A DNA stretch of 64,000 bases. Source: Hamiltosporidium tvaerminnensis FI-OER-3-3. Lineage: Eukaryota > Fungi > Microsporidia. Under the pieces are notes generated by a model. It did no database searches and was not told where the DNA came from. It worked only from the letters and a program-made list of their open reading frames with translations. Each line of letters starts with the position of its first letter. Within the stretch, counting starts at the first letter, position 1. Made by a program: the position numbers and the translations under genes. This document shows positions 1 through 64,000 of the stretch, in pieces. The stretch is from assembly GCA_022605425.2 (NCBI GenBank), contig CM061255.1, positions 186,001 through 250,000 on the forward strand. Reading direction: 5' to 3'.

Positions 1-344
1 TGCTATAAAAAGATTGATTTTAAAGACACAATTTTTTTTGGTATTTTGTTATAAAAAAGTTGAAATATAAAAAAATATTAAGAAAAAAACTGTTTATTTC
101 TTAAATTTCTTTATAATCAGGAACTTACAATCAGATTAAAAAAATTAAAACATTCTTTATTTGTAATAATTAAGTAATTAACATTTTTTTTAGGAAAAAT
201 TAGAAGAAAAGTCAAAAATTAAGAGAATTTGGAGAAATTAAATATGTAAATACTTACAGTGAGAATATTCAATTAGAACAAAGTAAGAATAATCTGATAT
301 AATTTGTACAAATGAAGTAAATTAAAATGTATTTAAATGATAAA

Positions 345-360
345 AAAATGAACCCCTAAA
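345..360 (+). promoter_or_regulatory. Microsporidian CCC motif upstream of ATG (representative site)
   Basis: CCC(C) occurs within ~15 nt of the ATG at 361, 8492(-), 13554, 14459, 20621, 23439, 28047, 35015, 48104, 54848 and 60720(-). This is a known microsporidian initiation-associated motif. Confidence 0.75.
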
Positions 361-819
361 ATGAAATTTGTTGTATGTTTTTTGGTTTTTTTCAATTTTC
401 TAGCTTTTGGTGTTTTATGTGCCAGTGTAGGAGGAAGTTATAAGCAACCAGACGATAATCCGGTTTTAGTATCTCATAAACGTGTTGGAACAGATTATGA
501 ACCTGCTATTGTTTCTGATTCTGAAAAGAGGGAATTAAGAGTTTTTGAAAAAACTGAAAGCGAATTCTCAGAAACTGGGCAAGCAAAACCTAAAGAGAAG
601 GGTGATGAAACAAGTCAAATTGTTTCTAATGGTGATGTTCCACATCGTGAAAGTGATGAGAAAAAAGTCGGATGTTTTGGACGTTGTTTCGGTAAGAAAA
701 AAAGTAGGGTGAAAGCAAATCCAAAACCCAGTACATTACCTCCTTCAAATCTCTCTGAAGAAGAAAGCAATCCTGTATTAAAACGCCGGAATTCTTGTGA
801 CGTTATTGATAATCAATAA
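361..819 (+). CDS. Lineage-specific secreted protein (signal peptide; GCFGxC-polybasic motif; C-terminal RRxS)
   Basis: 152-aa ORF with a hydrophobic N-terminus (MKFVVCFLVFFNFLAFGVLCA). ATG is preceded by aaCCCCtaaa. A paralogue lies at 8089-8492 (-). Confidence 0.85.
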   Translation: MKFVVCFLVFFNFLAFGVLCASVGGSYKQPDDNPVLVSHKRVGTDYEPAIVSDSEKRELRVFEKTESEFSETGQAKPKEKGDETSQIVSNGDVPHRESDEKKVGCFGRCFGKKKSRVKANPKPSTLPPSNLSEEESNPVLKRRNSCDVIDNQ

Positions 820-1149
820 ATTTTTATTGATTTTTATTTTATTATTTTCGTATGTTTAATATTCTTAAGATAAAACTATAATTACCGTTCCTTAAATTTA
901 AGTATTCTAATCAATTCCACACCAAATTTTTTATATTATATAAAATACATAATGTTAGATTGTATAATATTCTATAATATTTTATAATTTTCTATAATAT
1001 CGTATTATAGAAGATATTATTCTAGAAGCTCTTTTAATTAGATAGAAATTTATAAATTTATTTAATTTTTGATGCTTTTACGTGATTTTATTTAAAATGA
1101 AATATATTTTTATATAAATTATGATATTTTACTTAAAATTTAAATGAAT

Positions 1150-1292
1150 TTTTATATAAATCTATAAATATTCTATTAAAAAAGTATTTAAATCGTGAAA
1201 TATTCTATTAAAGAATTATTTGAATCTATAAATATTCTATTAAAAAAGTATTTAATCTATAAATATTTTATTATTAAAAAAGTATTTAAATA
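1150..1292. repeat. Degenerate ~32-bp tandem repeat (tctataaatattctattaaaaaagtatttaaa), about 4 copies
   Basis: The unit recurs with small variations between about 1160 and 1290. Confidence 0.65.
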
Positions 1293-2164
1293 GATTTTAT
1301 TTGGACTTGAAAAAGGCAAATTAAAATATCAAATAAATATTAAAAAACCCAATAAACCGCTCGTTTAATCTTGAAAATAAATTCTAATTATGATTAATAT
1401 ACTTTAAAAAGTAATTAGCGAAATAATATATTAGTTGGTAATAAATTATAAAAGCAAATTGTAATAAAATTTATAATACATATGATATATTACATAGTTT
1501 CTTAACTTAATATGCTTTTTGTTAAATAAATGTTTTTTCTTTGTCAATGTATAGCTCAAAATATATTTCTTGAACAATATTTTAATTTAAGAATTTTATA
1601 TATCTTTTGTAGGTTTCATTGGTTTATTATTAAAATTTATTACTTTAAAAATATATTCGGTAAAAATATTCTATATTAAGAATATTTCATATCTTAAAAA
1701 TTTTAAATTAACTAAATGACTTGAATTTTTTAAATCGGAAATTGTAGATTTTAAAGTTATTAAACCTATTAAAGTTATTAAAATCTTATAAAAATAAAAA
1801 AAGATTTATTTTAAAAACTTATAATACCATTTGAAGGTCAATTAATTTAATAATATTATATTTTAGGAATTCCAAATAATATATATAATTGGAATCTTTC
1901 AACCATTCAATAGATTTTTTTTTATCTTTTCAGTTATCAAATCTAATTATAAATATTGTAAATAGTTTGATATTGGTACTTTTAAATTTCTATTAGAGCT
2001 TATATATCTAATTATAAATACTTTGAAACTACTGTTTAATTTAGGCTTTTCGACAAAAATGTGATTTTAAAGTTTCTCTTTATATTGTAATATCTAAGTT
2101 ATAAATAATTAAATACTTATAAGATATAAAAAACATTTAAATTATTCAATTTTTAGTGTAAAAT

Positions 2165-2850
2165 GACTATTTGTTAAAAAAGTATCTGCTTGGTTTCATT
2201 TTGGTTAAATTGTGTAAAAACTATTTTTTACATTTTTGGTGGGCAAAAACCAACATTATATGTTCGGTTACTCGATTAAAATCGTATAACGAAAAGAATA
2301 TTCGTGAAAAAAGTAAACTTTGTCTAAGAAATCTGTTTGTAGTTTTTTATGTAACCAGATTGGAAACCATAGGTAAAATTGTAGGTAATTGCCATGTAAA
2401 AGCATGAAAACGTAGTCTTGCTGACTTCGGTTTAAAATATTATGTGTCCGATGGATACAAACAATCTTTTAGAAAGCGAAGAGAGCTAAAATACAAGCTA
2501 AACTTGTTATAAGATTGAAAAGTCTAGGTAGAAGCCATGTAAGTCACTGAGATATATATAATCTTAGAGTTTATTCAGTTCAGAAAATTTAAGATTGATT
2601 AGGAGTGTATTCATGATCAAATAAGTTGGGTTTTGATGTGTTATCAAGACCAAGAATGATATAACGAACTTCGGAATAATTAGCTCGCTAATTAAATAGT
2701 TCATGTTTTTTTGATCATAAGCTTTGGAATGTAGGAATCTTAGGGGATACTGATGAATATTAGAACTTTATTTATCTATCTCAAACTTAGATTTACATCA
2801 ATAAGATGAAATCAAAATACCCAATCACTTTATCAAAGGATATGATATAT
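2165..2850 (+). ncRNA. Diverged copy A of the ~700-nt structured non-coding repeat family
   Basis: Colinear blocks shared with copies B and D: atttttggtgggcaaaaacca, gtaggtaattgccatgtaaaagcatg, gtctaggtagaagccatgtaagtc, gctttggaatgtagg, ggggatactgatgaa. Confidence 0.6.
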
Positions 2851-3659
2851 AGTGAAAGATTATGTTTATCTGTTAACTGAATATCTAAAATATTTCTTAT
2901 TTTCAAAATTAAATTGAAACAAATAATTACATAATTTAGAAAAATAGTAAATTCATACTATAAAATAATTATAAGATTTCTTATATTTTTCACACAATTT
3001 AGATATTTCATGGTAATTCCAGTTCGAAAAAAAAACAAAATACTTTTGAATTTAAATTATAATTTCAATTTTCTAATTTTTATACTTCTACTGATAAAAA
3101 TTTGACATTTGACAGCTTATATCAATTTTTTCACCTTAATTTTCTTTATTTGGAATATATAATTAATATTCTCACCTTAAAATATTTTTTTAAGATTTCT
3201 TGTATTTGTGAAAAAAAAAATGAAGAAAAAATTTTAAAAGCAGTGAATTTTCTTATTGATACTATTTTTGCTATCTTTATCTGTTTGTAGGTTATATTAA
3301 GATTTTTTTATGAATTTAAATTTTCTTATATTTTTTATGAGTTTTAGATAATAAAGAATATTTTTTATTATAAAAATATCATGCATTGAATTAAAATTCT
3401 GTTTTAAAATCTTTTCAAATCAAATTCAGCTGTCAAATAATTTTTTTTCAAATTAAATTTTTTTTTTTAAATTTTTATAATTACCTTAATATTTTAAGTG
3501 ATTTTTTTATTTCTATAAACAATTTTAAATTCTAAATGTATTTTTTTATAAAATAATTAGAAGAAAAATTTTCAGTTAATGAAATATTTTTTGAAAAAAT
3601 CAAAATTTAATTAAAAACTAAGTTTTTTTATAAATAAATATGAAAATAAATTTTTAAGT

Positions 3660-4271
3660 ATGATGGGTTGTAGTCTTAAGAGTCTTGTTATACTAATTTT
3701 TGCTTTTGAAATAAAATGTGGTAAAAGTAAAATGCAAGGATATTTGGATGAAAATGGCGAAGAATGGACTGAAAATAAAGATATTGTGGTTACTAATAAG
3801 GTACCTAAAATATTTGAAAACTCTGGTCTTGATGAAAGTGTTTATATTTTTGATTCAGAAAGGTATTATGATGCTCGTGGTGACTTAAGTGACGAGGAAT
3901 ATTATAGCAGTTCTGCTAATTCTGAGTCTTCTAAAGAAAACAGAGAATTTTTTGATGAAAAAAATGAGCCCGCGGTTTCATTTAGAAAAACCCCGATTAA
4001 TGAATCTACTGAACCAAATGATAAACAAGCGATTGTTGTGAATGACACCAGTAAACCATTTGGTTTAATAAAAAATTCATCTTTTTATTCGATCACCCGC
4101 GGAAAAAAATATAAATTTTTTGAAAATAAATTTAATATGATTCGTGATAAATTAATCCGTAGGAGAGAAAGTAAAAAATCCGAAACTTTAATCGGTAATT
4201 CACCAAGTCAATCAAATTTTCCTCTGAAAAGAGATGAAAATTTCAATAGAATGAAAGAAGCGAAGCAGTAA
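3660..4271 (+). CDS. Hypothetical secreted protein; may extend to 4459 via a -1 frameshift
   Basis: 203-aa ORF with a signal-peptide-like N-terminus (LKSLVILIFAFEIKC). An overlapping -1 frame stays open from ~4250 to 4459 (NERSEAVKTPTFNSKISFLRLNTRKGSK...). Confidence 0.7.
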   Translation: MMGCSLKSLVILIFAFEIKCGKSKMQGYLDENGEEWTENKDIVVTNKVPKIFENSGLDESVYIFDSERYYDARGDLSDEEYYSSSANSESSKENREFFDEKNEPAVSFRKTPINESTEPNDKQAIVVNDTSKPFGLIKNSSFYSITRGKKYKFFENKFNMIRDKLIRRRESKKSETLIGNSPSQSNFPLKRDENFNRMKEAKQ

Positions 4272-7200
4272 AAACCCCAACTTTTAATTCCAAAATCTCT
4301 TTCTTAAGGCTAAATACTAGAAAAGGCAGTAAAAGAAATTCTAAAAAAAACAATGAAAGTGGTAAAAGTACTGATGCTACCTCTATAATGTGGAATTTAT
4401 TTGAGAAAAGAAGTATAATAAGATGTGAGAAAATGAAGAATATAATTTTCTATAATTAAAATTTCTTTTTATGGTAAATCAATTATTGTTTTCTATTTTC
4501 TAAAAAATATTTGGTTTTGGATAAATCAAGCCATAATTTTTATACTTTTTTATTTTCTTAGAAAATATCTGATATATCTTTGATTATCTAATTAAATTAA
4601 ATATTTCACTAAAATATAAATTTTTTAATATTTCAGATATATTTTTCCGAAAAATAAAGCATATCGATTTTATATATTAAAGTAAGAAAATGTAACTCTT
4701 TTTATACTCAACACATTCTTATTACATCTATTAAACTCTTTCTTTAAGATTCGGTTGCAAAATATTACAAAAAAATATTCTCTGCCTAAAGTGATTCTTA
4801 TATAAAGATTGATAATCTTAAAACTTTATATTATCAGAAAAACCAGGAAAAAACTAAAATTTTTTTAGTTTTTTTTAATGATACACTTACGATTTAAAAA
4901 CAGGTTTCACTCTAATTTCATATTTCCTTTTAAGGAATTCGATTGCTTTTTTATCCTTATAAAAGAAAGATTTTGGCAATAATCAAATAGCCGTTGGTTT
5001 TGTTTCAATTTGGTTTTCTTTATATATTTTTCAAAACCAGAATTCCTTTATATTTATATTTCAAAGAAATTTAAAGAAATTTAAAGAAACTTATATATAT
5101 TATTTTCCGAAGATATGAAAGGTACTGTTCTAAATTCAAAAACTTCTAAATAAATTAAAAAGTTTTGATTTTTTGATCATAGAAACTTTAAATAGCCTGT
5201 ACATTCATGTTAACTAAAGTCATTACTGGTAATAATAATAATCAAAAATATTACTGAAATATGTCTGAAATATTACTACTAAAAAATATATTAATAAAAC
5301 TAAGATTCGTAGGAAGTAATATGTAGAAAAGAAAAGTTTTATTTAAAGTTTTTTATTTCTATTTGAAAAGACGCTGAAACAGCAAAAATATGTCTTTATA
5401 ACTGAAATATTTATAAAAGTGAGTTATATTTTACAATCAAAGTCCAAAAACTGTATTTTGTTGACTAAAATAGAACCAGCAAAGTCTAGATGATAAATTC
5501 CTAATAATATTGAGAAATAAAAAATTTCGAAAAGAGATTCGTATGTATGAGACATTCAAAGGTTTATAATTTCATATTTTATTCTATTAAATCGAAGTAT
5601 AAAATCATTTTGTTTTATAATAATAGGAAACAAGTGAGATATATATTTAATCATAAATATATTGATAATTCTTTTTAAAAAATATTTCAAACCTTTGTTT
5701 CATTTTATAAGCTTGATAGCATTTTGAGCGCATTTTTCAGCCAGAAGCTTTTACATTGAATGTTTTTAAACTTTGTTTTTAAATAGTCATATATGTATTA
5801 AATAATATCTTTATAATATTACGAATAAACAGGTCTTAGAACGAATCCTACCAAATATATCTATTCTATGTATTTAAGAAATAAAATAAGAAATATTCTC
5901 GAATTCAAATTATCAAATCTATATATTTAATGTATTGATATGTTTAGAAATATTTATCAAGGAAGTTTACATTGAAATTCTTGCCAAAAATTATCATCTA
6001 TATCCAGAAAAAAGATTAAAAAACAGCTACTGCTTAACCTCACAATAACATCAATAAAAATTGTTTGAAAATTATTGTATTATAAAACTTTTATCTTTTA
6101 AACCTGTATTCTCTCATAAAAAGGTTTATCTTATATTACATTGGATTCGCAATTATTCTCTATTCAGTTACTTATTAATGTATAAGTCTTTGAATAAAAA
6201 ACATAACTCAGAACAAAATAATAAAAGAGCGTAGATATTATAAGCAATATTACTTCGAACATTCTTATATTTTTTTTACTAATAATTAGAAGGTGAATTA
6301 ATATATCTAACAAATCTATAGAAATATCAATTTATTTAGCGAGCGATAGAATATCTTCATCATCAGAAAAAGATAGAAGATCTTTAAAATAACTTAAATT
6401 ACTTTAATTTATAAAAGATTTAAAGTTTCACAAGAAAATCCAAAAAGAGATAATTAAGATTTCATATAACTTTTAGATAGATTGTGGCGTTGCAAAATCT
6501 AGATTATTGAAGAATAAAATATTAAAAAAATACCTTCAAACAAAGTGGTTTATAAAAACGGTTCATCTTGAGGTAAAGTTATATATCAAACAATTTAAGA
6601 TATCGAACGGTATCTACAAAAATTTAACTAAAATGCCACTGGATTTTTATTTAAAAATAATTCGATTTAGATTCTTTTTCAGTATTAGACCCTAAGACTT
6701 ATGTGCTTCGTTTTAGAATAGATTTGATATGAAACAAAAGGAAGCTTTGTATGTTTCAAACCGGAATTTCTAATTACTTACGTTAAATTCTAATTTACAG
6801 TTATTCTTTTTCAAATTACCTTAAATTAGACAAAAATTTTATGTCTGTAGAGTATAAAATCCTATATAATGTAAAATTAAATCTACATTTTGCACATTAA
6901 AGATGTTTTAGCAATTAATATAACTACATGGCTACGTAATATATAATTTCGTGCCCGTCGATAATACCTTTTTTATACTTTCTACTTTTCAACTCATATT
7001 TTTAGATCTTTTAAAGCAATAATGATAAATTTTACGTTTAAAAATTTTCATGGCTTAGTTTAAAGATAAAGTATAGAAGTTTTATGAAGCTTTTTTTATT
7101 TTATATATTAAAATACAGAATTAACTTTGAAAAACACGAAGATTATGTTAATATTTTGAAATATTTTAAAGTATTTTTAGGCTACACAGCGACTCTTTAC

Positions 7201-8088
7201 AAAAAATGCTTTGATAGAATAATCTTGCGCAAAAAATAAACAATTATAAACAGTTCGATATATTTCTAATTATATACCAAATAAGCCTTGTAACAATCAT
7301 CTATTAAAGTACAAAAGATTTTAAAATATGTTGATACTCATTTTATAGATTAATAAACTGTAAATTGTAACAATATTCTGGAATAAGCTGATATAAAAAT
7401 TAAATTAAATAATTTATTAAATAAAATTTCCCGAAAAAGAGTTCTGATTAGTATAACAACAAATATTGGTGGCATTTTTATATACTTGGTATAGTTTTAG
7501 TAATAAAATATTCTCATTTAAATAAATTTTATCTTGTTGATGTGATTTCTTTTTTGTTTCGAAATATAAAGATCTACAAAAGAAGAATTATACATTCTGA
7601 GAGACATACACAAATTTATTAGGTAAAAATACATTATAAAACCTTTTGATAGTTGAATAATATTTTAAATAATTAGATATTTAATTGAAAAGAAATATTA
7701 AAGGTAGGAAAATTTAAGTCTACTTATATAGTTTATCTTATAATGAAAACAAATCTAATCTATAAAAAGTTATGATTATATTTGTTGAATATACGATGAA
7801 AAATCGAACTTTATAGTGAAATTAAAACAATAAATTATACACATATGAGGAACCAAAAGAGCCAAAATAGAGTTTAAAAAAACCAATCAATATCACAAAC
7901 CTTTAGAAACTTGATCTATAAAAAAAGATCTAAAATTAAAATTTTATAAATTGAAATCAAAATTTTATATCAAATTAAGGAAAAAGAATTAAAAAGCAAT
8001 GAAAATTTTTTATTTGAATTTTTTAACTTTTAATTTTAATTTAACGTTTTCTTTTGTATTTAAACGAAAAAATATAAAATAAATAGAT

Positions 8089-8492
8089 TCATCCTAAATC
8101 AATATCATCAAAAGAAGCTGCACGTCTGTAGGTTTGAAAACTTCCTTGGTCTGATTCTTTATATTCATTTTTCGTTTTTGATGGTTTCTTTTTCTTAGAC
8201 CAGCAACATCCGAAACACCCTGCTTGTTCATCTTCTGATTCTGTGTCTTTGTTACCCAAGTATTTTTTAGAATCGGTTATATCTTCCTTAATGTAGGGAT
8301 TTTCGGATTTCGCTGCTTTTTGTTGTTCTTTTCTGAGTATGTTTCATTAAATAAAACTCTTTCCTCGTCTATGGAAACATAAGAGGAGGTTTTAGCTAGT
8401 AAAGCATCATTGTCATCATTTTTCGATATTGCACAAAAAATATTATCAACTAGAAAATTAAAAAATATCAAAAAACCAAAAAAAAGTTTCAT
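8089..8492 (-). CDS. Paralogue of 361..819 with a single -1 frameshift near 8330 (assembly error or pseudogene)
   Basis: Starts MKLFFGFLIFFNFL at ATG 8492, after atgaaCCCtcaa. The second frame gives ...TESEDEQAGCFGCCWSKKKK...YRRAASFDDIDLG*, which matches ...RESDEKKVGCFGRCFGKKK...KRRNSCDVIDNQ* of ORF 361. About 100 bp upstream is also similar. Confidence 0.75.
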
Positions 8493-10721
8493 TTGAGGGT
8501 TCATACTTTGATTTATAAATATATTTAAATTTAATCATTTAAAAAGATTCGAAATGATTAGCCTTATTTGTTTAAATTAAATATTTGAGCTGTAAATACG
8601 TATTTGAAATTTAATTTTTCTATTTTTAAGGATTTTTTTTTCTCAATTAAAACAAATAAAAAATATTTGTGCGTTTTTTAAAAATATTCTTAAATGTGAA
8701 AATATTGGTTTTGATCATTCACGGATTTTTTATTTATTGAATATTTACATAGATATTCCAGTCATTTAGTACTTCTCTGTGATAAAGAGGTATTGAACAA
8801 CCCATAAAAAATATTTTAAGCGAATTTGACACTAAAAGACAAAAAATACTAACACCTTTGATTATATCACGTGGGATATAAAAATGAATAAGGAGTAAAA
8901 ATCTGTCCGCTATAAAAAGTAGGGAATCTGATTTGAAAACAAGCTTTTCATTTTGAAATAAGTACACCTTAAAAACCGGAAGCACTACCAAATTAAAGAA
9001 ATTTGCAAAAGATTAGATTGCAAGATTTATGGCATTGATAATTCATAAAAATATTTGATTAATTATTTTTAATATATTTTGAATGTCATTTTGTGAGTAA
9101 TAAATATTTTAAAAAGTAAAATGTTATTTTTTTTCCTAAAATTTTCTAAATTCGAAAACATCTATATTTGCTAAATTCAGAATACATAGTAAAGATTCTA
9201 TTGGTAGATTAAAATACGCTACAATTATAAATAAATGAAATATGTAAAATTATTAACTCTAGTTTGATCAAATATTTATTTGATAAATAATATAAAATAA
9301 AAAAATATTTTTGCATATTTCACATGTGATTAGACAGAAAAAGCATCTATATTTTTATTTTTTTTACTAAATCTTTCAGAAAAAGAGAATTATTTTTCAT
9401 TCATAATAAAAAAATATTTGATAAATTAAACATTTGTAATTTTTTATAATTCAAATGCAAATAAAATTTTAAACTCGTATAAGATTTTTTATTTCCAAAT
9501 CTGCTTTGTTTTTCTCAATCATTTTAGGTGTATTTTTGTTTTTTAATCCAAATATATTTTTCATTTCAGTTTGAATAAATGTTTCATGTTTTAATGATTT
9601 ATATTCTCACATCTAATTTTTGAAATATTTGACAAAATTAATTGTGAATTTAAGCTTTGTGTCTTGCCCCTTCCCTATTTGGTATTATCTAAATCTTGCT
9701 GTAAAACAAAAAGAAAAATCAAAATACATAATTTTGTTTGTGTCTAGATTGAATGCGTTTCTAAGCTAACTTCTATTTTGATATTTAAACACAAAATGAT
9801 AGCTAAAAATATTATTCGATCTATGAAAAAACCGAAGAATTCTTAATTATTATATAGAATTAACTAGTGTGCGAATCAGTCATATATTTTTTGACTTTTA
9901 TTCTGAAAAGCACAAAAATTTCATTGAAAAAAACTTTTATTATCGTGTTGACAATATCTCTGGAAATTTTAATAAACCTTATATGATATATTTCAACCGA
10001 TTTTTATTTCTTTTCTCTTCAATTTCAGATTCCCAAACAATAAAACTGAGTATGTATTCTATTAAGAAAGAAATATTATCGATTCCATTCGTCGCCTTTT
10101 GGTATTTTATTTTTGTTCTTATGAATGTTTACAAAATAAGAATGTATTTTAAATCCAAAAATACTGAAAAAGATGATAACAGACTATATAAACATGTTTG
10201 AAACCCTAATTTTGTTAGTTTTCATTTATCACCAAAAAATTTGATTTTTACAAAAACTATATAATAGACTAAAGTACCAAGTGTTTCAATGGTTCACACT
10301 TGAAATCATGCATATATTCAAGTAACACAATTCTAAACCGGCAATATCTACCTAGGTATACAAAAGATAATAAAAAATAATTTCATAATATACTGAAGTA
10401 TTCACTTTGCTTAAAGCAATATTTTCTTCTGTATATTAAAAGATTTTAAGGATATTTTTTGAAAATGAAAATATTTTAAATAAGTAATCTTTAAAAATGG
10501 ACTTTCTGTTGCTTTTTTTGTCGAGGCTCAAGATATTGCTTCAATTTGGCGTAAAACTACTAAATTCCTATAGAATCATAGGTGAATATGCAATTTTCAT
10601 ATTAAATAGCGAATTTAACTTTGAAAAAACTTCAATTTGAGATATCCACAATGTCTTTGAAATATGACCTTTTATCCTAAATTTAAATTCAATGATATCA
10701 TTTATCAATGGCATAAAAAGT

Positions 10722-11428
10722 GGAGGGAGGATATCCACATAAAAAACTTTCTGGTTAGCAATGAGTGTGCGAGGATCATTGTTTGTATTTTTGTTGAGAA
10801 TAAAACCACACTACATTTTCAGTATTCAATGAGAATTGTTTAAAAGAGTAGAGGTCTAGAAATAGCGAACTTTTTAGAAAAATTTATTGTATGTTTTTTA
10901 TATAACTAGATTGCAGATCGAAGCTGCGCATGTATGTAATCGCCATGTAAAAGCATAGAAACTTAGCCTTGCTCGCTCTGATTAGAAGACTTAACTGCAA
11001 AGAGATGTAAAAAACAAAACAGCTTAAAGCCGGGAAAGCTAAGTAGCAGGTTTTATCTATTATTATGACATTGCACCGTCTAGGTGGACTCCATGTAAAT
11101 TTCTAGAATACATTTTAGCTAAGATATTATTGGGTTCAGAATGTTTAGAGTAAGTGGGAATCCTGCATGGTCTTGGAGCAGAGTGAGCTTCGGCCTTCAA
11201 TCACACTCCATGCAACGAACATTAACGAAATTCGGGCGGCTGCTTCACCTTTAATTAGGTTCTAAACACCTGGTAGATGAAAGGCTTTGGAATGTAGGTA
11301 TTGAAGGGGATACTGATGAAGTTTTGAGCTAGCAGTTATTTATGTTAAGCCTAGAACTTCGTTAATGTCATGAAAACAAATATAACACTTGCCACTATTT
11401 TAAAAAGATGTGAAGCTTTTAAAATAAA
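10722..11428 (+). ncRNA. Full-length copy B of the ~700-nt structured non-coding repeat family
   Basis: Alignable end to end with the reverse complement of 36614-37330. No ORF in the track. Multiple stems are conserved with compensatory and G-U changes. Ends in AATAAA. Confidence 0.7.
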
Positions 11429-13553
11429 TGCATTTCATAAAATTATTTGATTATAAATGTGATTGTAACATAAGCAAAAGAAATATAAAGCTTTAAAATG
11501 ACTTTCGAAGCTTCTCATTTGAATTAAGAATAACATAATTTTCTGGTTGGTTTATTCGATTTCAGCACGGTAGAACTAGTAACAACTTGAATTTTTTTTT
11601 GCAACATGATCAAACAATTATTTAATACTTCAAAATTCATATTATACAACAAGACACGTAATATTTAGACATAAGAACATTAGCTAGGGAATAAAAAAGG
11701 GCATTTAGAGTATTTAAACATCTAAATGTTTAAAATTGGTAAAAAAGAAATAACCGTATTAAATATTCTGAACATGTCGTAAAGAACATAGCATTGGTTT
11801 GCGCAACAAAAAAATTTAATTTGATTTCTATTTTACTTATTCAGTCAACAATTATCAAACTTAAGAAGATACATTGGCATAAATCAAACAAATCAAATTG
11901 TATCTTCTCTTAAAATATATTCATATCAGCTTATCGAAGTAAGAAAATGTTAGAAATATAATGGGTTATGTGATTGAAGGAAATGTAACCCTAAATACAT
12001 AAACAGTAACTTACAACGCTCATAGCGAATAATACTCCTGAGTTTAATATTTTAGAAAACTGGTTTTATAATTTTCTGAACAATTGTAAAATTACAAAAC
12101 GAAATTATTGAAAAGAAATAATTACATTTATTCCCAGGTATTCTATTCATTAGAGATTATTCTTTGATAAAAAAAAAGACTTTAGCACAAATACAAAGAC
12201 ATGCAAATTTTTTTTACTTTTGGGCAAAATGAATATGTTATCATGGTAGAATATATCAAAGACACTGTATTAGATATAAAAAAAATAAAATTTGATCTTT
12301 CAACTGGTTATATGAGAATATTATTGGTGTTTGAAATATATTTTGGTTTTTTAGTATTAAATATTTATTTTGTGAACATTTTAAATATCTATACCGAGAT
12401 TTCTATTTCTTTTTAACGATGTTAACCTATTTATCTACTTTCTAATTTAATTATATTAGCAAGTTTAAACTGACAATCAAAAATCTTAGAATAAAAGTTC
12501 GGCTCTTCATTTCTTCAACCTTTGGGGCTTAGAAGAAAATCAAGGCAGTCACATAGATATACTTAAAACATAAGAGTTGATGGATCGAAAATTCTTTTAT
12601 ACATTTATCCTTCATATTATTTTCTTTATCCTTTCGAATTTGATCAACTACTGATTGACTTTTCGATTTAGTCTCTTATAATCACCAATCAGATTTTCAT
12701 ATAAAACAACTCCTGTTTCTCCTATCAGATATTTTCGGATATTTAGTAAATTTTACACGATAAGAGTTGAAGGATGTGATATTTTTATACTAAAAAGAAG
12801 CAATAAAGCTATCTTTTCAAGTTTTTTTAATAAATATACCACAAATCTTTATTATAAAAATAAATATATATTTCTTAAAAGTAGAATTAACTTTTTTCGT
12901 AAAAAAATAACCTAAAAACCTTTTACATAGTATATGGATATCAATTATTTAATAATTTAAGATAAGAAATATATTTGTAATTAAACTTATAATTTATAAT
13001 TTTTTAGAATCAAACTTAAGCAAATCTTACTGCATATATTCTGTGTTTCAGATGGGAGCTTATGAGATTTTATTCTCTTATTTAATATATTTTAAAATAT
13101 TACTTAATTATCTACTAAACCTTATTAAGACATTTGTCTTTAGTCATACAATTAATTATACGTTAAATTTATAGTTTCTGTCACAATGAAAATCGAGAAT
13201 TTCAGTTTTATTCGCCACAGTTAAACTTTTAGAACCATCTTTGTTTTAGCCATACGGTTTTTTCAGCCTTTCATATTTATTCCCTACACTTAAAACATTC
13301 TAAATTTATTAAATTTCTCAGATATATCATATCTTAAAATGTTCATCTTATGAATGAGAATTAATATAAATTTATGTTAAATAAATAAATTACAACATCT
13401 ATAAATATTATACTACACTTTATTTTTTTATAAAAATTAAGAAAAAAAAATTCTTTAATTTTAAACCAATAATTTTACAGCTTTATATATCTGTAACCAA
13501 TTAAAAAATTTAAATTTTTTTTTTTATAAAAACTCAACCGTTTTTTGTTACCC

Positions 13554-13994
13554 ATGGCACTTATATCTCCGTTAAATTCATTTTCCAAGATTTGCAGATT
13601 CTACGATTCAAAAGTAATTGATCATTTTGAACGACCAAGAAATGTCGGTTCATTTGACAAAAACGATTTAGATATTGGTACAGGACTGGTTGGAGCACCG
13701 GCATGTGGAGATGTAATGAAGTTACAGATTAAAGTAGAAAATAATAAAATCAAAGATGCTAAATTTAAGACATTTGGATGTGGATCTGCTATTGCCTCAT
13801 CAAGTCTTGCTACTGAATGGATTAAAGGTAAAACTTTAGATGAATCTTTAGAAATTAAGAATAGCGATATTGCTAAACACCTTTCATTACCACCAATTAA
13901 ATTACATTGTTCTATGTTGGCTGAGGATGCTATAAGAAATGCAGTAAAAGATTATATTCAGAAAAATAAGTCTAAAAATACAAACACTCATTAG
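13554..13994 (+). CDS. ISU1: Iron-sulfur cluster scaffold Isu1/IscU (mitosomal ISC pathway)
   Basis: YDSKVIDHFERPRNVGSF, GLVGAPACGDVMKLQI, FKTFGCGSAIASSS, LPPIKLHCSMLAEDAI (three Cys ligands and an LPPxK Hsp70-binding motif). The likely start is CCC-ATG at 13554; the ORF-track start at 13545 is a TTG. Confidence 0.97.
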   Translation: MALISPLNSFSKICRFYDSKVIDHFERPRNVGSFDKNDLDIGTGLVGAPACGDVMKLQIKVENNKIKDAKFKTFGCGSAIASSSLATEWIKGKTLDESLEIKNSDIAKHLSLPPIKLHCSMLAEDAIRNAVKDYIQKNKSKNTNTH

Positions 13995-14458
13995 ATATAC
14001 GTTTTTTCGACTGATGGCTGATTTAGCAAATATTCTAGTAAAAAATTTCACCAAAAAAATCTAAGTAAATTTAAATTTCTCTATTTTCTTATTTTCCAAT
14101 TTTTATTCATTTGAATGTCAATATATTCTTAAATAATTATAAAAGTCATTTTTTCTTATAATTCATTATATTGGATTCATAATTAGAAAATAAAATTTGC
14201 TACTTTACATATATAAAGAGTTAAATCTTTATTAAATATTTTTAACTTACGATAAAGACACAATAAAAATTATTTTTAGAATAATTTTTTAGGATATTTT
14301 ATAATAAAGTTTAATAAGGAAATATAACTAAAGAGAATTCAACCCTAGGTTTATAATTTATTTTAAAATAAATATAAATCTAAGAACCAAGAATAAAAGA
14401 AGAGAAATTACATTTAAAATTAATATTTTATTTATTTCCTTTTTTATACCCCTTTTTA

Positions 14459-14686
14459 ATGATGAAGACTACACCAAAAGATTTATCAGATTTAACTAAT
14501 CAATACGTTAAAATTACAGTTACAAAAAATAGAAATTTTATTGGTAAACTGGTAGGTTATGATGTACATATGAATGTTGTTATTTCTGATGTTACTTTAC
14601 CTTCTAAAGAAACACGTAATCTATATACGGTAATACGTGGAGATACTATTGAAACTATAACTTCATTTCAGGAAGAATCAGTGTGA
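14459..14686 (+). CDS. Sm/LSm-fold protein (SmG/Lsm7-like), copy 1
   Basis: Sm1 motif RNFIGKLVGYDVHMNVVI and Sm2 motif VIRGDTI. A CCCC motif lies upstream. Confidence 0.9.
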   Translation: MMKTTPKDLSDLTNQYVKITVTKNRNFIGKLVGYDVHMNVVISDVTLPSKETRNLYTVIRGDTIETITSFQEESV

Positions 14687-16602
14687 AATTTTATAATTAA
14701 TATTCTTGAGTAATAAATTCAATCAAATGTATTTAAATGAAATACATATTGAGATTCATTTAAGTCTTACATTCGTATTCTTATATCAATATTAAGGTGT
14801 CAATAAACACCTCAAGTTTAATATTTCTCTTGTCATTTTTCTATACTCTTTTACTCTTTTGAAATACATTTTACTTGTTGCTAATCCCTTTTATTTATAT
14901 GTATTATTATTTCCAGCTTATTCTTTCTATTATTTCTCGTCCATAAATTCTTAAAATTTTGTTTGTATAAGAAAAAATCTAGATGTGTTGAATATAAACC
15001 TATGTCAAACAAAATTCATTTTGTCTTTCTATATCTTTTTGTAGAAACTTCTGTTTTTTGCATTTTTAATGCTTGTATTGAGGAAAAGTATTGAAAGCTT
15101 CTATTTATTTGCACTAAACAGCCTAAAATGTATATCATTTATATAATTCATTAATACCCCGACGACGACACATCTCGAAATGTTTGATTGGTTAAAAAAA
15201 TATAAGACACCAATAAGAGTGCTCCAATTAGTATATGTCGCTTTCAATTTGTTCATATAACTTACACAATCAATAATAGTCAGTAGAACTGAACATAAAA
15301 CAATTATAAAATTCTATTAGAGAAGAAAAATATTGAAAGAAAATTCGTAAAAGTTCTTCTAAATAGTATTATCTATTAAGAATAAACAAAAGATTTGTTT
15401 TTTTTTAAATTTTCAAACGTTTTCATTTTGAAAAAAAATTCATCACCTGTATGAGTTTTTATGAAACAGTTTAAAGCTACTTAAAAAATTGTAGGATAAG
15501 ATTGATGATTTTCCATCATTCATATGATAATTTGTTTATATTCTCTATAAAAATTGCATAAACCAATTATTTCTTGAATAGCTTCATGGAACTTTATACC
15601 TGACAACATTAAAAAATTATTAATAAAAATGACTAAGAATTTATACAATAAATAAATAAACCAGAACAGCATATTTTTTAAAAGAACGGTTTTTCAGAAT
15701 ATATAACACTTCACATGAATAAATTTATTCGAGATAAAAGATAGAATTGAATAAAATAAGCTGAACAGTAAGCAGATAAATCATAAAATAACGAGCTAAA
15801 GGTCGGCAAAATTGAAAGTAAATGAAATAGAAGAAGAGAAATATACAGGTTAAAAACAGTCTAAATTTTTATTTGACAATTTCTCAAAGACGGGTAATAA
15901 TTTAGAAATGAAAGACTAAAAAAATATACGAGAAACAGACTAGGTGAAAGTATAAGATTTTAAATAATTGTGGGATCGTGGCTGTGATATTGAAGTTTAG
16001 ATTATTTTCGTTTTTTTTTATTAATTTAAAAGAAAGTTTGTTTCTACGAGCTTAACGTCTAGTAAAATATAAAAACCGTAAATTCAACGGCATCTATACC
16101 ATTGCAGTCATACACTAAAAAAAAATCAATAAATCACCCAAAAAAATTGATTTAATATTTTGTTTTTTCCGTTGTATTAAGTGATTTTAATATTGGTTTT
16201 TCAAGTATTAAATTCGCACGTTCATATAGTTTAAATTCAAGTGTTTTTGAATAGAAATACGCAACAATGTGAATTTTAATAATAAAATACTCTTTTATTT
16301 ATTAAATTTAATATAGATTTTGGCTATGTCCGTAAAACCATTCGACACATAATATTAAAATTCTTGAAAATTTCTTATGATTATTAACTTCAAGATTTCA
16401 TCTAGAAGTATATCATGTATAAATCAACAGTTTGGAATATTTTTTTTATGTTAAGATTTTATTAAATTAAATCAACCGATTTTAATCGATAATAAATGTT
16501 TTCAAACCAGAAATGGTATATTAATGAGCAAATTTTGTTTCTTATCTATAAAAAACAACTGATTTTTTCAAATAAATATTGAATTAAAATGAGTCCTTCA
16601 TT

Positions 16603-18957
16603 ATGAACTGCAGGAGATATAAAAATAGCCTTTGGGAATGTATCGCTGTCTTTGCTACTTGTATTTTGTCAGCAAACCTTGAACATAATACCAGTCAAAG
16701 CGTAGAATTCGTGCCTTTACCAGCAGAAAATCACGCAGCAGAAAGCACAGTTATAAACAATAATATCAAACATTCGATAGATTCTATCTTAAATACACCT
16801 GATGATAGGCATTCAATTCGAAATAATTTTCGAAAATGTGTTTTACCACAAAATACTATATCAGGTCGATTTCCACCTTATGTTATACCTCGAAATTTGC
16901 CATATGCATATATGAATAGGAATTTTTTTAACAAGGACTCTGTTTCACAGCCTTCAATACTAAACACACCTAATAATTTTTATGCAAATGAAATGCATCT
17001 CGGTAGAATCCAACCTACTCTTTATAACCAACAACTTAGTTTTCCTCAGCCTCACTTTAATTTTGTATATAGATATCCATGGCCTGTTAATAATATTTAT
17101 CCATTTCATGAAATATCTAAAGATTACATTGAGATACCTCAAAGAGCATCGAGTATACCTCAGACCAACAAAATATCTAATATGTTGGCAAATAAAACAA
17201 CATCTACAACAAATTTTTCTCCTCAATATAATCACCATATTCAAAAGAACTCGAATTTCCAGCGAGATACAAATAAAGATCGTTATTTAGAATCGGGAAT
17301 TTCGGCTAGAGGTACTTTGAATTGTAACGAGTTTGTCACACCTGTTGTTAGTCATATGAACAAAAACAACTCATGTACAACTTCTATAAAAGAACCATTT
17401 CGTATGAGTGAGGCAATTAATATTGTTCAAACTACACAAGATATGATGCAATCAAAAGGAATCGCGCAAAAAGAACCTAAAGATTCGGTTCCAACCCATG
17501 TGAAATATGTTTCCACGGCCGATAATTCTCAATATATTACCACGTTCGAAGAATCGCAGAATAAAAAAGGAAATTTGAAACGACACAACGAATATTCAAG
17601 GGAATTTTCAATGACACGATTTAAAATTACCAGGAATGACATTCTTGAAAAGCTGAAACTGATGCAAATGGAATATGAAGATATGCTTAGATCGTTGCTA
17701 GTAATAGAAGAGTGTGCTATATCAGATGAAGACAAAAAATCTAAAAAGATTTTGTATGAAGGCATTACAGAATATGTACTTGCAGAAACAAATTTTACAG
17801 AACAAATGAAAACAAAAATTTTAGATTTAATATTTGGGACAATTGATGATGTATTTCAACATATGTTCCAAACTGTGGAAATAAGTACACAAAAAATTGA
17901 ATCACGTTTGGTTCGTTTATCATATTCTGTCAATGAATTAGAAAATTTATATTCAGATGAAATAAATAAGATCAAAATATCAGAAATAGAAATTCAAGAT
18001 ATATTGAAAACATGCTCTACTTTTGTCGATTATGAAAAGCAAATTTTTGGAGACTTAAATATTAGCACGATACAAGAATCTTTGAAAATACCTAGAATAA
18101 CAGAAACATTATCACGCATTAAGGAATGTATGAAAAATAATATGATATACGAAATATTGAAATTTCTAGAATTATATGAAGTTAATTTGCAACACCATAT
18201 AAAAAATAATCATCTCGTATCGACAATTTACCTCTTAAATGTATTGATTATTCAGCTTGAAAAAATAGATTTTGTTAAATTCTATCATAATTATGACAAA
18301 AAAACATATGGAGAGCGCAAATATGTAATGTGTGTAAAAGTTTTTTTTATCGGCACAATTTTCGAGAATATATTGCGAAGTTTAAATAATCACGATACGA
18401 AGGCAAATTGTTACGGAATATTAAATGTATGCCGAACGATCCTTAGCATTGTATCTTTTAATAAAAAGCGGGGTAGTCTACTTTCTTTGCAATTACCATG
18501 TCTGATAGCAATGGTATTAGAAGAGGCATTTGAATTTGATAAAAAACAACTTAAAGAATTTGTTATTTTTCTCTTTTATCTAATGAAAAAAACTGTTCAT
18601 ACAGAACCAGACTTCTATGATGATAAGATTCAATATTTTTTACAAATAAATATTTCAATAATTGAAACTATAGTAAACACTACTGTATCATTTACAAACG
18701 AATATAAGGATAGTTCATATTGCAACAATAAAGTCGATAGAATTAGAATTGATTGTCAGATGATTTTGGAGAATGAATCAGATAGCTCTAAGAAAGGAAA
18801 TGAGATATGTCGAAAATTAAAAAGATTATACATTTCGCAATTATATTACACGATAATCTCTAGACGTAAAAGCTCCACAAATGTTTCTTTAGACAATAAT
18901 AATGTATCAAGCTACTTATTAAGGCATTATAAAAGAATTTTATCGAAATTCAATTAA
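16603..18957 (+). CDS. Large hypothetical protein, probably secreted (N/P/Q/S-rich N-terminal half, helical C-terminal half)
   Basis: 784-aa uninterrupted ORF in AT-rich DNA with a hydrophobic segment LWECIAVFATCILSA. No recognised domain. Confidence 0.8.
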   Translation: MNCRRYKNSLWECIAVFATCILSANLEHNTSQSVEFVPLPAENHAAESTVINNNIKHSIDSILNTPDDRHSIRNNFRKCVLPQNTISGRFPPYVIPRNLPYAYMNRNFFNKDSVSQPSILNTPNNFYANEMHLGRIQPTLYNQQLSFPQPHFNFVYRYPWPVNNIYPFHEISKDYIEIPQRASSIPQTNKISNMLANKTTSTTNFSPQYNHHIQKNSNFQRDTNKDRYLESGISARGTLNCNEFVTPVVSHMNKNNSCTTSIKEPFRMSEAINIVQTTQDMMQSKGIAQKEPKDSVPTHVKYVSTADNSQYITTFEESQNKKGNLKRHNEYSREFSMTRFKITRNDILEKLKLMQMEYEDMLRSLLVIEECAISDEDKKSKKILYEGITEYVLAETNFTEQMKTKILDLIFGTIDDVFQHMFQTVEISTQKIESRLVRLSYSVNELENLYSDEINKIKISEIEIQDILKTCSTFVDYEKQIFGDLNISTIQESLKIPRITETLSRIKECMKNNMIYEILKFLELYEVNLQHHIKNNHLVSTIYLLNVLIIQLEKIDFVKFYHNYDKKTYGERKYVMCVKVFFIGTIFENILRSLNNHDTKANCYGILNVCRTILSIVSFNKKRGSLLSLQLPCLIAMVLEEAFEFDKKQLKEFVIFLFYLMKKTVHTEPDFYDDKIQYFLQINISIIETIVNTTVSFTNEYKDSSYCNNKVDRIRIDCQMILENESDSSKKGNEICRKLKRLYISQLYYTIISRRKSSTNVSLDNNNVSSYLLRHYKRILSKFN

Positions 18958-19214
18958 AATTTTTCAATTGAATCTAATCAGTAGTATTTTTTATAGTTAA
19001 ATATTAACAGTAGATTGTTGTAGTCAAACAACATAATATTTTTGTTGCACTTATATTAAACCACTAATAATCTTTTATTTAAATTAAATTATAAAAATAA
19101 CATTTTTTTTGTATATCAAATTATGATTATGTTATCATGATACAATAACTCTTATTTCCTCAAAAGTTTTTTTGTAAAATAATAAATTTAAGTAAATGTT
19201 TGTATTCTTAGTCG

Positions 19215-19760
19215 AGGGCGAGGGCGAATAAATCATTCACTAGTCATCGCGTGCTATGGTTTGCTATACTCGGTATGAACTTTTTTTTGGAATTTTGGTG
19301 GATGAAAACAATTAAATGTTCGGATTTTTAATGGGAATTTATATAGCGAAAATGGCCTATGAAATGATGAAACCTATTCTACAATTTTTTTTATTGTGCA
19401 ACATGGTGGAAATATTGGTGTATTGTAGATGATTGCACGCGAAAACATAATATTACCCTTGCTTATTTCGGTTTAAAGACAGCGCGCTTGTGATATAGAA
19501 AAAAATTTATTCGTCAAAAGCCTGAAATGTTAAGAATGTATACACTTTGCTATAAAGCTGTGAATTTTAGTAAACCTCATGTAAATATCTCGATTTATCT
19601 TAGCTAGAGTTTATTCAGTTGAAAAGTGTAGACTAAGTAGCTATGCTGCTAGTCTTGAGGGATTCAGAGTGAGTTCGGACTGTAATCGTGCATCAGACGA
19701 CAAATATTGGCAAATTCTGGCAAAAATATCGCCTATAAAATGATACTGGGCATATTTTTG
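19215..19760 (+). ncRNA. Degraded copy E of the structured non-coding repeat family
   Basis: ttggaattttggtggatgaaaac...ttcgg...atggga, ccttgcttatttcggtttaaagac, catgtaaat...agagtttattcagtt and gctgctagtcttg...gagttcggact are colinear with copies A, B and D. Confidence 0.55.
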
Positions 19761-20620
19761 ATGAAACTTTGGTTTTAAGGTTTTAAAGAAAACCCAAAAA
19801 GTATTAGAGAGCAGCCATATATGCAAACTTATAACCATTTTAATATAAGAAACCAATATAGAATATTTCATTTTTCTTTAAAGATTTTATATTTATTAAA
19901 TATATGCTACTTCTTTGTAAAAATAGATAAAGTTCATAATGCACATACCGCAAAAAACCTCTATAGAACGTGGCAAAATGATAAATTTTATAGCGGCTCT
20001 CATATTGGTAGAAGTATGAATAATACTGTAAATTGAATAGAATATTGTATTGTCAATATTTTTTAAACGCGATTTTTCCCGTTCTTCCAAAGGATATTTC
20101 GTATCAATTATATCTTTAAAATCAATTCTAACATAAATTCCCTGGAAATTAACTAAAATATAAATAATAATGAATTTAAAAATTCTAAACTAACCACTGC
20201 TTGATAAATAAAGAACTGTAAACAATGGCGAAGTTTGTTAAAAGCAATATTTTACGGGATATAAGCCGATAATTGTTGTTGAGTGGCAAGAGAAAATCGC
20301 TCGGAGCACGTTCCCAAATTGCCGTTAATTTATTAAAGTCCTGACATAAATTATTGCAGTTTTAATATCGAAGCAATACTGTGACAATTATCCATGATTT
20401 TCGTGAAATTATCAAATTTCCCAATTTTATAAGTCAATATTCATAATGTAAAGAATAGACAGATTGACCGTAACATATGTCTATGTAAAGATATGTAACT
20501 AAGACACAACAATAAGTAGCTTTAGAATTTAATTGAGTTTATTTTGAATAATAATAGAAATGTGCAAAGAACGATTATTAGAATACAATTTTTAATTTGT
20601 ATTTTTTATACCCCTTTTTA

Positions 20621-20848
20621 ATGATGAAGACTACACCAAAAGATTTATCAGATTTAACTAATCAATATGTTAAAATTACAGTTACAAAAAATAGAAACTT
20701 TTTTGGTAAACTGGTAGGTTATGATGTACATATGAATGTTGTTATTTCTGATATTACTTTACCTTCTAAAGAAACATGTAATCTATATACGGTAATACGT
20801 GGAGATACTATTGAAACTATAACTTCATTTCAGGAAGAATCAGTGTGA
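20621..20848 (+). CDS. Sm/LSm-fold protein, copy 2 (recent duplicate of 14459..14686)
   Basis: Nearly identical to copy 1, with three amino-acid changes (I>F, V>I, R>C). ATG is at 20621 after CCCC; the ORF-track start at 20597 is a TTG. Confidence 0.85.
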   Translation: MMKTTPKDLSDLTNQYVKITVTKNRNFFGKLVGYDVHMNVVISDITLPSKETCNLYTVIRGDTIETITSFQEESV

Positions 20849-21829
20849 AATTTTATAATTAATATTCTTGAGTAATAAATTCAATCAAATGTATTTAAAT
20901 GAAATACATATTGAGATTCATTTAAGTCTTACATTCGTATTCTTATATAAGTTCTTGTATTTCATATCATTTTTAAGTTTTGAATCTAGCTTGTTTCTTT
21001 GAATAGTTTTTTTTGTTTATATTCGTTCTGACTTCGATTTTATTTTTATAATTATAAATATTTTTCTGTTATACATTCTCACATAATCAAAGAATATAAC
21101 AATCTTAGGTTTATATTTTAAAATCAGAAGCAAAAAGGTAAAAAAAAGTTTATAAAGTTTTGTTTTAATTTTTGAAACTAAAATATACGCAGTACGATTT
21201 ACTTGCAATTTCGCTGAGTCATATTTATATATTTTAGTTGGAAAAACTCTTTAATTAGTAAATTAAGTATTATTACAAAATACCATAAAATGTATCTTTA
21301 GGACCTTCATGATCTTATACAAATAAAGGTATATTTTACGGTTTATAGTGCTTAAAATGACAGTCGAAACAATTTCCTTTGATCGATAAATAAAATTATA
21401 GTCGAAAAAAACCATTCAATAAATATAAAAAAACATCTTTTATATTCTTTAAAAGTTTAATATAAAAAAATACAAATATTATCAAAAACACTAAAAATTT
21501 AAGAACCGTTTTTAGTATTCTGTAAGATTTTAATACAAAGAAATACAACTAACACAAAAAACGACATAAACATTACGATTAACCTTAAAATTTATATATA
21601 CTCAATATTTTTATTAAAAATGTGGTAAAAAAAATCAAATATTTTTTACACTTCACCAACCAATTAATAATATATTTCAATATCTTTAAAAGAGATATAA
21701 ATAATTTAAAGACAAATTAAAATTCCGAATATACAAATACGTCTTTTTTCTGAAATCATTTTGATATTTAGAAGTCAAAGAACATAATATTATTCTAGTT
21801 TATTTTAAACAAATAGCTAAACATATATA

Positions 21830-22310
21830 CTTCTCCTTTAAAATTCTTAGTCAAAGTTTGATAATTATCTAACTACGAATACTTTTATATTAAATGATTA
21901 CAAATATATATGATCATCACATAATCAACTATTAAATTATCATTTTTACACTCCTTTTTCTATTAAATAATTCAAAATATATGATCATCATGTAATCAAC
22001 TATTAAATTATCATTTTTACACTCCTTTTTCAACACTTATTCAATACATGTTTATTATGACTTATGTATAATAATATAAGATTTTCATCTTCTCCTTTTT
22101 CTATAAAATTCATTATAACTCACTAAATTACAATTACTAATTTTTATTATTCCTCCTTTTTCGTAAAGATTCATTATAACTCACTAAATTACAATTATCA
22201 ATTTGTATTGATCTCCTTTTTCAATACATATATATTTTTGTTTCAATACTTAATCATTATAACTTATTAAGTAATTTTTTAATATATTTAATTGGTTCTC
22301 CTTTTTAAGT
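21830..22310. repeat. Degenerate 60-72-bp tandem array, units ending in ctcctttt
   Basis: atatatgatcatca...aattatcatttttacactcctttt occurs twice and ttcattataactcactaaattacaatta occurs twice. ctccttt recurs near 21833, 21951, 22022, 22093, 22153, 22213 and 22298. Confidence 0.65.
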
Positions 22311-22345
22311 AAAACAGTATTTAATTAAAAAGAAAAAAAGAAATC

Positions 22346-22804
22346 ATGTATTTACCAAGTTTGAACCTAAATAGACTACTATTTATACTAACCAGTATAT
22401 CAGATATTCTATATATAATAGCACTATTCAGATTAAAAGTACTCGTTTGGTATATATTAATACCTCTGGTAGTATTACAATGTATATTAAAGATGTATTT
22501 ATATTTGGTGTGTTTTGTAACGATAAATAGAAAGTATTTGACGATTGCAGTTGTTTCTTTGATTGTGTCTGTTATTGAGAATAGTTATCTGTGTGTCAGA
22601 ATATTCTTTATTTATATATTTTTTGTCGTTGATGTTATATACGCACTGATATTTTATTTATCATTTGTATTTTTCTGTTTACAACTTTTATTGTTGATTA
22701 ATTGTGTTCTAATGAAGAAAATTCTTATGTTTGATGTTAGTATTCCTGTATCGTTTGGTGATATCAATTTTGCCAGTATATATGGTATTGGTGGTATGAA
22801 ATAG
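22346..22804 (+). CDS. Small polytopic membrane protein (about 4 TM helices), paralogue of 26334..26738
   Basis: Four hydrophobic stretches. Aligns without obvious gaps to the 134-aa ORF (D-I-x-Y, Y-I-x-x-P-L, L-K, C-F, D-x-I, I-F-Y-x-S, K-K-x-x-M-F). Confidence 0.8.
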   Translation: MYLPSLNLNRLLFILTSISDILYIIALFRLKVLVWYILIPLVVLQCILKMYLYLVCFVTINRKYLTIAVVSLIVSVIENSYLCVRIFFIYIFFVVDVIYALIFYLSFVFFCLQLLLLINCVLMKKILMFDVSIPVSFGDINFASIYGIGGMK

Positions 22805-22822
22805 AAAGTGATAAAGGATAAA

Positions 22823-22984
22823 GTAAAATATATACTAGAGAATGTACTTGAGATATTATAGATAGTGTGCTATAGTAAAAGATACACTAGAGAATGTACT
22901 TGAGATATTATAGATAGTGTGCTATAGTAAAAGATATACTAGAGAATGTACATGAGATATTATAGATAGTGTGCTATAGTAAAT
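22823..22984. repeat. 52-bp tandem repeat x3
   Basis: ctagagaatgtacttgagatattatagatagtgtgctatagtaaaagata starts at 22835, 22887 and 22939. Confidence 0.9.
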
Positions 22985-23438
22985 ATCAAATTATAAATAA
23001 TGTAGTACATGAAATAGTGAAAAAAGTATTAAATTAGATTGTTAATTAGAAGAAAATAAACTATAGAAGGTGTAAACAAAGTAATAGAGTAATAAAGATT
23101 GGAAATTGTAAGAATAGAAAGTTTATAATTGAAGTCGTAAATATCAAATCTTAGATTAAAATTTTAATAAATTAAACCTAAGAATTATTATAAATTTTTT
23201 TTAAAAATCTTTAATTTGTAAATATTTCTATTTAAATAATTATTGTGTTCTCTTATAAAACAGTAGTGTTATTAACACTCTATTATATAAAAGTACAATA
23301 CTTAACACCCTCTTCCCTAGCCTCAGTATATTTAACACCCCATATTAAAAAGACTTGTCACTAACACCCATTCTCCCTTATTCTTACGCTATCCCTTACA
23401 ATTTCCAAAAATATATTTTATTAAACCCAAACCCCTCA

Positions 23439-24170
23439 ATGAGTAACATATTAGACTTCGGTCCAATCTACACTTCAACCGGTACAATTCTACAAATAAA
23501 TTACGCACAAAAATGTGCAGATAATGGTAGCACATGCATAGCAATAAAAACAAAGCAAGGTATAGTTCTAGCTGTAGAAAAACCCATAACTTCTCCACTC
23601 TACACGAACAAAGAAAACAGTCGTATTAAAAAATTTACAGACACTTGTTACACCACCTACTCTGGTCTTCTCACCGATGGTTTTTGTATTTACAATTTAG
23701 TAAAAAAAGAATGTTATTCGTACATAGAAGATGTTGAGAAAGACATATCACCAGCGATGGTTAAAAAACTGTTAAGTTCGTATTTATCTTTCTTTACTGT
23801 ATATATGGGTTGTAGACCATCAGGATGTAATTTTATTACTGTTATTGTGTATAATAACGAACCATTTATATTAGGCAGTCAATCTTCTTCACTTACTTCT
23901 TATTATAAAGCACATGCTATTGGTAAAGGTTCAGCCAGATGTAAAACTGAACTTGAAAAACTTGATTTTCAAAATATGTCTGTTTCTCAGATGATAGAAC
24001 ATGCAGTAAGAATTATGTATAAGTCTTATGATCCTCTTAAAGATAAAGAATTTGATATTGAAATTATCTATGCAGAAGAAAAAGATAAATATACTTTTAA
24101 AGAAGTGGATGGTAATACACTCAGTGAAATTGTGGAAAAGTATAAAAATCTAAGTGTAGACGATGATTAA
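23439..24170 (+). CDS. PRE10: 20S proteasome subunit alpha-7 (PSMA3/Pre10)
   Basis: TGTILQINYAQKCADNGSTCIAIKTKQGIVLAVEK, YMGCRPSG and AIGKGSARCKTELEKL are typical of alpha7. The start was reassigned to aCCCCtcaATG at 23439. Confidence 0.9.
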   Translation: MSNILDFGPIYTSTGTILQINYAQKCADNGSTCIAIKTKQGIVLAVEKPITSPLYTNKENSRIKKFTDTCYTTYSGLLTDGFCIYNLVKKECYSYIEDVEKDISPAMVKKLLSSYLSFFTVYMGCRPSGCNFITVIVYNNEPFILGSQSSSLTSYYKAHAIGKGSARCKTELEKLDFQNMSVSQMIEHAVRIMYKSYDPLKDKEFDIEIIYAEEKDKYTFKEVDGNTLSEIVEKYKNLSVDDD

Positions 24171-24177
24171 AGAAATT

Positions 24178-24430
24178 TGATGTTTTTGTATTTTTCTATT
24201 CTTCTTTTGTATTTATTTCTATTCTTCTTTTGTATTTTTTTCTATTTTCTTTTCTTTTTTGTATTCTCTTTCTTTTGTAGTTTTCTATTCTTTTTCTTAA
24301 TCTCTTTCTATTCTTTTTCTTTTCTTTTTTTATTCTCTTTCTTTTGTATTTTTCTCTTTCTTTTGTATTTTCTATTCTATTGTTTTTTTATTAATTATTT
24401 TTTCTTATTCTCTTTCTTTATAGTTAAATA
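24178..24430. repeat. T/C-rich low-complexity degenerate repeat (ttttgtattttctattctc) 3' of PRE10
   Basis: Repeated ttttgtatt and ttctattc words. These produce the spurious Phe-rich ORF 24177..24473. Confidence 0.75.
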
Positions 24431-26333
24431 TTTTGTAATTTTTTGTAAATCTAACCTTTGTTTTAATTATTAAATATTTTTTCTTTAAGTCGTTATATAA
24501 TGACATTTTTTTGCAAATATAACCTTGGAAAAAGCAAAATTAATTTTTTAAATAAAATTATTAAATGCCTCTGGTTTTTCTCTTAAGTCATTTTCTTGTA
24601 TCTTTTCAGTTTTTCATATATTTTTAATTTTAATTATTTTTTACTTTTATGAAATAAATTAACTGGAAAACAAAAGAAATGAAAAAAAGAATAAAATTGG
24701 CTATAAAATATGAAACCCGTATTTGTTTATAAACGAGACAATTATATTTAATTTGTTAACTATAAAATAATCTATTATGATGATAATTTTAAAATATAAT
24801 TTTATACTTTTTGTGAAGTTCTATAAGTAATAAACATTCTTCTTAACTTCGTTGAATATAATAACAAAAACATTCTTTATGAAACCAAACCTTTTTTTTG
24901 TTCTCTACCGTTATATCTTTTTTGTAGCAATACACTAAAAAAGTTAAATTTTTGATTTAAGGTATTTAAACTACAATATTTTTTCGAAGAATTTATTTTT
25001 TTTAATCGATATAGTTTGAAAATATTCGATTCAATTAAATATATCTCACTCGTATCTAATTGATAGTTATTGCATGGCGATTCAATTATAGATACAAGTT
25101 TTATTTATTCTCTTTTTTTCGGTGTTTGAATAGAATGATTCATAAATTGTATATTTTTAGTATCTACTGATATTCTATCTATACTATCTTAAGATATCTT
25201 TCTGTGAGAATAATATATTATTTGGTGCGTATCTGATTATATCTAAGTAAATCTATTAAAATATAAATCGATCTTTATTTTCAGGCAGATATACTGACAT
25301 TTATTTCAAGCTTACGAACAATTTTAAGATTGTATCATAGAACTTATGTCTTGATATATAGGTTGTATTACTTTTTGGTAATAAAATAAATGATTTATCA
25401 GCACATATTTGATTTGTTAATTTTTTTAAAAAGTCTTTTCCATAGTCTATTTGTAAGATAAAGTGTGACACTTTTAGGAAAATAAGATTTACCAGCGAGT
25501 AGTGATAGTTTTCGCCGGTTTGCCTCGCTAATCTATTAAAAAATTGTGTGTATGTATCCAGAATGTGACGTATTAATACAAGGTCATTATTATGTGTTGC
25601 ATATTTCTGAATTTCTTAATCTCATTTCGAAACTTCTCATCTATGATCTGTAGTCATCGCTTTAATTGCATGATTAAGCTTTAAAAGCTATTATATAGTC
25701 AATTTGGGAAATTTTTAAAAATATTTTGTTTCGTTCTTGATACAATCGCTGTATTTTATGTTAATTTCTTGATACATTGCTTCCATTGTGATCTGAAATA
25801 AAGATGTAAATAAAAGCTTTTTATTTTTCGATATTATTATCATAATTACTTCTTTGTTTGTGTTGTCAACATCTGTTGTATAACATCACCATTTTCAGTA
25901 ATTAAATCGTCTATCCATTTGAAACCTATCTTTCCTTATTAATATTTATCATGGAAGATACATTATCCAAAATTTTAAAGTATCGTTTGCCTTTTTTTTC
26001 CATATTTGTCACAATTCATTTCATTTTGATAAAAACGGTTATCTTTCAAAAATACAATATTTTCTTCTCAGAATTTGAAAAGAAATAATTTTAAACATAT
26101 ATCATAAGAACGTAAACCAAAACACAAAAATTTTATATTTAATTTAGCTGTGTAATAAACTATAAACTCGAATTTAATTTATATTAAATCTATCCATCAA
26201 GTTATATTTAAATACATTTTAAATATCCAATTACCTTACCTCCTTATCTTCTATCTCTTATCATACACATCATACACAGTAATATACTATTACATCACAT
26301 CCTTTTTATATACCTCTCTTACTCTATACACAC

Positions 26334-26738
26334 ATGCTATTCCCAGGTATGAAATACATAAAACTACTTCTTTTTATAATACTATTATATGACATAGGAT
26401 ATGCATACACAATATTCAAAATAAATGCATTTCCTTTGTACATATCATTACCACTACTAACATTAGAACTACTTCTAAAATTATTTCACACAATAATTTG
26501 CTTTGGAAAAATAACTAAAAAAGTTATTAATATATCAATATTATCTATAATACTTTCTATGTTAATTACTATATATATGTATTATCCTATTATGTCTTAT
26601 TATTATGTATTTATCAGTGATATAATTGTTGGTTTTATCTTTTATACTTCAGTTATATCTTTGATTGTTGATTTGTGTGCTATTGTTGTACTTACGGTTG
26701 TCAAAAAGTATATAATGTTTGCTGTGCACATGCAATAA
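26334..26738 (+). CDS. Small polytopic membrane protein (about 4 TM helices), paralogue of 22346..22804
   Basis: Hydrophobic 134-aa ORF colinear with 22346..22804. Confidence 0.8.
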   Translation: MLFPGMKYIKLLLFIILLYDIGYAYTIFKINAFPLYISLPLLTLELLLKLFHTIICFGKITKKVINISILSIILSMLITIYMYYPIMSYYYVFISDIIVGFIFYTSVISLIVDLCAIVVLTVVKKYIMFAVHMQ

Positions 26739-26809
26739 ATAAAGGTTTTTTATCTATTAGATATTAAATTAAATATTGATCATAACTATAAAATATTTGG
26801 AGTTTAAAT

Positions 26810-26950
26810 CATCTTATTCGGTTATCTTATTTACATATATTATTCTAATCATCTTACTTAAATATATTATTCTAATTATCTTATTTACATATATTATTCT
26901 GATTATCTTATTTACATATATTATTTTGACTATATTATTCTAATTATCTG
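26810..26950. repeat. ~27-bp tandem repeat (ttatcttatttacatatattattctaa), 4-5 copies
   Basis: The unit is directly visible, and the array ends where copy C of the structured element begins. Confidence 0.8.
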
Positions 26951-27237
26951 TAGAGTAAGAAGTCTTGCTGCATAGGTTTGAAAAAGCCAATAGTATGTCT
27001 CGGCCTTCGATCACACTCCATGCAACGGACATTAACGAACTACGGGCAACTGCCTCACCTAGTAATTAGGTTCTACACACCTGGTAGATGAAAATTTAAG
27101 TAACATAGGTATCAAAGAAGTACTGATGAAGTGTTAAACAATAGTTATTTATGTTAAACCTAGAACTGGGTTAATGCAATGAAAACAAATATAACACTTG
27201 CCACTATTTTAAAAAAGATGTGATACTTTTAAATAAA
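26951..27237 (+). ncRNA. 5'-truncated copy C (3' ~290 nt) of the structured non-coding repeat family
   Basis: tcggccttcgatcacactccatgcaacggacattaacgaac, aattaggttctacacacctggtagatgaaa and tgaaaacaaatataacacttgccactattttaaaaa are nearly identical to copy B. Confidence 0.7.
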
Positions 27238-27728
27238 CTTTGAGGATATTAATATTCTTAAAAGTTTTATAAGATTAAATTATAAAATCAAACAGTACTG
27301 TTATATATCAGTATGATTTTAACAAAATGGTTGAATAGATGTAATTATGTTAAAAGAAAGTTATAATTTAAAGAAAGTGTTAAAAACGGATTTTTAAAGT
27401 CATACTAATATTATTTATAATTATTTTTGTTTAGTGTTCAATGGAATATAAAATATCCATTTATAAATAAATTTGACTTGCTTAAATAATATGAAAATGG
27501 AAATTATTAAATTATCTTATTTTTTGATTAATACAAGTAAAAATTATAAATTATTTATGTTTCTTATACTTTTTATATGTAGAGATAATGAAGTGAGTTC
27601 TTAGTATTTTTATTACGATTCATATTTTAGAATTATTATACTTTAAATTAATATTAAAGAGATTTATTTAAACGAATAAAATTTAAATTTCTGTTAAATA
27701 TTAAATGTGTATTGTAACGTAAATGATA

Positions 27729-28035
27729 GTTTTAATTTAAAATATTCCTTCTCTCCATAAGATAATATGATGATCTGAGATTTTGTTTTGTGTAAACAAC
27801 AGTTTTATTTAAAATATTCCTTCTCTCCATAAGATAATATGATGATCTGAGATTCATTGTACGTAAAAGACTGTTTTATTTAAAATATTCCTTCTCTTCG
27901 TAAGATGATATGATGATCTGAGATTTATTGTACGTAAAAGACTGTTTTATTTAAAATATTATTTCTCTCCATAAGATAATGGGAAGATCCGAGATTTATT
28001 GTACGTAAAAGACTGTTTTATTTAAAATCTTTCCC
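27729..28035. repeat. 71-bp tandem repeat, about 4.3 copies, running into the DBP4 start region
   Basis: gttttatttaaaatattccttctctccataagataatatgatgatctgagatt... units start at 27802, 27873, 27944 and 28015. The last partial unit carries the CCCCC motif before ATG 28047. Confidence 0.9.
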
Positions 28036-28046
28036 CCTCAAATAAA

Positions 28047-30149
28047 ATGAATATCAAAGATTTATCGTTACATAAGCCAATAAAAAGAGCTTTGAAAGAA
28101 AATAAAATAGAAAACTTAACAGAAATACAGCAACTTACTATTCCAGCAGCCATGAGTGGAAAAGACATTTTGGGTATTTCAAAGACAGGATCTGGTAAGA
28201 CTTTATGTTTTGTAATACCGTTATTACAAAGATTAGTAGATAATAAATGGTGTATGGAGGATGGACTTGGTGGTTTAATAATAACACCTACACGTGAATT
28301 AGCGGTACAAATTTTTAATGTTTTAAAAAAAATAGGAAAAAACTGTTATTTAAGTTGTGGTCTTATAATAGGAGGAATAGAAAGTAAAGGAGAGAAAGAA
28401 GTTATCGGAAAGATGAATATATTAGTGTGTACTCCTGGTAGGTTATTACATCATATTTTGGAAACTCCATATTTTGATATTTCCAATGTACAAATATTGG
28501 TAATTGATGAAACAGATAAATTATTAGAAATGGGGTTTAAAAAAGATATTTTGGAAATAATGTCATATTTACCGGTAAAAAGACAAAATATATTTTTAAG
28601 TGCTACGCCTAAATCTATAAATCAAAAGAATTTATTTATTGATTTCGATTCAATAGAAATATTTTCTGCGTATAAAAATGAAAATACAAATGAAAATAAA
28701 AAAGTGAAAAATAATTTGGAGCATTTTTTTTATGTTTTGAGTATTTGTGACAAAGTGGAATATTTATATACGATTTTGAAAAATAATAATTCCAAAAAAA
28801 TTATTGTTTTCTTTTCGACTTGTAAAGAAGCAAAATTTTATTTCTTAGTTTTTTCTAAGTTAAAAATGCGATGTAAGTTTAATTTATTGAATGGTTCTAT
28901 CAAACAAGAAAAGAGAATGGAAGTATATGATAGTTTTAAGAGAGAAAAGAGCGGTATTTTGTTTTGTACTGATGTTGTGTCTAGAGGGTTAGATTTTCCT
29001 GGTGTGGATATTGTTATACAATATGATTGCCCTGAATGTGTAGAGACGTATGTTCATAGAGCAGGTAGGACGGGTAGATTTGATAAAGAAGGAATTTCTA
29101 TTTTGTTTCTGTTAAAAAGTGAGAAAGGTATAATTCAGGACATAAATAAAGGGAAATGGAAAGAGGGAAGTAAGGAGAGAGGAACTGAAGGGAAAGAAGG
29201 AAATGTAAGTGAAAGGAGTGTAATTGAAGGTAAAAAAGGGAGTGTGAGTGGATGTAAAGAAGGAAATGTAAGTGAAAGGAGTGTAAGTGAAGATAGAAAA
29301 GGGAGTGTGAGTGGATGTAAAGAAGGAAATGTAAGTGAAAGGAGTGTAATTGAAGGTAAAAAAGGGAGTGTGAGTGAAGGTAAAGAAGGAAATGTAGGTG
29401 AAAGGAGTGTAAGTGAAGGTAAAAAAGGGAGTGTGAGTGAAGGTAAAAAAGGGAGTTTGAGTGAAGGTAAAGAAGTCAAAAGTAAGAAAAACAAGGAAGA
29501 TTCCAACGACAAAATAATTTACGAAGGTAAAAAATTAGAAATAAAAAAAATTCAAAACCAAATAAAATCCTTGATTGCAGAACACGAAGAAATAAAAATA
29601 TTTGCTGAAAAATACATAAAAACTTTTTATAGATTTATTGAAATGAACAGTAAAAAGTATTTAGAAGGGACCAAAGAACAGATATGTAAGTTAAAAGAAT
29701 ATTTTGGATTTGAAGATTTTTCAGATGAAAGTGAAGAAGAATTTGAAAATATAAGAAATACGAAAGAGAGTGATAGCGAAAGAGAAGATAATAAGGGAGA
29801 TAGAGAAGGTAGCAAAGAAAAGCATAAAGGAAATATAATTAGACAAGATGATAAGGAAAATGAGGAAAGAGAAAATAGTAAGAAAAATTATAAAAGAGAT
29901 ATGGAAAGAGAAAATATTTATAAAAGAAATAAAAAATCTCAAATTATTAATAATTCTAAAAGAAATGAAGAATTTAAAAATATAGAATATTTAAATTCGG
30001 ATAGAAAGATTAACAAGAAAAGACTTGTTGGTAAAGTAAAAAATACAAAAATAATTTTTGATGAAAATGGGAATGAAGAAGAGTTTTATAGAGATGAAAT
30101 CACTAAAAAAGAAATAGAAGAAGGATTGGGAAAAAAGGGGTTTAAATAG
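28047..30149 (+). CDS. DBP4: DEAD-box RNA helicase Dbp4/DDX10 (SSU processome)
   Basis: Q motif LTEIQ, GSGKT, the W..EDGLGGLIITPTRELA signature of Dbp4/DDX10, TPGRLL, DETD, SAT, SRGLDF and HRAGRTGR. Confidence 0.88.
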   Translation: MNIKDLSLHKPIKRALKENKIENLTEIQQLTIPAAMSGKDILGISKTGSGKTLCFVIPLLQRLVDNKWCMEDGLGGLIITPTRELAVQIFNVLKKIGKNCYLSCGLIIGGIESKGEKEVIGKMNILVCTPGRLLHHILETPYFDISNVQILVIDETDKLLEMGFKKDILEIMSYLPVKRQNIFLSATPKSINQKNLFIDFDSIEIFSAYKNENTNENKKVKNNLEHFFYVLSICDKVEYLYTILKNNNSKKIIVFFSTCKEAKFYFLVFSKLKMRCKFNLLNGSIKQEKRMEVYDSFKREKSGILFCTDVVSRGLDFPGVDIVIQYDCPECVETYVHRAGRTGRFDKEGISILFLLKSEKGIIQDINKGKWKEGSKERGTEGKEGNVSERSVIEGKKGSVSGCKEGNVSERSVSEDRKGSVSGCKEGNVSERSVIEGKKGSVSEGKEGNVGERSVSEGKKGSVSEGKKGSLSEGKEVKSKKNKEDSNDKIIYEGKKLEIKKIQNQIKSLIAEHEEIKIFAEKYIKTFYRFIEMNSKKYLEGTKEQICKLKEYFGFEDFSDESEEEFENIRNTKESDSEREDNKGDREGSKEKHKGNIIRQDDKENEERENSKKNYKRDMERENIYKRNKKSQIINNSKRNEEFKNIEYLNSDRKINKKRLVGKVKNTKIIFDENGNEEEFYRDEITKKEIEEGLGKKGFK
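29185..29476 (+). repeat. Coding tandem repeat (EGKEGNVSERSV[I/S]EGKKGSVS; ~60-bp unit) within DBP4
   Basis: Repeated aaagaaggaaatgtaagtgaaaggagtgtaa and gaaggtaaaaaagggagtgtgagtg. Confidence 0.9.
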
Positions 30150-30342
30150 ATTATTTGGTCTTATTTTACTACAATTTTTTATTTTAAATCTTTTATATTT
30201 TTTTACAAATAAATATTTAAATTTTTTTTTTCTTTTTACACTTCATATAATCTTTTTTATATTTTAGAGCTGAAATGAAAAGCCAAATTGAATTGTGTTT
30301 GAAAAAAAAGTATGAAATGTAAAAAAATTTTAAATAAAAAAT

Positions 30343-30517
30343 AATTTTATAAGATATATGATAGTAAGGATTTATAAATTAAAGAGTAATCTGATAGAAA
30401 AAATATTTTATAAGATGTGAGATAATAGGGGTTTATAAATTAAAGAGTAATCTGATAGAAAATAATTTTATAAGATGTATGATAGTAGGGATTTATAAAT
30501 TAAAGAGTAATCTGATA
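30343..30517. repeat. ~60-bp tandem repeat x3 between DBP4 and VPS1
   Basis: ttttataagat...gatagtagggatttataaattaaagagtaatctgata occurs three times. Confidence 0.85.
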
Positions 30518-30784
30518 ATCTTTATTAAAACATTTTATTGGAATAAAAATAGTCATAAATTTAAATGTTTTCTAATAAATCTACTTATGTATTTTATATT
30601 ATATTTTGAATCGAATTATTTAAATATTTATAAAATTTTTTACTTTTAAATCTTTTTTAATTGAATTAATTAAATTTTAAAAAATATAGAAAAAATATAT
30701 TTGAAACAGAACAGAAACATATGTTTTAGTTTTCATTTATTTATGTATTTTTGTAACAAAGAAGAAAGAAATATGCATACGACT

Positions 30785-32674
30785 ATGGATTTGTTGATAG
30801 AAAAGATAAATGAATTACAAGATATATGTACTGAAAATGGTATAAGTCATACATTAGATTTACCGCAAATTGTAGTAATAGGAAGTCAAAGTTCTGGAAA
30901 AACGAGTGTGTTGGAGAATATAGTGGGGAAAGATTTTTTACCACGGGGGTCTGGAATTGTGACAAGAAGACCTTTAATATTACAACTTATATATACTAAA
31001 GATGCAGATGAAGAGTATGCTGTGTTCAATCATTGTCCAACTAAAATATTTAGAAGTTTTGAAGCTGTTCGGCAGGAAATAACTGATGAGACTAATCGCC
31101 ATATAAAAGCTAAAAATGATGTTTCGCATGTTCCTATTACTTTAAAATTGTATTCTAGCAAAGTACTTACATTAACACTCGTTGATTTGCCTGGTCTTGT
31201 GAAAGTGCCAACAGGAGATCAACCGAAAAATATTTGTTTAAAAATTGAAGAAATGTGTAAAAGATTTATTTCTAATAAGAATGCTATAATTTTGGCAGTT
31301 ACTGCTGCAAATGTAGATATTTCTAATTCTGATGCACTTCATTTAGCTAGAACAGTCGATAGTTGCTATGAAAGAACCATCGGTGTGCTCACAAAAGTAG
31401 ATCTAATGGATCCTGGAACTGATATAGTAGATGTGTTGGCAGGAAGAATTTTAACTCTAAAATTGGGATTTGTACCGGTTGTGAATCGCGGCCAGAATGA
31501 TATTGAAAGAAAGAAATCCATTAGACTTGCGTTGGAAGATGAAAAAATATTTTTTGAATCGCATTCGTCATATCGAAGAAATAAGCAATATTGTGGTACT
31601 TTATATCTCGTAACAAAGTTAAACAATGTTTTGCACGAACATATAAAGGCTTGTCTTCCTGGTCTACAAGAAAAAATAAATGTACTTTTATATGAAAATC
31701 AATTGGAATTAAGTCGAATGGGATGTGTGAATTTATCTCCAAAAGAATCCATTCTTAGGATTATAAATGATTTGAATAAAAAATTTACTGATGTTTTGAA
31801 GGGAAACTGTGATATTTCATCTACTGAAATATACGGCGGGGCAAGACTTAATTATACTTTTCACTCTCATTTCAGTAAATTTATAAGCAGCTTGAATGCT
31901 ATGGAAAGTCTTAAAGATGAAAGTATACGAACATTACTTTACAATTCAACCGGATCTTCTTCGTTACTCTTATTTTCACACACAGCATTCGAAAAACTTA
32001 CAAAAACTAGTATTTCTGTTTTGAAGCCACATTCTCTTAAATTAATCAGTGTAATATTTAACGAATTGGTCAAAATAATACATGCAGTGTGTCAATCTGT
32101 TGTAGGTAGATTCCCTAGTCTAAATGATAAAATTATATCTTGTTTGATCGGTCTTCTTAAGAAAAACAGTGAACACACTCATAATCTTGTCTCCTCGTTT
32201 ATCGATTGGAACATGAATTATATTAGTACAAGGCATCCCGATTTCATAAAATGGAATGAAGTACTTACGAAGGAAATCGAACGAACCGAAATGTTTTCTT
32301 TTAAAGATGATAATCAAGTTTTTAAATCCAAAGATAAAAGAATAACATTTGATTCACCACCCAATATTCTTAAAATAAACAGTGCAATTTCCGAACAAGA
32401 AATGATGGAAATAAATATTATTAAATCTCTTGTTGTCTCATACTTTGAAATTATTAAGAAAATTGTGGTCGACCAAATTCCAAAAGCTATAATGTGCGAA
32501 TTGGTTTATAAATCAGAAGAAAAGATGCAAGAAATACTTTTTAGTGAAATATATGAGTGTAAAGGTATTGAAGATCTTGTAACAGAATCAGATGAAACTT
32601 CTGAAAAAAGAAAAAGATTGGAGAAAAATATTAAGGCCTTGAAACAAGCTTACGATTTGATGTGTTCAATCTGA
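30785..32674 (+). CDS. VPS1: Dynamin-related GTPase (Vps1/Dnm1 family)
   Basis: LDLPQIVVIGSQSSGKTSVLE (G1), LPRGSGIVTRRPL (G2), DLPG (G3), TKVD (G4), middle-domain GGARL and C-terminal GED (DQIPKAIM). The start is probably MDLLIEKINELQD at 30785 (alternative 30773). Vps1 versus Dnm1 cannot be fully resolved by eye. Confidence 0.88.
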   Translation: MDLLIEKINELQDICTENGISHTLDLPQIVVIGSQSSGKTSVLENIVGKDFLPRGSGIVTRRPLILQLIYTKDADEEYAVFNHCPTKIFRSFEAVRQEITDETNRHIKAKNDVSHVPITLKLYSSKVLTLTLVDLPGLVKVPTGDQPKNICLKIEEMCKRFISNKNAIILAVTAANVDISNSDALHLARTVDSCYERTIGVLTKVDLMDPGTDIVDVLAGRILTLKLGFVPVVNRGQNDIERKKSIRLALEDEKIFFESHSSYRRNKQYCGTLYLVTKLNNVLHEHIKACLPGLQEKINVLLYENQLELSRMGCVNLSPKESILRIINDLNKKFTDVLKGNCDISSTEIYGGARLNYTFHSHFSKFISSLNAMESLKDESIRTLLYNSTGSSSLLLFSHTAFEKLTKTSISVLKPHSLKLISVIFNELVKIIHAVCQSVVGRFPSLNDKIISCLIGLLKKNSEHTHNLVSSFIDWNMNYISTRHPDFIKWNEVLTKEIERTEMFSFKDDNQVFKSKDKRITFDSPPNILKINSAISEQEMMEINIIKSLVVSYFEIIKKIVVDQIPKAIMCELVYKSEEKMQEILFSEIYECKGIEDLVTESDETSEKRKRLEKNIKALKQAYDLMCSI

Positions 32675-35014
32675 TTTCATTAAATTTATCATTTATTTTT
32701 ATATTTTACTTATGATAGACTTGAATTTTATTGACGTATAACAAAATTAATTTAAATATTTTATTCTACAGTGAGAATATGAAATTTATTAAGTGAATTA
32801 TTTTAAAATTCCGGAGGAACGGTGTTTAAAAATAATTTCATGTATTTTTTTTTAGGGGCCGGGATACATTATTTCTTAGAACGATCTCCATAAATTTAGT
32901 TTATATGTAAAACTATGGTTGAAACGGAAAAAAAAATATTTTAGATGTAATTAATTTTTTATCTACATAGTACGTTTTTAGAAACAGTAAATCAAGTTTT
33001 ATAAATTGTTTTACCAGCATGATAACCTTAAAAAAATACTCTAATATCGAATATAAACAAGTAAATTTCACTTATCAATACATTTTTTTGAATCATATTA
33101 GGAATTTCTACAAATATGTAATAAAAAAATTATGAAAAAATTAAATAAACTTATATATTCGCTTCACAGCAAAAAATAAATCGTATTGTATGTTCGTATT
33201 GCTATATTCTTAATTCATATTCTAAGTATTAATTCGAGTGTTTTCGAATATTTTTCTTATATAAAATTTCTTTTTATATATTTCTAGCTGATAATTATAT
33301 TTTAGAAAAATAAAGTTTTGAAATTTATACGCAAGATAAGGATTTTTTTTAAATAGCACAAGAATATTCGTATAATTTAGGATATAATGCGATTTTTATA
33401 AATATAGGAGTCATATATAACAATAAAATAAATTTATGATCTTTCTTTAGTATTTATATTTGATTGTACATTAAAAACATAAAAAAATTAAAAAAAAAAG
33501 CTAAATTATTTAGAAAAATTAAAATTTATTTAAATTTCTTCAGAGACAAAGCTTTTTTTGATAAAATTTGTGTTAAATAATATTCTGATTCGTTAAACGC
33601 TTAGATTTTTTTAGTTCAGAAATTATACATTAATGAGACTTTTTTACTTTTTTGTCTCGGTTTAAATGCTTCTTACTTTAGTTTAGATAATCATTTATAT
33701 GTAGATAATATTTGAATTATATACCTTAAAAGTAAACTAATTCAAATATATTTAAATCCGATTAGAAGAAAATAAAGCTTTAAGATTAATTGATTTAAAA
33801 TAAAAATAATTGATCATATTAATATATTCTAATGGAAGTTAATACAAAAATATAGCATCTAATCGCCTATAAAGGTATAGATAGATGAAGATTGGTTGGT
33901 TCTTTATCATAATATTTTCTATTTACATTAATTGCTGTTATAGTTTTTCTCAAAAGATTTGGTAGTTTTTAATTTATAATATAAAAAATGTTCTAAACTA
34001 TTGAAACTCGAAATAAATGATGCCATATTTGGTTTTGGATAAATTGAAGTGGTTTTCATGATCTCTAATATTTTATTTCATATCAACAAAACAGTGTCTT
34101 AATTTATAAAAGCCATCTCCGATTATTGACACAAATTTCGAACTAACTACATGACCATTTATTATATAAAGATTAAAAACCTTTGATTTGGTATTATTCT
34201 TGTACTATTTGGTATTCACTATATACAACAATCGGTTATTAGAGGGATAAGACTTATTTAAATGCTTTAATGGAACAAATATATTACTCATGCTAATCCT
34301 TTAAACAAATCACTCACATGAGTAAAAAGAAGAGATTAAAAAAATAAAAACCTGAAATATATTAGAAAACTCTTTGAATAAATAAGAAATGAGAAACCAA
34401 GGCCTATTTTGAGAGATAAAAACAATTAGATTGTATAAAATAGTTTTACTTTATATTTTAAAGATTTAAAACCAATATCTTGGTATGAAAATAGTTTCAA
34501 ATATATTGTTTATACTTAACTATCATTATAAAAGCCGTTAAAGATATAATACATGGCTCTAAAAAGCAAAAAAATCTATACTTTAGTTAAATTATATAGA
34601 GATACGAGATTTAAATTGAAAAAACCGAAACTTTAAATCAAACTGCAGGTATCAAAATATAGAAAAATATCCAAGTATAAAAGACCGGTTCTTTAAACCC
34701 GAAAATGAAATGGGGAAGAAAAAAAATAATAAAAACAAGCCGATATTTAATAAACTCAATTATATTTACCTCAAAACATGATTATAGTTTATGTATTATG
34801 AAAGTGTTTATTGTATGCTCTAATTAAAACCAAAGTAATTTTTCACTGCTAAATTATAAAATTTTGCTATAAATTTCTTTATTTTTAGTAAATGGTCTTT
34901 TTATTGTGAATTTTTTTCGTCTGAAGTTTAATTCTTAATATTTCAAAATCTAAGTCAATTTTAATTTGTGAAAATCAGACAATTAAGGCTATAATAAACT
35001 TAAATAAATACCCC

Positions 35015-36571
35015 ATGCATTTATTTTTATTTCTCTTTTTTCTGATTTCTTTGTGTTTTGGAAGTATGAGTGAAGATCCTAAAACAGATAACGAAGCATG
35101 TCATTCTAAAAGAGATACAAGTGATTCTGGTAAAAAGAATAAATCGGAATACAATATAAGTAAAGACTTTCACCTTATCGTTATGACAGATTATCAAGAT
35201 GCTATTGATACTATTTCATCAAAAGTCCCCGGATTAAAAGATATCTTACGATCTTATTTGGAAAAAATGGAAGATTTGATTCTGGAATGTATAAACAAAA
35301 CTCTGAATAAACAGATAGAAATTCTCAAAAAACCAGATAATCCGAATATTTTTAAATCAAAAATATACGAAACATTTTATTTAGATTTTATTGAAAATTT
35401 GATATTTGATCTCTCAAGTTTGACAGAAAAAAGTTTTTATTCAAAAGAGGATTTATATGATTTTAAGAAAACCGTTGGTGGAGTATTTAAACAGATAAAA
35501 CATAAAATCCATTGCGAAATGCCATATGATATTGCAAGAATTAAAGCTGCAAATAAAGCACATGTTTATAACGAAACCAAAAAAGAAGCACTGAAACTTG
35601 TCTCAAATATTGGTAAAAACAATGATACAAAAAAATTTTTAATTGAAAAATCATTTGAAATTTTTAAATCTAGTCTTTATTTGCTGAATAAAGAAATTTT
35701 GGGATCTTTATTTTTCAAATCGAAAATCAATGATGATTTTATAAATAAAGAAGTAGAAAATAACAAATTTCTCAAGAACATTCGTACGATGCATGAAAAA
35801 AATGGTTGGCCAATACCAAATTATTACACGATGTCTCCTTTACAAAAAAACAAAGAAGTTTTTGATCTTTTTTTTGAAATGCTTTTTAAATTTATGACAG
35901 AATATTATTTCAATAAAATGTTCCCAGATATTTTTACACATAAAAGATTATTTCTTTTCTGGGCCCATAATGGAAGCGAACCGGGGGTACCCTTATCTAT
36001 AAAAACCCGTGATAATAGTTTTCTGCCGGTTGTCTTTTATGAGCGGGAACGTGAATATTTAGATTTGGCTTTTAATGTTTCCTTTTGTAGAAATTTATAT
36101 TTATACTTTTACTTTAGAATTGAAGAGTGGTTATTTATATTTATCGAGCAACTTCTTTTTTGTGTTGGAAAAGAAAAATTTGTTGAAATTATGAAAATGG
36201 ATCTTCCAGCAGATATAGTAGAAAGAAGAAAACAGACGAATACTGTTTTTGAAAAAATATATAAGGATAGAAAAATATTTTGCGGAGAAATTAAAAGTTT
36301 CTTAATAAAATTTATGATCTTTTTTAGATACTATACGTATGTCTCTTTTTGTATCTATAAAGTGCAAGATATTGATCTGAGTGATATTTCTAATAAATTT
36401 TTCAAAAAGCATCTAAAAAATAAATTCAATTCTGAACATGAAGAAGTGCGTTTTATTAGTAAAATGAAGGAAATTGTTTTGATTTATTTTATGAATTTCT
36501 TTGAATTAAAAGTAGAAGAATGCTTTGGAGACGATTGTGTCAAGGAAAAAATGGTGTATTGGAATCATTAA
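35015..36571 (+). CDS. Lineage-specific secreted protein family member (ends WNH)
   Basis: 518-aa ORF with CCCC-ATG and signal peptide MHLFLFLFFLISLCFG. A paralogue lies at 43987..45557. Confidence 0.85.
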   Translation: MHLFLFLFFLISLCFGSMSEDPKTDNEACHSKRDTSDSGKKNKSEYNISKDFHLIVMTDYQDAIDTISSKVPGLKDILRSYLEKMEDLILECINKTLNKQIEILKKPDNPNIFKSKIYETFYLDFIENLIFDLSSLTEKSFYSKEDLYDFKKTVGGVFKQIKHKIHCEMPYDIARIKAANKAHVYNETKKEALKLVSNIGKNNDTKKFLIEKSFEIFKSSLYLLNKEILGSLFFKSKINDDFINKEVENNKFLKNIRTMHEKNGWPIPNYYTMSPLQKNKEVFDLFFEMLFKFMTEYYFNKMFPDIFTHKRLFLFWAHNGSEPGVPLSIKTRDNSFLPVVFYEREREYLDLAFNVSFCRNLYLYFYFRIEEWLFIFIEQLLFCVGKEKFVEIMKMDLPADIVERRKQTNTVFEKIYKDRKIFCGEIKSFLIKFMIFFRYYTYVSFCIYKVQDIDLSDISNKFFKKHLKNKFNSEHEEVRFISKMKEIVLIYFMNFFELKVEECFGDDCVKEKMVYWNH

Positions 36572-36613
36572 AGATTTTATTTTATTGAATATCCTTGTTT
36601 TAATATAAATAAC

Positions 36614-37330
36614 TTTATTTAAAAATAGCATATCTTTGTAAAGCAGTGGCAAGTGTTATATTTGTTTTCATGTCATTAACGCAGTTCTAGTTAACATAAA
36701 TAACTGCTATCCAACACTCCATTAGTACCACCTGTGATACTTACGTCCCAAAGATTTTCATCTACCTGGTATTTAGAACCTAATTAATAGGCGAGGCGGT
36801 TACCTGGAGTTCGTTAATGTCCGTTGCATGGAGTGTGATCGAAGGTCGAAGCGCACCCTGGGCTTCGCCAAGACTATGCAGCAAGACCACCCATCCACAC
36901 TTTATAACTCAATAAACTTATAGATAATATCTATTTCAGAGACTTACATGGAGTGCACCTAGACAGTGCAATGTCATAGTAAAAGGTATAACCTGCTACT
37001 TAGCTTTCCCGGCTTCAAAGGGTTTTGTTTTTTATATCTCCCGACGCTAAGTCTTCTAACCCGAGTGAGCAAGGCTAGATTCTCATGATTTTATATAGAA
37101 ATTACCTACATTTTCAGCCGTGGGCTGCAATCATGCTATATAAAAAACAACAAATAAATTTGTACGAAAAGTTTCTCCATTTCTTAGACTTCTCCTCCTC
37201 GTAAGAACTCCCATGGAACAACCGAAGATGTAGTGTGGTTTCTTCCCACCAAAAATCCAAACAAAGATCCTCACACCGGTTTCACACACTCATTCAAAGT
37301 AGAAAGTTTTTTATGTGGTTATCCTCCATC
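36614..37330 (-). ncRNA. Full-length copy D of the structured non-coding repeat family
   Basis: The reverse complement is colinear with 10722-11428. Identical blocks include aagccgggaaagctaagtagcaggtt and catgaaaacaaatataacacttgccact. Confidence 0.7.
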
Positions 37331-40300
37331 TACCATTATTATAAATAATATTTATATTATTTCTAAGTATACACAATACACTGTTTCATAGACTTCTTCT
37401 ACCAGGAATGTCATTTTGCAATCCTACAAGCATGGTGCGGAATCAATCATTTTAATATCAAAGACGTGTTGCGAAGCAATCTTCATACAGATCGGAGCCA
37501 CCTTACAATGAGAAGTTGGATTGTATTCTAAATCTCGATCCTTTCAAAAACTTAGCACGCTACGAATTAGAAGAAGAATATATCAGAAAGACAAATGATG
37601 TAAACTAGCAACCGCCTTTGTATTCCTGTTCGGTATTTATTTATCAAAAAGTACAGTATATAACAAACACCATTAGACAGTTATTTAATAAAGATAAACG
37701 TAATCTTGTAATATGAAAAAGGAAAGGTGGTTTGAAGTTTAAAGCTTTTAAAAAATGTAGTGAATACAAAGAGTTTGAAATAAATTGATTGAAACCTAGT
37801 AAATATACAGATTTAAGTAGCTTGAGTTTGTTACAAACCTGAACGCGTTATAAAGCGGCAAAATTTTGCTAAGACGAAGCAAAAGGGAAATGAACCTTCG
37901 ATTTAAATGAAATAACATCTAAAAGCGGAATCTCATATGATAATACTTAACAAAGCTCTTCGCGTAAAGTTCGTAGGCAGGAAATATCTGCGCTTTTAAA
38001 TAAAGATTCGCAAGATTTTTTTTGCTAAGTTTAATCTAAACAGAAGCGCAAAAATGCCATGTCTGAGCTTTAGTTAGGAATAATTTGTCTTTGGATGTTT
38101 ACACCAAAATAAACGACCAAATTATGCTATTAAGAAAAAATTCGGAGAAAAATCTATATTTTAGCTATTTCGATTTTAATTTAATTAGAATCAAAAAAGT
38201 TTAAATACAAATATGCACCGTAATCAAATGGAATAGTAAGCTTTTCGCGTACTATGGTGAAGAAGAATACTGAAATAGGCGCTTAAAATGAATTTTTGAT
38301 GCTGTTTATAGAGGTTTATGACAAGGGAAACGTCTTCTTCACTTTAAGTGTTTATATCTATATTGGTTGGCTTCCTATCTAAACTCTTAAGATGATGATA
38401 TTTGAAATTTAATTTATTAGAAATTTTGCAATTATTTTTTCGAATTTTGAAATTTATGGGAATATACGCATCAACATGATTGCATTTACTAAGAGTGAAT
38501 GAAATGAATCCAAAAGAAAATACATAAAGAAATTCTGCCTATAGGCTAATCACAATTTTGTAAAACCTCTATTTATACTCACAAATTATTTTACGATGGT
38601 TGCTCAACTTGAAATAAAATACTAGGTTGTTGGCTAAAAAAGCATCAAATGCCGTATAAGGCGGACTTCTGCGAAATTGCAAGTCTTGTCGGAAGTGACT
38701 CATAATATAGACTATGGAAACATTTTTTGGCAGCGTGATTGGTGTACCGAAGCGTATGATGCAATAAATCATAGAGATCAAACTCAGAAAATCAAAAAAT
38801 TTAAGCTTAGTAATATTCCTTGAGTGTTTAAGTTAATCAAATAAAAATGGGCAATAAATATAATAGGGGCTTTAAAAAATTATACGAGAGAATATTCAAG
38901 GCTAAGTTTAAAAATAGATAGGTTTTCCTCCATTATTTATTTGTATTATGTATAGATATGTTGGTCCAGAGACTTATATAAAAATCCGACAAAGGTTACA
39001 GAACAACGATTAAGGTTATACAGAAAAAGCACATTTTGTACAGCAACTATCTCAGGCTTCTTATAGTCTGGGCTAATGATCTAGCTTTTACGGTTATAAA
39101 GTACAATATTTCTTGTTAAAAACAAGTCTCGTAATTAACAAATGAAAATCTGCTATATATGCATACGTATTATCAATAAACTGCTATTTTTCTAGAAAGA
39201 GGATGTGTTACAAATATTTCAAACCACCCAGAGATAGCAAATAAAACTTTACACTTGGTTCATTGATAGAATTAAAAGAAGTGTTCATCCTGAGAGTTGA
39301 AAATTTTCCTCACACTGAATTAAATGCAAGAAATTTATTTGAGGATTACAATGAATATGTAAGCTGGCAGCTAACTATCATTCGGAGTGTTTCGATCTGA
39401 AAAGTGATTTATCGTGTCAAATAATATCATAAGTGGAGTGTTGTAAAAAACAAGATAAATTGCAAACAAAAATATAAATAGCATTTAGTTATAACCAGAT
39501 CTAAACGTGAAGGGAATTAAAAGGTATTAACATTAGAACAGAAATGTGTTTTGCAGCTATTTTATTGTTACGAAGAAAATATAGAAGTATTCAAAACAAG
39601 AATTGCAATTCATAAAGAAAAAATAATAATAAAACGCAATAGCTCTAATAAACGACGTAGCTCAAATAAAAATACATTCGAAATAGAAAATAAAAGAGAA
39701 ATTTTAAAAAAAAAAGTTAAAAAATTTTTCTGAAAATGTAAGAGAAGAAATTTATTGATAGATTTAAAATATTAAGAATTATGAGTATGTATGCGCAAAA
39801 TTTTTCTTGAAAAGGCTCAATAATGGAATTCTTGAGTTATCAAGGGAAGGCTTCTACTGTTATATTTAGAAAAGACATGTACTTGTGTATAGAAAGTACC
39901 CGACCGAATGAAACTCTAAAGAATGATAATTTGTTTTGTAACAGGGTATAATTTCCAAGACTCAACTACCAGAGAAGCTGCTTGGTATTCTATTATTAAC
40001 ATATACTTCTTTTTAATGATATTTTTTAAGTCTTTTGCGAATTACGAGTTAGTCAGTTTAAGGAACACTTGAAACATTGAATTATATAAATGTAGATATT
40101 AGATAAAAAAAGTCTTCAAAATTTAAAAGAATTGACCAGACATGCCGAATTTATTCATAAATGCTACTTGTAATCCAAAAATCTCCAAATTTTGCATGTA
40201 AAAATGTAGGCAAAATAAACTTTATTTTTCTAAGCAATACAGTATTTATTTTGAATAAGAAATTAAATTTAATAATATAAATTCAAGGCAGAAACACTTT

Positions 40301-42885
40301 AAAGTGTGGCCTAAATTGTTCGGCTTAAAAAACAAAGCAAATTAGCTCTTTATAAAAGTTCTATCTGTTAAACAGAGACTATGTTTATAACTCCATCTTT
40401 ATGATAAAACATGTAAAGGCATTTGTACGAAATATCATATATTTGTCTTTGTGAGCATAGAAAGCGAGTAAAAATTCTATCGATAGTACTAGACACACTA
40501 AAATGGTCATTTCGAACGACAAATATGCTGAATTGAAGAAACGATGCTTAAGAGACTCAAGAAAAAAATAACTAGATGTCATAAAAAAAGCTGAAAAATA
40601 CGACAAAATCATACCGCATACTATCTACCTATCAAATATAAATTCTAAGATAAGCAAAAAAACAACAAATCAATTACTCCTCAAACAATATAAAAGTTAT
40701 TGAAATTATAGCCTAAAATAAAAATATGAAAAAATATTTATATTCGACAAGCCAAAATAAAGAGACAAGGAAAATACAAATTACAACCAATATACTTATT
40801 TTCGAATAATTAACTCGATATTAACATCCTCTTAGGATTCGTATAAATTAATTTAATCTCTAAATTTTGATATTCAAAGCATCACCTAGTCTATTCTTTT
40901 TCTGTTATTCTCATAAATCACCCGAGTCACCCTATTATTTGCTGTTATTTTTATAGTTTCTTTCTTGTGAATCATTATGGCCTAAAAAAACTTGGATATG
41001 CTTAACGAAAAATTTATCAAAAATAATTAACTTTTTCCTTTCCATTTTTTTGTTTTTGCCTGCGTTAATGTTTGCCAGGTATTAAAAAAATGCTTAAACC
41101 CTATATATAATAAATCTGGCTAATTTTAAACATTGTAAAATTACTTTTAACTAAAACTCTTGTATAATATTTGAGTTTTTATTTTAAGTTTAAATTAAAT
41201 TTAATTTGCTTAAAATACCAAAAATTATAGTTATCAAAGCTAAAAAAAGTTAAAATAGGATTACGGATTCAATGATATCTTACTAAAGCAAGATATGAAG
41301 ATGAACTCATGGGGACATAAAATGAAACACAGTAGCTTAGTGGATTAGAATTTTCGCTTCAAATGACAAGGAATCTAACGAGAGGGAGTTTTTTACTTAA
41401 ACTATCCCCAGCAAAACAGTTTATTCAAACCAAAACTTTATTTTTAATCCATCAGAATAATAAAATAATGAGTTTTAAGTAACAGGAATATTATTGCATT
41501 ATATAAAGATAATCGCATGAGTATCTTAAAGGACGTGGCACATGCGGATTTAATATCTAAATAACATCCTAATTAAATATCCAAAATAGGAGTTTTCTAT
41601 AACGAATTAATAGCTCCTTAGAAAATTAACTGATTAAAATGAGCAATTTAACCGAGTTCACACTATATCCTCAACATACATAAGGCCCTTCTGGTGCCAT
41701 AGATAAACAGAGACTTCACAATTGGTAAAGAATTTATTGAAAATTCCGCTATAAAATTATGATTTTACTGTATTAATACGATCTAATAGATGCAAAGTTT
41801 AAAAATAGACTTTTTAAACATTCTTGATTTATTCTGGTTCAGGGTTATATATGGAAGACCATGTAATCCAAACTCTTAGAGATAAGTCAAATCCGTAAAT
41901 CAGGCTATAAGGAGATGACTAACAAGGTTTTTGCATAAAGAGTAACGGAAAAATAAATTTAGAAAGTTAAAGATGTTATTAATACAAATAACATAGTGCA
42001 AAAAAAAGGTGTTTTTTGCTTTTTTTGGAGAATCTGATTTCGGTAATGGCATTTTCTGAAGCGTAATAGCCGAAAAAAAACTGTCATAATGATTCTTTCG
42101 ATAAAGGTAGATTCCGGAATGCTCATTAACCATGAAAACGCAAAGATAATATACATTGAATATCAGAATGCGATTTATCGATATAATGATGTATCGGAAT
42201 GAATACTCTTATGTTTATAGAAATAATTGATTGCATCAGTGTGATGGATTAATTCCGTTGATCTTTTCGGTAAATTTAAAGGGTCAAAACACAAAATTCA
42301 AATGTTATAGCGAACTATTTCTTCTCTCAGCAATATTTTTATTATAAAAAATATTTTGATGTAAACACCAAGACAAAAAAAACATTTTGGTTTTTTTTGA
42401 AACATATCGGTCGATATACTGACATAATTTAGATATTAAAGATGATTTAGAAAAAAACTATGAAGTAGATATAATAAACTGGTTCAAAATTAGTACAAAA
42501 AATAATCAAATCAAATTTTAATTTTTTTAAATTATAGTTTTGCACACTTTTTTGCTAAAATGTTTGCGTGGTAATTTAATTTATTACCTGCTTATATATT
42601 TAATATCTTTTTTTAAGAAAAAAATTGATTTATATGACCATCAAAAATTTGGATTAACTTAATCTTAAAAAAATCACTTTTATAAATTAATATTGGTTTT
42701 AAAAGGAAATGGATCGAAAACATCAAAGCGCTGTAAAATAATCTGAAATAACGTGTAATTATAATAGGATTCTAAATAACGTGCGGTATAAATGCAATAT
42801 CACAGGATCTAATTGATCAGGGAGTGGATATATTTATTGTACTATGACCGTTTACATCAAGCAAATATTATAGAATATAGACCTC

Positions 42886-43844
<959 letters not shown>

Positions 43845-43986
43845 GGGGGAGATAATAAATACGACATTAAATATGATTTATATATTTAAAAAACGAAAAA
43901 ACCATTCAATTTATTTCTTAAAACTGTTTTATCCCCTTTTTATTTAAAAAATTTCAACATTATAATCAAATAAAAAATTATAACCC

Positions 43987-45557
43987 ATACATATATTCAT
44001 ACATTTCCTTCTTCTGACTTTTTTGTGTTTTGGAAGTACTAGTAAAAGTCCATTGAACCCAAAAACCGAAAGAAGAACATACGATTCTAGAAGCCTTGCA
44101 AGTGGTTCTCAGACAAAGAAAGTTTATGAATCAAATCCAGATAATATTCATCACCTTATTATTATGAATAGCTACCAAGATGTTATTGATAGTGTCTCTT
44201 TTAGAGTCCCTTATTTAAAAAAATTCATTCATTTTTATTTAAGAAAAATTGAACGTTTAATTCCAGAATATTTAAAAAAATCGTTGGATAAGCAAATAGA
44301 AACTCTTAAAAAACGCCGAATAAATTCGAATTTTACCAAATTTACAACTTATGAAGTTATTTTTTTGCAATTGATACAAAATTTTATTTCTGATCTATTA
44401 AGCAATTCTATGGAAGACGATGCATCAGAAAGAGGTTTTGATCAATATAATGAGAGGATTAGAAATGTACTAAAATCCGAGGTTGATGCTATGAATTTAG
44501 AAATAATATCTGATCTCGAAAAAGTGCAAAACAATAGAAATACTGAAGGTTATAAGAATACTAAAAAAGATGCTATAAAGTTTGTATCGGATCTTCAAGA
44601 CAATCATATTTTCAAAAAAATATTCATACAAAGAATTTTTAAGATTTTAGAAGAAGGTTTTAAGAGTTTTTGGATAGAAAACTTTGAATCTTTAAAGTTC
44701 GAATCAGAAAATAAATCTGATGTTTACAACATGGGTTTACAAAATAATACATTTTTTAATACTATCCTCAAAGATTTCAAGGAAAATAGTTGGCCATTGC
44801 CCTATTATTACACCAGGAAATCTTCACATGAGGATAAGCCCTATCTTTTACTTTTTTTGGAGCTCTTTTTACTTATATGCTGGAATCCCATTTCAATAAA
44901 ATGTTTCCAAAGATTTTTAAAAACGAAAGAATATTTCTTCATTTTATCCATAATGAAAGGCAACCAATTGTTCCATTGGATATTAAAATCAGAGAGAATA
45001 GTTTTATTGCCCCAATATATACAAAAGAAGACCTGGAATTCATCTGTAATACCTTTTTTCATCACAGCCTTAGAACATTATATTTGTCTTTTTACTTCAG
45101 AATCGAAAATTGGTTGTTTATATTTGGGGAACAACTTCTTTTGACGCTCGGAAAAGAAGATTTTTTTGCTGCTATGAGAAACAATATTTCCGATAGAAAA
45201 GTGATACGAAAAAGGCAAACGACTGCTTTTTTTAAAAATGTATTTGCGAAAAAAAGAATATTTTGTGAGGAAATTGGTACTTTCTTTTCAACACTTAAGT
45301 CTCAAATCATAGAATCACCGACATATGCATATTTTTATATTTATAAAGTTCAAGACATTGACATAAGTAATATACCTAAAGAAATCTTTAAGAAATATCG
45401 GATAGAAAATTTTGTTTCAAATTGTGCCGGAAAACATCCGTTTGCTAGTTCGGAAAAAAATCTATTCATTTATTTCATGGATTTCCTTGAAACTACAATA
45501 GAGGAACAGTTAACGGGTGAGCCTATCAAGGAAAAAAAAGTGGTTTGGAATCATTAA
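43987..45557 (+). pseudogene. Paralogue of 35015..36571 with an ATG>ATA start change and a -1 frameshift near 44866-44870
   Basis: CCC-ATA-CAT-ATA... gives IHIFIHFLLLTFLCFGS, in frame and aligned to MHLFLFLFFLISLCFGS. ORFs 44023..45144 and 44877..45557 join to give WPLPYYY...FNKMFP...FYFRIENWLFIFGEQLL...YKVQDID...WNH*. Confidence 0.8.
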
Positions 45558-46729
45558 AGAATTTCTCTTATTTGCTTATTTTTTAGCGTGTTAAAAATTT
45601 TTAAATTCTTTATTAAGGTTGAGGGAAATGTTGTGTAATTAAAAATCAAAAATATAACAAAAATCTAAAAGCTAGTGTGTATTTAAACTTCCGAACATTT
45701 TAGCCGATAATTTTAATCTTTGTAAAAGTCATTCTTTTTGATTTATTATTCAAAACAACCATATTTAAGCCGTTATATCAATTTCTGTTGGTTATTCTTT
45801 TTGACTCCACAATTACCTCTTTATACTTGTTTTCAAGGATTTTTTGAGCAGTGTGACTCTATTTGAGTTTTAAACCCAATATCAGGATAATTAAAGGCAT
45901 GCCCACTTGCCTCCTAGGACTTAAACAGATTATTCAATTTTTAGTGTCTTTCCATTTTTTTAAATCCAATAATGATTTTCTTTATCATATTTATAGTATT
46001 TCTACAATGTTCACACATCCCTTTTTCCAAATAAAAATTTATATCCTTATTTGAACAAAGCATAGCTTGATCTCATAGACTGCTGTTTCTTGAAATTATT
46101 TATAAGATTTTCTTATACTCAGCTTAAATTTTTATTTTTTTTATAACAGAACAATAGGAAATTGAGTAGTGACACTTATGTTTTTTAAAAAATTATTTAT
46201 TGACTTGTAGATAATAAAATACCCTATTCTTTCAGACTATTTCATCTATTTGTATCTATTTTCTGAATTAAATGATTAAAATGGTTTTTTCTAATCTTTC
46301 TTCCTTGTATTTTACTTTTTTTTTACATATATTATAGTAAGAATAGCATACTATTTAACATAACTTTTACTTCGTAATTTTTAGCATTTTAAGCATAAAG
46401 CGAAAAAAATATTGCAATAAAGATACTTTAAACCATTTTTTGTTGAAGCTTCTCAACTATCTTCTTAAAATTCGTAAATAAGCAAATTACAAATCCGAGT
46501 AAACTATTTAGAAAACATATGTGCTTAGATAATAAAATAAAGATTTGGAAGTGAATATAACTACAAATAAATCTAATTTATCTTTTTATTTCATATCCAC
46601 CTAGTTTTTGCCAATATTTTCAATTATAGAAAAATATAATAAACAATTTACAATGCTATTTTAAACCATTTCTCACTCAATTTTTACTTAATAAATGTCT
46701 GAGAAAAATTATTTAAAGCCACCTTATAT

Positions 46730-47232
46730 ATTTTCTTCTACGTCTTGTACCACCACTTTTTTTCTTCTGAATCCGGCTCTTTATTTATGTTTATTGTAGG
46801 TTTCCTCTTTTATAAAAAGAGGTAATTTTTTTGTTTTTAAATTTTTAGCACCTTACTCCACTCTACTTGCTTGTTTTAAAGGTGGTGTTGGTTCCTCGTA
46901 TATCTCGGGTTCCATAATAACGAATCGATAGTTTTTCCCAGCTCTCTTAAAATTTTGTTTGACTCAAGTTCTCTTCGTCGAACATAGAGAATCGTTTCGG
47001 CTGCCTCCTTAAGCCCATGATTTCAATGTAAGCCCCCAAATCAACAGGTATTTGCATATTCCGAGTATGAATAATGTTATTTTGTCACAATGCCGTTTCA
47101 GGTAATCACATAAAGAATTATCCCAACATTACACTTATAAATAAGACCCAAATCTTTAGATAACAACTCATGCACCTTAAGTGTTTTCTTTGTACCATTT
47201 GAAGTAAATCTCGAGAAGTAATTCCTATTAAT
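46730..47232 (-). mobile_element. Decayed 3' fragment of a non-LTR retrotransposon with a restriction-like endonuclease (RLE) C-terminus
   Basis: The minus strand across stops and frameshifts reads IGITSRDLLQ..LSKDLGLIYKCNVGIILYVIT*NGIVTK*H..QIPVDLGAYI..ETILYVRRRELES..EEPTPPLKQ..VVVQDVEE. This matches, from memory, the RLE-LINE C-terminus that is abundant in Hamiltosporidium annotations. Confidence 0.7.
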
Positions 47233-47367
47233 ATTTTTCCAAATTATTAATGAAATATATAATCTATGTTTTATTTAACAGAACCATATACATGCGACTA
47301 TTATTTGTTTTATTTTACCTTTTTTTAAGTAACAGGTATTATTTTACAAGGTTTTTTTTGTTTTTAT

Positions 47368-47594
47368 TCATCCTTGGAACTACAGCCCTGTACGAGCCTT
47401 GGCCTCCCTTAGTAATACCGCCTACCGGTCTTTTTCCAGTGAAAATGTTTACATTTCGGGTTTCGTAACAAGGTGGTTTTAAAGGGGAGTTGTTAGCCTT
47501 CGCCGAACCCCAACATGTAGGATCAGTCTTTTTAGTCGCCTCTTACTACAAGCAGAGAATACTCCAAGTCAATTCTGCTCCCGAAATGATAGGG
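47368..47594 (-). mobile_element. Short non-autonomous bipartite RTE-clade element (RTE 5'UTR fused to RTE 3' end)
   Basis: Minus strand: ...tgcttgtagtaagaggcgactaaaa...gttggggttcggcgaaggctaacaactcccc...ttgttacgaaacc (RTE 5'UTR-like), then ggaggccaaggctcgtacagggctgtagttccaaggatga (RTE 3' terminus-like). GC content is well above the flanks. Confidence 0.7.
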
Positions 47595-48103
47595 ATTTTT
47601 TTTGTTTTACAAAATATAAATCATTATTTTTTTTTAGGTTCATTTCAATTTCAGGGATTATAATGATTTTTGACATTTATTTTAAAATCAAAAAATTATT
47701 TAATCTATAAAACAACAACCAAACCTTTATCTATAAAGAATATTTTATGTATAATTCAAAGACTTTGATATTACAATAAACTAATATATTAAAAGATGTA
47801 TTTTAAAGCGTAATAAAAAGGTTAACTATAATTAAAAGTTTTAAATATAAATATTTTATTCTCACTCTAAATCATTTTAAATAATCTTCCAACACTTTTT
47901 AGTATCTCTCTAAATTACTTCTTAATCCCTCGAAGAAAACAATTCGTTACAAAATAATTTATCTTTCTTAAACATAAAATTACTTGTCACTTACTGTTTC
48001 ACTTAAAGAAAACTAATAAATATTTTTTCTCCTTAAAAATTACCAATAAAAGACTATCAATAGATAATTTTAGTAATAAATATTTTATCTGACCCCTTAA
48101 TAA

Positions 48104-48925
48104 ATGACAATTACACTAACAATAAAACATCAGTCTCGTAGCAAGGAACTATCTCTTGAAATAAATACATCTTTAAAAGATTTGAAAACAGAAATAGAAT
48201 CAATATTTTGTATACCAGTTTCTTTACAGTTGGTGTTTTATAAGGATAGGCTTTTAACTGATGAGAGTAAAAGTTTAAAGGAATTGGATATTATAAATGA
48301 GAGTGAAATTACTGTGCGGAAGAAGAATATAACTGTACAAAATGTACAGCCTAAACAGAAAGAAAGTTTTGAAAAGATTATTCTTAGCAATCCGATGGTA
48401 AAAAATATGTTAAAAAGGCCCGAAGCACTTAAATCTATGTTGGATATGTATCCTTCTTTAAAAAAAGAAATGGAAAAAAATTCAGAATTGAGAAATATTA
48501 TGAACAATCCTCAAACTTTTGAAGAATTTGAAAAAATGACAGATAATCCAGAATATATGTCACAGCAACTCAAAAATATAGATATAGCAATGTCAAGACT
48601 ATCTAATATACCAGGTGGATTAAATATGATGAATAGTATGCTTAAAGAAGTACGCGATCCAGTATCCATGGCTATGGGACCGCAGAATACTAAAGATTTT
48701 AGTACAGGAGAATCTATAGAGATGCAAGTAACCGATGCTATTTATAATCCTGAACAATCCAGTGAAAATAACCCAATATTTAAATATAGAAAGGAATTAG
48801 ATGAACTCAAACAAATAGGATTTAGCGATATGGCAAAGAATTTAGAAGCTTTACAACTTTATGATGGAGATATTGAATCTGTTATCACTTTTCTTGCAAC
48901 AGAACCAGAAAAAAATGCTTTATAA
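48104..48925 (+). CDS. DSK2: Ubiquilin/Dsk2 (UBL-STI1-UBA proteasome shuttle)
   Basis: N-terminal ubiquitin-like domain, M/N/P-rich STI1 repeats (IMNNPQ, LSNIPGGLNMM) and C-terminal UBA (LDELKQIGFSDMAKNLEALQLYDGDIESVITFL). CCCC lies upstream. Confidence 0.9.
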   Translation: MTITLTIKHQSRSKELSLEINTSLKDLKTEIESIFCIPVSLQLVFYKDRLLTDESKSLKELDIINESEITVRKKNITVQNVQPKQKESFEKIILSNPMVKNMLKRPEALKSMLDMYPSLKKEMEKNSELRNIMNNPQTFEEFEKMTDNPEYMSQQLKNIDIAMSRLSNIPGGLNMMNSMLKEVRDPVSMAMGPQNTKDFSTGESIEMQVTDAIYNPEQSSENNPIFKYRKELDELKQIGFSDMAKNLEALQLYDGDIESVITFLATEPEKNAL

Positions 48926-51900
48926 ATATTTAAGATTTAATAAATCCTTCGGTTATTTTTCTAGGATTTTTTTTCGGTCTAAAAATAAAGAATTTAGATA
49001 AAAAAATGTTTTATTTACTCAAATATCTACAGTTTTTAAGGATTGGTATGCCTCAATTCAAACCAGATTTTTACTTATTAACTATTCCTTTCTATTATTT
49101 CTAAATTATTTACTATTCATTTGACTTATATTCTTACATATTAATTGGTAAATTGTATTGTTTCTAAGTTCTTTTAGTATTCATGTGAAATTTTAAACTG
49201 TATTTATATTGGAAGATAAACGTTTAAAAAATATTTTAAACTAAAATGAGTCGACTTCTCTGTCATATATTATTTACTTTACTTTAATTTCCTAAAAACT
49301 CAAAAAACAATTTTAATTTCTAGATTGATTACTATTTATAGAAAGTAATATATAGTATATTTATAGCTATATTATAGACTTGAAAAATATGTAATATTTC
49401 TAGAGTTATTTTAAATTAGGATTTTAATAGTAAGATTCAATTTTCTGAGTAATGAAATTCTACACAAAAAAACACTGAAAATATTTTTTATACTTAATAT
49501 TCCGAAATTTATAAGTTATTTCCTGTTTCATAATAAAGAATTATATTATAAGTTTATTAAAATATTTTTGAATACTAAAATATGATTAGATAGGAAGGTA
49601 TTTTATATTATCCAAGTATATCAGTTGATGCGATGTGATTCTTTAACTATGAAAGAAATATTTTTAGTTTAAAATTTTTGTATCGATATATATGAATGTT
49701 TTATATATAAATTTTAAGGTAATTTATAACATATTTAAATACTTTGGTTAGTTCTTTGTCAAATTAATTTTTTGTTTCAAATTTTAGTTATTTATTGGTT
49801 TGAATACGCAATTCCGATATTCGACTGTTTTTTAGCCTTATAATTTCGAAATAAAATTGATCATTTTTCATATTTTCTGATTTCTAAACACTCATTCTGT
49901 ATGTTTTCATATATTTATAAGATGATCTAATTGACCTACAAATATAAATTTAATTTGCTTTTCTTGTACCAAATATGGAATAGGCTTTATATTTCGATTA
50001 TTACATGAAAATATCATTAATTAAATCAAATTAGCGATATTGAAATGATAGGTTCTGTAAGTATATGTTAATACAGAAGAAATCGTTCTGATGGAACAGT
50101 TTCGATTTTCTGCAGGGTTTTATATACGTTCATATTCAAAATACAAACAGATATTAGTTAAAATTATCTTCTTTTTAATTAATTCTGTTGTATTTCATTT
50201 CTTACCTGAAAATATTTATTACTTTAATTATTTTAGAATCAAGTTTCTCCTTCAATTAGAGTTGAAAGTCTCTTTTGGAATTTCGTCGGAATAATATCTA
50301 AAACATTGACTTTTTATTTGGTTTTAAATCCAAATAAATACTTATTTAATAAATATGAAAGATTTTCTAGCAATAAGTCATAATTATATATAAAACAATA
50401 AATTAAAACTTATTTGTTTAAATTTATATTTATATCCTTCTAAACGTCTTGTATTAACATTTGATTATCATTTTTTAACAAAAACATACATCTTTGCATT
50501 CAAAAAACTGGCTTAGTTTTTAATTTACAGTTTTTTTCAGAAAAAAATTTTATTAAATAAAAACATTTCTAATAATTTATTATGATCGTTATTTTTTAGA
50601 ACATAATGAATGTTTTAATATACATTGATGTATATTTTCTGTTAATTTAGGTGTTTAAATGATTTTGTTAATTAAAAAATTTAAGACTTCATATTTAAAG
50701 GAGCAAGCAACTCAAATTTGTATTTATCCCTAAATGATGTTTTATCAAGGATTTATTGATAGTGATTTAATATATAAAGATTTATTTACGAACTATATTT
50801 TTAATCTATAGAGAGATTTACATGTATAATTTATTTATAGTTACGCTATGAATTGTTAATTTGTGTGTAATTGTGATATATATAGTACTTTGAAGATAAA
50901 TTAAGCCCTAGAAATATTACTTTTCCTATTAATATCTCAAGAAAATGCTCAAACCCCATCCTGCAATGTGAAAAAAGACTTTAAAAGCATTTTTATAAAT
51001 TATAGACAAGTAAATTACATACTATACATTTAGTATCTGGTAATCTCTGAATTTAAAGTAATAGAATTATATTATCAGAAAAATTATATATAATTTTGAT
51101 TCAATTAGAAATTTAGTCGGTGAATTCACTATGTTAGAATTATTTTATCCGATAAAAATTTTATAACTGAATGCAACAAGAAATTTTCTACAAACATTGT
51201 TTTCTTTTACGCATCTTTACCGAAATTTAATTTATAAAAAAGGCAAAATATCTATAAATATTTATTTTATAATGTTCGACTCAAAACTTTAATATAATTT
51301 TAGAAAAATTATTACGAAAGTGATGATTTAACTCTGCTCAACAAACAAAATAACATATAATTATTTCGAAAATTATACTGTTTAAGAAATAACACAGCAA
51401 ACAAACATTATAGAATTGAAAAAAATTATTAATCACAAATAAAAAAAGGTGCAAAATGATCTTTGTCTAAATTTTTTTAAATCTGTAAAGCAATAGAAAC
51501 ATACTTGTAATAATTAAGTAAAATAATTTACCTAAGAAACGTTCACTATAACAACAAAAGCAAGCAAAAAGAACATGAATAAAATTTGTCACTGTCGCAT
51601 CATTGCCTTTTGCCATATATATTGCATACTTGAATTTATCTGTAAATTAATAACTGTAAATGTTAGATCACTACAGAATTAATGATGAAAAATAATATTT
51701 TCAGTCTCAACCTGATTTTTTTAGCAAAGAATGAATGTAGAGAATGCCATTATCTGGCCTATAAAAACTACAATTATTTCTTATGTCTTAATATTTAATC
51801 ATTCATTCAAGTAAATTATTCCATAAGCTATCGAGCTTCAATAATATTTTACACTTTTAGTGGCAAATTTTTAATTTCATATTCGCACGATATATTAATT

Positions 51901-52040
51901 TAATTTGTATTTTTTCACAAAATAATTGGTGAAAGACCTAAGAATATTTAATTTACGTATCAAAATAGACTTTTGTAATGTTTATATTTTTTATTACTTA
52001 GTAAAAACATGATTTAATATTGTTTCTAAAGATACTTTGT

Positions 52041-52340
52041 GAAGGGAGGATAACCACATTAAAAACCATCTGCTTGGAAATGAGTGTATGAACTTGGCGT
52101 AAAAATCATTGCTGCCATTGCGGGGGAATATAAACTTCATTGGGTCTATAGGCAAATTCTCATAATCCCGAGTTACAAGAGATTAAATGAAACAATTGGA
52201 AAATTTACAGTTGTTCATCCTCGAAACCGAGAGGTAAAGGATGATCGGAATAAATACGTACTTCTTCAAGTAGATTATAAAAAAAGGTTTGTCAAAATAA
52301 AATAGACACCGTCTTAAAATCCATTATGAGTTTATATGAG
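52041..52340 (+). ncRNA. Copy F: 5' end, and possibly a diverged continuation, of the structured repeat family
   Basis: gggaggataaccacattaaaaac...atgagtgtatgaacttggcgtaaaaatcattg matches the 5' ends of copies B and D. A nested hairpin tcatcct-cgaaaccgagaggtaa-aggatga follows. Confidence 0.45.
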
Positions 52341-54847
52341 CAATATTAAGTATATTTGTTTATCACAATAAATTTAAGGTAATTATGTGTATGAATACAA
52401 GAATTACTTAAATGATTCATTTCAATTATGAATCGAAAACCCGAGATAGTAAGACTTATTGTGTACTGGCTTTAATCTATAAAAAATAGAAGAGTTGTGT
52501 TAGATGTTTTATGAGATAACATAGAATAGTATTGAATTAAGTCAAAAAAAATGAAATTTTAAAACTCTGATAGACATAAGATATTAGTCCATATAAACTC
52601 GATAATACTTAAAAACTTCAAATTTCTTTTCAAGGGCAAAGAAAGAAGACTGAAATAGAGATAAAATGTTGACAAAAGCAGAAGAAGAGCTTCATCAATA
52701 AAACTAAATATTGAAAATGCAGTAACAACCTTTACTACGATTATAAATTCACGCCTATGTGAATTATTGAGTTAAAATTAAATACAAAAATTATGTGATT
52801 AAAACTTATATAAATATTCATTACTAATGCACTGGCTTAATTTTAAAAAAGTTGTTCGGTAAAAACTAAAGCGATGAATGAAAACAGGAAAACTTTGTTA
52901 AGAATGAAACTAATTAAAAAAAATAGATGTTCATTTTTTGGTATAATTTTTGTTTTTGTATTCAAAAAGTTATATTTTTTTAAATTATATTAGATTTTAA
53001 ACTCGTCTAAACGAATTTAAGATTATATTAAACAAAAAAATAAAACTGGATATGTGGAGTAATCTTCTTAAACTTTGCTAACACGGTCATAATTTCTCAA
53101 TCATTTCAGGTTGGATTTTATACCTTTACCCCATCTGTTGCTCGAATATTTTTTAGTCTATTATATCTGTTTTTTTTTAGGCGATCGGAGTATTTCAATA
53201 TAAAATTTAAGAGCATTTCTTAATAAGAGATTTTTCACATCTGTTCTAGTTGCTCCGGGTTTTTTTTTTTTTGGGGGGGGGGGTTTAGCTTAACTTTCAG
53301 GTGGTTTTTTTCGAGTTCTGATCTATTTCCATAACATGCAGCTTTTTTCGTATGCATTTATTCTTAAGGAGCTTTTTTTTCTAAAAAAAAATTTGAATGT
53401 GACTTGCTGTGTTGGCTAATTCATTAATGTATAACCTTCTAATTGTTATTATTGGATACTTTAGCTTTGCCAGGTATAAAATTTTATGATATTATTCGAG
53501 ACATAGTTTTTTTTATCAAGCTAATATAATTATATAAATAAATACATAAAGAAAAGGACTTAAAGCATCAATTCTATTATACAGTTTTTATGTATTTGTA
53601 AAAATTATTAGAAAAAAACCAAAACATAGTGATTTACTCTAAACATTAATTTAAAAAAATCAAAATGTATTTAAAATGCTATACCAATGGCGAACTGAAA
53701 TTTAGAAAGAATTTAATTCACACAATATTTTATTTCAAATATTTTTTTGGGAGAAATTAAATATTTTTAAGCACTTCAAGTTCTACTTCTATCACTATTA
53801 TTGGTTGTGTAAAATTTATGAACAAATAATAAGATAAATATTTTTAATCAAAACACTATTATTGATTTCTTACATTTTTTTTCAACAAATTAAGTATTCT
53901 TAGAAGTATCGTCATTTGAAATTACTGAATTATATAAATTACTTTAGATTTACTAACTAAGTCACTTATTTGCTTATTTTTTTAATCGAAAATTCTAAAA
54001 TTCATTCATATGAGTTGCAAGATTCTTAAATATTGATTATTTTTTCGCCAAAAAAACAAATGAAAAAACCAATGCAAAAATATTAATTTCATTGCTCAAT
54101 TCAAATATGTTGTTTCTGTTTTCGAATTTAGATGTATTTTGTAGTTAAATAGAATATATTTATGTAAATAATAACATTTAAACAAAAAAATGTGAAATTT
54201 TTTTCTACAATTTGCCAAAATTGATTATTATTGATCAAAAAAAAATCGAGAATATTTTTTTGCATAAAATTTTTTTGAGAGTTTTAAGATTTTTAGAGAT
54301 TTACAGATTAGGACAAATAAAATGTAAACGGTTTCGATATTTTTAACATTAAATGTAGATTTTTATATACCTCGCTACCAAACATTATAATATTACAAAT
54401 TTATAATTGAAAATACTTAATTAAAATTGAGCAAATGAAATTTTTAAATAATACTTTTCGAATAAATTTTTATTTTTGAATTACTTTGTAATTTAAATTA
54501 ATTTATAAAAATTGAAATATTTATAAACATGTTATTAAGTGAATTTTATCTGAATATCAAATAATACACTTATAATCACTAATATTATGAAGTTTTTCAA
54601 AAAAATATTATTTTTGTTGCCTCCGTTCTTTATTGGGAATAGAATATTTTTTAAAAATTAGCGAAGAAAATAATTGTTTTATTTTTTTATATCAATAAAT
54701 CAAATTGTTGCTTATTTACCATCTAAAGTAAATTGAGCAAAAAAAATTATGTCAAATATTTTAAATATAAAGCGACGAATAAAATTTGTTTTTAATTTAC
54801 CATAAAAAGTTTATTCGTATAAATAATTATTTTGGAAACCCCCCCTT

Positions 54848-55624
54848 ATGTTGCATTTATTTGTTGCTATAATTTTCAATGGTTGTGGTATATTTACAAG
54901 TGATACTCCTTCAACTACAATAGAAGAAAAATCTCATAATGAAAGAGGGAATGGAAAAGAATCATTAGTTAAAGCCAAAACTGGATATACCACCGAAAGG
55001 ATATTGTATTCAATTGAGAGCAGTCGAAAAACAAGTGTCAGTGAATCGGAAAATTTGATAGGAAACAAAACACAAGCCCAACCAAGCTCAAATACTAAGA
55101 CACATAAATCGATATTTAAAGGAACTATTGATGGGACAAACGCGGCTAACCCTCTAAAATCCAGTAAAATAGTCACATTTAACGAAAAAGAACCTTCACA
55201 AATCTGGATATTTGAAAGTTTGAACGAAAGTTCAACGGACTTTAATAAAGGCAATTTATCGGCAGAAAACAAAGATACCATGCCAGCTAAACATATTTCA
55301 CCCTCCTTTAGTCAACAAAAGATTCCCGATGAATCTAAAGAATCATCTACAGATCGAGTAAATCAAGTGTTATCACAATCATCTTGCGAATTTTTCACAC
55401 ATACTCCCAGCACAGTCATTCCAGTCCATAAAATCAAACAATGCAGTTCACATGTAGAAGAACCCATTATTGTATCTAAAAAACGAAATCCTTCCAATGT
55501 GCATTATAAAAATTCACCAAATCCTCAACAAAAATCAAAACCAAAATTTAACAGCGAAAACGAATATGATAAATTCAACCAAGATTTAAAGAATCATATG
55601 AATAATTTCCTTAATAGAAATTAA
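54848..55624 (+). CDS. Hypothetical secreted, largely disordered S/K/N-rich protein
   Basis: 258-aa ORF with CCCCCCCttATG and a hydrophobic N-terminus MLHLFVAIIFNGCGIFT. Confidence 0.8.
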   Translation: MLHLFVAIIFNGCGIFTSDTPSTTIEEKSHNERGNGKESLVKAKTGYTTERILYSIESSRKTSVSESENLIGNKTQAQPSSNTKTHKSIFKGTIDGTNAANPLKSSKIVTFNEKEPSQIWIFESLNESSTDFNKGNLSAENKDTMPAKHISPSFSQQKIPDESKESSTDRVNQVLSQSSCEFFTHTPSTVIPVHKIKQCSSHVEEPIIVSKKRNPSNVHYKNSPNPQQKSKPKFNSENEYDKFNQDLKNHMNNFLNRN

Positions 55625-56955
55625 ACCAAAAAACATACCGATGTTTTAAAAACTCACCTTTTTCAGCTCAAAAATACAATTATAAACGCGAAAAAACAAT
55701 ACGAGCAGGATAGTTTAATAAAAACAAGTATTTTTATATTATTTAATCATTTTTATTTCAAGGTAACCATAGTACATTTTTTTAAGATATCATTTGTATA
55801 AACCCATCTTATTCATTTAAATTAATTAATATTTTTTCATTCTATGATCTCATTTTTATCTTTATAACGTATCACTCATATCCGTGATTATTAATTTAAA
55901 ATTAATTTATAATTAAAAAATACTATAAAATCAAACTGTATAACAAAAAACGAAATCATTCAGTAAAGTGGTTTGATCATAGTTTATTTAAATGTATTAT
56001 ACACCTTTATATTCAATATTATAATTAAATAGGAAACGGAAAAATAACATATATTTCAGTATAAAATTTTATTTTTTCTGATAATTCCATTGTAGATTAT
56101 AAACCCGTTTTTGAATATTTGTAAAAAAGATAAAGAAAAAATGAATTTATAATAGCTTTTGAGAATTTTAAATTATTTATCTTCATAATGGTTATTTTTT
56201 TGATTTAAATAGAAAAAATTGTTAATATATTATTAACCTAGAATTTTATTCGTGCCTTTATAATCAGAGTAAATCATATTTTATTTTAAGTAATCAATTT
56301 ATATTGGAATGTTTATATTGTATTATAAATATTATCAAATTATAATTTGATTGATATTGAATATATTAAATTTTTCATAGATTAAATTGAAATTAGTTGA
56401 GCCAAAAATCATGTGTTTGAGAAATAATGTTTGGAAACAGCCTTAATAATTAATATTTATCTTTGTTTAGGCGAATATTATTAGGAGGACTAATGGGGAG
56501 TGGTCAGGATATAGAAATTCAATTTCGCAGAGCCGGTTAAATTCTTGGCTTTTACGCTCTTTATCTTCTAATAAAAGTGGTTGGATTGGGTAGACAACCT
56601 AATTTTCAAAAAAAAAGTAAAACGCTTAATTAATATACGAAGTGATACTTCACCTGAGGATTATGTTTTTATTCTTAGAAGAAATAAATAGCTCAAATAA
56701 ATTGAATCAATATGAAAGATATAGATTATAAACTTTAAATAGCTTTTCTAAGCCTGTAGATTTTTATTTAACAAAAAAAGTCTAAATGAATTTCTTTTTG
56801 CTTGAACAAATTTGAGGCAAATAAGAGTTGTGAAAAAAAATCCATAAATTTTTTATTAAATTTGAATCGATTTTATTGAAAACGCATATGAAAATATGTA
56901 AAGTCTATATTCTTAACAAATTTAAAAAAAATATTCAACATAATTTGTTAAAAAT

Positions 56956-57402
56956 TTATAAATCATTTTTTTTATTGATTTTCCTAAAAAATCTAAGTCT
57001 TCGAATTCTTTCCCGACACTTTTCTAATCTTATTGCTCTTTCCTCTGGTGTTTCATTGGCTCTTCGAATTCTAACTCTTTCCCTGTTTTTTCTAAGTCTT
57101 TCTTCTCTTTTTTCTAATGATTCATATCTTCTACATTTTCTATAGTTCAAATTGTTTTCTTCGGTATAATAATCAGATGAATATATACTATCATAGAAAT
57201 ATACAGGTTCTTCAAACATATCACTATCATAATAAGATAAATCCATTTCGTTACTAGTTGTTTCTTTAAGAATCTGTGGATATATATCGATATTTTGATA
57301 TAATTGATCCTCCCACAGTTTAATATATTCTATCCTAGCAGCTTCCAATAAATATTCAAAACTTTTGTCTCTTTGAAATTTATAATTCTCTTCCTTTTCC
57401 AT
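56956..57402 (-). CDS. Hypothetical protein with acidic N-terminus and C-terminal STPR-like repeats
   Basis: RRYESLEKREERLRKNRERVRIRRANETPEERAIRLEKCRERIRRLR forms two ~23-aa E-[ST]-x-E-x-R-x-x-R-L repeats. Confidence 0.65.
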   Translation of the reverse strand: MEKEENYKFQRDKSFEYLLEAARIEYIKLWEDQLYQNIDIYPQILKETTSNEMDLSYYDSDMFEEPVYFYDSIYSSDYYTEENNLNYRKCRRYESLEKREERLRKNRERVRIRRANETPEERAIRLEKCRERIRRLRFFRKINKKNDL

Positions 57403-59387
57403 TACCGTTGATATTTTATTGTTTTAATATTTAATTTTCATTCAAATTTATACTTTAATTAAAATTTGTCTGATAAATTTGTTTTTTGATAGTTGGTTTT
57501 CCCGGTTATTTTTATAAAATTTATATTTAACTGTAAAATACGGGAAATGATTTTTCTATCTAAACATTGTATTGGCGAAAAATTTACAGAAAATCGAGCA
57601 TTTATCTTTTCTTTACTAAAAGAGGAACAACGTTTTATAAGTTTTTTATAAAGAATAAATAAAAAAATACATGGTTTTTTTCTATATTACCGAGTAGATG
57701 ATTTATTTTTTTATGCATGGTATTTGATTTTTATTGTATGGTTTGATCAGTAGCACAAATTCCAAATAATTTTTTATAAGATTATATTTGATTTTTCTGC
57801 AAGTATGAAATTTATCATCAACATGTATGTTCAAGGTGTTGAAGTTCGTTTATATTTAGCCTTTACATCTATTTTTAGCTAATTAAATCAAATGATTTCA
57901 ATTTTATTTATTTAAATTTACCATTTAATATATTTTACGTTATCTTATTAATATATGATACTTCTTAGTGTGCACTCTATAGTATTTTGTAACAAAACAG
58001 TTTAGATAAAAGATCTAGATCAGTATTTCATTTTCTTTAAATCAAGCTTAGAAGGAGCCCCGAAAATCCCTACTATTTCCCTTTCCTATTTCAACTATGT
58101 AAAATAAATCTTAGTAAGAATCTATAATCTCAATACGTGAATATGATTTATTTATATTTAAGTCTAACTATTTTTCCCTTGATTTAAAGAATTAAACAAA
58201 TATTTATCTGGCGTTGATTTTACTTTCACATACTCATCACCAAGAATTTCATGAAAATGAGACTCATGATTCCTTATTAAGACTTAATTTTGTACTATGA
58301 TAAAGATGAACGTATTTAAAGATCCACTTTACTTGTGTCTAATATAATTGTTTCGCAATCATTATCATGTTGTTTACAAATTATATGCAAAATTTAAAAC
58401 TTTCTGAATATTTATTCATTTACATTGGGGTTTTCGAATAACTTTTAATACTGAAAAAAGAGCTTCGCTCTGTCGATATTTATCTATTTTATAACCAATT
58501 TCAGGAGTTAACTCACGAAGAAGCTTTAAATTTTGGCTTAAATATACTTTGTTCGGGTTTTTTTGCTTTCTATTTAGATTAATTTATGTTATTTTTATGA
58601 AATTCTAAAATTAATCACCCTCTCCATGTTTCAAATTAGATCTGAATCAAATTCTTCTAATGATACTAACTTTCGATTGTTATTACATTATTTATGGCTG
58701 CTGTTTTTTATTTGATATTTTTCATGATTTTCGCTAGTGACTGTTGATCCAGAAAGGGCTTGTTCTGCCTGCGACTCAACTATTTGAATTTTTCCGCTGA
58801 GATTATATTTTGGTAAAAGTGGCACATATTACAGCCTTACATTGAATTCGATATATTTTTTATCTAAACCAAAGACATTGAATATTCGACACAATATTCT
58901 TCAAAGCACATCCTAGATTACTCACAGGGGCACTAAATAAACAAGAACACAAATAATGATTGCGTAAAAAATATTTCAAAAGAAATTTTTGTGTAATTAA
59001 GACATAAAACTATTAATGAATTCTATTTTTGTATTTTCTAATAAGATATATATGCTTTTGTTTTTATCTTAAAGTATTGTTCAATACGATAATTCTTAAG
59101 CCTTCTAAAACAGATATTATACTTAAAAACACGTAATGCTGATATTCTATTTCTAAAATTATAGTTAGTGTAAACTTTGTTTGTAAAAGTTTTTGAATCA
59201 ACTATTAACTACTTATTTTAATAGAATTAGAGCTCTCGTTATAAAGAGATCACATCTTTGTAATGACCAACTTTGGCATATATTCTCACTCTTCGTATAT
59301 TTGCCTTTGAATTTGAGACTCAATGAAGGCATAAATAACACTGGGTGTTAAAAACCACTGGGAAATGGTTTTTAACATTCAATATCA

Positions 59388-60863
59388 TAGGGTTTATCGA
59401 GCAATATAGTAATCCTTGCAATAAATATAATAATTGTTGCAATCAATATCATGATTTTTCGATCAATATCTTAATTTTTGCAATAAATATCATAATCCTT
59501 GCAATCAATGCAATAATTATTTTTAAAAAATAAAAGTAAGAACAGTATTTGAGATTTATTATTCAAGAATCCCTTGCTCTACTTCCGCCTTCTGCAAATA
59601 CCCTAACATTTTTCAGTTAAAGAAATTACAATGTTCTCTCGTGATCTCATTAAATTTTTCACAAATTAATATTGTCAACTGAGGCTCAGTAGAAGCACCA
59701 TCTCGAATTACTTCATTTTTCCAGAATGAGAATACATTCTCAAATTGATTAAGAAATGGAGAGTAAAGTGGAAGGTATTTTATTAGATATGAGGCAATTT
59801 CCTCATCATCATTCAATTCACGAAAGTGATGAATTCTCGCATTCTCCATTACAAATATAGGAGTCAAAATTCCTTGCCGTTGACAACTTTGATTAATCTC
59901 CTTAATGGATAATTTGATGTCCTTACCATTTGCGGCCTTCTCACGAATCTTATGGTATATCATACCATATCTGTTCATTGTTGCGACAACTGAAATATTT
60001 CTACTTCGGGCTGCAGTTACAGATAAGTATGCAGATTTACCTCTCATATTTCGGCCTCTACAGAGGCGTATACTACCGCAAACCCAACTTCTTTTTAAAA
60101 GAAAAGGTTTTTGTCATTGTTATCAACCTCCAACTCTCGAAAACTGGTTGCGTAATTGGTCCTAGACTCAATTGTCGAAGGTGAATTTCTACGCTTAGGC
60201 ACTAATGTTACATACTTTAGAGTGTAATAGAACTCCCTTAGTGCGCGATCAATTATACTAATGACACATCAACATTAAATGTGCATTTGGCTTATTCTGC
60301 AAACTCATGCAGGGTTTTTATACACCTAAATCAACATAGGTCTGTAAGCTCTCTTTGATTCCTAAAGTTAACTTTGAGCGCTTGTCACCACCTCTTTTAT
60401 TGACAATATCAGGCCACTTTTTAAATATCGTTTAACGATACTATTAACCGTCTAGTAATTTATTTGATGAATCGAAGCAATTGAAGAAATAGATTGACCT
60501 TCCAATGTCTTTTCATTATGCGTTCCCGATCATTATTAGAAACCATTTGTTTCCTCAGAATGGAATGGTGGTTAGTGGGATATTTTCATCATGTGATCCC
60601 GATGTTTCCACAAGACACTTCAAAACATTGTCATTTTCGCGTTCTATATATTCTGTTGTTATCGCACATGAAAATGATTTTTTTCTTGTTGGTATTTTTA
60701 CCAAAAAAAGAGTTTGACATGGGAGTTAATTTTAAATGAAATAAATTATTTTTTAAATTTTTATTTTATAAAACTAATTGTCATATTGATTACAACAATT
60801 ATGATATTGATCGAGAAATTATGATATGATTGCAAGGATGTTTATATTGATCGAAAAACCCTA
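59388..60863 (-). mobile_element. Tc1/mariner-IS630 DNA transposon relic with terminal inverted repeats
   Basis: The left end tagggtttatcgagcaatata mirrors the right end tatattgatcgaaaaacccta, which is followed by TA. Subterminal ~21-bp repeats occur at both ends, with internal DDE_3 transposase fragments. Confidence 0.85.
59575..60720 (-). pseudogene. Disrupted IS630/Tc1 (DDE_3) transposase
   Basis: FVMENARIHH (the expected MDNA has D>E) and KYLPLYSPFLNQFENVFSFWK (LPPYSPxLNPIE-type). The upstream part is broken by stops and frameshifts. Putative start is CCC-ATG at 60720. Confidence 0.8.
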
Positions 60864-61784
60864 TATTTAATACTTAATAAGATATACTTTTTTGTATTTT
60901 TTATTTAACGAGCGTATAATATCTTGACTAAGCAGATATAAAAAAATAATTAGTAAATGTAGGTTTTATTGCACATGAAAGGTTTTCTGTATGTTAAAGA
61001 TTTTTTTATAACAAAATTTTCTTTAATTTTGAACTGATTTTTAATATTCAATTTTTCCTTGCCTTACTAAAGAATAAAACCACGACAGAAAAATCTGTAA
61101 AATATTTCCTCGTTATATATATTCATTTGAACTAAATTCATAGTAAAACATACTTATTAATAAATGATTTAGTAAAATTACCAGATTAGAATAGAGATAT
61201 TAAAGAAATAATCAATCTTACATTTAAATTAAAAGTATTGTTTAAAGAAACTTATATATTTGCAAATAATTTATTGTATTAAAAAATTCCATTCAAATCA
61301 AAAATAAAAATCAGGAATGTGTATCTTTATTTAAGAATTTTTTGAAACGGTAATTATTTTATACATTTAAAAATTGTGTAAGAAAAATATCATTACAATT
61401 GCGGGTATAAAATATGGAACACAAATGGTTTAATATTCTTGTTTTAAAATGTTCATATAATAAAATATTTACAATAAACAGAGATACAGGTCAAAAATTA
61501 TAAATTTTATCTATAATTTTATAAGAGAATTTATTAAAAAACATCTAGATTTTAAAAATAGATCTAGGAAGTATGTTTTATTATTTTTATGTCTAAGTTA
61601 TAGGCGCTAGCTAAAAAATATAAATTAAACTTAAAAGCTAAAAAAACAATTCTTTTTCATTTATTTTAAAAAACGTTGGAAAAAATAATGTATAAAATAC
61701 TATATAATTTGCATTGGGCATACAATGAAACAAAGAAATAATTAATTTTAAGAATAATTTCAATTTATTTTTCGCGTAATGATT

Positions 61785-64000
61785 TCAAAGCCAATAAAGC
61801 GGCGATAATTTAATTTCAAAGCATTCTAAGCGGTTAAAAGTTTTAAAAAACTGACTTATATCAAAATAGTTCTCATCTTTTTGATATAATATTTTTAATC
61901 TAACTAAGCTTTGTCTTATAACTTCATTACATAAATTATAATATATTTTAGACAAATTATTCTTTGTATTAATCAATATCAAATATTGTATTCTTAAAGT
62001 AGAAATATATTTAATATCATCTTCGCCGATGTCAGAATTTTCAATATGAATGCATTCTATAATTTTTTCAGCGGAAAAAGTGCCCAATATTAATTCAAAT
62101 TTAGAAAATAATGAGCAATTTCGAAGGTGTAAACTCTTTAAATTCCGAATGATATTAAATATTTGATATTCACCGGACGCAAATGTGTAATGATATATTT
62201 TCAAAGTCTTGATAGTTTCAGAGAGATTTGTTTGATATAATTGTTCCAAAGAATTCAAAGGAATTTCAAAATTTCCGAGATCCAAAGTTTCAAGATTCTT
62301 AAAATCTAAAAGCATTGGAAGCATATTCGGAAGTTTACACGAAGAGCTTAAGCTAAGTTATTTTAGAGCATTAGTTATTTTTGGTGCGATAGAATTCAAA
62401 AAAATCTCTTCCAATGCTGGATCAACAGTTATCTTCAAGCCTACCAGTTCATTAATATTACTTAAAACTTTTAAAAAAGAACCTGTAATAAAAAAACAAG
62501 AATTCTGAATATTAACATACCTTAATGTTTTCAAAAATTTGAGTTCTGATTCATATTCTTTGAAATACACAAACCATTTATTCTTATTCATTGTTATATG
62601 TTCTAAACATGAGAATTTCGAGAAAAAAAATACGAAGTTCGCATTTATTTTAAAGTTACAAATATCAAGAATTTTGCAGCTTTTAAAAATAGAATGTTCG
62701 GAAGTGCACCTCTGAAAGTTAAGACCCAGTATTTTTAAGTTAAATAAAACATTTTTTTTAGCTTTCATGTTCAAAATTTGTTCTAATTTCGCTATATTGA
62801 AACCCATGTTTCTGTGAACTACTTCTTCTGAGTTTTCTATTATATTCTTTGAATTAATATAATTATCTATTATATCTCTGTATATTATATCATAAAAACT
62901 AGTGGAAAATATATATATGTAATATTATCACATTTTAACTGACTATATTTGTTTGATATTATCGATGAATTTTCCATAATTTCAATATTCTTCATAATAA
63001 CATTTTTTAAATATTTATGATAAATACTAGTTTTAAAAAGAAATATATTTAGTTATGAAGCAACATAGACTACTTGAATCAATATTTTCGTTATAAGAAT
63101 CAAAAGTATCTGTATTGGGAAATGATATATTGGAAACGTTTGATTTAGAATATTTAGTAAATATAAAATCTTTATGTTGCTTAGTGCCAATAACATTATA
63201 AATAAATTTTTCAAGCAATTGTCATTACAAAATTCAAGTAAAAATATAATTCTGGTTTTATCAAGATATAGCTCATATGACTCAAAATGTTTTAAAGCTG
63301 CGTTTTATTGAGTATTTTCATGTAAATAATTTATTTCTAAATGTATATCTTTTTCGTTGAAAGCCATAATTATATTTTGATTTTGTAAAAGCCGCTTTAA
63401 AAGACGCAAGAAGAATATATTATTGAAACCATTGCCGGATTCATCGAAATAGTCTTTAAATTCTGACATTTCACCCTCATCAGATATCCCGTATTTAACT
63501 AAGGATACAATACATGAATAATATTTATTAATTTCCGAATCTACAATACCTTCATATACCCTATACACGGCCAGAGATCTAATAATAAAGTTATAAATCG
63601 GATCAATTTTGGAATCTAGAATACCCATAATCCTTCTACCATTAGGATATGATTTAAAAACAAAGTTATAGCAGGTATCAATATCAGAGCCTAAAAATGC
63701 AAAAAAAATTATAAATTATTATATGCTGATATATGCTTAATTCTTTTATAAATTTTTTACTCAGAAGATTTGTTTGTGCTTATAAATACCAAAAAACAGT
63801 CCATCGGAATTATTTGATCCAAATATATTGGTCCTCGTCGAAAATGTAAATTTGTAAAAGGGTAATTAAAAAACCAGAAACTATCACACAACCTCTTTTC
63901 GTTAATAAATTATAACACAATTACATCTTTATATTGCATGACAGAATTTTCTACATCACAGATATTATTTTGTATTTGGTCTTCATCAAATTTATAAATA
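61785..64000 (-). pseudogene. Fragmented leucine-rich-repeat protein gene (microsporidian LRR family)
   Basis: Same-strand ORF pieces 63305-63628, 63033-63218, 62358-62807 and 61785-62324 carry LxxLxL motifs (FKNLETLDLGN, NLKSLHLRNC, TLRYVNIQNS, SCLEHITMNKN). The 5' end probably lies beyond the window. Confidence 0.7.

Follow-up and report, generated by a model that had tools for sequence, protein, structure and literature searches.

The repeated element at positions 10,720 to 11,428 of the window, by which we mean the whole 64,000-nucleotide stretch of the Hamiltosporidium tvaerminnensis genome analyzed here, is most likely a copy of a non-coding, non-autonomous non-LTR retroposon of ~730 nt that can be called SINE-like in the loose sense in which the SINEs of Entamoeba are so called, a reading to which we give a probability of about 85%. 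The initial annotation had left two readings of the element, a family of large structured RNAs with covarying helices and an RNA-mobilized element, and the second of these is borne out by the presence of target-site duplications of variable length, 5' truncations that spare the 3' part, duplications at the 5' junction, about 600 near-identical copies with sharp ends and no coding capacity, and an empty-site allele. Neutral, AT-biased decay of the inserted copies accounts for what had been taken as covariation, as described below.

A profile search (nhmmer) combined with alignments recovered five copies from the window. Copy B (10,720 to 11,428, plus strand; consensus positions 2-729, E = 5e-211) is a full-length but old copy that has a GC content of 36% and is 84% identical to the consensus of the young copies. 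Its 5' head lies at 10,720 to 10,824 on the plus strand, where a head profile matches with an E-value of 5e-18 and which aligns with heads of several families, and its 3' terminus at 11,420 to 11,428, also on the plus strand, reads TAAAATAAA, a decayed version of the family's TTAAATAAA(G) that has an A[A/U]UAAA-type hexamer. The target-site duplication of copy B has been reduced to a decayed remnant of 7-9 nt. Copy D (36,612 to 37,333, minus strand; consensus positions 3-731) is likewise full-length and old, is 88% identical to the consensus, was also picked up through the inverted repeats I1-I6, and begins 41 nt past the stop codon of the open reading frame at 35,015-36,571, while copy C (26,949 to 27,238, plus strand; consensus positions 440-730) is truncated at the 5' side with its 3' end kept and has the direct repeats D11 and D13 in common with copy B. 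Copies A (about 2,153 to 2,850, plus strand; consensus positions 23-717; near-full-length, GC 29%) and E (about 19,212 to 19,894, plus strand; consensus positions 72-720) are very old, being 62% and 60% identical to the consensus, respectively. They can be regarded as old singletons because the genome search gave no relative of either that is closer than the young family, at ~71%. The colinear copies A to E had thus been recognized correctly, except that copy E does not end at 19,760 but runs on to about 19,894. The sixth reported copy, F (52,038 to 52,152, plus strand), proved by blastn and alignments to be a head of ~110 nt only (head-profile match E = 1e-29), followed by another element whose body is related to the sequence at L045:8783-9000. 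The blocks described as near-invariant are indeed conserved in B, C, D, and the young copies (84-88% alike), whereas the older copies A, E, L028b, and L016b do not show them.

The surroundings of these copies are very AT-rich, with a GC content of 13-32% per 2 kb, and long uninterrupted open reading frames encode a DEAD-box helicase, a dynamin, a proteasome subunit, and a ubiquilin-like protein. The helicase frame (28,047-30,149) contains internal tandem repeats of 24/63 nt at 29,106-29,483, and the 2-kb bin holding them has a strong GC skew (0.5). Two further frames, 35,015-36,571 and 44,023-45,144, gave no Pfam matches; located about 9 kb from each other, they have blocks that are 71-76% identical at the DNA level and probably represent diverged paralogues. 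The window also contains a direct repeat of 347 nt (14,440-14,786 and 20,602-20,948; 98.6% identity, 6.2 kb apart), which has a weaker relative at L025:3045-3255 and may represent another repeat family, as well as about 1.1 kb of near-pure T runs with short A interruptions at 42,750-43,830 (GC 13%) and a smaller, similar tract of T runs and A runs at 24,130-24,580.

The family extends over the whole genome of 21,638,905 bases in 17 contigs. The published assembly of H. tvaerminnensis, a parasite of Daphnia magna, is described as 21.64 Mb in 17 contigs with an N50 of 1.44 Mb, and interspersed repeats make up 39.56% of it, of which 25.45% are classed as "other" (PMC10542269). When copy B was used as the query, 1126 first-look candidates were obtained, and candidate matches number roughly 1,000 in all; the 39 matches that were scored among the 1126, with the locus of B itself excluded, are full-length and ~83% identical to B, two of them stopping at query position 700 of 707. 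By comparison, 29 young loci showed a mutual identity of 98-99% over ~730 nt, and this identity falls to background exactly at each end of the element; copy B is, therefore, an aged representative of a family in which a large number of young copies also exist. Counting of 25-mer patterns with up to 2 mismatches gave 579 heads and 604 3' blocks in the genome, against 0 for the reversed-pattern controls, so the young copies number about 600. The matches are equally frequent on the two strands, and the insertions are dispersed over all contigs in intergenic DNA. A downstream ORF start was found within 40 nt of only 2 of the 29 young copies, which gives no support to a preference of the family for positions 30-38 nt upstream of start codons. 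Two exact-pattern scans of metagenomes, with head and body motifs, returned 0 loci. The element begins with GTGGAGG and ends with AAATAAAG. As had been noted from the window alone, no inverted termini, TG..CA ends, or poly(A) tail were found, and no shared reading frame exists; the longest frame in a young copy amounts to 77 aa and opens with GTG.

The earlier statement that the element has no target-site duplication does not hold for the young copies. Exact duplications of 10-19 bp (mean 13.8) flank 25 of the 29, compared with 8 of 87 shifted controls, one repeat adjoining the 5' GTGGAGGGAGG and the other following the 3' TTTTAAATAAAG; a tail of 0-3 nt or a T-rich stretch of 9-20 nt lies between the 3' end and the duplication. 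In the young copies at L003:1477-1498 and L015:2229-2250, the first 20-21 nt of the element are duplicated at the 5' junction, which looks like template jumping or switching as reverse transcription ends. Truncated copies that keep the 3' part were found by nhmmer not only in the window (copy C) but also at L016:2895-2985 (consensus positions 633-725) and L010:28-111 (629-717). Because the 3' end is the part retained, the orientation of copy B must be that of the RNA sense strand; this orientation had been proposed before on account of G-U pairs, and the choice was correct, but its proper basis is the 3'-retaining truncations. The most direct sign of mobility was obtained at locus L008, where two public DNA runs of other samples (X17 and X20) each have a contig that joins position 1481 to position 2235; the 753 bp between are left out, and 16 nt fit both sides. 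The analysis of young copies had found a target-site duplication of 16 bp at this very locus, and the agreement between overlap and duplication identifies the contigs as a precise empty site. The insertion is, therefore, polymorphic and the family has been mobile recently.

A non-autonomous element of this kind depends on the enzymes of a LINE, and the genome offers many: at least 466 candidate matches to RVT_1 were found, many of them in intact open reading frames of ~1255 aa, and they belong to at least three LINE families. The dominant LINE (L043:3401-7221, minus strand, and also L044-L048) is 3.8 kb long, its copies being 98.6-99.4% alike, and has one open reading frame of 1253 aa. It has essentially no 5' UTR, the frame beginning 0-5 nt past the 5' target-site duplication. 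RVT_1 occupies residues 504-743 of the protein, whose C-terminal part contains a C-x2-C-x12-H-x4-C knuckle, CQHCGKSGKTVDHLATRC, followed by RPDIFILD...LIEVGIT (RPD...D...E), and Exo_endo_phos, the N-terminal AP endonuclease, gave no match in the protein. Judged from this motif order of reverse transcriptase, CCHC, and a PD-(D/E)xK-type motif, the dominant LINE is of the restriction-like-endonuclease type. When compared with solved proteins, its reverse transcriptase matched human L1 ORF2p (E = 6e-18) and R2 (E = 4e-13). Decayed fragments of a restriction-like-endonuclease LINE are present in the window itself, at 38,563-39,616 (plus strand) and 46,799-47,181 (minus strand), where tblastn aligned the L043 protein at 29-52% amino acid identity.

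Six copies of the dominant LINE end in TTATTAAATAAA, of which the terminal part is TTAAATAAA, followed by a tail of 1-5 nt, and of four copies examined for duplications, three had clear ones of 14-16 bp. The sharing of the 3'-terminal TTAAATAAA, together with similar short tails and a similar duplication length, makes this LINE the probable driver of the element, and we favor this assignment with reasonable, though not high, confidence. The 9 terminal nucleotides that the two have in common are not significant as a local alignment, and a comparison of the element with the LINEs of the genome gave no 3' homology longer than 9-10 nt. The same retroposon might instead be driven by another LINE, either the family of 850-940-aa proteins that lacks CCHC (L031/L034/L036 type) or a two-ORF family (L050 type), since at least three LINE families are available. 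The 3' region of L036-type copies has TTAAATAAAG, in which the last G of the element is present as well, and in the L050-type LINE a 15-nt match to the element occurs within the 300 nt that follow the stop codon (p = 0.02). However, the sequence that follows TTAAATAAAG in L036-type copies is common to several loci, and the motif is thus not the terminus of that LINE. Only in the restriction-like-endonuclease LINE does the motif form a true 3' end with a short variable tail and a 14-16-bp duplication (in three of four copies), and this LINE outnumbers the other families and has many frames of ~1255 aa that are intact. A different driver, therefore, seems unlikely. Copies of the 850-915-aa LINE family (L036, L037, L038, L040, and L042) lie ~50-190 kb from the ends of contigs C13, C16, C2, C14, and C3, and they are followed by identical sequence past their apparent 3' end, as if they were parts of a larger duplicated subtelomeric unit.

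If the dominant LINE is indeed responsible, amplification of the element can be envisaged as follows. A few source copies would be transcribed in the orientation of copy B, from the 5' GTGGAGGGAGG to the 3' TTAAATAAAG. The LINE reverse transcriptase and endonuclease would then nick AT-rich intergenic DNA and copy the RNA from its 3' end by target-primed reverse transcription, and the insertion would leave a duplication of 10-19 bp, in some cases with an extra tail of 9-20 nt, and occasionally a copy that is cut short at its 5' side or has that end duplicated. Once inserted, the copies are free of selection and decay under the strong GC-to-AT mutation bias of the genome.

How the source copies are transcribed can be approached from the two ends of the element. 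The 5' head, a module of ~110 nt with the conserved words GATAACCACA, AAAAC, TCTG, and AAAACCACA, recurs on at least four other non-coding elements with differing bodies. Such elements are found at 52,038-52,260 of the window, L045:8783-9000, L043:2170-2280, and L014:862-974, and those in the window and at L045 have a further ~110 nt in common past the head before they diverge. RNAalifold found 0 pairs across the heads of these families, which indicates that the conservation of the head lies in the sequence itself; it is compatible with a promoter or a protein-binding module, and we regard the shared head as a putative promoter or recognition module. The head matched no Rfam family and no tRNA, and it was absent from the LINE copies among 20 loci around reverse-transcriptase matches. 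At the other end, the terminal AAUAAA may be a cleavage/polyadenylation signal. In mRNAs of H. tvaerminnensis, A[A/U]UAAA is located ~20 nt upstream of the 3' ends (PMC10542269). The AAUAAA end, followed by tails that reach 20 nt, would fit a cleavage signal with short read-through into the flank of the source copy, pointing to RNA polymerase II rather than polymerase III. The indexed RNA runs gave no match to the element. Two raw RNA runs labeled as the presumed host, X24 and X21, yielded 0 reads, which does not count against transcription because H. tvaerminnensis may not be present in them.

Alternatively, the element could belong to the classical Pol III SINEs, its head coming from a small cellular RNA of microsporidia that is too diverged to be recognized or is undescribed. 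The modular arrangement, in which a ~110-nt head is carried by several families with different bodies, resembles the head-body-tail organization of SINEs, and T-rich sequence often follows the 3' end. Several observations weigh against this origin: ARAGORN found no tRNA in the window, no A-box or B-box was seen by eye, the head forms no conserved helix, and the AAUAAA end with its tails of up to 20 nt is like the Pol II 3' ends of H. tvaerminnensis. The initial annotation had been unable to match the element to known RNA classes, and the same was found here, as the window gave no Rfam match at the gathering score and a young copy gave none that was credible at E-values up to 10. A Pol III origin of the element is accordingly considered improbable. 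As a more specific and tentative proposal, which we think more likely wrong than right, the head could be a portable promoter or recruitment signal that is swapped among several non-autonomous families, all of them driven by the one restriction-like-endonuclease LINE and ending in a Pol II-type AAUAAA. If true, no Pol III gene would have gone into the making of this SINE system, and none would have been characterized in Microsporidia before it.

The reading that had been placed first in the initial annotation, namely that the copies are functional paralogues of a ~700-nt RNA gene whose helices are kept by selection rather than dead insertions, was examined by folding energy, consensus folding, covariation, and pair retention, and none of these supported it. 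Local hairpins do exist, and the element, with a GC content of 42%, is far above the 24% of the genome. However, the folding energy is ordinary: against dinucleotide shuffles, one young copy gave MFE z-scores of -0.73 for the plus strand and -1.49 for the minus strand, and the 728-nt consensus gave -1.47 and -0.96 for the two strands with 100 shuffles. The covariation tests were based on 12 diverged copies, and RNAalifold placed only 4 pairs at -0.98 kcal/mol in their bodies. For the 108 confident pairs of a young copy, 77.5% of cells were paired, compared with 76.1% with shuffled partners, and changes on both sides were seen in 22 pairs against 18.3 in the shuffles, 81 of 500 of which reached 22; when the partners were slid by one column (-1), the number rose to 25. 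The stems listed in the initial annotation (42 pairs) gave at first sight a better result, with 12 both-sided pairs against 8.3 (18/500 shuffles) and a covariation score of 0.148 against 0.123 (9/500), but, according to the documentation of the tool, shuffle counts of this kind arise in 5-25% of unconstrained alignments. Sliding the partners by two columns (-2) yielded 13 both-sided pairs and a score of 0.137. In copy E, 5 of 6 both-sided changes stay paired. Thus, the listed stems are real as local hairpins, but their compensatory changes do not exceed those of the slid-partner controls or the expectation for independent substitution.

Retention of base pairs in the old copies was compared with the expectation that both sides mutate independently according to each copy's own substitution matrix. 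The pairs of the young copy gave z-scores of observed minus expected retention between -1.3 and +1.5, and the listed stems gave about +2.2 only in copies B and D, from which the stems had been defined; in copies outside that definition the values were -0.06 and +0.33. Base-pair retention in the old copies therefore equals that of neutral, AT-biased, independent decay. The same decay is visible in the composition and divergence of the family: the old copies form a star pattern, in which the young consensus is the nearest sequence to each of them, ahead of every other old copy, their GC content drops with age from 42% to 29-32%, and the per-site frequency of strong-to-weak changes is higher than that of weak-to-strong changes by a factor of roughly 3-7 (median about 3.6). 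Because the GC content of the young consensus (42%) is well above that of the genome (24%), the element is full of G-C hairpins, and independent decay of the same hairpins in many copies leads to many G-U pairs and occasional double changes. Taken with the duplications, truncations, and empty site that mark the copies as insertions, these results make a family of structured RNA genes very unlikely. Shared derived states among the old copies are modestly above chance, and columns 481-532 show an apparent switch from U-G to A-U in the source lineage; a slight constraint on the source RNA, beyond what 12 sequences can show, is possible, and this RNA may have a few selected helices, such as the pair at columns 481-532. 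In more general terms, a young repeat that is rich in GC looks like a structured RNA when it sits in an AT-rich genome, both in its G-C hairpins and in the apparent "covariation" among its decaying copies.

An LTR element, solo LTR, MITE, or Helitron is ruled out by the ends of the element and by duplications that vary from 10 to 19 bp, and a decayed protein-coding gene by the absence of any open reading frame longer than 77 aa in a young copy.

In the strict sense, a SINE has an internal Pol III promoter in a 5' head that comes from tRNA, 7SL, 5S, or snRNA, a 3' tail that is either homologous to the 3' end of a partner LINE or A-rich, and source copies that are transcribed in the sense direction. 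The element does not fall under this definition because it has no Pol III-type head; its 3' end has 9 nt, TTAAATAAA, in common with the restriction-like-endonuclease LINE and lacks an A-rich tail, whereas stringent SINE/LINE pairs share tens of bases at their 3' ends. A length of 730 nt is also long for a SINE, at or above the usual size limit. The element is nevertheless like classical SINEs such as Alu, B2, and the CORE-SINEs in being non-autonomous, LINE-dependent, and flanked by target-site duplications, in its modular organization of head, body, and tail, and in its star-like spread from few source genes. It is unlike them in the missing Pol III-type head, in the missing A-rich or simple-repeat tail, in its size, and in its AAUAAA end, which suggests a Pol II-type 3' end.

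The nearest known system appears to be that of the EhLINE/EhSINE pairs of Entamoeba histolytica (EhLINE1-3 and EhSINE1-3). The EhSINEs are non-coding elements of 0.5-0.7 kb that occur in several hundred copies in the AT-rich genome of a parasite, have neither a tRNA, 7SL, or 5S head nor poly(A), make duplications of variable length in AT-rich DNA, and are polymorphic in insertion between isolates. The EhLINEs encode a C-terminal CCHC motif and a restriction-like endonuclease, have two ORFs, and share a long 3' stretch of tens of bases with the EhSINEs. The family described here resembles EhSINE1-3 as a non-coding retroposon of several hundred copies in a small, AT-rich parasite genome that lacks poly(A) as well as any head of the tRNA, 7SL, or 5S kind. 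It also resembles the Entamoeba pairs in the variable duplications in AT-rich DNA, in the coexistence with a LINE of the CCHC and restriction-like-endonuclease type, and in the insertion polymorphism between isolates. On the other hand, the Hamiltosporidium element and LINE share 9 terminal bases only, rather than tens of bases, and the LINE has a single ORF of 1253 aa without a 5' UTR, rather than two ORFs. The host is a microsporidian and not an amoebozoan, and, unlike in Entamoeba, the 5' head is common to several non-autonomous families.

The probable driver can also be compared with R2-type and other restriction-like-endonuclease LINEs and their non-autonomous derivatives, with which it shares the order of reverse transcriptase, then CCHC and a PD-(D/E)xK-like motif, and with which the 5'-junction duplications of the element agree in fitting template jumping. 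Unlike the rDNA-specific R2-type elements, however, the Hamiltosporidium insertions are dispersed in intergenic DNA, and the reverse transcriptase of the driver matches human L1 ORF2p slightly better than R2.

Our literature search found no description of a SINE-type retroposon in Microsporidia. The family is previously undescribed, while SINE-like retroposons as a kind are already known. Its recognition names and explains part of the "other" repeats that make up 25% of the genome (PMC10542269), and the young copies, about 600 of 0.73 kb each, are estimated to account for about 2% of the genome. The recently active, polymorphic insertions provide ready population-genetic markers for this parasite of Daphnia, and the family bears on the expansion of genomes in vertically transmitted microsporidia.
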